Assembly: GCA_977020255.1 (NCBI GenBank) | Contig: CDROCS010001369.1 | Span: 248,001 to 312,000 of the forward strand | Origin: Obrimoposthia wandeli | Taxonomy: Eukaryota | Reading direction: 5' to 3' | DNA: 64,000 nt | In this document: one piece after another, positions 1-64,000 of the stretch | Layout: each line of letters starts with the position of its first letter | How positions within the stretch are numbered: the stretch's first letter is position 1 | The notes under the pieces: generated by a model | The model's input: only the letters and a program-made list of their open reading frames with translations | Told to the model about the DNA's origin: nothing | Database searches by the model: none | Translations under genes and position numbers: made by a program

Positions 1-1149
1 TTATATTAAAAAAGTATATTCTTTGTAATATTGAAACATGTACTAACATGATGAATATGAGGTAAGTCCTGGATCAACTGCATCCAAGCATAGTTGAATC
101 CGGTCGGGTCTGAGGGAGAACTGCAACGAAACAACCATAAGTGGAAAGTACCTTTACACTCAGAGGTGGTTGAGTTCGTATACAAGCTTCACTATCGGCA
201 TTCTTATTCTGGGTTTCAGGTAGCTCACTCGATAGTCGGGTCATGGAGCAACCCATTTCAGTTGATTTTTCTAGGATCTCTATCTTAAAGTGGAAATTAC
301 GATCAATTTCCCATTGATCCTGATATTTAAATTGTCACAATTATAATTTCACATGTCATAATTTCTCCATGTTAACTCTTACTCTTATAATTTCAATATT
401 AATTTTGATACTTCTTTAATCTGAGCTCTTCAAAATATTTCCATTAAAATAGATATTTATAATGTATATTTTAGTCAAAATTTAATCCTATTTACTATGA
501 AGTGTTCAAAAATAGATACAATCAGTCAAAACCACGGCCAAGAAATGAGATTTGTTTTTTTAAAAATTATACATTTTTTTCAATTTTTAATGAAATTTTA
601 AAATTATTTTTATAACTGGTTTTATTTAAGTATTCATAATAAATATAAATATCTTAGTATAAAAAGTACAATGACTTGTCAGCGTTGCAGAAAATATAAA
701 TTATAAAATTTATTATAAAAGGAAATACCGAAAGAAACCCTGCTGAAAATGTGATATTAGTAAAGGTACAGTGAACAATATCCGAAAGTTTCTGCATAAT
801 TTCTGTAGTTTGTGTTCGATGGTGATACGAGCCGGAAATTTTAAAAATGAAAAAATGCTGATAATTCCAGGTTTGTGCGATCGAATCACCGGAAATAAAT
901 AATATTTATAAATCAAAGTTTGGAAATCTTTGGCCAAACATCGACCACAACTTGCTTGAAAGATTTCAGTTCGATCGGAGTCATATTACTCAGCAAAATA
1001 ATTAATTTGAATATCGGCTGGAAAAGATGACGTCTTGATTATCAGTGAATTTTGTTATATCAAGAAATATCCAAATTGGTAGCAGAGAGATCACAAAGAG
1101 CACAATTTTAACAATCTTTATAGTTTACCAAGTCTAAAAACCTTTAAAA

Positions 1150-2450
1150 CACCTTTGATGTGATTGGGAAGACAATGGGATAATTATACAAATGCCACAC
1201 TGTGAATTTTTTATAAAGATCTTATCTATGTGAATGAATTGTGATCTGATTCAAAACTAATGAAAGATGATGATGTCTATGAAAAATTGAAAAGATATTG
1301 TGGCTAGAAGTGGAATCCCTAATGTTAAATTGTCCAGGATAAAAAGTTAAGGTGAAGTTTTTTCGTTTCAAGCTGAGATCGCTCACTCGATGAGATTGAT
1401 TTTGTTCCGACAATGAAATGTTACATCAAGAAATATCCAGTTGTATACATTGAACATAGTGAATACTCCTGACATAGACTACAGTATCAAATATGTCACA
1501 TGATGCATCCACAAACACATGTACGCCTTGTTAAACAAATTTTGTTTTCACAATACAGCTAGATATTCTTACTTTTTGCTACTTCCAGATTGTGTAATCC
1601 AAGACTAAATATTTCTATCCAATGGATCTTTAATAACTTTATACCAATACATTCCATATATCCAATTATTTTGTATCAGAACTTTATCGCACATTATAAA
1701 TGGAATGAAGTGATCAAAGATAGTAGATCATATACTAAATGTTGCCTTTCAGACATATTCTGACAATTTATTTTACTTTTGAATGTAAAATATACATATA
1801 CAGCATTATTTCATTCCCAACGTTCTTATTTCTTTAATTTAATTTTGCATTTGCAATATTCTTGCTTGATCGTACAACGGAATCGTATCATTTACTTTTT
1901 TACTGTTGGATATACCTTTTTCAGTTTTATTCCCGCTCTTTCCTAATCTTCTGTATATTCTTGTTGCGTATTATTATTAGTTTATGTTATTATTTTGCAT
2001 TTTCATGCACCACCATTGATGACAAACATTGAGAAACATTTATGCCAAATATGACAGTACCTTTGTCCAAATCACAAAAATCTCAACCATGGTCAATCTA
2101 TTTCATAAATTTTTAAATCTTTGACACATAACCTACCAACGCAATAATCTCTAAATATAGGTGTCTTAGTCAAGTCATTTAATAATTTTAACCAACAATG
2201 AATCATGTCAATCAAACAATTTACAAAACTAGTCGCTGTTCCGTCAAAAAATTTGAACCTTGGTTGTTTCTTTCTCAACATATTACAGGGCAATGTGGTA
2301 TATAACTTTAGGAACCCTTTTTTGTTAACTTTTCATCACCTTTTCTTCATTTACCTTTAATTACTTTTAAATATTTCTTCGCGAAAATTATTCTGAAACC
2401 TTTACATTATTACCCTGACTTGTTTCATACGTGTTTCTTTTTGGATATGC
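1150..2450 (-). mobile_element. Decayed BEL/Pao LTR retrotransposon pol (RT + Pao RNase H region)
   Basis: Manual minus-strand translation gives Pao-type motifs in the expected order, with many stops and shifts: YIPHCPV (YLPHHPV, ~2284-2304), RFKFFDG (RxVFDA), LRFL*, VIFGINVS (RVPFGxxSS), YDLLSLITSF (YDPLGLxSP), KVLIQNNW..MYW (KxLxQxLW...W) and HVFVDAS..TVVYVR (~1502-1525). Confidence 0.8.
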
Positions 2451-3739
2451 TAATTTAGTATAATTCAGGATAAACCAAGTGGTGTAAAAATACTCGATAT
2501 CGTATATTTTGGATGAAAAAGAAGTGTATAGATTTTTCCACGATTAAAGTCATTTCAAATAGCTTTCATTGCAAATAAATTGGTTAAATAAAATCAACAA
2601 ATCGATATAGGCCTTCAAACATTATTAAGAACATTTAGTAGACAATTCAATGAACGTGACTAAATGAATTAATACACATTTATCACCATTCAGATTTCAT
2701 TAAATGTATAATAATTGTTTTATAATTCAATAAATACTTCCAAGCACAAATAAACACTATTTAAATATAATAAAGAAAATTTATTAATATTTATGTGCAT
2801 TCATAAAAATCTGATTATAAAAATTAAATTTAAACAAACAATAGATTTATAATTAAGTGTAAATTTTTATAAAAAGTTAAAGGTGAGATCAATTTTGATA
2901 TGCTTTATGTTCCAGAGTCCGATCGATGGAGATCCTAAATAAAAAAGGGTAATTTAAAGTAGAAAATATTACATACATAAAAATATAAGTTTGTAAAAAT
3001 GTCATAAAGGTCAAGGTCACAAAAAACAATTCAGCTATTACTTACTTTTTTGAGTTTTATTAAAAGCACTTTACATACGCAGAAAAATCAGATCAAAACA
3101 ATTAAATTAATCATATATGTGTTAGGATTAGGATTTGATAAATTTTAAATAATTAATCTAATTTATATCAAAATAAAATCCTTGAAAGCAAGGTTATAAA
3201 TTAAATAAAATTTATATTGTTAAATTAAAATTGATGAAATTAAAAAGTAAAATTAAATATTAAAGACCACGAAGGTCATGTATAGTGCGTAAGTATATAT
3301 AGGAGTTTAAATTATTATTAAGGGCCCAAAAAAGATATAGCTCAGAAGTACAAGAAAGAAGATTAATTAGAAATTGAAGAAGATAAATCAATTAAGAAGA
3401 TTTAAAGAAAAGAAGAAGCATTTAATTCATATCGCCTCCCATCGGAAGTTATCGTCAAGTAGAGAGAAGGGCCGCCTCGAATCCAGACGAGAAATTGGGA
3501 CTAAGTGCACGGTAAACAAATTTAAGTGCTTATTTCATTAACTCTAATTCGGAATTCAGGAAGCACAGACAGAAACCACTTAGTCGACGAAGCAGGCGAC
3601 TGTCATACAAGAATTCGGGCAACAGCGATATCCGCTGAGAAAGACAGCCGTAAACAGTAAGCAAATATTAGTTAAGTGCTTTATTTAATTACTACAGGAA
3701 AAAATTATAAAATCGAATTGAGAATCGGCGCGAGACAGA

Positions 3740-4090
3740 AAGATTGACAAAGCTAAAAGAAGGTTGATAACAAACTAAGAGAAAATTGACAGAAATAAAA
3801 GAAGGTTGATAAAAAACTAAAAGAAAGATTGACAAAGCTAAAAGAAGGTTGATAACAAACTAAGAGAAAATTGACAGAAATAAAAGAAGGTTGATAAAAA
3901 ACTAAAAAGAAAGATTGACAAAGCTAAAAAGAAGGTTGATAACAAACTAAGAGAAAATTGACAGAAATAAAGAAGGTTGATAAAAAACTAAAAGAAAGAT
4001 TGACACAAAACTAACAGAAGATTGATAAACTTAAAAGTAGATTGATAAACGAAAAGAAGATTGACAACACAAAAAGAAAAATTGACAAAA
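3740..4090. repeat. Tandem array inside LTR (~21-bp monomers in an ~85-bp higher-order unit)
   Basis: Alternating aaagattgacaaagctaaaag / aaggttgataacaaactaaga / gaaaattgacagaaataaaag units are directly visible. Confidence 0.9.
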
Positions 4091-4346
4091 CACAGAAAAA
4101 ACAGAAGGAACCACGCTCTACTACCCCTCTCGAAATACGGAACTGAGCCAGAATCATCTACTCGGGACCACCCATCTGTTCCTGGAAGCGAGGTCGATCA
4201 AGGGACTACAGACGCACGGAATCTAACCGTGCCTGGAAGGAACAACCAACGGGAATCGCCGGACTACTCTTGTGATCTTGAAGAGAGGCTTCTCGAAAAG
4301 ATCACGGTAAGTTCAGAAAGAGAGCGTGCATAAAAATATATAAAAA

Positions 4347-4930
4347 ATTTTAAACCAAAGTAACAATTGTATTAAGTAAAATTATATTGAATTTTAAAGC
4401 GTTTTTTGTGAACAAGTTGAAAGGAATTTTAAACCAAAGTAACAATTGTATTAAGTAAAATTATATTGAATTGTTAAAGTGTTTTTGTGAACAAGTTGAA
4501 AGGAATTTTAAACCAAAGTAACAATTGTATTAAGTAAAATTATATTGAATTGTTAAAGTGTTTTTGTGAACAAGTTGAAAGGACATTTAAACCAAAGTAA
4601 CAATTGTATTAAGTAAAATTATATTGAATTTTAAAGCGTTTTTGTGAACAAGTTGAAAGGAATTTTAAACCAAAGTAACAATTGTATTAAGTAAAATTAT
4701 ATTGAATTGTTAAAGTGTTTTTGTGAATAAGTTGAAAGGAATTTTAAACCAAAGTAACAATTGTATTAAGTAAAATTATATTGAATTTTTAAAGTGTTTT
4801 GTGAACAAGTTGAAAGGAATTTTAAACCAAAGTAACAATTGTATTAAGTAAAATTATATTGAATTGTTAAAGTGTTTTTGTGAACAAGTTGAAAAGAATT
4901 TTAAGTCAAAGTAAAATTATATTCAAGTAA
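4347..4930. repeat. 79-bp tandem array (~7.5 copies) inside LTR
   Basis: Unit ttttaaaccaaagtaacaattgtattaagtaaaattatattgaattgttaaagtgtttttgtgaacaagttgaaaggaa. Confidence 0.95.
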
Positions 4931-5819
4931 AATTATATTGAGTTTTTGAAAGAAAATTAAAGTGAACTCAACTCGCATTACAGGACATTTATATTGAAAT
5001 AAAAGTAAAACAGGTGAAATTGGATAAAGTAGATTCGAAATCGAATAAAGCTAAAATTGACATCGTAAGTTTTGATTTAAAGACTCTATAAATCAGAACA
5101 AGTTGTAACCACCAGTTTATTAGAAAGACTCTATAAATTAGAGCAAGCTTTGATTTTGTGTAAACCACCAAAATACTAGGAAGACCCAAATAAACTAACT
5201 AACCCTAAATTAAAATCGATACGTGGTTCATCCCCACTTGTGTAGAGACTTACAGAAGTCTTAGGAATTTTACTACAACTTTTTAGAAAATACGTACGTA
5301 AACGTATTGTTGTTTTAGTCTAGTGTGTTAACAATAAACGATTTCCTACGTTAGAAGCATTGTTCTAAACCCTTCAGATTAAGAGACATCGAAAAACAAG
5401 CACCTTCAGATAAGCATTGAGATAGGCAAAAATATATAAAAATATATAGAGATACGCTCACTTTCTCTTTTGTTTTATTTGTGTTTATGCGTTTTGTTAA
5501 TCATGTTTGTGATATTTATTAGATTATAATTGAGTTAGAGATTGAATTTGTTAATTCAATTAGTAGCCTCGCTGCAAAAATTTGAATTGATATAGTTACG
5601 TTAATTGAAATTGATTAAAATTTGAATAAATTAATACTGATTATTCTTATTTTTGTCGCTCCTACTATTTCCGGTCTACTACTTCTCAACTACGACAAAC
5701 AAACATAACATTATGCCTTAATATGTTAGTATTAATCGACATCTAAAGATTTAAGTATTCCGAAAGGGATATATTCATTTGACCAATCAAATATATACAT
5801 TAAAATTGATTAGGAAATC

Positions 5820-6180
5820 TAATAGAAAAATCGTCCAGAATTTAAATCTATCGCCAACAGTCAAACAATTATATTATTCTTAAAGATGGTATTAAAAAAA
5901 TCAAAGTAAGAAAAGAAACATTGACTTTAAGAAGAAAACGATTGATTACAAAATTTGTATTATCAGAAAATTTAGGCTGCACAAATATCATAAATCGTTA
6001 AAACTGATCCCACATGACTGCTTTCAATTGCTTCAATAATAAAAATGTAACTTTAAGTAAAAGTAAATAGAAACAAGTTCTAAAACCTCTTCGCAGAGAC
6101 CAGATTACAGTTTTGTAGAGAGCATATAAGTTGGACAGAAAAATGAAACAATGTAAATTGGAGTGATGAGAAGAAAAAAA
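5820..6180 (+). mobile_element. Tc1-like transposase fragment (N-terminal half)
   Basis: Translation RLQFCREHISWTEK*NNVNWSDEKK matches the Tc1 RLxFAxxHxxW...WSDEKKF motif (first catalytic D). Confidence 0.75.
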
Positions 6181-6234
6181 TAAAGATAGGCACCACTATT
6201 CAATAATAAATATTCATGACAAATTTTCTGTCAA

Positions 6235-7000
6235 ATGCAGGGCCAGATGATGACGTAAGTGTAGGAGAGCAACTTTGAGTGTACAGAGGAGTGTTAAACC
6301 AGGCATGTATGAAATAAAAATCTCGGCATGTTGTGATATTGAAACTTCATTTTGAAGTGTACAATTGTAAATAAGGACATGAACTTGACATTAGCCGAGC
6401 AAGCCATATTGTACTTTAAATAACTACCCAATGAGCACGTAGTGAAAGACGTTGCACAGGTGATAAATGTCTCAAATGACTTAGCAAAATGTATGCTTGA
6501 TAGGCATATTACTTATTGTGGTACAGTCAGAAAAAAGAGAAGTATTATTCCTATAGCACTTCTTCAACAACGGAATCGTCAAATAAATTCAAATTTTTCG
6601 TTTTCACACAATCACAACCATGGTTGTCTATACCCCCCTAAAAAGAGTAAAGGATGCTATTTTGCTGTCTAAACAACATAATAACAATGAAGTGGATGTT
6701 ACACATAAAGACAAAAAACAAAATAAGTATCCCTTACAAATGAGAACTTAATCATACCAAAAAAGTCATTGTTGGCCAATGATTTTGTTTTAACATTGTA
6801 TTGGTGCTCATGCTCACATCTTACGTCATTTTTTAAACTTTCCTGCAATAAAATCAAGGAAAGTCATACAACAAAGGATATTTATAATTGATCTGGCAAA
6901 TTAACTAATAGAATACGAAGGTGAAATTATTCCTACAGCAATCCACAAGATAAAATATATAACATGTAATAATCTATTTCACAAAGAATGCTTTTCACAT
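6235..7000 (+). mobile_element. piggyBac-like transposase fragment (decayed)
   Basis: VGEQL*VYRG, KPGMYEIK, ITYCGTVRKKRSIIP and PPKKSK..ILLSKQH correspond to piggyBac VDEQL.FRG, KPxKYGIK, GTxRxNKxxIP and PKxxKxVxLLSTxH. Confidence 0.75.
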
Positions 7001-7359
7001 CGGAAAATAACCAGTAGACCTATCCTAGCTATGCCATCTGCAGACAAAACTTTATCAAATATGTTCCCTTCGAACCATTGAAGGAAAACAGTAACCAAAG
7101 TAAAACTCTGTTGGAAGAACATGAGCGAGTGTTGGTGTTTCTTATGTATAGCAGAAAGACATGACCCCTCCATCTTTGTAAAATTCCTCAACAATAAACA
7201 CATTTCAACTCCGCCTCCATGCTCAACATCACTTCATCATCCAGCTGACCCAACTGCTATGACGTCATCCAGAAGTGATACGCCAATCCCCAACAACTGT
7301 AGCTACAAATGTCAGATCAGCTGCCTCAAGGCGTGGTTACCCATTGTTCACTAGGTAAT

Positions 7360-10300
7360 TGTTGTATGGTGATAGTAGTGATGGTGGTAATGATAGTAAT
7401 AATGATAATAGTAGTGATATAATAATAATAATATATTAATTAGATAATTAGTCTAATTAACATAATTGATATGGATCAATCTAGAAGCTACTTAGTAGCA
7501 ACAATTGATGTTGTTCACAGTTTTAAATTTATATTGTTATTTTGTGATTTGAATAAATTTATGAATATTCCTAAACTACTCTTCTCAGTACAATAACTGT
7601 ACAATAACTCATCTCAGTACAATAACTCATTTAAATAACTGAAATTCAATACCTGGCGACGAGGATACTACCGAGGATATCAGAATATATCCCAATTGGT
7701 TATTATTATCGCTACTATTTTAATATTGGTATCACTGGTGTTACTATTGTTGTTTTTGTCGCCGTACAACATCAAATTATTAAATAAATTATCTTGTTAA
7801 ATAAATTATTACTAGTGCCATAAGTTTACAGCGTTTTAAAGGTTTAAGTGCGCCAACTTTAATTCTCTACACAATCTCAAAATTACACAATCTCTATATT
7901 AGTATTAGTTTAGTATTTATTATTTTCAGCGGTTTATAGTACCTAGCGTAAAATGTCTAATAAGAATAGAGGTAGTTATAATGGCAATATGCCAATGTTG
8001 GAAAAAAACCCGAAAATTGATGATTTCAGACATTTCATAAGAATGTTTGATAACTTAATTATAATTAATGGCATCAAAGAAGTACAAAAACTACCCTGTT
8101 TTTAAATTCATTGGGGAGGGATGGATTAGACATTTTGATTGGTTAAAAGAACCTAAAGATATATATACAAATGTAGTTGAGAGATTTAAGGAATACTATA
8201 ATTATAACGGATCCATCCTCATATTCAGGAAAAGATTTTTTGGCTTAAAACAGGGCATAAATGAGATCGTGTGTTGCTTAAGACGTATGTCGAATGAATG
8301 TGGTTTTGAGAACCCAACTGAGATGATGATATATATCTTTGTATTTGGGATTCATAATGATAAGTTAGCGGAAACTTTATTAGTAGAGGATCCTAGTAAA
8401 TTAAGTTTAGAATTCGCAACGAATAAGGCTAAAGCGTTTGAGAGAGCTGCATCGCATAGGGTAATAATAAACGAATGCGGTGATGGTGTGAGTGTTAATA
8501 ATGTTAATGACCCAAACGAGGATAATAATGTAAATTTATTGAAACCAAACGTATCTAAACCTTATAATAATAAACCTTATAGCAATAAACCTTATATTAG
8601 TAGACCTTATGATAAAGTTGAAGATCACACGGCGTGTTTCCATTGCGGCTCTGTCAAACATCTAGCGAATAGTTCTGACTGTAGGGCAAGGAGTGTTAAG
8701 TGCCATAAGTGTGGTAAAATAGGTCATTATGACAAGTTCTGCTCAACAAAGAAGACTATAAATATGGTAACAGAGAGGATTCTAAATGTTAAGGATTTTA
8801 AACATAAATTACCTGAATGTAAATTCAATATAAATGATAAGATACTTACGTGTGTAATTGATACATGTGCTATAGTAAACATAATGCCAGTAACGTTTTT
8901 TCCCGGATATGAGATGGAAGCCGTCCACTTTAAAATTAACTACATATAATAACCATAAATTAAACATATTAGGTTATAATACTTCTGTAGTAACATATAA
9001 AGAGAAATGTTTAAATACCAATTTTTTGGGGGTTTCAGTTAATTCAGATCAAATTTTATTAAGTGCTGAGTTATGTTGTAACCTGAGTGTCATCACACTA
9101 CCGGTGTGTTCGGTATCATTCCTGAAAGATGACAGTGTAAAGAATAACTGTATCCGGAAAAATAAGTATAAAATTAAGATAAATGAAATGGTTGAACCAA
9201 AATATTGTGCACCAAGACGTGTACCAGCTATAAAAGATGCTGTGAAAAATGACTTAAATAAATTACTTAAAGATGATATAATATAATAGATCAGTGGATA
9301 TGAATGGTGTTCTCCACTTGTACCAGTATTAGAGAAAAATGGAGATGTGAGGTTATGTGTTGATTTCTGATACCTTAATAGTGCAGTTACAAGGGAGTCA
9401 TTCCAAATGCCTTCATTCTCAGAAATAATGGTTCAGTTATTTTTTAAATGGGACGAAGTTATTTTCAATCCTAGATGCGAAAAAGAGTTACCATCAAATT
9501 CTTATGGATGAAGAGAGTAGAAATACTTAGTTTTTTGCACTCCTTTTGGTCGGTACAGGTATAAAAGACTACCTTTCGTTTAAGTTCTGCACCAGAAGTG
9601 TCTAAGAAGTACATGGAACATATTTTAAATGGCTTAAAAGGTGTGATGTGTTATGTAGACGATATTTTAATCTTTGGAAAATCACAAAAAGAACATGACA
9701 CTAATTTAAGAACAGTGTTACAACGACTAAAATTATTTAATGTTATAATAAATGAAGATACATGTGAGTATAGGAAAACAACTATAAAGTTCTTGAAACA
9801 TATGCTAACACCTAATGGAATAGAAACGGATAAACAAAAAGTATTAGCATTAAAGTCATATCCAAAACCTGAAAATCATTCGGAGTTACGCACATTCTTA
9901 GGTTTAGCGGGTTATGTAGGTCAGAAATTATGTCCACATTATGCTGAATTAACAAGAAGATTGTGAGATATGTTGAAAACAGAAGAATTTACATGGACTG
10001 AATATGTAAATAATAACTTCGAGAGGTTAAAAAGTCAGTTGACTAAAATAAGTCCATTAAAGTACTTCGATAATGAATCGCATGTAGAAGTAAGGACAAA
10101 TTCTAGTGGCTATGGGTTAGGAGCGGTGTTAATGCAGCATAATAAGCCAGTAGTATATGTATCAAGAAAATTACTTGATGTGGAAATCCGATATTCTCAG
10201 ATTGAGAAGGAATGCCTAGCTGTCTTATTCGGAGTGGAACAATTAAAGATATATCTAATAGAAATTAAATTTACTTTATCGACTGATAATATGCCACTCA

Positions 10301-10440
10301 TATTTTTATTTAAGAAGCCAATAGACAAGTCGAATACTAGAATACAGAAATGGCTTTTACGAGTGCAAGACTATACATTCGATATGTGACACATACCAGG
10401 TAGATTAAATGACATTGCAGATATTTTATCACAAAATTTA
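7360..10440 (+). mobile_element. Ty3/Gypsy retrotransposon (Mag-like), decayed; integrase and 3' LTR absent
   Basis: Candidate 5' LTR TGTTGT...CAATAC (7360-7652), then a PBS. gag runs from ATG 7953 with two CCHC-type knuckles (CFHCGSVKHLANSSDC, CHKCGKIGHYDKFC). Then protease IDTCA; RT WCSPLVPV, RLCVDF, YVDD; RNase H GLGAVLMQ, YSQIEKECLA, TDNMPL, DIADILS. Multiple shifts. Confidence 0.9.
7654..7666 (+). promoter_or_regulatory. Primer-binding site, tRNA-Ser(GCT)-type
   Basis: TGGCGACGAGGAT is complementary to the conserved 3' end (ATCCTCGTCG-CCA) of animal tRNA-Ser(GCT) and lies immediately upstream of the gag leader. Confidence 0.8.
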
Positions 10441-11285
10441 TTGTGAATTACACAAGCATTTGAGCAACATACAAAAAATTCAGAAAATCAAACGATTCGA
10501 TAAGAAAACTACTGCTAATCAGACGAGCCACGGATATGGCCAATTTTACTGACATATCTAGCACACTCGATTAACCCGCGGAATATTGAGAAAGTAAGTT
10601 TAAGTGCAACCACATAATAAGTTGATTGAACTAACCCTAATCAGGTCACTGAATAACGACAATTGTAACCAACGACACCGAAAATCACGAACATACCAAA
10701 GTAACCGCAAACAACTGAACATCAGAAGCCGACGATAATAATATACAAGTACCGTTAACCGCAAGATCCGACATCAGCGCAATTTGTTAAGGTACAGTCG
10801 AGTGAAGTATATAAGAATCAATATCAGTGTACAATTCGCATAGTTGATAAATAAGAGCTGCAGATTCGAAAAATAGCGAAACAAACTCAGTGATGAGGAC
10901 AATTAACCGAACGACGGTCTACCAAAACTTGGTACAAACACGATAATATGTTCCAGCTCCACAGACTCTACTGAAGGACTACACAGTGAGCACAACAAAA
11001 TCAGCCACACTACAAAAGGTAATACATTCACATCGCATTGCCCTCACGTAATCAACTAATGAAAATAATTAAAATCGTCATACAAAAAGAGCTAAGTTAG
11101 TGTAAGTTGATAAAATACATTTTAAAAAATTAAACCCATAACGTACTCCGTCTGACACCATTATTTCATTTATCCATGATTGAGTTCACCTACCCTATTT
11201 AGTATGTTTATTTTATTTATAAACTTTGTATTAATTTGTATAACCACTGTTGTGTGAATTGATCTGTCTGTATTCTGTAGTAGTA

Positions 11286-12845
11286 TAGTCCACGAATTAT
11301 TGAAGGTGTATTCCGTTTAAACTAAAATTTTATTACGAAAAATTAATAATATCAAAAAGTGTAAATTGAAATAAATGAAAATAGAAGTTAGGCTATAAAA
11401 TAACATTATAAAACAAAAGTATATAATTTTAAATATAAATTTATATTGATTTTATATATATAACAGCATCATTTTTGGAATTAAGAAACGAATTTTTAAA
11501 GGTCCAATATTTAATTTAAATTTGTGAGGTTTTTATTAGTAAATATTAATTTATGTAGATTTCTGATTAATTATGAATATTCAACGATATATTTCAGCCG
11601 AAAAAAAATCAAATATTCAAAATGCTATCGATGAAAAGTTAGTAACAATGAAAATTATTAAAATATTTAAAGTATCTATAAATACAGATTCTCTGATTAA
11701 AAATTGATATCAATGTGTCAGAAATGGCAAATCATGTATGTATGATCCAAAATTATTAACAAAACAAGTCAAAAAGGCAATAACAAAATTGAAAAAGATG
11801 AAATTAAGGGTAACTGCTAGACATTCTCAAAAATATTCATGAAGAACTGTCATAACGATCTTTACAAATATTCCTCAAGTCATCGGATATGTTTATGTAA
11901 AGAAATATTCCAAAAAAAATTGTATTGTCCGATTTTCAGAAAGCTGTACGTGTTACAGCAATGAAGTCTTGGTTTGGTAGTAATATATATTTCAAAACAG
12001 TTATTTATTCAGATGAATATCGGTTTTCCTTAGAAGGACCAGACTATTTTCTAAGTTGGCAATTACACCATGATGAAAATTTAACACTTAGATATTTACG
12101 TACATTTGGAGGAAGTTCTCTTATGTTATTTGGCTATATTACTTATGATGGATTAATATCTATAAAATTTATCAATGGAACTATTAATTCCGATACATAT
12201 CTATCAATGATAAATAATGAAATTATCCATGCCATTCGACAGAAACTTAGAGATAAATTTATTTGGCAGCAGGATAATGCCAGGCCACACACAGCGAAAA
12301 GGATAATAAATTATTTCATTGATAATAACATTAAAGTTCTCCCGTGGCCTCCATATAGTCCCGATCTTTCTATCATAGAAAATGTATGTAAGATACTTAA
12401 AGATATGGTTTACAATGGACCTGCTATTCAAAATAAAGATCAGTTAAAAGCACGAATAAATGAAAGTGTGGAAAAAATTAATTCTAATCCTGAACGTATC
12501 ATATCTGTCTAATGGAATTGTTGATAGAAATTTGAATGTATTAAAGAGAGATGGTTCTAATAAAAAGTAACAATAATTTTATATATCTATTGTTTTCTTA
12601 TATTGTTGTAATAAATAGATTTTTACTGTTACACCTTGAATAATTCGTGTTTTTTTAAAAACAGCTACTTTTGTGTTAATATAAATTAATAAACTAATTC
12701 AAAAGATATTTATATAAAGTGTTTGTATAATTTAAATAGTATAATGTTTAGTTTATTTATGGCATGAGAACTAATTATTTATACACATTTTTTCTGGGCT
12801 AAGATTGTATTTAAACTATTTGCACCTTCAATAATTCGCGGACTA
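11286..12845 (+). mobile_element. Full-length Tc1 (DD34E) DNA transposon, transposase disrupted
   Basis: 25-bp TIRs tagtccacgaattattgaaggtgta / tgcaccttcaataattcgcggacta (2 mismatches) flanked by TA. ORF 11925-12512 carries YSDE, QQDNARPH and WPPYSPDLSIIE, with 34 residues between D2 and E. An inner copy of the TIR motif is at 12631-12649. Confidence 0.93.
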
Positions 12846-14689
12846 TATTTGTGAAATATACTTTTGATATGAATAAACTATCATTTATTTAACTTAATAA
12901 ATAACGATATCAGTTTAATATAGATCATCAAAATCGAACGTGCTGATTAGATTGCTATTAAAAGCGTTGTACATACAGGATATCGGTCGTATAAAATCAT
13001 ATATTTCTGCAATACCTTGGTAGCGGCTAGAGTCAAGACTATTTTACAAAGCCTATAAGTATTAGCCTAACCGACTTTATGTAAAGCCCCATGCAACATA
13101 AAAATATTTTTCGGCTTATTTATGATGATTTGTACACAACTTCACAGACGCCACAAAACAAACTTATCAGACAAGAGAATAAACAATCTAATAACCTTCA
13201 AAGAAACCCAATCGCTACAGAACTCACGATGAAGGCCTCCAGAAAAGGATTCTAAAAATATATTTAGGAAACCCAAACAGTTTTAGCACTGTTTTTGATA
13301 TCCTATAGACAAAGCTGAATAACTAGGACCATATTAACTGTGGTGACTTGAGACTAAAGCTAACTAGCATCGTGTTGGATGTGAAGCGATTGGCGTCCAA
13401 TCACCAGGCACAATGCTCGAATTAACTGAATTTCACATGAAAGTATATTATTTATTTAAACATAAATTCAATACATGTTTATTTTTTTGTAAATGTACTG
13501 CTGAAATCTTAAAATTTCTAAAGGGGCGCACAAAATTTAAATTCATTTTTAGAAGAGGAAATTAGATTAAAAGGGTTTAGAAACACTGATTTACAACATT
13601 TCATAACTTACATCGTAATTCCATCGATTGTTTAATTTATGTGAGAAATGACTAAAATGTATGGTCCTGGCTAAGGACATATTAAGGACAAATTTAAATT
13701 AATTTAAAAAAAGTTAAAATGGCTAAGAGCTATTAAACTCTAAAACCAAGGAAAAGGAGTTAATTAAACTCAGGTGACCTCTAAAAGCTATTAGTAAAAG
13801 AGTCACCTGAATTTCAAAGAGGAAGAATCTTTGTGACTGTAATAGTCACAACCAGCAATGACACAAAACGGCAACATTTTTAGAGTCAACTGATAAAAAT
13901 GTAGAAAGAAATAAACACGTAAAAGTTGCAGAATCACGATTGCTTATTCAGAGAAAGTGATATGAGACTAAGAAAAACGGTCACCTGAAACGTCGTGTGT
14001 GTTTTTAAAGTCAACAGCGAAATTTATGTGACTGACGTAGCCACTTGAGTAAGAAGCAGAGAATTACTGATATAGTTTGGGAATTGTAGTCAGCCACATC
14101 AAAGTAGCAAAGGACGCTTTCCTATTGGACGGAAATGACGACTATAAAATCGATTGGTTTCTGTTGAAGAACACAATTTAGTTGACTTTAGGAAATACAC
14201 AATCTGACAAATGCGAGAAATTTCGAAGAGACGAAACGAAAAGACTCAGTACAACCCAAACCGACAAACTCAACGTGAGATAAAATCATTTCATTTCAAA
14301 TAGAATCAATTTTATAAGTTAAATTAGGATCATTTTATAAAAGTTAAACTGTACATTGGAGTCATTTTTTACAATTTAAACTTTGAGTTATAACCATTTT
14401 GTAAAAGTTCAGATTTAAATTGGGATCATCTTGTTAGGATACGAAAAAATAAAGTAATACATTTAATAAGTTAGGGTTAGGAGTAGGTGGATGTGAAGGT
14501 TCCGGGCCAGTATCCCCCCTCAATACGTATGATGACATCATTTTACATATCATCAATGAAAATACCCCTCCCCCTGATGACTAGACATTAGTATGACAAG
14601 CATATCTTAGTTTACTTGTATTTACATTATTACATAATATCACTATTCAACTATTTAAACCTAATAAATTTAGAAATTTTCATAATCAC

Positions 14690-15290
14690 AATGGCACAAC
14701 TCCTCAATAAGAAGAACTTCAAGCTTTTTGAATGTTAAAAAAAATTGTCAAGAAGAAAAGAAGAGATCAAGAAGAGAAGGAACCTACAGATGAAGAAATA
14801 TGTCGAATGTATGATACCATTTGTCAGGATGAAGAGGTGCGGGAAATCATATATGGTCCACAAATCTCCAGTATGGAAACAATTATAATTTCAGATGATG
14901 AAGAAGAAACTATACCTACGAATATATTCGAAAGATCTACATTCAAGCAACTTTATAATGAATTCAGCATACCTGAATCTTACGGACTCTGGACAATCGA
15001 GCAGAAACATGGACATCTCGAAGAAAGCATTATTGATAAATGATCTAAATATAACTACATAGATTTCGAAGAAAGGGTTAAATAATGTCTAGATTGGAAT
15101 CATAGAGTCAAAAATGCATCAGAGGTTAAAGAAGACAATTCAACTATATTATATAATAACCTTTTACGAGAGCTAGATGAAGAATATGGCCCTCTATCCA
15201 CAAAGCAGAAAACATTCATGGAGAATAGTGAGGAATCCTCATATGAAAACTTTGCCAATAAATTTATAAAATTCGAACTGATAATTTTTT
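14690..15290 (+). pseudogene. Unknown acidic ORF of the Polinton-like element, convergent with PolB
   Basis: ORF 14732-15043 continues in frame past stops to ~15290. No motif recognised. Confidence 0.35.
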
Positions 15291-15677
15291 TTATTTTAAT
15301 AATTTTTTAAACTATATTATTTAAACTAAATATTTAAACTATATTATTATTGCAGAACAACTATGACTACTATACTCCATAGCTCATTCGGGATTACGGG
15401 TGACCAAACAAGGAGCAACTAAAGGAGCTGAAAGTGGATGATCTAGATCATGATTATATAGAAGCTAGCATGCTTAATTGTGTAAAAAATATTATTTTTT
15501 CATTATTACGAGTTCTTTTTTTAAACATATGAAATAAACTTATAAGATAATGTAAGATAAAGTAAAAAAAAAAAAAATCTAATATATAAAAAATAATAAG
15601 ACATTCAAATACAATCATTTATTAGGTAAATCACATTATAAATCTCGTATGTACACTACAACAACAACAAAATTTAA

Positions 15678-18600
15678 TCATAAAAAAGAATAATGACCAT
15701 ATGCTTTTGATTCATTTATGCTTATCCATTTCCGCTTATCATCACTTGAACTAAAGGCTACTTGGTTATTTACAATAGTGAAAATCTGATTATTTATGCT
15801 TTTAAAGTTTTCTTGTTCTACTTTTAATATTTCACTACTATTAAAAGTATTTACATAGGCAGAATGAGGAAATTTAGTATTTTTCGATATTCCTTTCGCT
15901 TTATGATTTTCTATACCATTATTAAATGTCAAGCAGTATAATTTAGGTCTCAAAAACACCCATTCTTTATATTTACAAGCTTCACTTTCATCCTTAAATG
16001 TACCTACCATACTATTCAACAAATTGTTATATAAAGGATGACTATCTGGATAATTTGATGTATCCAACAAACCATCAGAGATCATTTTAGGTAGCAATTG
16101 ATTATCTAAGTTAACACCAACACATTCCAGAAAAATGAGTCAGTATCACCAGTTACTATTTTAATACTACAATTAAACATTTTTCGATATCTCTCCAGCT
16201 CTTCATATTGCAGCTGATACATTTGTAATTTAGATAAAACTAGAATTGCCTGTCCTATACAGATTGGTCTATCAAGAGAAACCATTTCCTTATTCATTAA
16301 ACAACCAAATCATCAGCTCCAAACTCGAGATTTCTTGAATTTAAGTTTATAAAAATTATTCTCAAAATATTTTTTTGATTTAACAGTCTCTGATTGTTTA
16401 TCCATATTATAGTCTATATATTTCTTAAATCTCTAGCTTGTTTAGACTGAATAGCCCGATGTACACAAACGACTTTTACTCCAAGAGAAGCATAAAAACG
16501 AAGGAGACACAAATGAATAATATAATTCCTCTTTGGTTCGTGAGTAAGGAGTCATTTTTCTACTTTACTATTTGGTGGACCCTGTTTAACTGGAGCTATA
16601 GGTAAATCATCCAACTTATATTGAATATCTGCAGGTATATCCATATCTACTTCCAATACATAACCATATTCATCATTCACATCCTCCTCATCGATCTCAA
16701 ATAACAAGCACATAAGATCGTATTCATCATCAATCCATTTGAAGTTACTATATGGTAGTGGTTGTGAAAGAGCCCATCCATATAAGTTATTTACATCTAT
16801 GTACAATAAATCCACATTTTCAGAAGACTCCACATGATGCTTATTTACAAATGTTATACCACACGAATACCATTCTCAAAAAATCTATACATTTCAGGAT
16901 CTTTCAACAATTCTACATCATACTCCAATATTTTTAAAGCACTAGTCCATGATAAACTGGGGGTAGAAAAGAAATGAGCTGGATTTAAACCATCTTCTTC
17001 TAATTCCTTTCGTCTAAATGCTTCAAAAACATCGGCAAGCAGATATACATCCAACTTTAAATATACTAGCATGTAATCACTCAAAGTTTTCCAATTTAAC
17101 ACATCAAACAATTTAGTATCTAAATCAGTTACAGGAGGTAAAATACCATTCAAAATGTTTTCTGATGTAGCATAGTTATATGGAAATATTCTTTTTGATT
17201 TTATTTGACTATTTGGAAATTCTTGACTCGTTAAAGGTTGATTAGGTATCATCTTAACTAAACGAGCCAAGCTATCACTCATAATTTGATGAATCAATAA
17301 ATCGAAAAATACCGAATTTTGTTCTTACTATAAGAGTCATAAACTTCTCTGTTGATAGTGGTATACATGATATATTCCATGAGCTAAATTTAGATATGGC
17401 ATGTTTCATAATATGATGCATATCATACCCTTCAAATTATGGAATAATACTGGTAAAGTTGGAATTTCGCTAATTATACAAGAGAGATTACATTTGTTAC
17501 ATGCAGATCCTAAATATCTACCAGTTATATGTTCATGACCACGAACAGGTTTTTCATTAACCTTTTTACACAAATAACACGTTTTTGAGGTATTATATGC
17601 ACGCCAATCGGCATTAGTCATTTGTATATTTCTATGAGCATTAGCATCAAACCAAGGTTTTACGTTTTACTCTAGCAGATCTTATAATTTTTGCAGAAAA
17701 TCTTGTATACATGTTTTACCTACAAATTGATAATAATTATCAATAGTTGGTGTTTTAAACAAAAGACCTGCTGCGGATGGTAAATTAATATGCTTATGTA
17801 TATGATGCGGTGCTAACAATGATTCAAAATCTGCATATACTAAAACTTTGCAGCAATAGTTTTTGATAAATCATCAAACTTTGCAAAACGTTTTTCAGGC
17901 ATTTTGTAAAGTGATTCTCCTTGTTTGCTTAATGAACATAATTGAATATGTTTATCATATGCATTCTGCATCCTAAAACCATGCAAACATTTAGAGCACC
18001 ACTTACTCTGAATTCGTATTGGAATGCTATCACAATCAATATTTAATAAACGATCTAAGTTTACCACTCCAAAATAATGAAATGTTCTATCATTTTCTAT
18101 CAGTAGCACATTGATGGTTTCATCAGATGGATTACTAGTTTTATATATAATATCAACAAAGGGATGTTTAAAAATATTTTCATCATTATATTGAAAACCA
18201 TTGTCTATTATAACTAAAAACATTTATCGAAAGTTTGTTTTGGTTTTCGAATGTAGGCAAACCTATAAGTTTCATTGGCATCTGATTAGGATCATACTTA
18301 AAGTTTTTCAAATATGGAATATAATGTGAAACACGATAACGATGGTCAATTATTTTATTACGTATTTGAACTGTGAGAATCGCATACAAAAAACATAATG
18401 AATCATAGTTTTGTACATTTACAACTGCTTTTGTTTGAGATAGTGCAAGAGGAATAGGTATATAACTACTACCACTCAGATACGTTACATCAGAATATTT
18501 TGTTAAGGTAAAATTTATTTGTAATATACGCAGCACTCGTACTCAATTCACTATAGTTGGCAATTTTCTCATCTAACGTTTGATATATATCATTCAAACT

Positions 18601-19199
18601 ATCAGCATTATACTCAATGGCTTTATGCGAAAGATACCATTGTTTCATTTCGCCATAATCCTTTGTAAATAAAACAAGCGCTACATATTGTAATTTAGCT
18701 TTACGCATCCTATCAACAACATTCTCAATTTCCTGTTTAATACTATCAGGAACAAATAATTTAGTTACATCATCAATAAAACCATGTGTGATTACAATAT
18801 GACTATTATTTAAATCACTCCTTTCTCCAAAACCAACCGGATGTACGTCTTTAGTAGGCATATTAGTGATAGATTTATTTTACGTTTAAGTGACGGCTTA
18901 CCAATCGGAGCATATGAACATTTTTTTCTTTTAAAATGACATAAATGATTCTTATGAAGCTCATAAAAAGTTTCATAATTATCAATCGAACATATATTAC
19001 AATTAGGACATACATAGTAATTAATACCATTATGTGTAAGTCTATAATATGGTTTCATGATAACATGACAATTATTATGAGTTACATTTAAACGATAAAA
19101 TGGGTATGGTTTACATAAAACAAAAGGACCCGACTGTTCTGATGAATGCTGTAATGGTAACTGTGATGATGTAGATTGTTGTTTCATTGGTTGATCCAT
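15678..19199 (-). pseudogene. Protein-primed family-B DNA polymerase (Polinton-type), fragmented
   Basis: Consecutive minus-strand ORFs give GSSYIPIP..KAVVNVQN.DSLCFLYAI, CSKCLHGF..YDKHIQLC, GHEHITGRYLGSACNKCNL (EndoVII-like), VLFHNLKG, YLKLDVYLLADVFEAFR, YIDVNNLYGWALSQPLP (motif A), FENNFYKL (start of motif B, remainder apparently deleted), TGDTDSF (motif C), FLRPKLY, KAKGI, DDKR. Confidence 0.92.
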
Positions 19200-19251
19200 C
19201 TGAATATATACATATAAGATATTGATTACAATCTATTTTTTGTTAATCACG

Positions 19252-19683
19252 ATTACCAATATCAATTATAAATGAACTGTTTTACAAGATGTTTCTCATC
19301 TAAAGTTTATATGGAAACGTAAACAACATATAATCAAAACTATGGATTATACTATTATGATATTCAAGACTGGTAGATGCAGAATTATGGGATGCAAGAC
19401 ACCATTATTATTTATAACAACACCATTGAAGATTAGTATTGATAAAATTCAATATATTACAATAACTACAAATCTTAGAAAATCAATAAATTTACATAAG
19501 CTATCACGTAAACTAGCATGTATGTATGGACCAAAATTTTTTCCAGCTCTTCGGTTGAATAAGTTTGACCCATTATCTGTAAATATTTTCTCTACTTTAA
19601 AGATCATCATTTTAGTTTTCAAATCATTAATTTCAGTGATTGCTTATATAGTAGCATATATTATATATTATCTTTCATCATGA
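19252..19683 (+). pseudogene. Divergent TATA-binding-protein-like ORF
   Basis: One frame reads ITNINYK*..TIMIFKTGRCRIMGCK..IQYITITTNLRKSINLHKL..MYGPKFFPALRL..PLSVNIFSTLKIII. This matches both TBP repeats (LIFxSGKxVxTG; IQNIV...INLxxL..YEPExFPGL..LIFxSGK). One stop at 19273-19275. Confidence 0.72.
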
Positions 19684-21879
19684 TGTAATACTTTTTGAAA
19701 CAAGGTATGTCCCGATGTTTCACATAGGTTTGTTTTAATAATATATTAATATCATCAGGTATGTGTTAACCTTTACATAGTTATGTTCTCAGTTATGAAT
19801 GAAAGATAAAAGTTATGTATATCAAGCTTCAGAATCATCTATGATATTATTATTCATTGTTTGAAGGGTTGGATCGCATATATTTAATGACGAAGAATCT
19901 CTGATGTTTCGTTTATCATTGTTATGTATTATATTTATTGATAAGTGAATAGTCAGGATCTACACGGTTAAATAATCTCATGAAAAATATTAAAGTTATA
20001 TGCTGTTTATTTTAATATGATTTAATAAAAATGTTTTTTTATGATTTCAAAACTTAACATTTCGTAGAACTTTGTTTTAAATAACAGATTAGATAAAGAT
20101 AAAGGATATTAAATGTAATATTTCTGAATTTAAAATTAATACCAAAATCAATTAGTACAAATAGAAATACGTATTTAAGCAATATGTTATTGATAAAAAT
20201 GTCTAAAAAGCTAACAAATATCTCAGGATGATGAAGAAAACATATTACTCTTATTTAGAGCTTCAAAAAGTTTAGAATACCTCCTATTAAAAATATATTG
20301 GAAAAATTATATATTCAGTTGCCATTTCGCATTCCAAGACAAATACTTAGACAAAGGGCATTTGAAAACGTTTTTATTCATAGTCTTATGTTCAACAATA
20401 GTTTCAAAAAGTAAACAGAGTTAAGTGCTTTTTATAGCAATTATCAGCTAGACGGTAGCGCTATATTAAATGATATATATTTATGTTTAATTTGAAGCAT
20501 CACTAAAATTTCATGAAAAATTGTGTTTTAAAACCGAAAACTTGTTTAAAATAATTATTATGTTAACTTAAGTAAATTAATTTTTTTCATTACTAAAAAA
20601 TTTAATATTTTTGCGTGACCAATGGTGTTTGGCTAATAAAGTAAATCAAATGGTTGAATAAAAGATAAAAATTAAAATAAGAAAATCATAGTTAAACATT
20701 TTTAATTACCCAAATAATATAATATCAGAGTAATAAAATTTCATATTTTAAATAATTCATATAGTCAGAAGCAGAAAATATTTTAAGATTAAAACTATTA
20801 TTAAACCAGTAGTTTCATACTAGAAATGCACACGAAACTTTTGTTTGCATCGGTCAGAAACATTTCATTACAAGCTGTAGTCAGTTGTTCGAGCGATATG
20901 ACAGTTGCAAGTAGTGTCATGTAGTGATAGAGCTGGTGTTTGCAGTCATTATAAACCAAGAACGATGATCGTGAGTAATTGACCAAGTCTGAGCAACACA
21001 ATCGAGATTGAGATGATTGACGTTTAAGTAATCGGGGGGTGGGTACTGGCCCGGAACCCTCACATCCACTTACTATTAGGTTATTTATACAAAGTTTACC
21101 TTATTTTGGTTTTATTAAAATAGAAGAGAAATTAATTAAGAACGATGATCGTGAGTAATTGACCAAGTCTGAGCAACATAATCGAGATTGAGATGATTGA
21201 CGTTATCGTTATTAAGTACTGAACCCTCACTGTTAGGTTATTTATACTAAGTTTACCTAACTTTGGTTTTATTAAAATAGAAGAGAAATTGATAATTAAA
21301 AAAAAAGTAAATTAAAAATATTTATATGACAAAGTTAATGTAGGCCTCATAATAGTAATGCACACAAAACTTTTGTTTGCATCGGTCAGAAAAAACAGCG
21401 ATCAGCCACGAGAGTCGCAGAACAGCGCTACAGAACCTAAATCAATATCACAAGTGGATCGTGAAGAGGAGTCGAGAGTATTCCAGTAGAGGTCAAATCC
21501 AAGTATAAAAGTAATTATATAGGGACTAATTGTACACAATTTTCAAGAGGCTCATGAGGAAATCCAGTTCATCGGATTAGACGTTAGGAAGAGGAACCAA
21601 ATTGAAAAGAATCAGTGAAATTGTTTTTGGATCAAGATAAGTTTGGCACATCTCCGAAGGAACTAATTAAAGTATTATTCGACCAAGAGTATAATTTGAC
21701 AAAGCGCCAAAAAGCATTAATTAGAATTTGGTGAGTGAATTACAAAATAAAATGTATCACTTTGTAATTGTAATAATCGACAAATAAGAAGAAATATTAA
21801 TAAAATTTATAATTATGTGCCTGTAATAATATACCATTAAGAAGTAATATTAATAAAACGGATACTACTGTACTTTGAT

Positions 21880-22976
21880 TGTAACAAGAAAAGCCATTAT
21901 GAGTAGACAAATCCATTTCATGTAAAAGCCCTATCTAGTAAACTCGAGTAAAATCCATTAGGAGCAGACAAAGTCATCTCAAGACAAATGCATCTCAAGA
22001 AAAATCCATTAGGAGCTTGAGGCCTTCATTAGAAGCAGACAGCAGTTCCTAGATCAGTTGCTTTATAAGAAATAGGATTAACTATTTCGCACCGCAGACA
22101 TTTTGAGCAAGCAAATCGGAGTGATCTATTTCCAACCAAATCTGAGCAAATACTTCTGAGACCACATAATCTTAGCGAATACTTCGGACCACGAAATCTG
22201 ATCGGCGACGATCGGCATCAACTAGAAAACCGAGGAGCGATAAAGGTGTTTTGATATTTTGTATAACAGCTGAAATAATATCCGTTGAATTGCCTATTTT
22301 GTTAATATCGAAACGTGAATTGCATATTTAATATCAAAAAGTGAATTGCCTATTTTGTTAATATCGAAAAGTGAATTGCATATTTCATATCGAAAAGTGA
22401 ATTAACCATTTTATTAATTTCGAAAAGTGAATTGCGTACTTATTTAATATCAAAAAGTAAACTGCGTATTTAATATCGGATAGCGAATTAAACGTGTATT
22501 TATTTAACATTGGGAAGAACCTAGTTTTAAAAGAACCGAATTAACCCTGTATTTAATTTTGAATTGGTAAGAACGTAGATGAATTAAGCAAGAAGACGCA
22601 TAACGTGTTGTCGAAAGAAACAACGTAAATTAGTCAGTTAGGGGATTGCAAGTGCAGGGAATATACTCACAAACTGGTCATCCCAGTTTTCGGTGCATTA
22701 GGAGTGATTTCATTGTGTTCGACGTCCTACTCATAAATTGTTAAACCATTTTTTTAATAGTGTTATAATAATATAGTGTTTCCTACAAATCGAGTGGAGT
22801 CATTTCGGTTATCCACCGTATAGAAACAGAACAATGATTCCCTCTACACACCACACTACATTAGCAGAATCCTTTTAGTAACTTGTGAACACAACTCTTT
22901 TAGCACAAAACCTTCAGACTTGAGACTAAGTTAAGTAAGAAAAAACCTAAATAGGCCACATCCATCTGTAAACCCT
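21880..22976 (+). mobile_element. Truncated LTR-like segment related to the 22997-30712 LTR (5' boundary uncertain)
   Basis: 22880-22976 is similar to 30540-30637 (ccttcagacttgagactaa...taggccacatccatctgtaa). It contains its own ~26-30-bp array (gtgaattgcctattttgttaatatcgaaaa, 22285-22500). Confidence 0.55.
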
Positions 22977-22996
22977 AAAAAAAAGGTGTGAACAGG

Positions 22997-25900
22997 TGTT
23001 AAAATTAGGAAAAATAAAATTCTAACTATTTATATTGAAGATTCTACCTTATAATCAAGGTTAAAAAAATTTAATATTAAAAATAAAACGATTTTAGAAA
23101 ACAAAAATTGAATGAATTGGGACCTTGATAGGTCATGAGAAAAAGTATAAAAGAAAGTTAAAACCGCAAATTAGGGCACTCAAAAAATCTGTGTATAGAA
23201 CCCAAAAAGCTTAGAAGTTTTGAATAACAATCTAGAGATCTAAATTAAGAAGACAGAAAATTAAAGTTAATCCAGTAGGAACAATACCATCAGTGGAAGA
23301 TTCATTTGGAGAATTCATTATCGCCGAGAAAATTAACAGCTGTAGGCTAGGAAAACACCATTAGTTGTAGTAAGGAACAACTAATCGAGTCGGAAAATCT
23401 ATTATCGGCATCGGCAGCAAATAATCCGAGCCATTACCGACATCCGCCAATTTCCACAGTGCAAGAATTAAAGTAGTGGGTAAGTACTATAAATAAGAAT
23501 CAGAATTGATTCCCCGTTTACACTCACATAACTACAAGAGGCGACAGCAGAATAGATTCGATAAATCAGAATCGAACAAAAAGATAAAGAGCGAGTTCAA
23601 GGACGATTGAAGACGAATCTAATAACGCTCGGAGGACATCGTGGAACGCCACTCTCGGAATACCTTGAAGGACGACGCTCTCGGAAAGTGGAACTGCGCC
23701 ATCTTGAGAAGAGATCGACATAGAACTGGTGAGGAGAGTATTTAGTAGATAGTCTCATAATGCTTACAAAGTGTGAATTATCGTAAAGTATTGAAGTGTA
23801 ATATTGTGAATTATCGTTAAGTATTGAAGTATAACTTTTACTCTATTTTATTTATGAATCACAATTCATTCTACTTTCAATCTATGTGTACTAGGCATCC
23901 TCTTGGTGCTAAGTGTTGTTTGGATTCATCCAACTGCCCATGCTGTGGGCCTGCTAATGGAAACGGAAAATTTCGTTTTCCAGATTCGAGTCACTGGCGT
24001 CATCCTTTTCCTGAGTGTCTTGGGTGGCTTCCATGACAGTTCTCGGTGCTACGGCGGGTCAATTTCTTCCAAAAACGACCACTGTCCCTGCAGCGCACTT
24101 CTGCGCTTCAATAACATGGCCAGGAACTCTGTAGCTACACAGACTGACTTCGATGTAAGGACTATTGGGCCCACAACCACAAGAGAACTACAACTCTCTC
24201 CTGCTCAGCGGTCTAAATTTTCACAGACCCATTCTCAGCTTTCGAAAGCGGTCAAAATACAAAACTCTCGGCCTCGAAGAAAGAAGGACCCAGCATCAGC
24301 GGTCAAAAAACTCACAACATCTAACGATGAAGCTATAAATAAGAAGGTTTCAGACTCTTAGCCTAGAAGAAAGAAGGACCAAGACCCAACCCCAGCGGTC
24401 AAAAAACAAACATACGACAAATAAGCCAGAAGTAAGAAGGATCAAGAAAGAAGTATCAAGGTTAACAACATCTCTAACCCAAAATCCAGCAAAGAAGATA
24501 GAAGCTACAAGACCCAGACTCCGGAACAAGAATCAAGAAGCTCAAATGCATCAGTCGATCTCATCAAGGACGCCATCTCTCTCCACCGACAAGCTTATGG
24601 ATGTGGAGACGCCAATGCTGCTGCTGAGGAAACTGCGCTCCGGATCGTGAAGGCCGTACACCGGTTCATTCCGGCTCCTGGACGCCGCCGAGACTCCGGA
24701 GCAGACGAGGCCCTCCGCCGGCGGGATCTGCGGGGCAACCTTGTGGCCAACCAATCTGGTGATTCTTTTAAGGGAACCAGGGGGCCTTGTTAGTAGGCAC
24801 CAGCATAGGGGGTGGCTCAGAGTAAGCACCTGACCACCCCATCTGGCCTCCGGGAAGAGAGTAGGCTGGCTATATGTAGGAATAGATATAGGCCTACTCT
24901 GCTTTTACTCAGCAACCCCTCACTTGAAGTTGCTACCACTGTGGCCCCCTCTCATCCTGTAGGTAGTTATGGTCACAGTCGTATTATAAGGAGGTCTGTC
25001 AGTGATTCTGGTAATCTAACTACACTACCGCACAGCCAGGCTGTGTTAGGCCACACCACACCAAATAGGAACACACCTTCACATTCACCAACACAGGCCC
25101 TTGCCACCACCTCACCTTTGCACTTTTCACCACTTGTTTTACCTTCACTTGATGAGGGAAACTTTGCCATCACACACTTTCAGTCTCAACATTTCCACAC
25201 TTTACATGGCACTTCATCCACACCTCACACCTTCTCACAACATGTTCTACCTTCACTTGATACCACTTAACATACCATACCTTTCACCTCTCTCTGTTTT
25301 GACACCTGTTTCTCACTTGCCACACCATGACCAAACTTCTTCTTCTTCTGATTGTGTTATGGCTGATATTCTTGTTTCTCCTCTTCACAATTCACATCTT
25401 TCGCCTGTTCTGACACCTGAATTTTTTCACTCACCTCAACACTATGACGCCTCTAATTCTCCAACTGAAATCTCTTTCGACTGCTTTATGGCCGATAACC
25501 TTAATTCTCCTCAGTTGCCATCTCGGCCACTATCTAAATCTTCCAGAAAACTTAAGGTCTTACAACATAAACACCCAAAGCGCCTCTGCATCACGACACC
25601 CTCTCTTATCACACTCTCACAAACGGTTCTTCCCACACACAATCTCACTCTCACTGTTGCCCCTCTTCTCTCCATGGACACATGTACTTTCACTCAAACT
25701 TTGACCACTTCCACAACTTCATCTCCTACTTGTTGCATTCCTCCCAGAACTACAACCACATCATCATCTCAAGTACTTGTCACATCGCCAACTTCCGTTT
25801 CATCTCATCAACCTTTTTCTCTTGCTTCATATGTTCAAGCACTTGCTTTGGAATCCTCACATTTCTCATCCCACTTGAATTCTAGTCCATCATCTCCCTC

Positions 25901-28900
25901 TTCGATCACCACATCTTCTTCTAGCTCCCACATTGCTTTTACTGTTGCTTTTTCGCGGTATTCATCATCTAGGAGTGTTGGACGCCAATTGGATTCTTTC
26001 ATGCCTTCTGCTTCTTCTCTTGGTGTCTCACTAACATTCTTCATCACTACACTTTCCCATCCTCATTCACGGTTTTACATATCTGTGCCTTTCCAATCGT
26101 TCCATTTCAATCACCTGGGTCTACTGACTGTGGTATCTATCTTGCACATTATGCCATCCACTTTGCAGGACAATCTTTTCTCGAGATCCATTCCACCAAT
26201 TGACGTGGGATCTTTAAAATGTGTTCTTCGAGAACTAGTTGAAATTATCCTGCTCAAACGTCTACAAACAGTCACTCCTAACTCACCACACCCCATTTTC
26301 ACTCAAACTCTTGAAGACCTTTCTGATAACCGCATCACTTCTGAAGCTTCACTGCTCAATATATCACGTCTTTTATCCTTTCTTTCACCTTCTCCATCTT
26401 TTCCGCATCGGACAACTACTGGAAAGAAGCCTAAGCCATGTTGCATTGTAGAGAAACATGAGAAACGAAACACTCAGTTTCCTACAAGATGCATATATAC
26501 ACGCTGCTAAAAAAACGGTTACCAACATCCTTCAGCCTTTGACTCCCACCATGTTCCTAAACATTGAAGATCTGATCTTGCATTTTACGAATGCACATCC
26601 ACCACAACCTGACTTCTCTCTCCTCCCATCTCTTCCACACCTTGCAGACTTTATTTCTGACACTCTCATCACAAAAGAAGAAATCATTACAGCTTTAGCT
26701 GCATGTGAATCTGCTTCTTCACCAGGTTCTTTTAACATTTATTTTAAATAATGGCAGACCATAGATCCACAATGCACTTTCCTACTTGCTCTCTTTAATC
26801 ACATTCTCATCAATCTCGAAATTCCTCCTCAATGGGCTTCCTTCAATACCATCCTCATCCTTAAACGCAACAAACTCTTCACCTCCACAAACATATCTTC
26901 CTGGCGTCACATTGTCACCACTGACTCCTCATACAGGCTCTTCACTCGCATCTTCAATGCCCGCCTTCTTAAATGGATTCGGGCTGGAAATCATATTAAT
27001 ATTGCTCAAAATGCACTTGGTCATCCTGATTCCTGCATTGAGAATGCCTTTAAGGCTCAGGCTCTCATCAATCACACCATCGCATCATCCACTCCCACTG
27101 AACTCCACACCTGTTTGCTAGACCTTGCTGATGCCTTTGGCCCAGTTCATCACTCTCATCTTTCACACGTTGTCTCTTATGGGTCTTTCTCCTCACACCA
27201 TTCTTCTTATTCAATCTCTCTGCACAAACTGCACCACTCAATACGATATGCTGACCCCCCATATTCCTGTTGTGAAGGTGGTCAAGCAAGGGTGCCCTCT
27301 GTCAATGATCATTTTCGTCTCGTCATTGACTTTCTTAATACGCTTCTGCTCACCAACTTTCCTGCTGTCACTCTTTATGGCCAATCACTTTCTGTGTTGG
27401 CCTATGCAGATGACATGGTTGTTTTTGCTCGCACAAACGCTCACTTGCAACTCTTCCTCAACAGCCTGGCAAAAGTTGCGACTGCTGCGCATCTCACCTT
27501 GCATCCTTCCAAATGTGGTTATCTTGTCACTTTCTCCCAACACCGTTCACATCCTCCTTCCACCACTTCTCAACCTTCTCTTCATCTTTACGACCAAGCC
27601 ATTCCTATGGTTTCCAGTGACTCTCTTTATATTTACCTTGGTACTTCATTCGGTCAGTGTAAAAAAGATGATCTTTCTTCACTACTCTCACAAGCACTTG
27701 AAGACTGCATCCACCCTTCAGTCTAACCTTCACCCAGCGCAAAAGATTCATGTCTTAAAAACCTTCATCTTCACCAGGTTTCCCTTCTACTTTCGCACAC
27801 ACACCATTAATAGGTATTTTCTTTCTCGTCCACACCCTCCAGGCTTCGACCAACGCCTTCGCTCGCTCCTTCGTGCTAGCTTCGAAGTCCACTTTAAGAC
27901 CCTCTGTTCCGTTCTTCTACACCTCCGCGGAACTCGGTGGTATTGGTATTATGCCACTTAATGCTGAATACATGTGTCAGTCCATCGTCTATGTGTTTCG
28001 CCTCTTCAACTCTCACAATAAGTCCACCAATGCAATAGCAGTAGCTGACCTTAAGAATGTCGTTTCCTCGTACTTTAACCTTCACAATGCACCTTCCATC
28101 ACGACTATTCTTGTTTGGTTAGCCTCCAAAGCAGACGTCAAGCATGACAAATAGGGGCGCTTCTCATCTGTCTGGGCTAGGTGTCGTAAGTCATATGCAA
28201 AACTGAGAGTATTGTTTGGTAACTGTACAACATTCACCATGAATAACACCTATTTTGATATTCACTTTCAATTTCAACAGAACACTTATACCTTTTCGAC
28301 GAATACCAAAAACGTTACCACATCAACACTCCATTACCTCATTCGCCTTTCATACCATCATGTCTGGAAGAACCAACCAGCCCAGGGTATCATCACACAT
28401 CCTCTTCGGTGTTCTGCTCCAACCAACAAAATTATCTTTCATACTGACTTGTCACCAAACGTCTTCTTCTTCCTGCTTCGAGCTAGAACTAACACCCTTC
28501 CATTCAACTACACTGGCAGTCAACCTTTAAGGGGTCTCTCCACTTCTTGCAGACGTTGTGGATTCAGTCACGAGTCTATGAAGCATGTCCTTAATGCCTG
28601 TTCGTTCAATAGTGCATCCATCACTCACAGACACAACGTCGTGCTCCAATTCCTTGCACGCAAACTGCAAGACATTGGTATTTTGGTTGATCCTGATAAG
28701 TCCAAACCATATCTTTAAAGGTCGTGCTGACATTCCATCAATTGTGCGCAACCAGCGATCCGATCTTGTCTTTAGGCATGCTAAGGGAAGTTTTGCCATA
28801 ATTTATGTGAAGAATCCGTTCGACGACCCAGCAAATTATCCGTCCATTGTTGCAAACAACCAAGACAAATACACAGCATATCCCCAACATCTTACCCACC

Positions 28901-30712
28901 TCAAACATGCCACTGTCTCTACACAAGCTTTCCTTGTCTCTTCTTTAGGTACTGCTTTAGAGCCCAATTTTAGCCTTCTTCAGTGGCTTGGGTTCTCTAA
29001 AAGGTTTCCCTTTCCATAGTTTTTCAGTGTTCTAAGTTGGCTGTCCAACAATCTCAACGCATTTTCATCAATCACATCACTTCCTTACTTCATCACGTTG
29101 CACCTCCAGCCTCATCATCTCTGGATCATATCACCTAGTTTTCGTTAGTCTTTATTCACACCACTCTCTCTACATGATCCAATGCTGTCTCTATTTCTCT
29201 TGTCCACTTTCTTGCACTCTGCGTTTTACTTCTCTTTTCTCGTCACTTGCTTTAATTTCTTTCCAGTCTCTTCATCTCTGGAACACATGTTTTCACAATT
29301 GCTTGCCATCGCAATCTTTTCTACACTCTTTCTACTGTATCACTTATCATTTACCTCTACTGCCTCTACATTACTTACCATAGCCAGCCCACTCTATTGC
29401 ACTGTGTCAAATTTTCTGTCACATTGCTCGCCTTCTCAGCTGGTTGCTGGTCCGCTTGATCCTGTGCACTGCTCTCCGTTTTTCATGCAGATTCTACGAA
29501 TTCCATTGCGTCCTGGATTTACCCATTGCAATTTACACTCCATCATGCCTGTCTTCAATCCTATCTGGATCTATCAGCAACTAGTCTGGCTGCACATCGT
29601 TCAATCTCTCACCCTCTCTTGGACTTGGACCCCTTTCTACTTGGCATAGGACTCGCCATCCTGTACCTCCTATGGAATGTCCTTTCATAATTTTGGTTCC
29701 CAACCTGCGCTGATTTTCATGAACACTCTAGTTACTCTCTCATTGTTTTTTTATTTGTTTCTTCCTGTGTCAACTTCATTCTCTCCTCTACGAGATACAA
29801 ATGGGTCACCCGACCGTTTTTACCAAGCGGTGCCCATTAATGGCACATTTGTTATTCAATATGTTATTATTATTATAATTGTAAATTATTGTAAAGTATT
29901 GAAGAGACTAATATTGTGAATTATTGTAAACTATAGAATTGAAATTTCGTGAATTATTGAATTTAATTGAATCGTAAATTAATTAAGTGTAAGATGTGAA
30001 AGCATTGCTGTAACGTTACTATTTGAATAGTTATTGCTCTGAATATAACATGAGTTGCGTATCCATTTAAATTCAAATACTGACTTACATAGTTTAGAAA
30101 AAAACACTATCTAAGGAGTTCTGTGAGAAAGGAGTAATATTAGTGAAAGGTCATCCAAATTCCCGGCGTGTTAGAAGCGGTGTAGTTGTTGTTAGACGTC
30201 TTACCCATTTGGTTGTTAGACATTTTTAATTGTGTTTTCTTAATAAATTGTTTCCTAAAAACCGACGAGTTGATCTATAAGTCACCAACCGTATCGACGT
30301 AAACCCCACTAATATATAGGTTGGCCGAGGGACAACCACGTTACGGTATTCTAAGCGTTGTTGTATTTGAGGATTGTTGTGTCCCAATATTACCGGAGGA
30401 GTATCGTTAGCGTCGCTTGGCTACAGCTGTTTTCCATATATTCGGTCTAGGTTGCTAACCAGATATTTCCTTACTTCAACGGCTAATCCCTAGGTCCACA
30501 TAACACCGCATTAGTTTTGGGACCCTACCAGTTATTTTGTGAACACACCACAACACAATAGTACAAAAATCCTTCAGATTTGAGACTAAAATTAAGTAAG
30601 ATAAACACAGGTAGGCCACATCCATCTGTAAGCCCTATTGCTACAGAACTCACGTTGGGGCCCTCCATACGAGGATCTACTTGAATAAAGAGTTTCAAAT
30701 AGAAACCCCAAC
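22997..30712 (+). mobile_element. LTR (~1.7 kb net) split by a non-LTR insertion
   Basis: Starts TGTTAAAATTAGG and ends agaactcacgttggggccctcc...tagaaacccaACA, matching the end of the 50020-52684 LTR. A 33-bp array (gtgaattatcgtaaagtattgaagtgtaatatt) resumes on both sides of the insertion. Confidence 0.8.
23835..29873 (+). mobile_element. R2-superfamily (RLE) non-LTR retrotransposon, NeSL/R5/Utopia-like, decayed
   Basis: RT: ITKEEI..SSPGSFNIYF, WRHIV..YRLFTRIFNARL, LDLADAFGPVHH, KQGCPLS, LAYADDM, YLG. Then GGIGI, RARTNTLP, CCHC finger CRRCG..ESMKHVLNAC, RHNVVL, and RLE relic RSDLV..IIYVKNPF..KY. Ends in a (TAT)n tail; candidate TSD TATAA (23830-23834 / 29874-29878). The 5' boundary assumes 23835-24800 belongs to the element. 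Confidence 0.85.
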
Positions 30713-31085
30713 ACAACTGTAGTTGGAAAGGTTTAAGATTTAGGAAAAATTACGCAAACAGAAAAATTAAAAAACTGAGAATGTTGCTATGAAATCTAAA
30801 TAAAGGAAATGCAATATATTTAAATCCTTATCAGGGTATTGGGATTATTGATTTTCTTAAGAATATTGTTGATAATGATAAAAATAAAGAAAATTAAAAA
30901 GTTTAAAGAAAGGATTTATTTGTAAAATTAAAAAGTAAGCAAGGATCGGACATATTTTTAAAACCTTAGGAGAAACCTTGTAAGAAATAAACATTAAAAT
31001 TTATATGGGAAATATGTAAAGCGTGTAACTCGTGTTTATTTCAGATATTCTCAAATCGTGTAACTAGTGTCAGTTTAAATATTTA

Positions 31086-31301
31086 CAGTCAGACCTCTAC
31101 ATAACGAACACCAACTTTTCAAAAAATTCCATGTTCGTTAAAAAAAAGAACGAACAATTTAATAAACTTTTATTTGACATGTATTTATTTTTTCCTAACT
31201 TGTTTTTCAATTCTTGGGTAGCAATAACGCCTTCAAAACAGTTTGTTCGTTAAAAAAAAGTGTTCGTTATGTAGAGTGTTCGTTATGTAGAGGTCTGACT
31301 G
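31086..31301. mobile_element. 216-bp MITE (Tc1/pogo superfamily)
   Basis: Perfect 26-bp TIR cagtcagacctctacataacgaacac / gtgttcgttatgtagaggtctgactg, TA on both sides, no coding capacity. Confidence 0.92.
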
Positions 31302-34300
31302 TATATATTTTTAAAAATTTTAATATTTGATTTGTGACATTTGGAAATTCTAAAAATTAGGGAGAATTGAAAATTGAACAATGTACATATGTTGAATACA
31401 CTCGTTTTTTTTAAAATTTATTTTGACAGTTTTTCCATTTTTAACAAATTTGAGCTTTACAGAGAACGACAAATAACAGAATAGACTCGTGGTTTTGGGA
31501 TAACCCCTGGCATATACACAATGGGTACTTGTTTTATCACATTATTCCAAATCGAAGCTCCAAATATTAAATTGAACAGCTGAAAATAGCGACAATGTAA
31601 ATATTAAAATGCCCAGAAGCTTAGATTTTCGAAAAGTCACAAAACTAAAGGCAACTCTAGCTGGATTGTTATGTGCCACTGTTGTAATTTCGGTAAGAAT
31701 AAGCATTTAGAAGAAAACACCCCAACACAAGTATTGTAGATAGACGATGTTACAGTTTTAGTGAATGTTTGAATATGTGTGCTATAGTGTTACGCATTTG
31801 GATCATATTTTGCTTTATTTTTGGACTTTCACTATGTTGGTATGTTTATATTGTTATTACAATGTTTTCTAAATATTAAGAAATACGGTTGAACTGTCTT
31901 TATGGTTCAAAAATATGGTACAAATAAAAATGTTATGCCTAAATGCTCATTTTACACATTATTTATATAAAGTTATTTTACTTTTTTATTATGGAAAGAA
32001 CTACTTCCCAAGAATTGCGAGTGGAGTTATCTAAAATCATAAATAAATTATTAATAGAAATAAAAGATAAATGTATATCGCCTGGTAAACATTTAGAATA
32101 TGATAATTTTGTTACATGTGCATACTCACAATATCAAAAAATATTTGTAACTGAAATCATTGAAGATATAATAAATTCAATGATGAAAGTATAAAACAAA
32201 AAAGTGAAGATAGGCGTCAAAAAAAAATTAGTAGACATAGTCCAATATTTAAAGTCTTCGTTGGTAAAAAGGCATGTATCTGTTGATTTTCTTGCATTTT
32301 TGGAAAGAAGTCCGTTAGATCATTTAAAGATCTTTGTAGAAACCAACAATGATTTATTTAATCATCAGCTACGTATAAATATATATAGGACAATTATTAG
32401 ATATTTAAACAAATCAATTTGAAGGTTTTTCCATATATTTATATCTTTTTAAAACAAAATAATGCAAATTTAAGTTTATGTGACATTTTTTTACAATTAA
32501 ACTATGGAAATCAGTCGAAGAATTTTCTAAAATATATTTTCTTTCAATTACAAACTCTCAAAGTAAAAATATTGGATTCATACAATTTTTATACATTCAT
32601 TTTAAAATAAGGGAATTTAAATTAGTTCACTAAATTTTGTATCAAAAACGTTCTTACCGAATTCACAGTCGACTGCATATAACGTTGTCAGTACAATCTG
32701 GACAACAAACAACTTTCGTACAACTACAATGCAATTTTACATTTAAAATTACAATACATTAATTTACCTTTCTAATCGCTTTATATATACTTCAATATGA
32801 TTTGCAGCAGAAATATAGTTAACTATCTCTCTGCACGTTACTAGTCGTGTCTTAATTTGATCCACAGATAAAATTATATCACCATTCTGAAATCAACAAT
32901 AATTTAGAAGTATTCGAAAATACTTGCCTGCAAACCATGAATACTTGCTGATCCATTTCTAAATATTTCCGAAACATTCATGCAACAATTATTTTCTAAA
33001 CCACCTTGAATTTTACAACCCAATGATAATTTTGTCCGGAAGAACTTATTCTAGTATATTTAAACTTATGAATGAAATAAAACACTTTGTTGAAAACTAC
33101 AGAAAATTCTTTCGATTCCATTTCAACTCGAATTTTTTATAGCATTTATTGGTCAAATTAAAACCTTTATAAATACTATAAAGACAATAAATTAAAGTAA
33201 ACATATTTATTTAAAATTTTAAAAGTTAAAATTTGATAATTTGTTAATGTATTATTTTATAAATAAATTGTTCTGTAAAAACTGTACTATAATGAAATAT
33301 TAATAAAATACATATAAAGAATATGAGTATATATAAAATATACAATATATTTTGACTAATAAAAAAATCTTTCTAATCTTCTTGAATCAAGAATTTACTA
33401 ACAATGTTAAAATTATAAAATTAAAACAAATTGATTTCTCACGTAAAATTAAAGATATGTATTTAACTTTAATAAGTTCTTATATTTGTATTTACAACAT
33501 TACAGCTTGTGAAAATTTAGAAACATTGTTTCCATATTTATTAGTGAATTATATTAAAGTTCAATTGACTTCATTTCCTATTAATTCACAAAACTATGTG
33601 TGTGTGCAATTTATTTCCTAAAATGAAACAAACATATTTGTTTTGAAATTTATACTGTTTTTCGTGATTTAGTAGAAAGTGATTTGGTTTTGATTGTATT
33701 GTAACTTTGAAAAAATAATAATAATGTACACAAAGTTGCAGAAATTAAAAAAGTTAAGTAAAAATGATCTTATTTTGTTATAAAAATATTAAAACTGTTA
33801 ACAGGAACTCATAGACAAATTTTAATGACATTTCAAATTAAATTCAGTTTACTCTACAGTTTTTGTTAAAATTTCAAACTGGGTAGACAAAAACATGTGC
33901 AGTAGGAAGAGATGGCAGGTTGACTGTAGCTAGCAGTCACAATCAGCAACAGAACCAGTTACCACTGGTGCACGACTGTCAACAGTCCGATTCAGAAAAT
34001 GGGAAAAGGAGCCATAGTCGGGAAGATTATGTCACTGGTGTTGCTGTTATTGTTACCAATTCAACCAGGAATTTTCGGGACAAGAACTGATAATTTAGTC
34101 AATTGTTCAATTGACCATCATCTAATCACATATAGAGGCAGCAGAAAATGAGACATTCGGTCTACAATCAAGCCTCTTTCACAAGCCATTTTCAATCTGA
34201 CTTTTTTCCCTTTCATTTTGGAGGCTTTTGGGTCTGCAAAGCCAGATATAACACATTATTCTAACCACCTGACGAACACATAACTGTGTGTAACGGCTCA

Positions 34301-36105
34301 AATGCTGGCTGTCGTGATCTAACTCTATCGCACTGATTGTAAGTATTTTGGTTTTAAATGGGATTCAAAAGGTATATTATTAATTTCAAAACCTAACAAA
34401 TTTATTTAAATAAATATATTCCTAAAATAATGAAATAAATATATTTAATATATGATAGCCCAATAATATAGCATACTTATTATTCAGACAGTTATACAAC
34501 AAACTACTACAGACATATAATCAACTCAAAAAACAAATATCATTCGTTCATTATCAGTACATCTTTTTTGAGATTAGGTCACCGACGCTTGTGATGGAGT
34601 CTATCTACTCTCAATATTTTAATTGTCAGTTCGGCCAATCAAATATTGAAAATGCTTTATTTTTATGTCACTGGTATGCTTCTACTTTGTTATGATTAGT
34701 TTTCATTTATTATTTACTAACGTTGCCAACTTAATAAATGTCCCTTGGATAGTACATTGCCATATGACTAATTTTTTCTTATCTCAATTTGTCTCCCTCT
34801 GTGTGTTTTTCTTGCTATATTATAACCTTATATATGTAATTGAAATTAATTTATTTTTATATTTATTATTAATGTTTTTAAAACTTATTTAGTTACATTG
34901 ATAAGAATATATATATAGCCTTAATTTTAATTGTTATTTCTTAATATTATAATTATGTGAAATTCAACATATATAGTATTGTAATTACATTATCATAAAT
35001 CCATTTAGCCTGCTTCGATTTTAGGATCGTAAGTACAACTCCAAATATTTAATTGATAAGAATGCGTGCTCTGCAGTTACAGATTTAATGGGAATGACAA
35101 AAAATAAAACCAAGTACAAGTTAATTGTATGATACATGTCTAAGTCAAAACAAATACTTCAAATTAATTAAAAACTCGTTTTATTTCAGTGATTGTGATA
35201 TTAGTCAAAAAAATCCAATTAAGTAATCACCATTCACAAATTATAAGAAGTCTTTGAATATGTGTTTGTGGCAGTGATGTCGATTATACTCATTGTATAT
35301 TCATTTGTTCATTTATATCCAATTCGGTATTCTCCTTGCCACATTTGGCCCAATTTTACTACTCATGGTTATCGATTTGGGAGAGGATCGTTCATTCGGC
35401 TCTTGTTCAACTATACCCTTTTAAAGAATTGAAGATTGCATTTTTGCAGTTTAATTCTTTCAAGTGATTGCCTGAAACAGTTTAACATAGTTTTGTGCTG
35501 TGTTTATTTCACATATTTGACTTGCCTAATAATTTCTTGACAGGCTTATTTTCTATTTTGTATTGCACGTGAGCATTTAACATTGAAAATTTAGGTATAA
35601 TGGACTAATTATCTACGTGACATCTGAAACATATTGTTTAACTAGCATTAATATATTTACCTAACAGTTAAATGATCAAATTGACTCATTTTATATGATT
35701 CAACATTGGTTCTCTTTTTTTTGATTCAACTATAAAAAATTTAATATAACTAATTTATCTATTTTATCATTAAACCACAATAATATGATTCGTTTCTCCA
35801 AGATAAATAACATTGCTTCTTCCCAACCTCTATATGGTAATCATAAAATTTGTTCAATTAGACTTTTTAAATGCAGAAAGATATTTTAAAAGCCACAGAT
35901 AAATCGAATCGAACATTTTACACTGATTTCGAAAGGTAAAATTGCGGTTGTCTAGACATTGCGTTGAAAATAATTGGAGATGTTCCAGGTATACTCGAAT
36001 TCCATGTGGATGATTCAACTGGCAGCTAAGTGATAGGTAATGATATTAAATTAAAATGATATTAAAGGGATATAAACGGGAGGAAACAAAATAATAATAA
36101 TTTAA

Positions 36106-36750
36106 AGGACCTGAAAGAAAAGCATGCATTTTCCAATCCAGTTGAATTGTTCGAGGAATTATTTTCTACGGAAATATATGATTTAATAATAAGATAAACT
36201 GTTAGGTACGCCAAATTATGTAAAAACAAAATGGATGTTTCAATAAACTTAGAGAACATAAAAAAAATTTATAGGTATAATTATATTTTTCGGATACCAT
36301 AAGCTACCGTCAGAACGAAATTACTGGTCAAATGATGAAGATTTGGGAATACAGGTTGTAAAGAATGCTATGACAAGATCCCAATTTCAAGCATTGAAAA
36401 ATATTATACATTTTTGTGACAATGATGATGCAGAAAACAATAAATATGATTGAGGGTTCAAAATCCGAAAACTAATATCAGCAACACAAAAATCGTTTAT
36501 GAAATTTGGGATGTTTGAAGAATGTCTTGCAGTGGACGAATTGATTGTAAAATATTTTGGCCACAATCCTTTAAAGGAGTTTATAAAAGGAAAGAATGTA
36601 AGATTTGGATACAAACTTTAGGCATTATGTGGTGTGTCTGGCTACTGCTACAATTTTGATCTTTATTTTGGTAAAGGCGCCACCGATGATTAAAGGGCAG
36701 ATCTTTTGCTGGGCTCCAAAGTTGTACTAAATATGTTGGATGCTGTAAAA
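36106..36750 (+). mobile_element. piggyBac (PGBD2/3-like) transposase fragment
   Basis: PVELFEELF, KLPSERNYWS, NAMTRSQF..IHFCDN, KIRKLI, LAVDELIVKYFG, KNVRFGYKL*ALC..GYCYNFDLY. Several stops, 3' truncated. Confidence 0.9.
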
Positions 36751-38184
36751 ATATTATTAGTTTAATATTATATGTGAATTTGTTCCTAGTTTAATAATAA
36801 ATTTATAATATACGCATAAGATTATCAAATATTTATATAAAGTTTTAATAAATAATGTTAATATATTTAAACTTTTGTTTATTTAGATATTTTTTTTTTA
36901 ATTCCGGTTTTAAAAAAATATTTAAATCAATCGAAGAGTTTAGACTAACAATAATTTGTTGGTATAAAGTGTAAATATATGTCAACTATACAAAACCTAA
37001 AATAATTCAAACGCAATGATAAATATTTTTTTTTATTAATTTTAACATAAATAGTTGACAGTGAAAACTCGAAATCTGTTTGAAAGATTTGATTGTTTTC
37101 TTAACAAAACATGATAAATAATGTTTAAAATATAATTGTAATCGTTAAATTTTAATTTTTAGAAATTTATTTAAAATTTACAATGAACATTTTAACGATT
37201 TTTATATTGTATTAACTAAATTTATATCTTTTATAATATATAGTTAATGGAGCATAACTTTTTTGGTTTTAATTGTCAACTTAGAAAATTTATTTAAAAA
37301 AAAATTAAATAACATAAGCAGAATTAATTCATTAAAGAGGATATATAAATTAATTAAAGTATATTTATTTGAACAGATGTTTCTTGTACTTTAAATTACG
37401 TACAGATTTTATTAGAAATTTTATATGTATTTAATTTTGTGATTCGTAAAAATAATAAAGGTGATTTGATAAATAATATGACAAATTATGAATACGACAT
37501 CTTTTACTAAAATATAATATAATAAGAATATAATTATAAAAAAATATGAACTTCAGGTACAGTTTGATTGATAACTTTTTTTGAAAACTTTCAATATAAT
37601 TGTATTATATATATTTAATTTTATAAGGTTTTTTAAGTTTTTTATTAAATAATTTTTAATATATATTTTTGACTACAAATAATATATTTTTAAAAAAAAT
37701 CAATAATTTTTAATAGGTTTATAAGTTCTGTTAAAATTTTAAATTTTAAATAAGAAATTCAAGTAAAAAAACGTTAAAAAGAAATTTTATTAAAATTTTC
37801 AAAAAGTTATTAAATTTATGATAAAATCAGAAATGTTACATTAAAATAGAACATTAATGAAGTAATTTAGTTGTATTCGTGATATATGTTTAAAAACAGG
37901 TTAAATAAAAATAGTTTTGGGTATACAGTAAAACTTAAGTAAAATATATGAAAAATTTCATAAATTTTGTTTGAAGATGAAAATTCATTTTTATTCGATA
38001 TTAATTAAAAATATTATATTAAAATATATTTGTTATTATAAGTAATTTTTTAATTTAACAAAAAATTCACATGTAAATTGTTGATACAGATTAAATTATT
38101 TCTTTATTGTGTTTGATGTCAATTTTAGAGATTTATTTTAGATTTAAATTTAGACTTTCGTATTTTATTTTGCACATTTTACAA

Positions 38185-38494
38185 ATGGATTTTATAATAA
38201 ATATGGATATGTTGATTAGTTCAAAACTTGCAATTTATGCCAAAAAAGAAACAGTTGGTCACAAAGTTTGCAAGATATTTGAATACATGTGCCACGGAGT
38301 TCCATGGATAATATTAGCTCTTTTAAAAATATTTCAAACCGAACATAATTTTTGGATTTTCTTTTTCATTGGTTTACTTACTGATATGGTCATTGTATTT
38401 TTTGCAAAAATAATATTTCGACGGAAGAGGCCATCAGTAAATAATGACGATATGCTTATTACAGTAGCCGTTGATCACTTCAGTTTTCCGTCAG
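38185..38494 (+). CDS. PLPP6: Host PAP2-family phospholipid phosphatase (PLPP6/7-like), coding exon 1
   Basis: MDFIINMD..HGVPW..KIIFRRKRP (motif C1)..DHFSFPSG, ending at a phase-1 donor G|GTAAAT. Confidence 0.85.
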
Positions 38495-39319
38495 GTAAAT
38501 GAAATTTATGTTATTTTCTTTTATGGTTGTCTCAAAACATATTTACAATATATTTCTTCATTATACTTAACATTGACACAATATTCATACTAATCAAAGA
38601 ATCGGGGATATGCTACCATTTTGTGCTTTTAAAAATAACTTCAATAGTCCATGGTCCCTGAAACGAAGCTTAAGTTCATTTTTGTACATTTATAAGGTGA
38701 ATTTAATTTCTTTTACTTGCTTTATTTATGACTAAAGAAATTTCTTGAACATGCTTCGGGTATGAAAACTTGCGCATAGGAGAATGTCCCCAAAATAGTG
38801 ACTATCCTTTTGTATCATTTCTGCTCAAGGCATCTCACGCTGTTCTTTCAAAACAATTCTCATTTTTTGTGAATGATCACGAACTCATCAAAGATGTATC
38901 ACTTTCTTCAAGTCTGGCCATGTTCCTTAACTCTCCTTGGAAGTGTCGATTTTGCTATTCTATGTATGCTGCATCACACCACGACTGACATTTATATACA
39001 GCATTAGAGATACGAGATTTCAGCATATAATAGTTAGAAATCTTATTTGTTGTAAAAACAATTATATTTTGATAAAATACACAGTTTTCAAAACATTTTC
39101 CTGTACCACAATGTCTCAGATTTAATAATAACAAAAATATATTTAATATAGAGCTATTTTATCTAATAAATCTGCCATGTATGACTCAAAGGTGCTTCCA
39201 GTTTTTCGCTATTCGTAATATTTTCTGAGGTATATTGAATAAATGTTTGGTTTACAAGCAATAACACAAATAAACAATCCCAAAACAAATATTAAATAAT
39301 TAGTTGGACCTCGATATAT

Positions 39320-39620
39320 TCTAATGGCATTTATTCTTCATGGAATGAAATCATGCAGTTTTTAGTGTATTTTGACGAAATCGAGTTCTATATTTTTAGT
39401 CAAGCTGGAAACAATTCAGATTTCCTTTCTATTTGTGTCAGATAATTCAATTTTTAGAGTATCCTACAAATTCTCAATTATATTGAGGTCAGATGAGTAT
39501 GATGACCAGTCATCCATGTACATAATTTCACTATCAGATAGAACATTTATTGTAGATCAGAAAGTACAGCAATCTGAGTAGAATTTATTTATGATACTGG
39601 TGATTCAGATAAAATATTTT
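39320..39620 (-). mobile_element. Tc1 transposase C-terminal relic (intronic)
   Basis: Minus strand DWSSYSSDLNIIENL*DTLK corresponds to WPxxSPDLNxIENxWxxLK. Confidence 0.65.
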
Positions 39621-40494
39621 GTAATTGTCCGAATTAAATTTAAAGAGATAGTTAATTGATAATCGTCTACCATCTGTTAACATAGCACCCTGAAACCTTC
39701 GGTCAATTTGAATAATGGACTAATCAGAAAATATCAGATTTTACCAATTTTCTAGATTCCAATTACTATAATTATTAAATCATTTCATCTTAGTTTGGGA
39801 TGCCCTTTACTAATTAAAGGAGTTTAGCTGGTCTAGATGTGAAAAGAGCATCTCTTTATTGTGCTTGTGGAAGCATTAATGTCAGAAATGAAATAATTTC
39901 TAACTGCTCATAATGTTATAAGAAGATTAATTCTAACCTTTGTCATCAATATTATTTCCAACCTTCCCCTTATCTTTCGTTTTCTGTTCGTGAGGTAAAT
40001 CCTTTAGTATTCTATTCAATAAGGACTTTTTTTCCAACATTTTACATGTAATATAATTTGGTACATTTGTGACATTTTATTTTGAGCATTATAATAAATT
40101 GTTGATTTGGAATGACTTGAATAAGATATCATAATTATACATATGAATAAAATACCCCCTCCCAAAGTGTGTTCTCACACCAACCGGAAGTGAATATGTG
40201 CGCACACCATCAAGTGCATGTGTGCGCACACAATCACGTGAATACGTCATACACGAAATAGTTGCATAACTTCCTAAGGGTGTCTTGCAACACAATAAGG
40301 GTTTGGCTGAGAAAGGTTATGAAGGTTTGAGGGTATGGTTGTGACCGTCTATGGATGGTCAACACACCTAAAGGGTTATGGTCGTCCATAGATGAAAGGG
40401 TCTAGTTGAGAAAGGTTATGAAGGTTTGAGGGTATGGTTGTGACCATTTATAGTTGATTTCAAAGTTTTAAGTACATGGTTGTGGTTGTCATAA

Positions 40495-42235
40495 TATTGT
40501 ATTTAACCATGTAAAAATTTTATGGTCGTTCACAAGTTAATAGTTGGATTTGGAACAAATTTGATCATTTTATTACATAGTTGTATTAGTCTATCAAAAT
40601 TGAGGTGAATAATACTATTATGGCCTCGCATAAGTTAAGGGGTCCTTGTGAAAAATGTAAAAATACTTGTGATTTCAGTAAATAATAATATTTTTAATTT
40701 AAATGTGTGTTAAATTAATTTGTTAGTATTTGGTAAAGTTAAACAACTTTTAATTTAACAGTTTTTTTAAATAGAATATTAATATGTTATTATTTAAAAT
40801 AAAGAATAAATCAAAATGTTTAATAAAATCTCAAAATACTTTACTATTTTTTTTCTCGAAGATATTGAAATTTACGCAAAGATTTTATTGTTTATATATT
40901 TAAACAAATTGGTTTTGAAACACAAATAGTAAACAAATTTTAATTATGAAATAAAATATTAAAGTATAATTTGTTGCAATAAAACGTTTTTAAGCAATAA
41001 TTTACAATTTGATAAATATTCATCTTACGATAAGATTTTTTAACGGCTTCATTGACGTATATTCGAAAGTCTTATAACATTATTCTATAATCTGAGTGTA
41101 ACTTTAGAAAAATAAATCAAAATGTTTAATAAAAACTCAAATACTTTACTATTTTTTTTCTCGAAAATATTTAAATTTACACAAAGTTTTCATTTATTCT
41201 ATTGATGTATTTAAACAAATTTGTTTATAAACATAAATATCAAACAAATTTTAAGTTTACGGCATTAGTCGGGCTTTGTCCACATAAACATTAAAAAAAT
41301 CGCTATTTGCAAAAAATTAGGATTACAGTTTTTTTTCTAAATAAAAATTTAAATCTCAATTATTAAATAAGAAGTATATAGAAATATAATTATAATAATG
41401 AAAAATATTAAAAATAACAAAATAATTACAATATAAAAATAACAAAATAATTACAATAAAAAAATAATTTTAAACTTATACAAATAGTAGCATAATTTTA
41501 ATAATTTACCACGTTTTATAAGTGATGATTTATTCTAAGTTTCTTAATTTATAATTATTATTAATTGAAATATATATTGTAATATTTTGTTATGGATCTA
41601 ATTATGTTTAATTACAACATATTTAAAAGAAATAATCTGCAAACATGCGAAGAACTTCAAAAATATGGTATTTTTTAATACTTTAATTGATCAAATATGT
41701 CAATTTAGAGTTTATTCAAAAGGAAAAAACCTGTAGATATATTTATTACCTTATTAATAATAATGAATTTATAAACGTGTAGGTTAGTAAAATATCTGAA
41801 AGTAACGGAATTTAACGGCTGTTTTATTGATAAACATAAACAAAGTTCTGGCAATATCTAACTTCAGCCGATTTTACAACAACAATTTCAAATAATTTAC
41901 CTTTTAATCATAATTTTAATGATTTTGTCTTACATTTAGTAATTAGTGCTATTAACAAGAAAAATGATAATTATATTCTCTTCCTAATAAATGGATATTT
42001 TTGTTTATATTTTGTATAACTTGAACAAATATTAACAAATTTAAAATATTATTATTTTTTGAAATTAAAAGTATTTTTCATTTTTCACAAGGACTCCTTA
42101 ATTTATGCATGGATACAGGTATGGTTGAACTCAATTTTGATAGAAAAATACAACCATGTAATAAAATAATCAAGTTTCTTCCAAATCCAAACCTTAACCT
42201 TTGGACGACCATAAAAATTTTACATGGTTAAACAC
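40495..42235. mobile_element. Non-autonomous foldback-like element with ~190-bp imperfect inverted ends (intronic)
   Basis: 40500-40690 is the imperfect reverse complement of 42050-42235 (tttaaccatgtaaaa..ttatggtcgt..ggatttggaa..ctatcaaaattgag..ccttgtgaaaaatg). Internal direct repeat ~40800-40930 vs ~41110-41240. Confidence 0.7.
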
Positions 42236-45200
42236 ACAATTGGAATTTTGTTCAGCATTCTTATTAGGAGGTCTGTGAAAGAATGTCCTTGTCTGACGAA
42301 TTGCGCGTCCTTTGCGAGGCATATTGCACTGAGATTGTAACTAGAATATATTTCCCACAATGCTAAATAACAATGAGGATTAAAAACGGCTAGAAATTCG
42401 AGATATATATGATTGAAAAAGAGCTAAATGTCGTTGGATACCACAATCAATATTAATTCTGGAACAGGCCCACTCGAAGCTTGTCGTTGATTGCCCACAT
42501 AGGTTTTGTCTCAAAATAGACTATAGTCATCGACAAAATTAATTGCATCGTTGGAAATTAAATAAGCGCGAATAGGCGTTTCTAAGGCCCAAAGGCGTTG
42601 CTATGGAGCCACGCCCACCTACCAGGTGTCACACTCTGCCCCATATCTCAACGGGGGGTAGATTTTTTGTTGTTTTCTCATTCCTAATTTTTACTCAAAT
42701 TTTTTTTTTTTTTTTACACTCAAATCTCAAAACCATGAAAGTACCAAAAAAATCGGAATTTAAAACCTACCTTAAAGATGTATTGATGAACTGGCAGACA
42801 ATTAACATTGTAAAACTAAGTAACTTTCATTTAATAAAACTTTTAAAGACTTCGCACGTTTTCTAATTAAAATGCTGCAGATATGTTGGTGCTTGTATTG
42901 ATGATTTCCATACTCGATTTCCACAACTCTATCTTGATAAATCATCAAACCGTCAGCAAGTAATCTTAAATGAAGTTGATTGAATAATATTTCTTTATAT
43001 ATTTTTTGTAAATGGAGGGTAGAATTGAATTTAAAATTGTAATAGTAATTTAGAAATGCTTTATCTTTGGCATGCTGAGCAGAGCATTTGGCGCCTTCAT
43101 CACCAGTTTCATTTACCAAAAGGCCCACAAGGCATTCATATTAAATCGCGCGACTTCAATGAAGAAAACCACGCGTTGTACCCGTTTAAAATTTGAGAAT
43201 AAGTTAAAAAAGTTGCACTTCGTGTACTTCTAATAATTCGCTTTACCAGATACAGCTACACTCCAAATCTCAGCAAGTACCAAGAGAAACGTCGGAGTGA
43301 ACCGGCTACGATGGATTGAAAAACCAAATATCTAATATTTCTTAACATAACTCTAGGAAAACCATCTTTTACGCTATACAGCATATATAGGAAATTCAAG
43401 AAATATTGGGATTTACAAAAACTAATTTAAAGTTTTTCCCGTTTAAGAATTTTTGCTATAAAATATTACATTTCTATTTTGAAGCATATCTGAGTAGCTG
43501 ATATGACTAAGTTTAGGTGTTATCTTACATATTCTCTTAGACTGGAACCTGATGTTGCAGGAACTCTTCATAATGCTTTTTAAATGGAAAAGTTTTTTTT
43601 AAACATTTTTAAACTATTTTAATAAGAAAATATCTGAAAATAACTTTTAAATTTTATTTTATAAAGTTAAAATTTTTAATCCAATTTCTGTTCGAATGAC
43701 ATAACGACTCGACTATCTTCATTGAAGAATCTCTCAACATTTTGCCCAGTATACGTTCGTACACATTGCAATTATGAAAGAGCGTTTTCAGCGTTGACAT
43801 GATCTTCAATATTGGACTCATTATCGTCATGTTCTTCATTTGTTTGATTTAACAATATAGTGAATGTTAAGTCTGTATAATAATTCAAATTATATTCAAC
43901 AGCAAATCTGCTGTCATCTTTCTGTGTGCTCTTCTAAGTAAAGCGCACGGTGCACAAATGCAGGTAGTTGTGCAATCATATGAAGACAATTAGTTACGCA
44001 ATTATACAGGTACAAACATTCGATTAATTAGTTTATTGTGAGATTATAATTATAATTATTTACCTAAAAGTGAATACGTACATTTACTGTAAATCGCATC
44101 ATAATACGTACGGTCTGCTTCACTGAAACAAGACAAGATAATGTTATCAGTCATATCTGCTATTGGAATTAAGTCAAAGGTCAAACATCGGTGAATGACT
44201 TCTAAAGTTTGACTTGAATAACTGTTGGAACGCTGAAGGAACCGAGTAGTTTCATAAAAATACTTCGTCGACAAATTTCGTTTGCTTGTTATTTAAATTG
44301 ATTTTTTGATACGCTTTTTTATATCTTGTATTATCTTTTTTAATAGTACGTAAGTTTTTTGTAAGAAACTTGCCCGATTATAAGGGTGACTGTTAAACGA
44401 ATATATTTATTAATTAAATGTCACTTTAAAGATTATGGCATGGAATTACGAGTGTGACGGATTTTCAAGAGTCAGATTAACGATGTTAAACTTTATTTAT
44501 ATTCTTATCCATCCAGTCTATCCATTTTCAACTTTTGCTCCATCTCTTTTCATGTATTTTACAAAAATAGTGTTTATCCTATGGCAGCAGTCAATTTATT
44601 CAGTTGCTCCGAGTAAAATAGAGTTTATTTAAGTATTATATTGAAATTTTCATTAGTAGGAGCCCAATGTCTCCACTTTGAACATATCTGGACGATTTAT
44701 TGGTGAATTCAATTGTTTCGTTTGTAAAAAATTTTTATTCTTTCATATTCTCATACCATTGACCAAAAATAGGCAAAAACTAGTAGAAAATTATTATTTT
44801 ATTTTATTTGAGTTATTACTTTAAATGCTAATTGATACTAATTGCTATTCTTTGTAATTGCGGGGTTTTCTTCTGTATTTGTAAGCCGCTCATCTATTCA
44901 ACGAATCTTTATTGCATCGTGCGATAATTGATAATTTAGTTTGGGCTCTTTATAGAATGCAATACTTGTTGATTATGTGCGCCTTTTCTGACAAAGTAAT
45001 TTGCACTATTAGTCTTTCTTGAACGCTCTTGCATGTTTGTTTCAATCGATTTTGAGGTAAATATGACTGTATTTTATGTTGAAAATTTCTTTCTCATAAT
45101 AATTTGGGGTACTTGATTACAAATACTGATTACATTTATAGTTTTCCTATGTCGTAATTTTTGCGTTAAATGAAAACATTTTATAGTTAGATGTACTAGG

Positions 45201-46489
45201 ATTATGATATTTTTAATTTCATAAATATTAAATGCTATAATATAATTGGATATGGAAACGTTGATGGAAATGTTAGATCATAATTTTAGATTTAGTTTCC
45301 CAAAATATCATTCCCCAAACATGAAAAGTAAATTAGAAGTTTTATTATTAAAATATATTATACTAATAAATGGTTTAAGTCGGTTAATTGAAATGGATTT
45401 GCATAATAACGTTTTGTACGTATTCCAGTTGATTACTACCTCTTCAAAATAAATTATGGGGTTATCTAATAAACCGCAAAGGTAAAATATAAACATCACG
45501 TGTTAAACAAAACAGCTGTATCCTTTTATTGATTATTATTATTATTACTTTCATCGTAGTAAAGCTTATTAAAGCAATGTAAATGTTGCCGACTTTGAAG
45601 AGATGAAATATTTATTGCGAGTTCAGAGTCAATTCTAAAGTTTCAAACGATAAAATATTTAAACGCATGATTGATAATTATAATACCATGCAATTAGAAC
45701 TCATAAAATTGCTCAACTATTAACTCACTACATCAAATTTAGAAGTAGTAAATCAAGTGACAATTAATTGTTATCGCAGATGATAAATTCTACAGTAATA
45801 TTATTTTGTTAGGCGTCTCCAAAGATTTGCGTTCCGTTATATATGCTGTAATTTTTAGTTCATAATTCTAACAGCTCCCTTCATATCATATTCGGATTCT
45901 AATTTATCCAGCTGATGGTATTGTGTGTTCAATAAATGTGCTTTAACGGGCTTCTTGTAATTTTGTATGGAATTTTCATGAATTTATTTGCGTAGTTTGC
46001 TAAACACATTTTGAGCAAATGCTGATAACATGTTTTCTTCTTAATTAGTTTTTGAATTTATCATTTATATTTTGTTCTGTCATTTCTCAAATGTATTGTA
46101 GTCTGACTCCTATTATGTTATTAGTTGACATGGATGTGCTGGGTGTTTCTTCAATAAACACTTATTTACAAACGACATTATTTTACGAGCTATTCTTTCT
46201 CTGATGGGTAACCCAACCCCCTTTTAGATGATTATTAATACTTTCTCATTTAAAAAAAATTAAAAACCAAACGTGGAGCTATGTTATGAATCATCTACAG
46301 CTTCTTTTAGTAATATTCTGGAGTATTGTATAGCAGTTAGTTCTTAAAATCTATTTTAGATTATGAAATACTTTGTGTAATTAACATTGTTTGTTTTGAC
46401 AAATAAATATTTTCTTCACTTTATAATTGTATGTCATCTCTATTTTGTTTATTTGTGGAACTACATACACCTAATCTTGTTTCTATCAT

Positions 46490-46850
46490 CTTTCCTGATC
46501 ATACCATCCATTGCACTGCTGATGCAGGCTTTTTTGAACGATTCGATTATCATTGAAGAAGGATGAAGTTCCGCAAATGCTTCCAAGACTCACTTGCATA
46601 CGTCAGTCAGTTTGGTGTTAATGTCTTGTTGTCTGACAACATCCACTCGTTCCTCTTTCATCATATCTTATTCTTAAACGACTTGTTCAGGCAAACATCG
46701 AGAGGTTAGAGAGTTGAGGTGAGACCACTCTGTATGACAGCAATGTATGTTTTCATCTGTTTGATACTGTCAGCCAAATAAATCTTGAACATATCTCATA
46801 CAATTAGGAACGCTTATTTTGAAGTTGTCGGGTAGATCACACCTGATTAA
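46490..46850 (-). mobile_element. pogo-like DDE transposase relic (intronic)
   Basis: IAVIQSGLTSTL*PLDVCLNKSFK..W..SFKKACIS..DG matches pogo AVIPGGLTSxLQPLDVxxNKPFK..SFKKCGIS..DG. Confidence 0.75.
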
Positions 46851-47394
46851 AAATGTTTGTTAGTTTTTAAAAAATGCACGAAATCTACGAATTTTACCAA
46901 TATCAGTATTTTAATAAAATAATTTTTTTAATCTTTAGGGACTTACATGCATTTAATTACGGTATCATTCTTCTTTTAAAATTTGACTCCTATCAAAATT
47001 AAAATATATTTGATCAGCTCAACATTCTCTCTTTTAATTCGCGTTTTTTATTCAAATTCCTCAATTGTTTAATTATATATTCAATAAGAGAGAACATATG
47101 GTCACCGTCACTTCACTGTCAATTAAAAATGCATTGGTAATTATATATTATTTTGTTATTTGAAGTAGGTTAATTAAAAATGTTTTAGTACAAATAATTA
47201 TTTTCTATAAAAAAGGTTATTACAAAGGATAAAGGGCAAGTCCGTATAGAGTAAAGGGGGAAAATGTTAAGGCATTTTTATAATTGAAGGAATGGATAAA
47301 ATATTTAAATTTACAGTTTTACTTTGCAGTCTTTTTTTATTGAATAAAAGGGATTGGCAAAAATGTTTCAACTTAAATTTCTGTATTAATGCAG

Positions 47395-47642
47395 GTCACT
47401 GCACGCGAGCCGTATTCGTGTGGCTGTTCATGTGCGGTGCTGGGGGTCCCATTAAGCCAGTAGCGAACCTGACACGTGTTCTTGTGGCTATGTGGGCACA
47501 TGCAACATGCGTCAGTCGTGTGTTGCTGGGTCGGCACTATCCGATCGATATGCTAACCGGCTACGGGGTGGGCCACCTCAACTACTATCTTGTGATCTTT
47601 CTGGCCAAGCAGATGACTTCCACTTGGCCTGGCAGTCACTAG
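47395..47642 (+). CDS. PLPP6: PLPP6/7-like phosphatase, coding exon 2
   Basis: Acceptor taatgcAG|GT CAC rebuilds PSG-H (motif C2) in phase with exon 1, then SRVLLGRHYPIDMLTG (motif C3) and stop TAG at 47640-47642. Joined product 185 aa; intron 38495-47394. Confidence 0.85.
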
Positions 47643-50525
47643 GCTCTGTGTTTATTTGTTGTGAATTTACCTTTCCATTAAATCACTACCTTATCTTGAA
47701 GGTCTTTCAAACCAGCTGGAGTATCCATTGTGTGCTTGTCACAAAACACCGAACATGGCCTTGCTATCTTAAACTCATTGAAAGCGGCTATATGATCCCA
47801 TTATCTAAATGTTACGAAATTTTGAAACTAAGCTTGAATCGTGTTTACAAGTATATTTGTAAAAGTAAGGAAAATATAATTTTTACTACACTCGCTAAAT
47901 CACTGTATAAAACACAAATGGCTTTAAAATATATAAACATGCTATAGTTAAAGTCTAATAACTCAAAAGCATTTCCTGTTTTCCATTTTCTTTTTTTAAA
48001 TTTTCAGAATACTAGTGTCTTCAGCTACTTAATTTTTTTAAACAGTGTTATATTAGCCGGCAGATTGTTATAAAGATTCGGATCATAAATTTCACATATT
48101 CCATCACTATGTTATCTGAGAATTTAATGATTAATATGCAGTCATCATCGTTGCTCCTAATATGCATATGCATGTTCACTGCACAATGTTGAAGAAGACT
48201 AAAAAAGTATTTTGACTTTTGTGACAGAATAAATGTTTGGTAATAAGTAGGATATTGAATTCAATTCTGACATTGATCGAAAGCCAATGAAGTTTTATTA
48301 AATTTTCACTTGTACTAACACTTTTTTTGAATTGAATACAATTCTAACGAATTGAATTTTTTACAAGAGATTTAATTTAACAGGCCGAAAATTTGATAGA
48401 TGATGCAGTAATTCCTTCTGTGTTTTATCCTACTTCGCGGGCAAATTTCCCGACGCAAAGCAGAATATAAAAGCCGGCCATCGCTGTCTTAAAAAAATGC
48501 CGTTCGATTGTTGTCACCTTGATTAATTAATTTAAACTTTAAATTGGAATATTTAAATTCTTAAAACATACATATATATCATTTATTTGAGGTTACAATT
48601 GAAAGATAGAAACGAAGAGAAAGATATATGTAAAACAAAACTCATGAGAAGGCGTAATTTAGTAATATAAGCATTTTGGGCAGACAAAGAGGTTTAAATA
48701 AAGCTTGAGAGTTATTAGGACTATTATGCAAAGGCAGATGAAGATCAAAACTATTGCAAATAAATATGGAGTTGGAAAATGAAAACTGGAAGAAGAATTA
48801 AACCAATATTTTCATATATTGAAATGAGTTAATCTTAATCGGGTTACATCAATATTACTATCCTTGTTAATAGATGGAATTGATACACACATACTTTTTG
48901 AAGAGTATTGTTTATCGTCTTAAGATAATTTCCTTTTGGATGTTGCAGTAAGTTGATATTTTAAAGTACAAGGTAATTTACTAATTAATTATGAAAATTT
49001 ATCAATGTAATATTATGGTTCGTCAGTAATAAATAAGCAGATAGTAGTAGTTTATAACTTTTAAAATCTGAAATTCATTTCTTAAATTAATAAGATATTT
49101 TTAATCAAATTATCTTTTATCTGTTATCTTTTATACAAGTTTATCAGTATTAAATATATTTTATATCAATATTATAACAGTATATTGGAAGTAGTACGTA
49201 TATTAGTAAACATAATATCAGCAACTTTTATGTCTTTAAAAATAGTATTTAAGTATATGAAATTTTCACACTAGAAAAAAATACTCATAAAAGCTATGCT
49301 TATATGAAATTATTTTAACTCCATTTCTATTTTCATTAATATATACATTACACACATGTTTGACACTGAATATCCAATGATTATGTATCTATGTAATTTA
49401 GTAGTCATCCTATACTATAACTCGACTTATCTTACATTTTAATTGAAATTATTACTGATCTTAATCATTCAATAATTGCATGAGTTTTTCAGTTTCAATG
49501 ATCCATAAATAAACGCTCATCCAATTAAAAATCTTTATCAAAACCCTTAAAGCATTTGTTCACTTGATAAAATTCTGATTTAGCGCATGCATTCAACACG
49601 TTATAGTATTTATCATCCAAACTTACACTACATCTTTAATATGATTCAATGTTCATACTTCTATCTTGAAATTGAGATAAATGGTCTCTGGTTATTATTG
49701 AGAAAAGTATTATCTTCGCATCTATGTACTTGATGAAGAAATTTCCTATACTTGCATTTTCGTCAATAATTTTTAAAAGCTGATAATATTGTATGTTTAT
49801 TAATTTATTTACTATTGCTAATAACTGAATCAATTTAAATGAGAACATGAATTTTGAAATTTTGTATTTGTAAAATATTTAAATGGTTCTCTTTTAGTAG
49901 TCATGATATTCCTAGTTGTAAGTAATTATGTAGTAGGATTAATATTTTCCATATAAATATTTCTGATTTGGTTCATTAGCATATAAATGGCTTCTTGAAC
50001 CAATATAGATACTTTCTCTTGTTAAGATTAGGTTTTGAGTAAAATTAAAAATAAATAATTGTTTTATAGTAAAATGAAAATTCTTGAAAGCAAGGTTGAG
50101 AATTAAATAAATTTTAATTTTAAAATCAAGTTAAATTATTAGGACTAAATTAGGAATAAATATTAAGAGGACCACGAAGGTCGTGTATAATGTGTTGTAT
50201 ATAAGGTTAAAAGTAACTTGTAAAAGTGCAAAAAAATAAATAGCACTGTCAGCAAAAAAGAAGCTAATTAAGAAAAGAGAAAAAGAAAATTAATCAAGGA
50301 AACAACAAAGAAGATTGACAGTCAGCAAAGTAGGCATATTATTTTTTAGCCACTATTTACTGACGTTCAAGGGCCAGGTGCAACTTGCCTCAATTGACTA
50401 TATAAGTCTGCACAAGAACCCCATTTTTGAGATCAACCCGGAACGCCAATACAGGACAGCGCTTCCCAGTCACGGTGAGAAATTATAAAACTAGACGATT
50501 AAGTTATTGATTTTTCCAGAGAAAG

Positions 50526-51126
50526 TCAGCTCACAAGAACGATATTCTTATTTAATCGCCGTCAGCACCAAGAACGATATTCTTATTTAATCGCCGTCAG
50601 CACCAAGAACGATATTCTTATTTAATCGCCGTCAGCACCAAGAACGATATTCTTATTTAATCGCCGTCAGCACCATGAACGATATTCTTATTTAATCGCC
50701 GTCAGCACCAAGAACGATATTCTTAATTGATCGCCGTCAGCACCAAGAACGATATTCTTATTTAATCGCCGTCAGCACCAAGAACGATATTCTTATTTAA
50801 TCGCCGTCAGCACCAAGAACGATATTCTTATTTAATCGCCGTCAGCACCAAGAACGATATTCTTATTTAATCGCAGTCAGCACCAAGAACGATATTCTTA
50901 TTTAATCGCCGTCAGCACCAAGAACGATATTCTTAATTGATCGCCGTCAGCCCCAAGAACGATATTCTTATTTGATCGCCGTCAGCACCAAGAACGATAT
51001 TCTTATTTGATCGCCGACAGCACCAAGAACGATATTCTCATTTGATCGCCGTCAGCACCCAAGAACGATAGTCCTATTCTGATCGCCGTCAGCACACAAA
51101 AACAATATTCCTGTTCTGATCGCCGT
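50526..51126. repeat. 35-bp tandem array (~17 copies) in LTR
   Basis: Unit gtcagcaccaagaacgatattcttatttaatcgcc, no spacers. Confidence 0.95.
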
Positions 51127-51190
51127 GGACTCACGAACAACATCCAGAGAAATTAAAGGTATAATTACCGTAAATCGTAAAATTACCCAT

Positions 51191-52280
51191 ATTGTTAAAA
51201 TATAGTTGTTTACATTGACCCTATTTTGAAAGAATATTTAACTTTAAATTGATTATTGTTAAAATATAGTTGTTCACATTGACCCTATTTTGAAAGGATA
51301 TTTAACTTTAAATTGATTGTTGTTAAAATATAGTTGTTTACATTGACCCTATTTTGAAAGGATATTTAACTTTAAATTGATTGTTGTTAAAATATAGTTG
51401 TTCACATTGACCCTATTTTGAAAAGATATTTAACTTTAAATTGATTATTGTTAAAATATAGTTGTTCACATTGACCCTATTTTTGAAAAGATATTTAACT
51501 TTAAATTGATTATTGTTAAAATATAGTTGTTCACATTGACCCTATTTTGAAAAGATATTTAACTTTAAATTGATTATTGTTAAAATATAGTTGTTCACAT
51601 TGACCCTATTTTGAAAAAAATATTTAACTTTAAATTGATTATTGTTAAAATATAGTTGTTCACATTGACCCTATTTTGAAAAGATATTTAACTTTAAATT
51701 GATTATTGTTAAAATATAGTTGTTCACATTGACCCTATTTTGAAAAGATATTTAACTTTAAATTGATTATTGTTAAAATATAGTTGTTCACATTGACCCT
51801 ATTTTGAAAAGATATTTAACTTTAAATTGATTATTGTTAAAATATAGTTGTTCACATTGACCCTATTTTGAAAAGATATTTAACTTTAAATTGATTATTG
51901 TTAAAATATAGTTGTTCACATTGACCCTATTTTGAAAAGATATTTAACTTTAAATTGATTATTGTTAAAATATAGTTGTTCACATTGACCCTATTTTGAA
52001 AAGATATTTAACTTTAAATTGATTATTGTTAAAATATAGTTGTTCACATTGACCCTATTTTGAAAGGATATTTAACTTTAAATTGATTATTGTTAAAATA
52101 TAGTTGTTCACATTGACCCTATTTTGAAAAGATATTCTAATTTCAATTGATTACTGTTAAAATATAGTTGTTTACATTGACCCTACTTTGAAAAGATATT
52201 CAAATTTCAATTGATTATTGTTAAAATATAGTTGTTTACGTTGACCCTATTTTGAAAAGATATTCAAATTTCAATTGATT
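51191..52280. repeat. 64-bp tandem array (~17 copies) in LTR
   Basis: Unit attgttaaaatatagttgttcacattgaccctattttgaaaagatatttaactttaaattgatt. Confidence 0.95.
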
Positions 52281-52692
52281 TGAAAAATCTATAATTTGAG
52301 CTTATTCGCGAGTTAGAGAAACGACTCTAAAATCTCGATTACCCTTAACTTAAAATCGATACGTGGTTCATCCCCACTTGTGTAGAGACTTACAGAAGTC
52401 TTAGGAATTTTTACTATAACTTTTTAGAAGATACGTGCGTAAACGTATTGTTGTGTTTTAGTCTAGTGTGTTACCAATAAACGATTTCCTACATTAGAGA
52501 ACGTTGTTTAAACCCTTCAGATTAAGAGACGTCAAAACAAACACCTTCAGATAAGTAATTGAGACAGGCAACCATAGCACTAAGTAGGCCACGACCAACT
52601 TTAAGACCTGCTTCTATTAGAACTCACGTTGGGGCCCTCCGCACACAAGAGGATCTATACAAGTCTCGTATAGAAACCGCAACATATTAAAG

Positions 52693-52711
52693 TGGTGCCC
52701 CGAGTGAGGAT
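52693..52711 (+). promoter_or_regulatory. Primer-binding site, elongator tRNA-Met-type
   Basis: TGGTGCCCCGAGTGAGGAT is complementary to the animal elongator tRNA-Met 3' end (..ATCCTCAC(A/T)CGGGGCA-CCA). Confidence 0.8.
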
Positions 52712-52734
52712 AGCTCGTCGGACACAGCGAATTC

Positions 52735-53240
52735 ACAGAGAATAAGTTTCAGCAGAAGAATATAAGTAAATTGAGAATAAGTTTCAGCAGAAGAATATAA
52801 GTAAATTGAGAATAAGTTTCAGAAAAATTGAGAATAAGTTTCAGCAGAAGAATATAAGTAAATTGAGAATAAGTTTCAGCAGAAGAATATAAGTAATTGA
52901 GAATAAGTTTCAGACAAATTGAGAATAAGTTTCAAAAGAAGAGATAAGCAAATTGAGAATAAGTTTCAGAAGAAGATATAAGTAAATTGAGATAAGTTTT
53001 TGAATAAGTTGAGAAATCGAGTAGATTTGTTCCTCGAAGTTAAGAATTTGATAAGTTTTGAGAAATCGAGTAGATTTGTTCCTCGAAGTTAAGAATTTGA
53101 TAAGTTTTGAGAAATTGAGTAGATTGTTCCTCGCGTTAAGAATTTGGTAGAGTTTGTAAAATCGAGTGGATTTGTTCCTCGAGTTCAGTAAATTTGATAA
53201 AGTTGAGAATCGAGTGGATTGTTACTCGAAGTAATTAATT
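52735..53240. repeat. Leader tandem repeats (~35-bp, then ~49-bp units)
   Basis: gagaataagtttcagcagaagaatataagtaaatt and gagaaatcgagtagatttgttcctcgaagttaagaatttgataagtttt units. Confidence 0.85.
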
Positions 53241-53391
53241 GAATAGGTTAAGTCGAGAGACGTGTCCTCGAACTAATTAAAGAGATAAGAAATCGTAAAA
53301 TAAGAAATGTGAAATAAGATAAAATAATAAGTAAATTGATATCGTAAACGAATACATAATTGATAAGACAACGGATAATAGAAAAGGACCC

Positions 53392-55242
53392 GTGTATAAT
53401 ACTATAAGACAAAGTCAGATTCCCCAGGAAGAGATAAATAATAATAAAGTTAACCGAATTGAACAGATTCCCCAAACAGATAACAAAGTAATAGAACAGA
53501 CTAGAGTCGAAGAAAACGTATCAGACAGAGACGTAAATCAATCAGCAGTTTCAACTGACAGTTTTGAGCTGACTGAGTTGTTTGGTGAAATAAACCCAGA
53601 AGAAATTGATAATATTGAAGTTCAAAACCCAGAAGAATTTGAAATTGCCAATCAAGTAGTGATTGAGGAAGTTCAAGCGAATAATATTGAAGAAATAGTT
53701 GAGGAGGATATAATTGAAAATATGGCTCACCCAGGAGCTCAAGCAGATAATAATGCAGGAAATAATGTAGGAGAAATGAATGCAGAACAGTTGGCACAAG
53801 CCTTAAATGCGACGTTGAGACCCAACTTTTCAGGATCATTGCAAGTTACAAAGTTTAAAGGAGATGAGGAAAGTATTTGTGACTTCCTCGCAGAATATTC
53901 GAGTTGTGCAGATGTTCAAGGATGGAACGATAAAGAAAAATGTGTCCGTGTACAGGCACACTTAACCGGATTAGCACTTGAAGTGTATAAACATTTGACA
54001 GAAGCAGAACGTTTAGATTGGGAAACGTTGGAAAATGCTTTTATTGGAAAATTGGTATTGGGAGACTTAGAGAGAATCATGAGAGAACGGAAACAGAAAC
54101 ATGACGAAGGCGTGAATGAATACGCGTATGTTTTGAGAACCTTGGCCGCAAGAGCGTACCCAAGAAGAATAATGAGAAATCTAGAAGGTAACCCTGTAGC
54201 TCCAGAAGCACAAGCAGCGGAAAATAACCGGAACCAAAATGAAATGGCAGAAGTTTTGTTAGACATATTTAGAGGAGGATTGAAAAAAGATATTAAAGTG
54301 TTATTAGCAGTATCAGACACAAATGATTTTGATAACGCCGTACGAAAGGCGAGAGAAATTGAGAAAAATATAAAAAATAACGCAGCATTGGCAATTTATT
54401 CAATGACCGCAGGTGATGACGATAAGACAAAGGTATTTGTGAATAAAACAGAACCGAGTAATTTTCAGAATCGAAATTATGGACAAAATAAGTTTGAAAA
54501 AGTAGATGAATCCAGTAACGGAAACAGAGATAATTTCCGAAGTAGGAATCGAGATGATTCGAGAGGTAGAAATAATAGTGAGTCTTGGAACAGGAATCGA
54601 GATGATTCAAGAGGTAGAAATAGTAATGATTCGTGGAATAGAAATAGAGATGATTCCAGGAATAGATTTAATAGAGATAATTCAGGAAATCGCCAACCTT
54701 GGAGAGGAGACGATAGGAATTACAACGCAAACAGAGGAGAGCGAAGTGACTCTCGATTTGGAAATAATAAAGGAAGTAGTGACGGAAGATTCAATAATCG
54801 AGGAAGCGGTTTTGAATCGAATTTCCGAAGAAATGATTTTAGAGGACGATATGATAACAGACAGAATAGTCGTCGAGTACAGTTCGAAGATGAACAAAAT
54901 AAGATAGATATTCGAGGGAGAATAATGTGTTACACGTGTAAACAAATAGGTCACTATTCAAGAGATTGTACGAGAAGTAAAGAGTTCGGAACTAACAGAT
55001 TTGGAAATAATAATTTCGGTAATAATAATTTTAGAAATAATTATAGAGGATATAATTCACCCCCGCCATGGAATAGAGGTGGTGGATATACTCCACAGCA
55101 ATGGAGACCGAATAATCAGTATACAGATAGACAACAGTCACCAGGTAGATACAATAACTATGCAGACAGACAGCAAGGAGCTGAGAGATACAATAATTAC
55201 GTAGGACAGCAAGGAGCTGAGAGATATAAAAAATTCCGGTAG
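53392..55242 (+). CDS. gag: Gag (capsid-like domain + RG/N/D-rich repeats + CCHC knuckle)
   Basis: FKGDEESICDFL..GWNDKEK..LTGLALEVY, RKQKHDEGVNEYAYVLRTLA, FRGGLKKDI, and knuckle CYTCKQIGHYSRDC (54928-54969). First ATG at 53719. Confidence 0.92.
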   Translation: MYNTIRQSQIPQEEINNNKVNRIEQIPQTDNKVIEQTRVEENVSDRDVNQSAVSTDSFELTELFGEINPEEIDNIEVQNPEEFEIANQVVIEEVQANNIEEIVEEDIIENMAHPGAQADNNAGNNVGEMNAEQLAQALNATLRPNFSGSLQVTKFKGDEESICDFLAEYSSCADVQGWNDKEKCVRVQAHLTGLALEVYKHLTEAERLDWETLENAFIGKLVLGDLERIMRERKQKHDEGVNEYAYVLRTLAARAYPRRIMRNLEGNPVAPEAQAAENNRNQNEMAEVLLDIFRGGLKKDIKVLLAVSDTNDFDNAVRKAREIEKNIKNNAALAIYSMTAGDDDKTKVFVNKTEPSNFQNRNYGQNKFEKVDESSNGNRDNFRSRNRDDSRGRNNSESWNRNRDDSRGRNSNDSWNRNRDDSRNRFNRDNSGNRQPWRGDDRNYNANRGERSDSRFGNNKGSSDGRFNNRGSGFESNFRRNDFRGRYDNRQNSRRVQFEDEQNKIDIRGRIMCYTCKQIGHYSRDCTRSKEFGTNRFGNNNFGNNNFRNNYRGYNSPPPWNRGGGYTPQQWRPNNQYTDRQQSPGRYNNYADRQQGAERYNNYVGQQGAERYKKFR

Positions 55243-55843
55243 ATATAATAATAATAATGTTGACAAGACAAATAGTCGCGAGAGTTCGCCGAAACCAAAA
55301 GGAAATTTTAGTTATGTAAACGATGACAGCGATAGGAATCGCGAGACCGAGCTTCGACGCGAAATAGATTTTGAGGATAGTGATAGTAAATTTGAACGTA
55401 TGTTGGGAATAATTAAAGATTCACCACATACAAAGATGGCGAATTCATCTACGTTGTCGAAACAAGAAAAAAGTCTACACTCGAGAGAAGAGATGAATGA
55501 TTTAATGAACCAAATACTAGAAGCGTATGAGACACCAATAGAGAAAACGTGTAACGCACAACCTATGACTGATCATGTAGAAGCAGCAAGAAATGCTACG
55601 AGTATGGAAAATGTAAAAAAGATAATTAGTGAAGCTAAGGAGACGTTGAATCAACCGTTAGATGAAACGAGTGAAGCTCCAGAAGTTTTGGCCAAATTGC
55701 AAACAATTAAAGTGCACCGATTGGAAGAAGTGCGAGCAGAATTGGTTAAACATAGTCATGATAACTTGGGTTACAAAGAAGTACCACGAGGATTATTGAA
55801 AGGATATGGTCGCTACGTACAGAGATCAAACCAAAAAGGAACG

Positions 55844-56065
55844 ATGAAAATTTCGCTTCGATTAATTTCCGGACAGATTATACATGAAAAACTTAACGTG
55901 TATCAAACAATGAAAACGATTCGAAAAAAGTTGGCAGAGAAACTTGAAATTGATGGAATGAATATGTTGTTCCATTATAAAGGGAGATCACTAGATGATG
56001 AGGACGTACCAGTCCAGTGTGGATATCCAATAGGAAATGAATTAGAGAAAAAATTGATGTCATCA
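55844..56065 (+). other. SUMO/ubiquitin-like domain in polyprotein
   Basis: MKISLRLISGQIIHEKL..LFHYKGRSLDDEDVPVQ..(shift)KIDV aligns by eye with SUMO INLKV..DGS..IRFRFDGQPINETDTPAQ..TIDV. Confidence 0.6.
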
Positions 56066-56574
56066 CTGTAGGACGCCAAGAGTTAGTAGATAATGAAGGA
56101 TTAACGGAGATATTAAACTCTGCGTTAGAAATGATAAAAACGCCTATAGAAATTTTAGACAGTTCAAGCGAAAGCGGAGATAACGATGTAGCTGAAGCTT
56201 GGAACAAGACATCCACACCAGAACCGTACGTAGCTGAATTACAAGACGTGAATTTAGAAAATGAGTTGACGACTCCAGTGGTCGAAGTACCACCAGAACC
56301 AGAGATAATTCAAATCAGACAAGATGAAGTCACGGATACAGCTAACCAAGTGAGACAAAACGAAAACGTAAACCAACTAGGAGGAGAAGACGAAATCTCC
56401 GAAATTGTAGATTTGGATTCACCAATTTGGCATGCTGCATACAAAGATAGACAAGCAGAGCCGATGATGCGACAAAATGAAGAGATTGGCCATGAAGAAG
56501 GACCAAGTCAAGAGATACAGTATAATGGTGAACCGTATGATCCAGGAGAGAATCAAACTGAGTATCAGTATTTT

Positions 56575-56601
56575 CGAAGAGGACCTGGAAGACCTAGAAA
56601 A
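56575..56601 (+). other. AT-hook motif
   Basis: RRGPGRPRK (GRP core flanked by basic residues). Confidence 0.75.
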
Positions 56602-56757
56602 GACGGAAGTATATTACGAAATGTTTTAACTGCACCACAAACTGATGAGGAGAGACATCTAAGCATTGGACAGTTAGCAGCGTCTTTAGAGCAGTATAGT
56701 GCAGAGAGGAATGAAGATATCAGAGGTGATATGAATTCGGAAACTCCAAGTAGTAAA

Positions 56758-57144
56758 GATATACTTACGGGAATTCTCAGGCAAGTGAAGCCGAAGTTGT
56801 TCAAAATGTACAAAGATGAAACAACCGATATAACAGACAATTTGACTAAAGCAGTTAGATCACAAATGTCTGCAGTAAAGAGAATGACTGCGAATCATGT
56901 ATACCATGCATCAATAGATAGATTTTACGACGGTGAAGTTTTAGCGAGATTGTGTGGAAACCATACTACAAATAAAAAGTTAATTACAGCGATCACATAC
57001 CTATGTTTCCAATTGACGGAACGAACGAGCCAACCTCACGAAGTCAAACAAGGAATAAATGAAGCGATGTATTTGATCGAGAATGTGTTACAAAGACGAA
57101 TTGACGAAAACGGAGGTTGGGCAAAATTAAGTGACTACGCTAAA
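56758..57144 (+). other. Bcl-2-like domain
   Basis: BH3-like ILRQ..KMYK..DITDNL, degenerate BH1 TNKKLITAITY, and BH2 VLQRRIDENGGWAKL (cf. Bcl-xL HLEPWIQENGGWDTF). Confidence 0.65.
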
Positions 57145-57246
57145 ACCATTGTGGAAATGAATGAAGACGATGACGAACAATGTCATGAGAATCGTCAAAG
57201 AGAAAATAAACAATACCGTCCAAAAGAAAGAAACAATCAACCAAAT

Positions 57247-59100
57247 ATGTCCACAACAATGATGATGATGATGTTAGTAATGTTCATGGGAATGCAACAG
57301 GCATCAGGATTGATAGCATACGACTGTAGCATACCAAAGATGGGACAAAAGTATTCACTGCTTGACAGCGAAGACTGTCCAGAATCACAACCGTCAAAAT
57401 TATAAGTTAAAGGTGTTGAAAACTACTTTGTGTATCAGGATGTTGATAAAGTACAAGTAGAAGTGAAAGAATGTTCAATCCATTCAAGTTATCACGAATT
57501 CTATTGTGGCCATAGAAGTTTTATGTCGGAAATCACACCTACCACACCGTACAAAGCACATAGGGTTTTGCCGAGAGATTGCGAAGACGCATTTCGAACA
57601 GGAACAATAGAAGTAGACAAGAATTACAAACCTGATGTAAAAATTGGAGTGAGACGATACGAAACAGTCACGAGAGTAGGACAACGATGGGCTGATGGAT
57701 CTTGTGACGGAGGAACAAAAAACGTACGTGGAACCAAAGTAACAGAGTTAGAAATGGACGTAACTTACAAAATTGAATTAAAAACATGGACTGCCAATTT
57801 TGATAAAAAGACACAACGAATGATGAAGTATCCAGAATGTAAAATGACAGATGAATCTTGTTTTACAGGCGAATCCACAATTGTGTATAACGTGAATCCG
57901 AAACAATGCTCTTTAGTATTTTTGAAAGAGATTAGCTTTAATAAAATAAAAGGATTCTTGTATAATAAAGATGGAGAAGGGTTCCTGTATAATAAAAAAG
58001 GAAAAGGATTGCTCAATGAAACAAGACCAATTCCTATGACAAAGACACCTACACTGTTAATGGCAACATCAACAGAAGAAGGATTGATATTTATTAAAAA
58101 GAGAAACAAAGCGCGATGCGGAATGACTGTTAGTACTACAAACTATCCTGGAATAGTTTTGTCCAAAGAAGCAATAGCATTGGCAGAAACCAAGCTAAAA
58201 CCTAGAGATATGCAGCTACACACGTATTTTATTAATAAAATTGATTTCTTATATCATAAAGGATTGATGCAAATGGAACAGTTATATCGGATGATGATCG
58301 AGAGAGATTGCCAGCTAAACAAAGAGATCGTAAGAACAAAGTTAGCATTAGCTATTACGAATCCAGACATGGTAGCACCATTATTACCCTTGGATGAAGG
58401 AGTATTTGCTAAAACCATGGGAGAAGTATTGTATACTTACAAATGTAATAAAGTAGAAGTACAGTTGAGAAAAACAGACTGATGTACGAGTGAATTGGCA
58501 GTAACGTATAATTTAAAAGAACTCTTTGTTGAACCAATCACGAGAATGATACTTCCAAAAGACACTCCAACTAAAGAAATCAGCTGCTCTAATATAATGG
58601 CACCTGAATATCAGATGACGAATGATCTATGGATAACGTTACCTGACCGAAAGCCAACGAAAACCCCAGCGATGATAAAAATGACGAATCTTAAAGGTAA
58701 AATGAAATTCGAAGCGGTAGAAAATATGGAGAACGCAGGATTGTACAATGAAAAAGACTTAAAAGCGGCATGGAACGAAATAATGTTTCCAGTAAAATGA
58801 GCCAGAGTACTTACGGAGATGGTACATCGAGCATTACCGCCAGGAGCTAGATATGCGAATTTCGATATGTTGTTATCGCCAAGTCATTTCAAGGAAGCAG
58901 CACATCAGACACTTAGAAAGATGTGGGGGAAATTCCTTGCTTTAGGACAATTATTTTCGGGTATCATAGGTATTTATGTTATAATTAAATTTGTGCAGGT
59001 AATTATAGCCCAGGTGTTATCTACGTATAGTCTATACAGGATAACCGGAATCACCTGGCAACTTATAATTGGATGTTTTCCATTTTTAGCGAAATATCTA
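57247..59100 (+). pseudogene. env: Envelope: chuvirus-like (class III-type) fusion glycoprotein with internal signal peptide; 3 in-frame stops
   Basis: Hydrophobic MMMMMLVMFMG..ASG|LIAYDC..SLLDSEDC, ECSI..YCGHRS, DGSCDG, INKIDFL..LY..DCQL..LAITNPD, GEVLYTYKC..VEV..CTSELAVT..LFVEPITRMI, GLY..DL..IMFP, MWGKF..GQLFSGIIGIYVIIK. This is the conserved motif string of Chuviridae G. Confidence 0.85.
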
Positions 59101-59460
59101 ATGCACCATCATCACGAGAACGAGTTGCGAGCCCTCAAGAAGGAGCAACATCAAACGAGAACCATGATGCGAGAACCAAGAAACTATCGAGACGACAACG
59201 ACGACGATAATGATAGCCCAGGAGTATATGCAAAGATACCAGGAAAACCAAAGATTCCGTTACCAGACAAGGAAGAAGTGGCGTTAAACCTATATCCAAT
59301 GAAGGAACTAAAGGAAGAGAAGGAAAAGTTCAAGAGAGGCATTTTAATGATAAGATGGCCTAAAGTGAGCTACAGTGAGATTCCACAAGCAGAGGAAAAA
59401 GACAAAAACGATAATTCCAGAAGAATTCTGAAGTCTAGGATATCAAATGAGAATCCAAAT

Positions 59461-59770
59461 GCTCTACCACAAGTAGCAGTAACATTGAACGGAAGAGAAT
59501 ATCTTGCCGAAGTTGATACTGGATCTGCAGTATCAGTACTTCGTAAAGAAATCTTGTCATCTAAAGAATTAAGAGAAGTATGTCCTAGAAAACAGACATT
59601 TGTTAACGTAAATGGTACAGATGTAGTGTCAGAAGGAACACTGAAATGTTCATTGAATATCGATGGAAGAGCATTGCAGTTAAATGCTAGAATATTCACA
59701 GATTGCGGTAGTCCAGTCATGATTGGGATGGACGTAATACGGATGTTTGAAGGAATAATTATATTACCAA
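59461..59770 (+). other. Aspartic protease 1 (retropepsin-like)
   Basis: VTLNGREYLAEVDTGSAVSVL (DTG 59515-59523) and C-terminal VMIGMDVI. Confidence 0.85.
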
Positions 59771-60000
59771 ACAACAAGAGTTATAAGAATGACAGTTCAG
59801 TGAGAGAGATAAAAATGTTGAGAGGACCTATAGTCGAAAAGGAAAAATACACTACGTTCCGTATGGGAAATTCGTATCAAGACAAAAAACAGGAAGCGCT
59901 AGTAAAGTCGATACTTCACTACAAAAATGTAAACCTCGGACCACAAGATATGACGAGGAGGAAAATAACATATGTGAATCTGTCAGAAAAGGATCCCATG

Positions 60001-60993
60001 AGATTCGAGAAAAATAGACGAAAAATATTAGAATTGTACTATTCAAAAGAAATTGCACGTAAAATGGCAAGATCAGGCTTAGAAATGCTAAACGCGACAA
60101 GTAGTTATGGTCATGAGGAAGTCGTACGATGCGTATGGTGTAGAGTAAAGTTTAGAGAGTGGGAAAAGAATGAAAACCCAATGAGACGTCATAAAAGAGA
60201 TGCACCAAATTGTCCATTTCTTTTGAAACTGAAAACTTCAAACGTACCAGAAATCCAAAAGGGAAAAGCGCCCGATTTCGATTACAGTGACGAGTTTCTA
60301 AAAGGAGAATCAGCTCTAATAGTAGGTAGAGTAATAACAAATAGCCGAATTGAAGATATATTCGAAGTTATGCGAGAAGTAAACGAATGTGACGAACAAT
60401 ATCGAGAATTAACTTTCGAAGATCCAAGACTTAAAAAATTGGCAAAAAAGGGACTTTTTGCTATAAAAAAGGATGGTAAAGACGTGATTAAATGCCACAA
60501 GTGTAAAAAAGAACGAATTATCGATAGATATACTCTTGAGCTACCTAAGAAAACCTTACATCATGAATTTTGCGAGTTTTGTATGTTAAAAAACAAAATA
60601 AAGCAAAAAGAACAGAAAACCGAATGTATAATCGAATACCAAATCACACGGAAAGAGATTTTGGCTCAACAAGACACACCGGTAATGTCATTCGTGAGAA
60701 GGTTATATCCAAAAGAAGCAGAAAGAATCAGAGATTTGGTAGAATTAAAAATAAAAACTACGCGAAACGGATACGGATCAATTTTTGAATTACTAAAAGA
60801 TAAAGATGACAGTACAATTGAAACAAAAGAGAAAGAGTACATAAATGAACTAGAATACGTACTAGAAGATCCGGAATGCGCAGTTTGCATGGTCAACAAA
60901 ATATAAGTTGCCTTTTTACCATGCGGACATGTAAGAACATGTCGGAGATGTGCGAAGGAAATGGTATCATGTCCGATTTGTCGAAGAATAATA
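60001..60993 (+). other. Inhibitor-of-apoptosis module: BIR + degenerate BIR + C3HC4 RING
   Basis: BIR1 MARSG..VRCVWC-x16-H-x6-CPFL with exact spacing (C60130, C60139, H60190, C60211). BIR2 EQYRELTF..LAKKGLF..DVIKCHKC. RING CAVCMVNKI*VAFLPCGHVRTCRRCAKEMVSCPICR (60877-60993; one stop). Confidence 0.92.
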
Positions 60994-61107
60994 GATCGAC
61001 AAGTGAGAAATATTAGATTTCACTATCCAAACAAAGGAAGTGGACCGACAGAGTGTAATAATTCAATAAATACAATATACCACATGGGAAACATAAATGG
61101 AGCACAG

Positions 61108-63599
61108 CGACCAGCAGCTATCATTAGAGTGAATAATTTAAGAGTAAAAGCCTTAATTGATACAGGTGCTGTAGCTTCGATAGTAAGTGAAGATTGTTTG
61201 ACAGAGGAACAGAAACGAACAATGGCAGAACCAGATGAATTCTTGGTATCGGTCAACGGAGACCCTGTAAAAGTGACGGGAATATTACCATGTACATTTA
61301 TAATTGGACGTAATACGATCACTATACCATTTAGAATCATGAAAGAATGTCCTGAACCTACAATTTTAGGAATGGATGTACTATCACAACTTAAAGGGAT
61401 AAGTATTGATTTACAAGATCCAAGATTGAAGGATAGCACATCAAACAGACAAATAAACCAAATTGATGTAATTATAGAAAATCCTATAAAAATCGGTAAA
61501 AGATCGCAATTTCTCATTCAAGGTCACACTTTATCAGAAGATAAAGGACCAGTTGTGTTCGAACCATCACGAGATTTCATAGAGAAATACGAATTACCAG
61601 TTGTGAGTACAGTATGCCTGATTGAAAACCACAAAATACCAGTTAGACTGATGAATACAACCAACAATGACATCCTATTATACAGAGGAATGAGGTTGGG
61701 AAAGATAGCACAGATGGAGAATCCCACTGTGTGTGCTATGAAACTCGATAAAGATACGAATGATTACGAAGAAATAGTAATCCAATCAGAAAGACTGACA
61801 ACTAGAGAAAAGAAACAATTACTTGATCTAATACATAAATTTCCGAAAGTAATTGCAAAAAATCCATATGACATAGGAGAAACACCTGTCATAAAACATA
61901 CAATACCACTGACAGAAGACAAAGTAGTCAGAAGAAGACCATATCGAGTACCATTACAGTTACAAGATGAAGTAAAAAGTCAGATTGAAGATATGTCTCA
62001 AACAGGAGTAATTAGACCGAGTTTTTCACCATTCTCAGCACCTGTGGTGTTGGTAAAAAAGAAGGATGGGAAAATGAGATTCTGTATAGATTTCAGAGAA
62101 CTGAACAAGATCACAAGAAAAGATGTGTATCCATTACCTAGAATCGAAGAGATGCTCGATAAATTTGGTAATTCAGATTATTTTACGACATTAGATTTGC
62201 AGAGTGGATACTGGCAAATCGAGATAGAGGAAGAGGATAAACACAAAACAGCCTTTTCCTGCGGAGATGGATTGTACGGATGCGAAAAGATGCCATTCGG
62301 ACTGACAGGAGCTCCAGCAACATTTCAGCGTTGCATGAATTTTGTACTCGCATCGTGTGCAAACACGATGGTTTATATCGATGACATAATAATATTTTCT
62401 AAAACGTTCGAAGAACATTTAAAATATCTTGAAGTTGTATTTAAAAGACTGGAAAACGCTAAATTAAAAGTTAAACCTACAAAATGCGAATGGGCTAAAG
62501 AGCGAGTAACATTTTTAGGACATATAGTATCGAAAGAAGGCATTCGACCTGATCCAGCAAAGATCGAGAAAGTAAAAGCACATTTAGCGCCAAAGACTGT
62601 TAAGGAAATACAGAGTTTTTTAGGTCTTGCGAACTATTATAGACGATTTGTTGAACATTTTTCAGATATAGCAACACCATTGAGAAAGTTGACGAGGAAA
62701 GATGAGAAGTTCATATGGGAGAAGAAGCACAACAAGCGTTCGAACATTTAAAAGAAATACTAATAAAAGCACCAATATTAGCGTTTCCAGATATAAACCG
62801 ACAATTCATACTAATGACAGATGCAAGTAACTATGCTGTAGGAGCAGTATTGGGACAAGAGGATGACGAAGGAAGAGAACACGTCATCGCGTATGCGAGT
62901 AGAGGATTAAACAGAGCCGAAAGAGGATACTCTGTTATTGAAAAGGAATGTCTAGCCATAGTGTATTCATGTAGACAGTACAGACACTACTTGCTAGGAC
63001 AAAAAGTATTCCTGTATACAGATCACAAACCACTACAGTTCTTATATAAACATAGAGATGAGATGAGTAGATTAAACAGATGGTTTCTAAAATTGGCCGA
63101 ATTCGATCTAGAAATCCATTATAGAACCGGAAAGTCGAATGGTAACGCAGATTGTTTGTCGAGATTGACAAATGTAGACGAGAAAGGAAACATAATTCCA
63201 GAAGAAGATGAAACCAACGACCAAAAAGGAGAAGCAAATCTACTAACGATTTTGCTGAAGACGGGTAAAATAGACAAAGAGATCATCAAAGAACAGAAAG
63301 AAGATGAAGAATTGAGTCTAATCAAAGAACTGTTGGTGAAAGGAGATCTAAACGATGAAATGACGAAAAAATACTCGATAAAAGAAGGAATCTTGTATAT
63401 TGTCAACAATGTCGGAAAGATAGTAGTAGTAATTCCGAAGTCATTGAAGACAGCAGTAATGATCCAGTACCACGATGGAACCTTAGGAGGACATCTGTCA
63501 GGGCGAAAGACAATAGCCAGAATCAAAGAGAAGTACCATTGGGATGGTATGGAAGACGACATAAAACAATGGTACTATGGAACTAAATGGTATTACTAA
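61108..63599 (+). pseudogene. pol: Pol: protease 2, RT, RNase H, N-terminal integrase; one frameshift, integrase core missing
   Basis: ALIDTGA (61159), RFCIDFRELN, LDLQSGYWQI, MPFGLTGAPATFQ, YIDD (62374). Shift at ~62718, then TDASNYAVGAVL, YASR, EKECLAIV, TDHKPL, NADCLSR, YHDGTLGGH..YHWDGM, after which homology breaks at ~63570. Confidence 0.95.
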
Positions 63600-64000
63600 T
63601 AGAATTAAATAGAATTATTACTAATAGTACTAAATAGAACTAAATACTAATGGTACTAAAAGAACTATGACAGTACTGAAGCAGGACTAGCCAGTCAGGA
63701 AGAAAAGGAACCGGCCTGTGGTCACATACTGCACGGTACACCAAAAAGACTCAAACAAGAATACCACGATGTAATAATGGTATTACGTAATTCACATGGG
63801 AAAAGAGACCTAATGAGAGTTCATTTAATCGACGCAGACACTGAAAAGATAATTTGTCAGATGGACACCAAATACTTCGACGGAAAGACAATTGTATGTT
63901 GTATACCGGAATCTCACCGGTTAGACACAGATCAAACGGAAGTATCTGTAAGGTTGAGCGTAATAAAAGGATTTCATTCGCCAAACCAACCGGAAGTTAC

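Follow-up and report, generated by a model that had tools for sequence, protein, structure and literature searches.

Cellular TATA-binding protein (TBP) contacts the 3' half of its box through repeat 1, binds TFIIB through residues E284, E286 and L287, and offers the convex surface of its helices as the binding place of cellular cofactors such as TFIIA. Four phenylalanines of TBP introduce kinks at steps 1-2 and 7-8 of the box (PMC10005294), and the stirrup is a contact site for cofactors, for example TFIIA at the N-terminal stirrup (PMC5526994). TBP-like proteins of herpesviruses read TATT late boxes (PMC4893493); those of the BcRF1/ORF24/UL87 type are large, with an N-terminal domain that binds the Pol II CTD, and belong to a six-protein complex (PMC7498053). 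For Polintons, gene control is essentially undescribed in the literature searched. Figure legends in Starrett et al. label a TBP-like gene for MELD viruses (PMC8502044), so the bare fact that TBP occurs in polinton-like elements is already in print.

The window analysed here, a stretch of 64,000 nucleotides from Obrimoposthia wandeli, carries a two-repeat TBP-like frame at 19252-19633 (+), head-to-head with the gene of a protein-primed family-B DNA polymerase (PolB; 15678-19199, -). The initial annotation had read the ORF at 19252-19683 (+) as a minimal TBP-like gene, and the assignment to TBP holds: with X at its stop codon, the frame matches PF00352 at 35.6 bits (cut-off 22.9; residues 65-125), it matches archaeal TBP in a PDB search, and intact relatives adopt the TBP fold. 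The gene at 19249-19633 is, however, no longer a working ORF in this copy, since codon 19249-19251, the family start position as defined from sister copies, is not a start codon, codon 8 (19273-19275) is a stop, the only internal one in frame, and the 3' end is deleted. Family similarity ends at 19633 in all 29 of the 29 other copies compared (range 19630-19635), and the last ~15 codons of the ORF belong to sequence that full-length copies carry close to their right end. Indeed, window positions 19627-20079 (+) match 6 full copies at 82-89% near their right end and mark the junction of an internal deletion, by which the window copy lost its SSB, ATPase, pX, integrase, capsid and protease genes. 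The first ATG of PolB lies at 19199, so that 49 nt separate it from the family start at 19249, in agreement with the ~50 bp and opposite strands originally reported. On both of its strands this divergent intergenic stretch (19200-19248) has canonical TATA-like words, YATAAAC being absent, and it is, from its sequence, a candidate bidirectional early promoter.

The element is delimited by 6-bp target-site duplications (14476-14481 and 21075-21080, with a 5/6 match) and by terminal inverted repeats (TIRs) at 14482-14519 (+) and 21037-21074 (-); the left one begins with AG, is 89% complementary and shares its terminus with 16 other ends. TIRs starting with AG and a 6-bp target-site duplication are ends of the Polinton/Maverick type, and the duplications are perfect in full copies L039/L040 and L033/L034. 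Within these limits lie a broken acidic ORF1 (14691-15277, +), matching the ORF of subfamily B at 54% in tblastn and without a Pfam match, and the PolB gene, in which frameshifts and stops leave 8 tblastn blocks over 3 frames and whose endonuclease-VII-like insert gives a weak PF02945 match below the cut-off. The window copy is an internally deleted, non-coding relic bounded by TIRs and a target duplication. Positions 20080-21010, inside the right arm, matched none of the copies compared, and a local duplication of ~180 nt (20951-21293) straddles the right TIR.

Several other repetitive features share the window. A Gypsy-type LTR retroelement at 53501-64000 (+) encodes a zinc knuckle, envelope-like Monjiviricetes fusion ORFs and a BIR domain, and has an unusual gene order with two aspartic protease domains before the reverse transcriptase; a decayed Gypsy-type element occupies 8068-10389, and a Tc1/mariner-type DDE element with TIRs 11284-12847. 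A GC-richer, strongly skewed stretch at 25152-29019 resembles a decayed non-LTR retroelement. Tandem arrays with units of 35, 64, 79 and ~43 nt were detected at 50429-52421, 4324-4957 and 3737-4057.

At least 151 matches to the TBP family, many of them without stops, were found in the 1.35-Gb genome (150 of 39,236 candidates were scored), which argues against chance. Twenty copies were read over ~20 kb each. Full-length copies measure ~13-15 kb and carry, in order, the acidic ORF1 (+), the protein-primed PolB (-), TBP (+, 144 aa), a 132-aa ORF, an A32-type ATPase, a pX-like ORF, an integrase with chromodomain, a penton-like ORF, a PZ-like ORF, a 410-aa capsid-like ORF, an adenain-like protease and a 147-aa DEDD-like ORF. 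Names such as capsid, penton, pX, PZ and DEDD are given here by resemblance, without Pfam support; ORFs of 410 aa and ~340 aa, candidates for the double and single jelly-roll capsid proteins, are conserved in the expected order and gave no Pfam match. Support from Pfam was obtained for PolB in a sister copy (PF03175, 44.2 bits; cut-off 25.8), for the A32/FtsK-type packaging ATPase (PF04665 above cut-off, in full copies only) and for the integrase, deleted in the window copy (PF00665, E 6.6e-7, 30 bits, just below the cut-off of 32.6, plus a chromodomain match). The protease was traced by tblastn at 33-42% from L115:5488-5886, itself a PF00770 match; a direct PF00770 scan of the genome returned no match, and its controls were blank too.

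The model of the 132-aa ORF adjacent to TBP (L059:1668-2063; deleted in the window) resembles single-stranded DNA-binding proteins (SSBs) of the phage T7 gp2.5/Enc34 type with middling Z-scores of 7.0-7.1, and a search of the ESM Atlas gave no usable match for it. A TFIIB/TFIIA-like partner was considered for this ORF and rejected, since the model matches gp2.5-type SSBs. No Pfam match to TFIIB or any other transcription factor appeared in the 56 scanned of 97 unassigned ORF clusters, and no RNA polymerase was seen in these elements.

Subfamilies A, to which the window copy belongs, and B share one layout with TBP head-to-head with PolB; three further families found in the genome possess this TBP gene too, but apart from PolB and interrupted by a short intron. 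This predicted GT-AG intron occupies the same phase-1 position in the 9 copies resolved (35-45 nt, one of 71 nt; 5 others were unresolved), the intron-bearing copies including L164 (7651-7690), L166, L168, L170, L172, L176, L180 and L211; it is absent from subfamilies A and B and from the 36 metagenome genes scored. In all, no fewer than five Polinton subfamilies with a TBP gene, frequently nested, were counted in the genome, and dozens of equal-scoring ATPase copies without stops belong to a Polinton family that is very young and present in high copy number. Next to or inside TBP-bearing Polintons lie accessory genes for a BIR-RING apoptosis inhibitor, a dual-specificity phosphatase, a ubiquitin E2, an LRR protein and KilA-N (sites L164:8047-8943, L170:8719-9483, L109:225-719, L116:1918-3327 and L135:7145-8002). 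As for the host, its TBP genes carry introns and are close to human TBP, which marks it as an animal; its two canonical TBP paralogues lie head-to-head less than 1 kb apart (L071/L078, C238 ~871800-874000), and its TRF-like genes on C60 and C1092 have a core without introns.

The TBP family extends well outside this genome. A protein search recovered 43 homologues among 50 candidates (32-61% identical), a profile search of 50% clusters gave 66 matches at E<1e-30, with ordinary TBPs among the weaker ones, and in a JGI scan 133 of 228 stretches held up, of which 80 were retained. These metagenome loci were all picked through the TBP gene, and many contigs come from few samples; other element genes occur in 57 of the 80, and most of the remaining 23 are short contigs. 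The neighbours were ATPase (30 loci), integrase (20), homologues of the SSB-like ORF (19), DEDD-like (14), capsid (12) and PolB (8). Scans of IMG/VR yielded one giant-virus TBP locus (L083), two weak ATPase loci and the query's own contig, and no Polinton context. TBP is, then, a conserved accessory gene of one Polinton clade, that is, of integrating DNA viruses; as the initial annotation had stated, it lies outside the standard Polinton genes, being a genuine gene of the element that is not in the canonical core set.

Co-occurrence with PolB was borne out in 8 of the 80 metagenome loci, but in none of these 8 are the two genes head-to-head: PolB is convergent and distant in L092, L109, L116 and L150, and co-directional, 1.5-5.6 kb upstream of TBP, in L135, L143, L148 and L152. 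Elsewhere TBP is divergently paired with the SSB-like gene or the ATPase (L085, L099, L100, L101, L104, L114). A conserved TBP-PolB coupling was thus rejected, the arrangement being absent also from the three other families of the own genome; the pairing exists, but within subfamilies A and B only. The shared bidirectional promoter proposed for the pair agrees with the sequence there: in the 26 subfamily-A copies of the intergenic stretch, TATA[AT]A was found on the TBP strand in 23 and on the PolB strand in 22, with YATAAAC in 1.

Between subfamilies A and B, the TBP gene shows a dN/dS of 0.17 (150 of 210 pairs; dN 0.127, dS 0.769), akin to the 0.14 of the ATPase, and the ratio rises to 0.89 within A (150 of 210 pairs) and 0.45 within B (45 pairs). 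The gene was selected while the lineage was active, and copies decayed once inserted. A quick IQ-TREE analysis of 55 rows separated the 46 family rows (own_L170 and own_L176 among them, probably of the same subfamily) from 9 canonical ones with SH-aLRT 99; the latter were partial exons of host TBP1 and TBP2, a host TRF-like, a plant-like and an archaeal-like protein, one giant-virus TBP and three others. The separation from host TBP and TRF that the annotation had proposed to check is therefore present in this tree, whose nine outgroups are too few to name the donor of the TBP gene.

The AlphaFold2 (AF2) model of the intact sister copy L053 (38-row alignment) reached a pLDDT of 94.4, and all its 144 residues align to human TBP 164-336 with Z 13.6 and an rmsd of 2.5 Å, the next unrelated row having Z 6.4; in the Foldseek check suggested earlier, the top matches were likewise TBPs. 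In PF00352 (63.8 bits), repeat 2 only was matched. The model has the saddle with both repeats, repeat 1 with its strands but neither helix: residues 1-81 contain no helix save a 3-residue turn, and L053 falls ~29 residues short of the human span to which it aligns. Longer family members keep, in their sequences, long repeat-1 linkers.

Residue conservation was counted over 154 aligned proteins (L053 plus collected proteins 125-230 aa long, a minority of them of known genomic context; the canonical-like or doubled P0166, P0176, P0188 and P0116 were left out). Since the set was gathered with the family profile, conservation is partly circular; the substitutions nonetheless lead away from canonical TBP. 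In human numbering, three of the four intercalating phenylalanines, whose conservation the annotation had singled out for testing, are kept (F214 in 149/150, F288 in 153/154 and F305 in 151/152), and the fourth is lost, position F197 being P in 139/143 with a loop register uncertain by up to 3 residues. N167 (126/133) and P289 (135/154) are also kept. By contrast, base-contact positions have changed and yet are near-invariant, with V220 replaced by R (147/151), T222 by M (153/154) and L303 by N (151/152); N257 has become S/T (152/154), V259 T/S (151/154) and V169 mostly N (97/134). The acidic stirrup is preserved in sequence, with E284 in 136/154, E286 in 152/154 and L/I at position 287 in 144/154 (L287 in 118/154). 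Hence the canonical hallmarks of four Phe, the N/V/T/L set of minor-groove contacts and, in this subclade's model, two helices per repeat were not found, and the family protein is, as residues and model indicate, a stripped TBP with a re-tuned DNA-binding face.

A family-specific box, YATAAAC, was scored at -60 to -11 of non-redundant starts (upstream regions less than 70% alike). It precedes the ATPase (24/28), pX (14/15), PLA2X (10/11), major capsid-like MCP (8/12), DEDD-like (16/25) and penton (5/12) genes, is scarce before the SSB-like genes (4/20 and 1/8), integrase (2/18), PZ (1/8), ORF1 (1/4) and protease (1/6), and is nearly absent before TBP (1/54) and absent before PolB (0/6) and a zinc-finger ORF (0/8). 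Shuffling predicts less than one per gene class, and no copies were seen on the reverse strand. In 81 NATAAAC sites, position 1 is T in 59 and C in 18, and position 8 is A in 67 and G in 14. TATAWAW, in turn, occurs in 28 of 54 TBP starts. The near absence of the box from TBP and PolB starts points to two promoter classes. In subfamily B the SSB gene and ORF1, the leftmost gene with no gene upstream, are boxed as well, so that the box is not purely 'late' in its distribution. The three intron-bearing families show it at -32 to -42 of ATPase, pX and MCP, and their PolB genes lack it.

The spacing of the box is anchored to the downstream ATG and not to the upstream stop: the distance to the ATG has a median of 39 (IQR 36-43; n=77, window -60 to -17), and that to the upstream stop an IQR of -28 to +169 (n=70), with 13 of 70 boxes overlapping the stop codon. 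A box is present at 20/55 gene ends that have an ORF close downstream versus 6/56 that have none, and boxes inside an ORF fall in all three frames. Boxes overlapping an upstream ORF leave false protein motifs, YKQ at the ATPase end and INK at the PZ end (e.g., L067:9057, L068:2005).

A second Polinton class of the same genome, of Alpha type (PF21738 capsid, PLA2-integrase fusion, Adeno_PX; copies L204, L205 and L213 on C5437, L194 and L195), provided a control. The TBP profile found no match better than E 2 in its ~15-kb copy; the strong TBP matches in L211 and L214 come from neighbouring copies of Beta type. None of 29 starts over 11 Alpha-type genes is boxed, T-run/A-run sequence preceding them instead, and 1 box was found in 14.7 kb versus 7.2 expected, compared with 7-16 boxes versus 3.9-5.8 expected in eight TBP-bearing elements. 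The control is one family in one host, with a single copy (C5437) spanning the capsid gene to PolB, so the 29 starts are not independent and amount to one independent contrast, between Alpha and Beta elements that differ in many genes besides TBP.

These data lead us to consider it probable that the element's TBP is a virus-specific late-promoter factor that reads YATAAAC and provides a one-gene switch from early to late expression. Early on, ordinary TATA words would let host TBP transcribe TBP and PolB, and in subfamilies A and B these words would lie in a common divergent stretch of 50-70 nt. The element's TBP would then bind YATAAAC ~30-45 nt before ATPase, pX/PLA2X, capsid and several other genes, the repeat-1 changes facing the changed 3' end of the box, and its conserved acidic stirrup would recruit host TFIIB and RNA polymerase II, activating rather than repressing these genes. 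The suggestion in the initial annotation that the element encodes its own basal transcription factor would thus most fittingly be read more narrowly, as a factor that gives late genes their promoter specificity. Early and late timing, like the match between protein and box, is here a prediction from sequence.

Cellular TBP is not blind to such boxes. TATAAACG has 27% activity in plant cells with cellular TBP (PMC10005294), and wild-type TBP accepts C:G at the variant position via Hoogsteen pairing, which avoids a leucine clash (PMC4402545). Host TBP can use TATAAAC at reduced efficiency, and a viral reader is not strictly required. It might even be that host TBP reads YATAAAC as a deliberately weak TATA box and that the element's TBP is a repressor or decoy, occupying the boxed or host promoters or titrating TFIIB while failing to support initiation; that residual activity and the absence of both repeat-1 helices, a region of cofactor binding, from the subclade model would fit, but we judge this unlikely, because conservation of the acidic stirrup equals that of the DNA face, longer members retain long repeat-1 linkers and the boxed genes are those that a virus must express strongly. 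Quite improbable, in our assessment, is a separation of protein and box, with the box serving another reader or marking the 3' end of the gene before it, and with the TBP-fold protein at work in replication or packaging on origin, AT-rich or single-stranded DNA. TATAAA and CATAAA resemble variant poly(A) signals, and the boxes that overlap stop codons could be read in that way, but the spacing tracks the downstream ATG and the leftmost gene of subfamily B is boxed with no gene upstream. For replication speak the usual position of the gene beside the SSB-like gene (19/80 loci) or PolB and the binding of single-stranded DNA by the divergent Giardia TBP (PMC12209930); the family protein, unlike the Giardia one, keeps three Phe and the stirrup, and the element's terminal repeats are GC-rich and lack YATAAAC. 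Binding of AT-rich DNA or an origin, the other role put forward originally, is accordingly disfavoured, the family-specific box standing before gene starts and not at the termini.

Whether the protein is late-specific at all bears on a further reading, in which it would substitute for host TBP on all promoters of the element or serve a Pol III/Brf-type system. The boxes before SSB and ORF1 in subfamily B would suit a general factor, and L287 of TBP, kept in 118 of 154 proteins, also contacts Bdp1 and Brf2 (PMC5526994). We hold this to be very improbable, as boxed starts are almost nil for TBP (1/54) and PolB (0/6) and in other families the TBP gene has introns of spliceosomal type, which point to Pol II. 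Finally, next to no room is left for a neutral passenger or for recent retrocopying of host TBP: damage to the window copy and the high dN/dS within A would fit, but the family forms a clade separate from host TBP1, TBP2 and TRF-like, evolves at 0.17 between subfamilies and recurs widely in Polinton context. A host retrocopy restricted to this copy, which the annotation had named as a way to be wrong, was rejected on the same grounds.

If the late-promoter reading is true, the protein would be the smallest two-repeat TBP-type factor and an independent origin of the strategy of a viral TBP with a private TATA box, and would be evidence of a regulated virion-producing phase in integrated Polintons. 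A matched TBP and box would predict transcription start sites and divide genes that lack annotation between two classes of expression; with its 144 residues, a TBP whose specificity has changed in nature would offer a handle on how TBP reads DNA and on the surfaces needed for initiation. The value lies in the family, not in the dead window copy.

Compared with known systems, the family protein shares with cellular TBP (PF00352; human 5fur_A, yeast 7o4i_O, Sulfolobus 1mp9) the same two-repeat saddle (Z 13.2-13.6, rmsd 2.5 Å, 24-28% identity), three of four Phe and the acidic C-terminal stirrup; it differs in its 144-aa length without N-terminal extension, the absence of repeat-1 helices, the loss of the first Phe, five base-contact positions fixed to other residues and its separate clade. 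Many NCLDVs carry their own RNA polymerase. The TBP fold is also present in giant-virus (NCLDV) genomes (BFVD matches and IMG/VR locus L083), and the single NCLDV TBP in our tree groups with canonical TBPs. The elements have the same protein-primed PolB, rve integrase, A32-type ATPase, protease, pX-like gene, TIRs and 6-bp target-site duplication as Polintons/Mavericks, Beta adintoviruses and MELD viruses (Starrett et al., PMC8502044, 10.1101/697771). The weak endonuclease-VII match of PolB fits the HNH insert described for some pPolB2 (PMC10748475), the Beta adintovirus/pPolB2 class being a candidate placement, and the capsid has no PF21738 match, unlike that of the Alpha-type class. In the available parts of Starrett et al., TBP is a legend label in the section on non-animal datasets, without residue, distribution or box analysis. 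The words TBP and TATA occur 0 times in the available texts of PMC10748475, PMC11161782, PMC8097293 and the PMC8502044 supplement (~4 million characters of text, not figures), and in the accessible Polinton literature, with subscription journals, GenBank and Repbase outside its scope, no treatment of the TBP family, its residues or its box was found. With the herpesvirus proteins (EBV BcRF1, KSHV ORF24, HCMV UL87), the family shares as a proposed principle a TBP-fold protein and a TATA variant before late genes, with no RNA polymerase of its own. It is far closer to cellular TBP, BcRF1 coming at rank 31 (E 1.2e-3) in the BFVD search; its entire 144-aa chain aligns to the TBP core, the N-terminal CTD-binding domain being absent, and its box is YATAAAC, with binding demonstrated for herpesviruses and predicted here. 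On balance we lean towards a widespread clade of Polintons of 12-18 kb that would run a herpesvirus-like late programme through a single 144-residue TBP, with altered specificity for YATAAAC and independent of TFIIA-type cofactors.

Follow-up and report, generated by a model that had tools for sequence, protein, structure and literature searches.

A broken and probably young insertion of an abundant Burro-like Ty3/Gypsy family of a flatworm, with accessory domains in one long frame

The window (the whole stretch of 64,000 nt that was analysed) contains a decayed copy of a Ty3/Gypsy element measuring 22.3 kb in this copy, which has a 1.3-kb internal loss; its stranded features in window coordinates all lie on the forward strand. 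On the window's contig, the target site duplication CTCT (50016..50019, 4 bp) recurs just after the 3' LTR. The 5' LTR (50020..52684; 2,665 bp, TG...CA) holds two tandem arrays, one of 17 units of 35 nt (50525-51126) and one of 17 units of 64 nt (51190-52280), while the 3' LTR, which lies outside the window on its contig (L031:7448-9313), has fewer 64-nt units; the non-tandem parts of the two LTRs differ at 8 of 786 positions. Eight nucleotides past the LTR is a primer-binding site (PBS; 52693..52711), with 19 nt complementary to the 3' end of a host tRNA-Met(CAT), followed by a leader with tandem repeats of 35-, 57- and 49-nt units (52738..53232). These ends, together with the order PR-RT-RH-IN and a Ty3-like reverse transcriptase (best PDB match Ty3 RT, E 2.5e-69), place the element in the Metaviridae.

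Coding begins with Gag (53335..55242), which has a capsid region homologous to that of the relatives described below (E 1e-23 to 1e-30), R/N/G-rich repeats and a single CCHC knuckle (about 54928-54972; one in both copies scanned). Gag ends at a frame break, as does the subsequent spacer and ubiquitin-like region (55205..56071), whose domain proper (about 55856-56023) matches PF00240 at E 0.0013, below the cut-off, and has a homologous region in six relatives. An AT-hook-like motif, RRGPGRPRK (56575..56601), lies in an acidic linker. The next region (56743..57162) is a predicted Bcl-2-fold domain with a BH2-like motif, a call supported by a structure model (pLDDT 65): of 50 listed chains, out of 48,161 compared, the top 35 are cellular or viral Bcl-2-fold proteins. 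The best match reaches Z 9.8 with an rmsd of 3.8 over 129 residues, and the first unrelated chain stands at Z 5.3; for helical proteins the tool advises caution under a Z of about 13. Foldseek concurs (E 0.02-0.14), and a scan for BH motifs returned BH2 only (0 of 100 shuffles). The Pfam Bcl-2 match (E 0.041) falls below the cut-off, the single-sequence fold has a pLDDT of 39, and searches with this region gave no sequence match among 1.84 billion representatives, nothing among PDB sequences and, in the Atlas, only unrelated matches below 0.9.

The envelope region opens with a probable internal signal sequence (57247..57309), weakly hydrophobic here and distinctly so at the corresponding position of relatives P0094, P0098 and P0107, and continues with a Monjiviricetes-type fusion glycoprotein (PF24664; 57310..59160), with a transmembrane segment at about 58963-59019 and 14 cysteines in the ectodomain. 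Going by the Pfam family and the literature, it is a putative class III protein, and no furin motif was found in Env. Two aspartic proteases (59461..59760, DTG at 59515; 61102..61401, DTG at 61159) flank an IAP-like module (59986..61020) that combines a BIR (PF00653, E 1.4e-13), a second BIR-like zinc motif (about 60400-60591) and, as expected of an IAP, a C-terminal RING, which resembles that of cIAP/XIAP. A 115-aa spacer (61432..61776), at the place where Burro elements have a dUTPase-like domain, gave no Pfam or PDB sequence match, to a dUTPase or otherwise. It precedes the reverse transcriptase (61867..62751, YIDD at 62374), which extends as far as a frame break near 62720, RNase H (62790..63104) and the truncated start of the integrase zinc-binding domain (63432..63573). 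An AT-rich filler of 87 nt (63574..63660) stands in place of about 1,365 nt in a sister copy, namely the integrase core and C-terminal domain. Most of the domain series put forward in the original prediction was recovered, namely the Bcl-2 fold, the fusion glycoprotein, BIR, RING and two proteases. The ubiquitin-like domain is there in weak form, and the AT-hook is nothing beyond its short motif. The first of the two proposed BIRs holds, the second is weak (Pfam E 0.0068, below the cut-off; its score against the first is reached by 45 of 1000 shuffles), and of RT-RH-IN the first two are present, the integrase having lost its core in this copy.

Downstream of the integrase a further tail starts (63661..64000) and continues past the window on L031, where it comprises in order a beta-rich domain, a dual-specificity phosphatase, a pseudophosphatase, four hydrophobic segments, RING-H2 ORFs and the 3' LTR. 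The beta-rich domain gave IPT/TIG at a score of 0.76, a lead only. In the first phosphatase (L031:1800-2237; best match DUSP10/MKP5, E 2.6e-24) the HCxxGxxRS loop, here HCxxGxSRS, and the acid-loop Asp are intact, while the second lacks the Cys and the Arg. A metagenome scan with the phosphatase returned seven loci, none of which resembles the element elsewhere. The phosphatase and membrane tail and the RING-H2 ORFs outside the window, the least described portion of the element, were missing from the original prediction.

In the window copy the coding region is broken into eight ORFs, which had been predicted to represent one polyprotein rather than separate genes. Indeed, as had been described, a common frame (56041-62751) is interrupted by four stops, at 57403, 58480, 58798 and 60904, and conserved motifs run through them: PF24664 is matched in four consecutive pieces spanning the first three, and the RING match continues through the fourth. 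Among 31 sister loci examined, a stop at the homologous codon occurs in 0/30, 0/30, 0/29 and 0/1 of the copies covering the four positions, respectively, and stop read-through was thus rejected. At the break near 56050, 24 of the 29 copies with coverage run on in one open frame (of the others, four have a stop elsewhere in the interval and one a shift), and the single fetched copy covering each of the breaks near 55240 and 62720 is open there. The latter break is not private to the window copy: of the 71 other copies with the best scores, 14 align with the query as far as the end of its out-of-frame part, in a ranking that favours copies sharing this break. One sister copy, read part by part, has a single uninterrupted frame of 5,461 codons from stop to stop, encoding Gag, the ubiquitin-like domain, the Bcl-2 fold, the fusion glycoprotein, a protease, the IAP (BIR, weak BIR, RING), a second protease, RT, RNase H, integrase, the dual-specificity phosphatase, the pseudophosphatase and membrane segments, with three RING-H2 ORFs 3' of it. 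The uninterrupted frame expected among the copies therefore exists, and separate genes are rejected; at about 5,460 codons, the polyprotein is longer than the 3,300-3,400 residues first estimated, because the frame continues past the integrase and the window end. Most copies are broken: frames above 3,000 codons account for 3 of 114 scored matches in one set and 7 of 72 in another.

The fragmentation into eight pieces and the resemblance of the cargo to host genes (IAP, DUSP, Bcl-2) could suggest that the middle block is a nested insertion or a set of captured host genes, the ORFs being separate genes. We consider this extremely improbable. The entire window has a single PBS-like site, the frame is uninterrupted in the sister, the relatives are colinear in single ORFs, and in run X1 the summed contig depth stays even over the 30 bins (0.60-1.02 million), with a depth of at most 57 at the 15 listed joints. 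Moreover, patterns for the LTR-PBS junction, the BIR and the phosphatase P-loop have 5,709, 6,415 and 6,084 matches in the flatworm assembly, respectively, with none for the reversed-pattern controls, indicating roughly 6,000 copies of which the cargo is a fixed part. Nested insertion was rejected for this family on all these grounds, and the accessory block between gag and pol is, as predicted, not an insertion with its own ends. At 17-22 kb per copy, the family may account for 7-9% of the assembly. With good confidence, we read the window copy as a young insertion that has since been broken, belonging to a Burro-like GAG-ENV-POL element of the Ty3/Gypsy group that is present at high copy number in a rhabditophoran flatworm host.

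Comparison of the window copy with one sister yields pN/pS values of 0.04-0.42 in 18 of 19 segments, a single pair with small counts. The ratio is 0.09 for Bcl-2, 0.11 each for Env, the first protease, the phosphatase and the pseudophosphatase, and 0.42 for the first BIR (6 synonymous and 11 non-synonymous changes). The Gag segment was dropped since an indel broke its ungapped placement, and the RING-H2 c segment (81% identity) may be affected by an indel as well. For this pair of copies, the ratios indicate purifying selection on the accessory domains.

In an RT tree the element forms one branch (support 97/98) with 12 unnamed long-ORF elements, apart from 31 other Ty3/Gypsy RTs. The search for RT homologs was dominated by proteins with multiple RT copies, and neither a named Burro protein nor any other named flatworm element was among its results. 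The relatives, metagenome polyproteins (P0093-P0121, P0242 and P0243; 58-64% identity), share the order Gag-Ubl-Env-PR-PR-Pol and a C-terminal membrane segment. PF24664 lies ahead of pol in eight of the 12, two or three protease-like domains occur in eight, a hydrophobic segment lies 54-110 aa from the C-terminus in ten, and P0094 and P0243 have a Bcl-2-like region. In contrast to the window family, none of the 12 has a BIR or DSPc, and their cargo is ankyrin (P0113, P0243), C2H2 fingers or a third protease; P0243 carries the published Burro set of Ubl/SUMO (PF11976), Env and ankyrin. In a four-sequence search, the match between the profile of the relatives' C-terminal ectodomains and the last segment of the window family was weak and biased by composition (E 0.0005-0.013), and we therefore claim a shared layout, not homology.

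The core of this design is already known. Section 7 of Arkhipova and Yushenova (2019; PMC6431247) describes planarian Burro elements (Burro1-4/GYPSM1 of Schmidtea mediterranea and a Burro-like ORF of Dugesia tigrina without MATH) as Ty3/Gypsy elements with tandem repeats and thousands of copies and a single ORF of 4,873-5,140 aa that encodes Gag, a Ubi2/SUMO-like domain, a BCL2-like domain, an in-frame mononegavirus-like env between BCL2 and PR, BIR and PR-RT-RH-IN, and proposes that they are integrated proviruses interfering with apoptosis and ubiquitination. The caveat attached to the original prediction was thus apt: judging by that section, its main architecture and inference are not new, and its first claim is no discovery. 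Since the window family matches this description in its long single ORF from Gag, the order Ubl, BCL2 and env, the BIR, the tandem repeats, the copy number and the flatworm host, it is possible, though we would not bet on it, that it is one more published Burro member whose extra parts already appear in figures or Repbase entries. Chary and Hayashi (PMC13524379) also report GAG-ENV-POL errantiviruses of HSV/gB type from Platyhelminthes, Nematoda and Bryozoa, among them nine flatworm elements, including six from Schmidtea of 14.5-18 kb (supplement 1). These resemble the window element in gene order, with env between gag and pol, Ty3/Gypsy pol, multiple copies and an env flanked by signal and transmembrane segments; the tRNA type is unassigned for eight of the nine, while the window element has a tRNA-Met site.

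Several features argue against simple membership. As described in section 7, Burro exceeds 30 kb, of which as much as 25 kb is internal region, and has two or three CCHC knuckles, versus 22.3 kb and one here, and the Burro domains MATH_TRAF, Smc and ankyrin have no Pfam match in the window element. Conversely, relative to that description the window family has an IAP with RING between two proteases, the phosphatase pair and membrane tail after the integrase, and three RING-H2 ORFs before the 3' LTR, none of which was found in the texts examined. The word phosphatase is absent from the main texts of both papers, that of PMC13524379 does not mention accessory domains, apoptosis, BIR or Bcl, and literature searches found no paper on a phosphatase in any LTR element. 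The host COX1 (code 9) has triclads as best named matches, at 68-72%, with no dugesiid among the 120 matches listed, and contig C109, on which a copy of the element occurs together with this type of COX1, ties the family to a platyhelminth. The host may well lie outside Dugesiidae, which would extend the Burro-type group beyond that family. Kinship with Burro is one of architecture, and we call the family Burro-like. What it adds is cargo under selection, a cargo copy number matching the LTR-primer junction, fixed slots that differ between relatives, and the phosphatase pair, membrane tail and RING-H2 ORFs.

How might such an element work? Translation of its genomic RNA would give one membrane-threaded polyprotein. 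The aspartic proteases of the element would process this on the cytosolic side, and signal peptidase would cleave it at the signal sequences that it contains, cleavage sites and topology being predicted from hydropathy. Gag and Pol would replicate the element in the usual way, while Env would enter the ER membrane as a fusion protein of type I that lets particles pass between cells, its signal sequence perhaps staying on the Bcl-2-fold C-terminus as a membrane anchor. A first cargo slot, bracketed by the two proteases, would hold the IAP here and ankyrin or C2H2 fingers in relatives; a second, after the integrase, would hold phosphatases here and a third protease or ankyrin in relatives, and would have at least one type I membrane protein at its end. 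Most likely the cargo keeps the producing cell alive and dampens stress or immune signalling, with the Bcl-2 fold and IAP acting against apoptosis, the phosphatase against MAP-kinase-type signalling and the RING proteins as ubiquitin ligases. On this reading the element may be infectious and may suppress cell death.

Perhaps it moves only within cells, Env and the membrane tail serving another job such as particle assembly on membranes. A single ORF makes as much Env as Gag and Pol, whereas in errantiviruses env is spliced, and the divergence between copies of about 2% resembles an in-genome burst. Against this, the Env ectodomain, its cysteines and its transmembrane segment are conserved under purifying selection and Env is kept in eight of 12 relatives, and we regard an intracellular-only life as rather unlikely. 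If the element is infectious, a more ambitious scenario, which we consider improbable as a whole, is that of a clade of flatworm complex retrovirus-like viruses with a self-processing polyprotein in which proteases bracket slots for exchangeable cargo, and with an envelope in two parts, the fusion protein and C-terminal attachment glycoproteins, reaching thousands of copies with the aid of keeping infected stem cells alive. The family offers defined domains for the question of Burro-type infectivity and cell-death manipulation in flatworm stem-cell systems. In that scenario the cargo (Bcl-2 fold, IAP, MAPK-type phosphatase with decoy, three RING-H2 ligases) would parallel the host-control kits of poxviruses and baculoviruses. 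Large DNA viruses do carry such modulators, for example baculovirus IAP and PTP, the poxvirus VH1 phosphatase and Bcl-2-fold proteins, and the domain classes correspond (IAP, Bcl-2 fold, dual-specificity phosphatase, RING E3), whereas in the window family the modulators are fused in a retroelement polyprotein.

The eight ORFs at 53392-63599 that the original prediction joined into one polyprotein, and the four isolated stops within them (57403, 58480, 58798 and 60904), were found at the same positions when the window was checked. That these stops are not original is borne out by other copies of the element in the same assembly: a stop occupies the homologous codon in 0/30, 0/30, 0/29 and 0/1 of the sister copies covering the respective sites, with the frames of another 14 copies reaching upstream of the site at 60904. 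Judged by that codon in the covered sister copies, the four stops in the window copy are decay. Of the 29 copies that cover the frame break near 56050, 24 read through it, and the breaks near 55240 and 62720 are each open in the one fetched copy that covers the site; the latter break is common to 14 of 71 other top-ranked copies, in a ranking that favours copies sharing it. A Pfam scan of the window copy detects a CCHC knuckle, a ubiquitin-like domain (weak), a pair of aspartic proteases, BIR, RING, reverse transcriptase (RT) and RNase H, as well as the first part of the integrase, and a Monjiviricetes-type fusion glycoprotein (Env) appears as four consecutive Pfam pieces. The integrase core is missing from this copy, and loose ends fall on the same two positions in a comparison of contigs and depth. 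One of 114 scored env matches lies in a frame of 5,461 codons, and this long sister copy, read part by part, carries in that single frame Gag, Env, protease, BIR, RING, protease, RT, RNase H, full integrase, two DSPc domains and hydrophobic segments, with three RING-H2 ORFs 3' of the frame. Since the long sister has one frame through its post-integrase tail and the window copy runs on into the same tail, the polyprotein measures about 5,460 aa and not the 3,300-3,400 aa originally proposed.

The element opens with a 5' LTR of 2,665 bp at 50020, which contains two tandem arrays, and is closed by a 3' LTR about 8.3 kb beyond the window end; it spans 22.3 kb in total, with TG...CA at both ends and CTCT as the flanking 4-bp duplication. 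At 52693, the primer site finds its match in host tRNA-Met(CAT) genes, with 55 pattern matches in the assembly. ARAGORN calls Met in 7/7 genes on L049, a fetched stretch of contig G000:C2252, and calls no tRNA gene on a further stretch, L048. Such genes stand in tandem arrays with a period of about 284 bp on L049 and on contig G000:C2837, one contig carrying at least 38 matches, and these arrayed genes specify the primer tRNA of the element. Because the two LTRs of the window copy differ at 8/786 non-tandem positions and the median divergence of its env block from 29 sisters is 2.0%, the sequence comparison indicates an insertion that is young in a relative sense. Pattern counts reach 5,709 LTR-primer-site junctions, 6,415 BIR sites and 6,084 phosphatase sites, against 0 for controls, in an assembly that may contain both haplotypes.

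Related LTRs occur nearby. At 3120-5429, an LTR-like stretch is 72% identical to the 5' end of the LTR and 91% to part of its 3' end, with other tandem arrays between, and probably represents a solo LTR, now diverged, from a related subfamily; short stretches at 22904-22977 and 30564-30713 resemble the LTR 3' end and probably represent ends of further related LTRs. Past the 3' LTR by about 6 kb, an LTR of the same family lies in opposite orientation (L032:5158-6588). A sister copy on the fetched stretches L033 and L035 is 93-97% identical in its coding region, while its LTRs match those of the window at the ends alone (75-86%), which suggests that the LTR interior has been exchanged between subfamilies.

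Plain sequence searches of the Bcl-2 region gave no Bcl-2 match. When it was aligned with two relatives, the Pfam Bcl-2 family was the top match but below the cut-off (E 0.041; 2/3 members), and a structure model from this alignment reached a pLDDT of 65. Compared with 48,161 chains, the model retrieves Bcl-2 folds in all of the top 35 places (best Z 9.8, rmsd 3.8, 129 aligned), the first unrelated chain following at Z 5.3, and Foldseek weakly agrees. The best Z is below the caution level for helical proteins. However, one family fills an unbroken top run, so chance is an unlikely source of these model-based matches. As for the remaining cargo, the first BIR and the RING match IAP proteins and the second BIR matches weakly; the first phosphatase retains its catalytic loop, with DUSP10 as best match, and the second is without one. 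Between the window copy and the long sister, pN/pS ranges from 0.04 to 0.42 in 18 segments (one pair, Gag row left out), and third codon positions take 31 of the 45 shared env variants in 30 stretches. By these substitution patterns, the cargo is under selection.

The feature is real, and its core architecture has been described. PMC6431247 reports planarian Burro/GYPSM1 as one ORF of 4,873-5,140 aa with Gag, MATH, Ubi2/SUMO-like, BCL2-like, an in-frame mononegavirus-like env, BIR, ankyrin, dUTPase-like and PR-RT-RH-IN domains, and proposes proviruses that interfere with both apoptosis and ubiquitination. PMC13524379 lists nine flatworm GAG-ENV-POL elements of gB type, with accessory domains unnamed in its main text, and, according to PMC8532177, BURRO1 is expressed upon loss of SMEDWI-2. 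The workings of Burro and of the element are alike, a likeness that concerns architecture; the size, knuckle number and MATH/ankyrin domains of Burro differ from what the element holds. For these reasons we do not claim strict Burro membership. Among the papers returned by literature searches, none describes a phosphatase, or a membrane tail after the integrase, in an element of this sort, though figures or supplements of Grohme 2018 and Jurka 2007, or Repbase, may show some extra domains; the cargo and the probable host range of the element were not found in print.

In an RT tree of 44 rows, the element and twelve unnamed metagenome polyproteins form one branch (97/98), with a long branch for the window. 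The same Env lies upstream of pol in 8/12 of these relatives, two or three protease-like domains occur in 8/12, and a C-terminal membrane segment closes 10/12; a domain scan found BIR or DSPc in 0/12. Between the first two proteases, P0243 has ankyrin repeats and P0098 C2H2 fingers. Because most of these relatives keep Env, proteases and the membrane segment but differ in the inter-protease region, the polyprotein may be viewed as a constant core that carries cargo slots with interchangeable content. A third aspartic protease domain follows the integrase in P0098, P0107, P0113, P0118, P0121 and P0242.

The element is mobile, high-copy and single-ORF, with selected cargo. Its genomic RNA would be translated as one polyprotein and cut by its own proteases and signal peptidase, with a type I topology for Env and with Pol facing the cytosol; the signal sequence of Env may stay on the Bcl-2 fold as a tail anchor. 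Env would carry cell-to-cell spread, possibly assisted by the C-terminal membrane proteins, while the Bcl-2 fold and IAP would protect the producing cell, the phosphatase would damp kinase signalling and the RING ligases would remove host factors.

A multi-copy COX1 in the assembly, read with code 9, finds its best matches in triclads (68-72%) and in one prolecithophoran (68%), and the 120 listed rows include no dugesiid. Contig C109 carries both flatworm-type COX1 and a copy of the element; the assembly includes many bacterial contigs, and one marine metagenome also contains element sequence (matches in 28/30 bins). Near-identical flatworm-type COX1 copies within long contigs (for example C109, C652 and C736) are probably mitochondrial DNA that was inserted into the nuclear genome recently.

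Elsewhere, the window holds a decayed ordinary Ty3/Gypsy fragment (8065-10389; CCHC, RT, RNase H) of unrelated layout, a fragment of a Tc1/mariner-type DDE transposase (11901-12512), and a decayed, GC-richer non-LTR retrotransposon with RT and zf-RVT (23858-29649). Short ORFs on the minus and plus strands at 15678-19683, two of which were scanned and gave no Pfam match, resemble a decayed DNA polymerase B of polinton type together with a TBP-like fragment. At 38095-47642, a host gene for a PAP2-family lipid phosphatase is represented by two exons that lie about 9 kb apart and end 2.4 kb 5' of the element, and an inverted repeat at 40493-42241, with arms of 123 nt, 84% complementary and 1.5 kb apart, is probably a non-autonomous DNA transposon.

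Follow-up and report, generated by a model that had tools for sequence, protein, structure and literature searches.

Planarians carry giant Gypsy elements known as Burro and GYPSM1 (Grohme 2018; Jurka 2007; both as cited in PMC6431247). As described in the available sections of PMC6431247 (Arkhipova and Yushenova 2019), Burro encodes a polyprotein of 4,873-5,140 aa with Gag, Ubi/SUMO-like, BCL2-like, and BIR domains; its env lies in frame between BCL2 and PR, and the env region matches mononegavirus glycoproteins. Chary and Hayashi (PMC13524379, available in part) report gB-type GAG-ENV-POL Gypsy elements in Platyhelminthes, Nematoda, and Bryozoa, with an env ectodomain bracketed by signal and transmembrane segments. 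Two BEL/Pao elements offer further comparisons: Anakin carries a chuvirus G after the integrase (PMC7642597), and Atlas virus encodes a single Gag-Pol-Env polyprotein (PMC9094657). A first-pass annotation of the locus studied here started from the premise that, in the env-bearing Gypsy elements known so far, env forms a 3' ORF of its own, and took an env in mid-polyprotein to be new. The in-frame env of Burro and the GAG-ENV-POL order in three phyla contradict that premise, and the mid-polyprotein arrangement, in print since 2019 (PMC6431247), is already published and not a discovery.

We analysed a 64-kb stretch of Obrimoposthia wandeli DNA (the window) that contains a glycoprotein domain, called G below. 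We consider it probable that G represents the env of a giant, Burro-like Ty3/gypsy element with many copies, of which this is a decayed one, and that the polyprotein of the element would be processed through an internal signal, signal peptidase, a stop-transfer anchor, and the element's own proteases. This concrete processing route is one of the modest additions of the present work, beside the class III assignment of G and the evidence for a very abundant, young family, and the remaining interest of the locus lies in it and in the phosphatase and membrane cassettes that follow the integrase.

The LTR element around G is 22.3 kb long, beginning at 50020 and extending past the window end; all element features inside the window lie on the plus strand. 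The 5' LTR (50020-52684; TG...CA) has internal 35-nt and 64-nt tandem arrays and matches the 3' LTR, which lies beyond the window (L013:7448-9313, about window-equivalent 70.4-72.3 kb). Ten mismatches over 896 aligned unique bases separate the LTRs (1.1%), and a 4-bp target-site duplication flanks both sides of the element. A primer-binding-site-like sequence beginning with TGG lies 8 nt past the LTR (52693-52710); no tRNA gene was found in the 64-kb window. Then follow a Gag frame with a CCHC zinc knuckle (53335-55242; zf-CCHC E 8.7e-6), a ubiquitin/SUMO-like domain (55856-56023; Pfam ubiquitin E 0.0016-0.015, below cut-off), a weakly matched Bcl-2-like region with a BH2-like GGW motif (56932-57120; Pfam Bcl-2 E 0.08), and the signal, G, and anchor. 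Downstream of these are a first aspartic protease (DTG; 59473-59736; Asp_protease_2), a BIR domain (60055-60222; BIR E 1.7e-10), a second, degenerate BIR-like stretch (60415-60513; BIR E 0.0063, below cut-off), a RING finger that completes an IAP-like layout and contains one stop (60868-60999; zf-C3HC4_3 E 4.9e-11), and a second aspartic protease (DTG; 61105-61398; RVP and gag-asp_proteas). Last within the window come reverse transcriptase (62053-62529; RVT_1 E 3.3e-37; 58% identical over 267 aa to that of the relative P0008), RNase H (62790-63104; RT_RNaseH E 1.7e-39), an integrase zinc-binding domain (63432-63572; Integrase_H2C2 E 5.4e-13), and the start of a post-integrase region (63660-64000) that continues beyond the window. 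By eye, the sequence from 63660 onward resembles an NF-kB IPT domain, an idea that was dropped, as Pfam gave no support. The LTR pair, the target-site duplication, and the PR-RT-RH-IN order are features of Ty3/gypsy elements, and we assign the element to the Ty3/gypsy LTR retrotransposons from its domain order and the absence of BEL/Pao domains.

No Pfam capsid domain was matched in the window Gag, and the Gag of relatives gives weak Ty3_capsid or Retrotrans_gag matches. For the Bcl-2-like region, the relative P0003 has a sub-threshold Pfam match (E 0.0015), and a four-sequence profile returned only Bcl-xL/Bcl-2 among its best 60 matches, weakly and over BH2 only (best E 0.0023). A single-sequence PDB search with this region was negative, its matches in Atlas were all under 0.9, and its single-sequence fold (pLDDT 41) was unusable. 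The ubiquitin-like domain was considered as a host-protease cut site and rejected: a diglycine end was seen by eye only in P0003 and is not conserved. An AT-hook-like GRP motif stands upstream of the Bcl-2-like region (56578-56604) and, by eye, in P0003, P0009, and P0010, with no Pfam match. The two aspartic proteases bracket the IAP-like BIR-BIR-RING block (59473-61398), and the relative P0010 has four protease stretches.

The window copy is dead and decayed: three in-frame stops interrupt G (57403, 58480, and 58798), the integrase core is absent from the ORFs of the copy, and the frame is broken near 55.2, 56.05, and 62.7 kb. A single frame with four internal stops runs from 56041 to 62751 and joins the Bcl-2-like region, G, PR, BIR, RING, PR, and RT, the third break coming after RT. 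The copy is about 1.3 kb shorter, in the integrase-core region, than most of the sister copies compared; the core is present in the relatives P0008, P0011, P0019, and P0020. The first two breaks separate gag from G and leave them out of frame with each other, so the in-frame Gag-Env-Pol arrangement claimed in the first-pass annotation rests on other sequences.

These other sequences bear it out. In the 1.35-Gb genome, a first look gave 25,717 G candidates. All 71 scored G copies, which as the top-scoring ones are a biased sample, are at 97-100% identity, and with at least this number of copies so alike and LTRs 1.1% apart, the family is very abundant and young. G is stop-free in 56 of the 71, and one copy lies in an open frame of 4,996 aa. 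The window gag frame is 635 aa long, and all 69 other genome matches to it are longer; six of the 70 gag matches have a stop-free frame of at least 1,950 aa, enough to span G, and on one contig gag and G matches share the same 2,285-aa frame. From the other end, six of 81 matches to the post-integrase cassettes have stop-free frames of at least 2,100 aa, reaching back past the integrase. Eleven of 12 loci were read, and the upstream GGW motif is in frame with G in ten of these 11, as is the PR motif in ten of 11. Gag features, G, and protease stand in one unbroken protein in P0003, P0010, P0015, and P0020, as do G through integrase in P0008, P0011, P0019, and P0020. Judging from these sequences, Gag, G, and Pol share one frame of about 5,000-5,500 codons in the family. 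Env in mid-polyprotein thus holds for sister copies and relatives with unbroken Gag-G-PR frames, but not for the window copy itself. Sequencing-run contigs over the region also point to a many-copy family, and no RNA run is listed among the five sequencing runs that carry the region's sequence. One marine-metagenome run contains 28% of the region's words, from which we conclude nothing. A pattern scan for related loci gave 596 matches in metagenome contigs and six in viral contigs, none of them confirmed.

Outside the element, the window has a GC content of about 30% and holds several other repeats. Pieces related to the element's LTR, 72-94% identical to it in parts, lie at 3117-5430, near 22.9 kb, and near 30.6 kb, and beyond the window at L014:5158-6588; the internal tandem arrays of the piece at 3.1-5.4 kb differ from those of the element's LTR. 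By eye, we also recognized the decayed gag-pol of another LTR element (8065-9500, plus strand), a Tc1/mariner-like transposase fragment (11901-12512, plus strand), fragments resembling a Polinton-type family B DNA polymerase (15678-17324, minus strand), and decayed non-LTR retroelement-like reverse transcriptase frames (26752-28718, plus strand). An inverted repeat pair at 40493-42241 (123 nt, 84% complementary, 1.5 kb apart) is possibly a small DNA transposon.

The G frame comprises 624 codons (57247-59118) when read with X at its three stops, and this reading is matched by PF24664 (Monjiviricetes_fusion) at E 4.9e-90, far past chance. Searching 1.84 billion representatives recovered 1,321 relatives with E values no higher than 0.001. 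In a 116-sequence alignment, all 14 cysteines of the ectodomain are each at least 90% conserved; the ectodomain and membrane-proximal region occupy 57310-58941. The structure predicted from this alignment has a mean pLDDT of 91. Compared by Foldseek with viral structures, the model has chu-like virus glycoproteins as its top matches (E 5e-43, TM up to 0.67), at about 20% sequence identity. Compared with the PDB, its best 40 matches are all herpesvirus gB (TM about 0.4, 10-13% identity), led by pseudorabies gB at E 3.6e-13. A single-sequence search with G against solved structures gave no match below E 1, and an alignment-profile search reached gB weakly (E 0.025); huntingtin matches from the same profile were judged spurious. 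Because the model matches both chu-like virus G and herpes gB, we assign the window G to the chuvirus-like class III fusogens (gB/chuvirus G type), a prediction drawn from profile and model. The first-pass annotation had called the region a chuvirus-like glycoprotein, and the motifs on which it relied (AYDC, LIAYDC, and others) do stand at the place it named; the class III matches remove an objection that it had itself raised, a lack of any such match. For this env, the class III assignment is a modest contribution of the present analysis.

We regard G as a candidate trimeric membrane-fusion protein that may confer infectivity. A possible but, in our view, unlikely alternative is that G has lost its role in entry and persists as a tether to the membrane or a scaffold for budding during intracellular assembly, with the element moving only inside the cell. 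No furin-like site was found in G, it has one N-glycosylation sequon only, and the available sections of PMC13524379 demonstrate fusion for no gB-type retroelement env. However, the class III fold has been retained in full, together with each of the 14 cysteines in the ectodomain, and G is stop-free in most of the best-scoring copies, biased as that top sample is. Fusion thus remains the function that we favor for G.

A putative signal inside the polyprotein, based on hydropathy and positional homology, occupies 57247-57309, with a Met-rich h-region, Ala at -3, and Gly at -1. The polyprotein-borne G proteins with a covered start are 14 in number, the window and 13 relatives, and are homologues rather than independent cases. 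A hydrophobic nine-residue stretch (mean at least 2.47) lies just before AYDC in all 14, and the -3/-1 small-residue rule is satisfied in 13. At a hydropathy threshold of 2.4, which was chosen post hoc, such signal-like stretches cover on average 2.6% of positions in the background. The 140 other G hits are unannotated and could come from viruses or from endogenous copies. Of these, 85 have a length of 560-800 aa, with G beginning within the first 45 residues; by eye, these stand-alone G proteins mostly start with an ordinary N-terminal signal peptide that ends at the cut position of the polyprotein-borne G. The internal signal peptide proposed in the first-pass annotation, ending just before LIAYDC, is thus well supported as a prediction, and hydropathy and homology suggest that signal peptidase would cleave at this point.

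The same segment would be an ordinary N-terminal signal if env, while in frame, were translated chiefly from a spliced message or from an internal start, with the polyprotein as a minor product. Splicing expresses the env genes of other errantiviruses, the family of the window element carries a Met run at the signal and a Met placed 21 residues upstream of the cut, and the segment is the positional equivalent of the signal of stand-alone G. Yet in five of the 14 polyproteins, Met is absent between 15 and 45 residues upstream of the cut, so a separate env start codon is not conserved, and the open frame has been kept on both sides of G among relatives that are only 27-42% identical. Moreover, because no stop follows G in the unbroken sequences, a spliced env message would still extend into PR and RT. 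We therefore regard expression of this kind as distinctly improbable and retain the polyprotein as the main source of G. It counts against the polyprotein that a single frame yields as much Env and Pol as Gag, which is unusual for retroelements.

The topology of this polyprotein was read from Kyte-Doolittle windows and positional homology. The predicted transmembrane anchor of G (58963-59019) has a 19-residue mean of 2.32, and the corresponding segment scores at least 1.6 in nine of nine polyprotein rows (median 2.09). The moderately hydrophobic segment that follows (59050-59103; 1.26 on the same scale) reaches 1.6 in none of the nine (median 1.31), and in 101 other rows, where it is part of the tail of stand-alone G, its median is 1.22. 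We take it for a likely cytosolic amphipathic helix, a second membrane pass being conceivable given that four of the nine rows score 1.46-1.58. With the single anchor, PR and RT would come back into the cytosol, within reach of the two DTG proteases. The first-pass annotation had named a topology with PR and RT left in the lumen as an objection to its proposal; the one strong anchor found in all nine rows predicts, on hydropathy, their return.

Taken together, these features suggest the following route. The part from Gag to the Bcl-2-like region would be synthesized in the cytosol, and the internal hydrophobic segment would then act as a signal sequence and thread G into the ER lumen. Host signal peptidase would cleave ahead of LIAYDC, the anchor would halt the transfer, and the proteases and Pol would emerge in the cytosol, where the element's aspartic proteases would release Gag and Pol from the parts anchored in the membrane. 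G itself would act as the envelope of the particle, as a class III fusogen with type I topology. The mechanism put forward in the first-pass annotation is probably right. In the literature searched, as far as it was available, no description was found of signal-peptidase processing of a Gypsy polyprotein; Grohme 2018, Sacco 2022, Jurka 2007, and the figures of PMC13524379 may cover it.

The origin of G was addressed with a FastTree phylogeny built from 55 G proteins, of which 13 are borne on polyproteins (the window G among them), 40 are drawn from the 85 stand-alone ones, one is BEL/Pao-fused, and one is of another kind. All 13 polyprotein-borne G proteins fall in one clade (support 1.0) on a long branch (0.85). 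The window G is 27-42% identical to the 12 others of this clade and 19-24% identical to the 40 stand-alone proteins; P0027, which is BEL/Pao-fused (DUF5641), falls among the stand-alone G and is 22% identical to the window G. A reading of G as a recent capture from a chuvirus is not borne out by this grouping, and G reads as an old retroelement lineage rather than a fresh capture; the tree, midpoint-rooted and with tips that exclude named chuviruses, gives neither donor nor direction. The best named structural matches of G are chu-like virus proteins, which would speak for a gag-pol element that gained a chuvirus G gene recently and by chance, but this reading is largely refuted by the identities, the single clade, and the at least 71 closely similar genome copies that carry G, and we give it almost no credence. 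G of the old retroelement lineage is also found in compact Gag-Env-PR polyproteins without evident accessory domains (P0012 and P0015), and since these belong to the same clade, env in mid-polyprotein is independent of Burro-type cargo.

Beyond the window end, the post-integrase frame continues with a dual-specificity phosphatase bearing the HCxxGxxR motif (L013:660-2240; DSPc E 4e-32) and a degenerate second one (L013:2241-2800; E 7e-5). These are followed by three signal-anchor pairs that match no Pfam family and are potential small type I membrane proteins (L013:2847-5509), and, ahead of the 3' LTR, by a tandem series of three small ORFs that encode RING fingers (L013:5555-7182). By hydropathy, each pair consists of a signal-like segment ending in small-x-Ala and a stronger anchor; the three pairs are in the pol frame in sister copies, and P0008, P0011, and P0019 also have signal-like and anchor-like segments after the integrase. 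Three such pairs make an even number of segments, which fits repeated threading into the ER. A tentative and rather doubtful extension of the polyprotein model is that the chain is threaded four times in a flavivirus-like manner, with host signal peptidase releasing a gB-like fusogen and three type I proteins, and that the family, with its single-frame strategy, is a complex retrovirus-like agent that infects an invertebrate. The three type I proteins may then be receptor-binding partners (gH/gL-like) or immune modulators, and the Bcl-2-like region, BIR-BIR-RING, and dual-specificity phosphatase would form a cytosolic anti-death and anti-signalling cargo. Should the cassettes be real membrane proteins, they would be relevant to how a fusogen of the gB type manages without the gH/gL of herpesviruses, a question left open in the available sections of PMC13524379. 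Neither a phosphatase in a Gypsy element of such a kind nor three post-integrase signal-anchor cassettes were found in the available parts of the literature searched; Grohme 2018, Sacco 2022, and Jurka 2007 may describe such cargo.

Compared with the known systems, the element is closest to Burro as described in the available sections of PMC6431247. Like Burro, it has long LTRs with tandem repeats, decayed copies, and a single polyprotein of about 5,000 aa, seen here as the open frame of one of the 71 scored copies. It also shares the order of a CCHC Gag, a ubiquitin/SUMO-like domain before a putative BCL2-like one, env, BIR, and PR-RT-RH-IN. Unlike Burro, which has two or three CCHC knuckles and is over 30 kb long, the window element has one knuckle and is 22.3 kb long, or about 23.6 kb with its missing part (about 22-24 kb). 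The MATH and ankyrin domains of Burro, which vary between species, have no Pfam match in the window copy; ankyrin is present in the relative P0003. For the dUTPase-like region between PR and RT of Burro, which is HHpred-based in PMC6431247, no dUTPase Pfam match was found at 61438-61737. The window element differs further in having two proteases around BIR-BIR-RING and, after the integrase, a dual-specificity phosphatase as well as signal-anchor cassettes and RING ORFs, three of each; those sections mention none of these post-integrase parts for Burro. The env of Burro is likened there to gypsy/F-type env, whereas the predicted fold of the window G is class III. From its size and the missing MATH and ankyrin features, the element would be a Burro-like new member rather than part of a named Burro family.

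With the errantiviruses of PMC13524379, the element shares a Ty3/gypsy pol, a gB-type env between gag and pol, and flanking signal and transmembrane segments; six Schmidtea env sequences in its supplement have, by eye, the motif pattern of the window G, none being identical. The available main text of that paper does not use the words polyprotein, BIR, or apoptosis, and leaves processing and cargo untreated. The chuvirus/Monjiviricetes G and herpes gB resemble the window G in PF24664, the class III fold, the AYDC mature N-terminus, and the cysteine pattern, but they are stand-alone genes with an N-terminal signal, whereas the window G lies in mid-polyprotein. Anakin, as described in the available parts of PMC7642597, has the same glycoprotein family on an LTR element; unlike in Anakin, the window G precedes PR, no BEL/Pao Pfam domain is present, and the tree separates it from P0027. 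Finally, Atlas virus, in the available parts of PMC9094657, also has its Env within one polyprotein from which proteolysis must release it, but that Env is of class II, phlebovirus-like, and located at the C-terminus.

Follow-up and report, generated by a model that had tools for sequence, protein, structure and literature searches.

The closest described systems are the giant Gypsy elements Burro1/GYPSM1 and Burro-2 to -4 of the planarian Schmidtea mediterranea; in the account given by Arkhipova and Yushenova (2019, PMC6431247), the Burro/GYPSM1 polyprotein of planarians spans 4,873-5,140 aa and combines ubiquitin/SUMO-like, BCL2-like, BIR, MATH, and ankyrin domains with an in-frame Env. BURRO1 is transcribed and PIWI-controlled according to PMC8532177, and the Burro1 B-IAP, consisting of BIR and RING, is stated to protect stem cells from caspase-mediated apoptosis (PMC13465017, citing Lee et al. 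2026, doi 10.1016/j.devcel.2026.03.001). Adintoviruses/Polintons are described as carriers of IAP and Bcl2 homologues (Starrett et al. 2021, PMC8502044), and errantiviruses with a GAG-ENV-POL order are recorded in Platyhelminthes, Nematoda, and Bryozoa (PMC13524379).

The window analyzed here is a stretch of 64,000 nucleotides from Obrimoposthia wandeli (contig CDROCS010001369.1, positions 248,001 to 312,000 of the forward strand) that contains an IAP cassette within a retroelement. A retrotransposon with an apoptosis inhibitor has already been published for Burro1, and the present finding mostly confirms the known kind in another family. The literature on Burro1/GYPSM1 reportedly also includes Jurka 2007 and Grohme et al. 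2018. The cassette is a real, selected IAP cargo residing in a dead copy of its element. It probably represents B-IAP-type cargo in a Ty3/Gypsy element that is Burro-like and carries an Env; this cargo would be derived from a host IAP, needed by the family, and freed as an anti-apoptotic E3. The genome makes the origin of such cargo testable in one place, as an intron-bearing host gene and Maverick copies occur side by side. The release of a ligase with a C-terminal RING from the middle of a polyprotein can be tested on a candidate cut and a pair of proteases, all of them conserved, and mutualism can be tested against conflict on a fast-changing BIR1 that lies beside a near-frozen Env and RT.

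Architecture of the retroelement

The host of the cassette is a high-copy, recently inserted Ty3/Gypsy (Metaviridae) LTR element of ∼22 kb, as identified by the order PR-RT-RH-IN, two LTRs, a primer site, and a target duplication. The 5′ LTR (TG...CA) occupies 50020..52684 on the plus strand, as do all features described below for this element within the window. The 3′ LTR is located ∼6.4-8.3 kb past the window end, and the target duplication is 4 bp long. The unique parts of the two LTRs differ at 6/481 and 4/395 bases, a divergence low enough to indicate that the insertion is recent. Tandem arrays of 35-bp and 64-bp units lie within the LTR (50430-52420), and their length is unequal between the LTRs. 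A primer-binding-site-like stretch that starts with TGG was seen in the sequence at 52693..52710, and the leader at 52700-53210 contains 35-bp and 49-bp repeats.

The coding order is Gag, a weak ubiquitin-like domain, a weak Bcl-2-like domain, Env, PR1, IAP, PR2, a conserved spacer, RT, RNase H, integrase, and two dual-specificity phosphatases. Gag carries a CCHC zinc knuckle (53335..55242; PF00098 E=8.7e-6). The ubiquitin/SUMO-like domain (55856..56023; PF00240 E=0.0023) and the candidate Bcl-2-like domain (56750..57150; PF00452 E=0.064) are both below the cut-off. Env is a fusion glycoprotein of the Monjiviricetes type (57256..59199; PF24664 best E=8.7e-37) placed in frame between Gag and protease, with a membrane anchor at ∼58948-59028, just upstream of PR1. 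The spacer between PR2 and RT spans 135 conserved codons with an omega of 0.08; a dUTPase-like region would be expected here in a Burro-like element, and the spacer has no Pfam match. It is followed by the RT core (62053..62529; PF00078 E=6.7e-38), RNase H (62718..63104; PF17917 E=1.7e-39), and the integrase zinc finger (63432..63661), after which ∼1.4 kb of the integrase core is lost. Past the window end (L031:660-4997, L031:6631-7179), the integrase is followed by two dual-specificity phosphatase domains, several hundred unassigned residues, and, immediately ahead of the 3′ LTR, a RING in a frame of its own.

The recently inserted copy in the window is dead. Its Env contains three in-frame stops, and frame changes occur near 55205-55242, 56041-56071, and 62706-62751; the RNase H of this copy comes after a frame change. 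In some other copies, open frames run through the cassette for up to 5,461 codons, which fits a single polyprotein.

The Bcl-2-like candidate was examined by structure as well as by sequence. A single-sequence model (pLDDT 40) aligns with Bcl-2-family chains over 111-123 of 160 residues (Z 4.8-5.5), and shorter matches to unrelated helices outscore these chains. A PDB sequence search gave no match for the candidate, and an Atlas search led to unrelated clusters only. In the region 56750-57320, the candidate runs straight into the Env signal sequence, which, speculatively, could double as the membrane anchor of the candidate.

The element very likely belongs to the Burro group, a placement made by comparing its architecture, rather than its sequence, with the published descriptions; by the same architecture, the host is probably a triclad flatworm. 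It has the single very long polyprotein and the Env in frame between Gag and protease. Among the accessory domains of Burro, the BIR is clear and the two sub-threshold domains, ubiquitin-like and Bcl-2-like, occur in the published order. In common with the Burro elements, one polyprotein of ∼5,000 aa contains Gag, Env before the protease, BIR (with RING), RT, RH, and IN, with candidate ubiquitin/SUMO-like and BCL2-like domains between Gag and Env, and the element has long LTRs with tandem repeats and a very high copy number. The open frames of up to 5,461 codons compare with 4,873-5,140 aa for the Burro polyproteins and count in favor of the placement. One CCHC knuckle match is present here compared with two or three in Burro, and two proteases are present where the text of PMC6431247 names one, although its figure may show more. 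The element also differs from Burro in the two DSP phosphatases that follow its integrase and in the additional RING frame ahead of the 3′ LTR. No Pfam match to MATH or ankyrin domains was obtained in the frames scanned, and with phosphatases in their place the element is not Burro1 proper. The position of Env between Gag and Pol and its class III-like fusion protein are shared with the GAG-ENV-POL errantiviruses, whereas the passages on these elements in PMC13524379 mention neither an IAP cargo nor a second protease.

Composition, conservation, and selection of the IAP cassette

The earlier note had described a complete BIR-BIR-RING cassette at 60001-60993 sandwiched between two retroviral proteases. 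The proteases are present as claimed: PR1 (59467..59766, DTG at 59515) and PR2 (61105..61398, DTG at 61159) are both recognized by Pfam as aspartic protease domains and lie in the same frame. In our literature search, such a twin-protease bracket was undescribed; the primary Burro papers may already show it. The cassette bounds proved too short, as free-standing relatives align to ∼59893-61023 of the window and the captured unit has about that extent by homology. It begins with a fast-evolving leader (59893..60000), for which the IAPs of the host and of the Mavericks have a homologous N-terminus. The description as complete fails for the window copy, in which a TAA at 60904-60906 cuts the RING, and this copy is itself unable to make a whole RING.

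BIR1 (60001..60219) combines canonical zinc ligands with a variable surface. The ligands at 60130/60139/60190/60211 have exactly the spacing C-x2-C-x16-H-x6-C that the earlier note had read, and the domain matches Pfam BIR with E=1.4e-13. The BIR2-like domain (60394..60573) has the ligand spacing C-x2-C-x18-H-x3-C and scores 17.1 bits against Pfam BIR (E=0.0084), below the cut-off of 22.9. Of the two motifs previously assigned to BIR2, LAxxG is present, whereas the other reads E-x-x-R-x-x-T-F and not ExxRLxTF. The odd spacing is shared with the host gene, indicating that BIR2 was inherited in this form and has not decayed. In a predicted model of the cassette, the BIR2 region has BIR-like secondary structure at pLDDT 82-88; the mean for the whole model is 53 and the RING is below 50. 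A Foldseek search with this model matched BIRs of XIAP, cIAP, and NAIP, in which the matching repeat is unspecified.

BIR2 is followed by a helical region (60589..60876), located where IAPs carry their UBA-like part. The IAP-type RING (60877..60993) comes next and is matched by PF13920 (E=5.9e-8) in its C-terminal piece. Its tail (60994..61029) ends in a conserved Tyr-Pro bond, a candidate cleavage site. The solved chains nearest to the cassette are the BIRs of NAIP and DIAP1 and the RINGs of cIAP/XIAP. With BIR1 and the RING both recovered by Pfam, a C3HC4 RING closest to those of cIAP/XIAP, and a layout far beyond chance, the identity as an IAP is supported, and an IAP-type RING holds for the family though not for the interrupted window copy. 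The combination of a BIR zinc finger with a C-terminal C3HC4 RING is that of metazoan IAPs (cIAP1/2, XIAP, DIAP1) and baculovirus IAPs, from which the cassette differs by the shifted H/C spacing in BIR2 and by being embedded in a polyprotein.

The family comprises at least 177 distinct copies, and those sampled are the best-scoring, closest relatives of the window copy, so that derivatives lacking the cassette may be under-counted. All 97 scored cassette matches are 96-100% identical. Among non-self copies picked by RT DNA, 28/29 carry BIR2 and RING, and 28/29 picked by PR1 DNA reach the RING, one with an internal deletion. Where both protease Asp codons are covered, 140/144 copies retain most of the cassette, in a set that was mostly found with cassette queries. 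The cassette is thus fixed in the family, as judged from the RT-picked copies. It is free of stops and frameshifts in 81/111 copies and in 14/26 of the PR1-picked set. The RING stop of the window copy occurs in 9/170 copies, and seven tested carriers differ by 0.0297, the same as random copies. Spread of the stop within a single lineage was rejected on this basis; the stop has therefore arisen repeatedly.

Individual catalytic and structural residues are similarly retained. The active-site Asp is kept in 146/147 copies of PR1 and 170/173 of PR2. The zinc ligands of BIR1 are kept in 148/151, 151/151, 150/150, and 150/150 copies and those of BIR2 in 173/175, 169/173, 172/174, and 169/172. Each of the 16 zinc ligands of the IAP is retained in at least 98% of copies. 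Conservation extends to the Tyr-Pro after the RING tail (Tyr 166/169, Pro 168/170) and to a Leu-Pro after PR1 (Leu 147/147, Pro 139/146).

Selection on the cassette was assessed in 140 copies by comparing singletons with shared variants, defined by four or more carriers, as private changes made after insertion are expected to be neutral. Over the whole cassette, N:S is 265:103 in singletons and 54:83 in shared variants (p=3e-11). The respective values are 145:71 and 1:45 for RT, 54:21 and 1:19 for PR1, 58:37 and 2:11 for PR2, 21:15 and 2:10 for the RING, 82:35 and 5:22 for the helical region, and 62:18 and 8:17 for BIR2. The 29 copies picked by PR1 form a set without cassette bias; here, N:S is 105:49 against 39:62 in variants with two or more carriers (p=5e-6), and single domains are mostly not significant. 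The RING, helical region, BIR2, PR1, and PR2 are under purifying selection. BIR1 lacks a purifying signal (52:20 against 28:15, p=0.53), which counts against the functional reading.

A second measure, omega, was taken from the net divergence between two subfamilies of 91 and 31 copies, with 23 intermediate copies and short copies set aside. Omega is 0.01 for Env and RT and 0.22 (0.12-0.38) for the 268 IAP codons after BIR1. It rises to 1.36 (0.76-2.93) for the 106 codons of leader and BIR1, which differ from the rest of the IAP by Fisher p=6e-4. Thirty positions of leader and BIR1 distinguish the two subfamilies, with zinc ligands nearly invariant. The local dS of this segment is raised as well (0.11 vs 0.05). 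With dS doubled and an interval of 0.76-2.93, positive selection on BIR1 is not established; the fast divergence may reflect diversifying selection, relaxed constraint, or an older recombined segment. A fast-changing BIR1 in a cargo IAP was undescribed in our literature search, a point that the primary Burro papers may cover.

The earlier note had raised a passive one-off capture, to be recognized by neutral dN/dS across copies or by absence of the cassette from most members of the family. What was found is a near-universal cassette among the sampled copies, with private changes that look neutral and shared changes depleted of amino-acid changes, and functional retention is supported accordingly. 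It is highly improbable that the cassette is a passenger kept open only as Pol follows in the same frame. Such a passenger would stay stop-free, and the omega near or above 1 of leader and BIR1 agrees with it; the constraint on the remaining 268 codons and the retention of all 16 ligands, as in the host gene, speak against it. Together with the N:S of shared variants, these observations largely refute passive carriage, and the cassette is best regarded as selected cargo.

Relatives of the cassette in the host genome

A RING search of the genome led to a host IAP gene on the minus strand of contig C2454 (about 230260-245330), where five exon matches extend over about 15 kb with splice-site dinucleotides at most exon edges. 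A DNA probe of one exon has a single match in the genome, and the gene, which contains introns, is apparently single-copy. It shares with the retroelement IAP the leader, the BIR2 spacing, and the tail, in addition to all 16 zinc ligands, despite an identity of 31%.

A BIR search of the genome reached other high-copy families of the IAP, in which it is a free-standing gene of 341 or 301 codons whose frame ends shortly past the RING. Both are carried by Maverick/Polinton-type elements, with loci seen on contigs C777, C609, C3067, and C2440. The 301-aa family is assigned to this class by an ATPase, rve with chromo, a weak jelly-roll match, and motifs A and B of polymerase B; its inverted ends lie about 15 kb apart, and its IAP has lost most of BIR2. 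The 341-aa family has a packaging ATPase, rve, and 4-kb inverted arms that are 99.7-99.9% identical, and a motif scan found no polymerase motif in it. Each arm carries a copy of the IAP, of a TBP-like frame, and of a dual-specificity phosphatase that is 32% identical to that of the retroelement. Two IAP-bearing Maverick families in one genome recall the adintovirus/Polinton IAPs of PMC8502044; the difference from that account is that the Maverick IAPs here share a clade with the cargo of a retrotransposon and with a host gene, all within the same genome.

A 20-row tree unites the host gene, the retroelement IAPs, and the Maverick IAPs with six database relatives in a single clade (100/100), separate from nine other IAPs. 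A 107-row RING tree built by a quick method agrees, with 99 for the core. The grouping led us to drop a baculovirus-like donor, as the cassette groups with the host gene in trees that, to our knowledge, contain no baculovirus IAP; of the host and viral sources proposed earlier, a host-lineage clade was found and the donor is not baculovirus-like. The donor lineage is likely a lineage-specific host IAP that is also carried by Mavericks. Judging by exon structure, the mobile versions are intronless copies, and that of the retroelement would come from a spliced mRNA copy.

Within the clade, the retroelement IAP is 35-36% identical to the Maverick IAPs, closer than to the host gene, and the two mobile groups join with 76/86. 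The alternative groupings are unrejected (retroelement with host p-AU 0.052; Maverick with host p-AU 0.34), and on these alignments the tree cannot decide whether the retroelement took its IAP from the host or from a Maverick.

Relatives were also sought outside the genome. A word-index protein search, which is weak evidence, returned none among 740 candidates for cassette relatives of similar length and none among 694 for the Maverick IAPs. In the same kind of search, equally weak as evidence, longer polyproteins with a PR1-IAP-PR2 layout yielded one unrelated mollusc IAP among 7,527 candidates, leaving the layout untraced outside this genome. No relative turned up in the viral and metagenome contigs that were scanned. 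An IAP clade common to a Burro-like element, Mavericks, and an intron-bearing host gene was undescribed in our literature search, and the primary papers may differ on this point.

Nearer the other end of the window, the interval 15678-19683 is probably the relic of a similar Maverick. It contains a TBP-like frame (PF00352 E=6e-9) and decayed frames that resemble Maverick polymerase B by motif and have no Pfam match.

Proposed release and function

The favored reading, host-derived cargo that is freed as an active ligase, can be set out as a series of steps. A spliced mRNA copy of the lineage-specific host IAP would have been taken up whole into the polyprotein between two proteases. The family needs it, as its cassette is fixed and the RING, the helical region, and BIR2 evolve under purifying selection. 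Env, threaded into the ER in mid-polyprotein, would make PR1-IAP-PR2-RT-RH-IN its cytoplasmic tail. Retroviral proteases prefer hydrophobic-Pro bonds and the RING of IAPs needs a free tail, which is the basis of the proposed cuts: Leu-Pro after PR1 (59764-59769) and Tyr-Pro after the RING tail (61024-61029). A literature search on this background returned no relevant paper. The freed IAP of ∼420 residues would end where its free-standing relatives end. It could dimerize via the RING, bind caspases or IAP antagonists via the BIRs, and ubiquitylate them, with the outcome that a cell transcribing the element stays alive.

The position of the second cut can be compared directly with the relatives. 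The Tyr-Pro bond is 15 residues past the last RING cysteine, and the relatives end 13-25 residues past it. One database relative has a tail of 25 residues, so a tail extension may be tolerated and release may be unnecessary. Release of the IAP by PR1 and PR2 is plausible. It is distinctly unlikely that PR2 is a by-product of capture through recombination, retained solely to detach Pol from the tail of Env, with IAP release incidental or absent. PR1 and PR2 align gap-free over 99 residues at 29% identity, as expected of an old duplication, and the Env anchor just upstream of PR1 would provide PR1 with a task in which the IAP has no part. The conservation of the RING tail with Tyr-Pro (omega 0.25) and of the Leu-Pro after PR1 in most copies speaks against this reading.

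By analogy with Burro1, an anti-apoptotic role of the cassette is likely, and it is not a new idea. The IAP might instead serve chiefly as a decoy or ubiquitin ligase, either in signaling (antiviral or stress) or in particle assembly, perhaps while tethered in processing intermediates, and not as a caspase brake. The conserved parts, RING and helical region, alongside a variable BIR1 would suit such a role, as would the ubiquitin-like domain, the two dual-specificity phosphatases, and the second RING frame, a toolkit of signaling type. A role in cell death is indicated by the Bcl-2-like candidate, which belongs to the same polyprotein, and by the function reported for the Burro1 B-IAP, and the BIR zinc ligands are nearly invariant, which together make the signaling role unlikely.

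The favored reading also has a more elaborate form, which we consider rather unlikely. The retroelement would have acquired its IAP from a Maverick and not from the host, possibly along with the phosphatase; the IAP would be freed in the twin-protease bracket, perhaps by a tethered PR1-PR2 pair, without particle assembly; and BIR1 would be engaged in an arms race with caspases or IAP antagonists of the host. If true, the 'mutualistic' B-IAP would stem from gene traffic between viruses and from continuing conflict rather than from quiet domestication, and a single host IAP would serve two unrelated classes of endogenous virus-like elements as common cargo within one genome.

Several other features were seen in the window and the genome. 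Fragments at 8065-10389, 11901-12512, and 25050-29019 resemble, by eye, a further Gypsy gag-pol, a transposase of Tc1/mariner, and a non-LTR retrotransposon that has RT and endonuclease. A frame on the minus strand (38095-38502) resembles, by motif, an exon of a PAP2-type lipid phosphatase and is probably part of a host gene. Elsewhere in the genome (L156, L157), translations contain BIR exons of the host that were labeled by eye as survivin-like and BIRC6-like.
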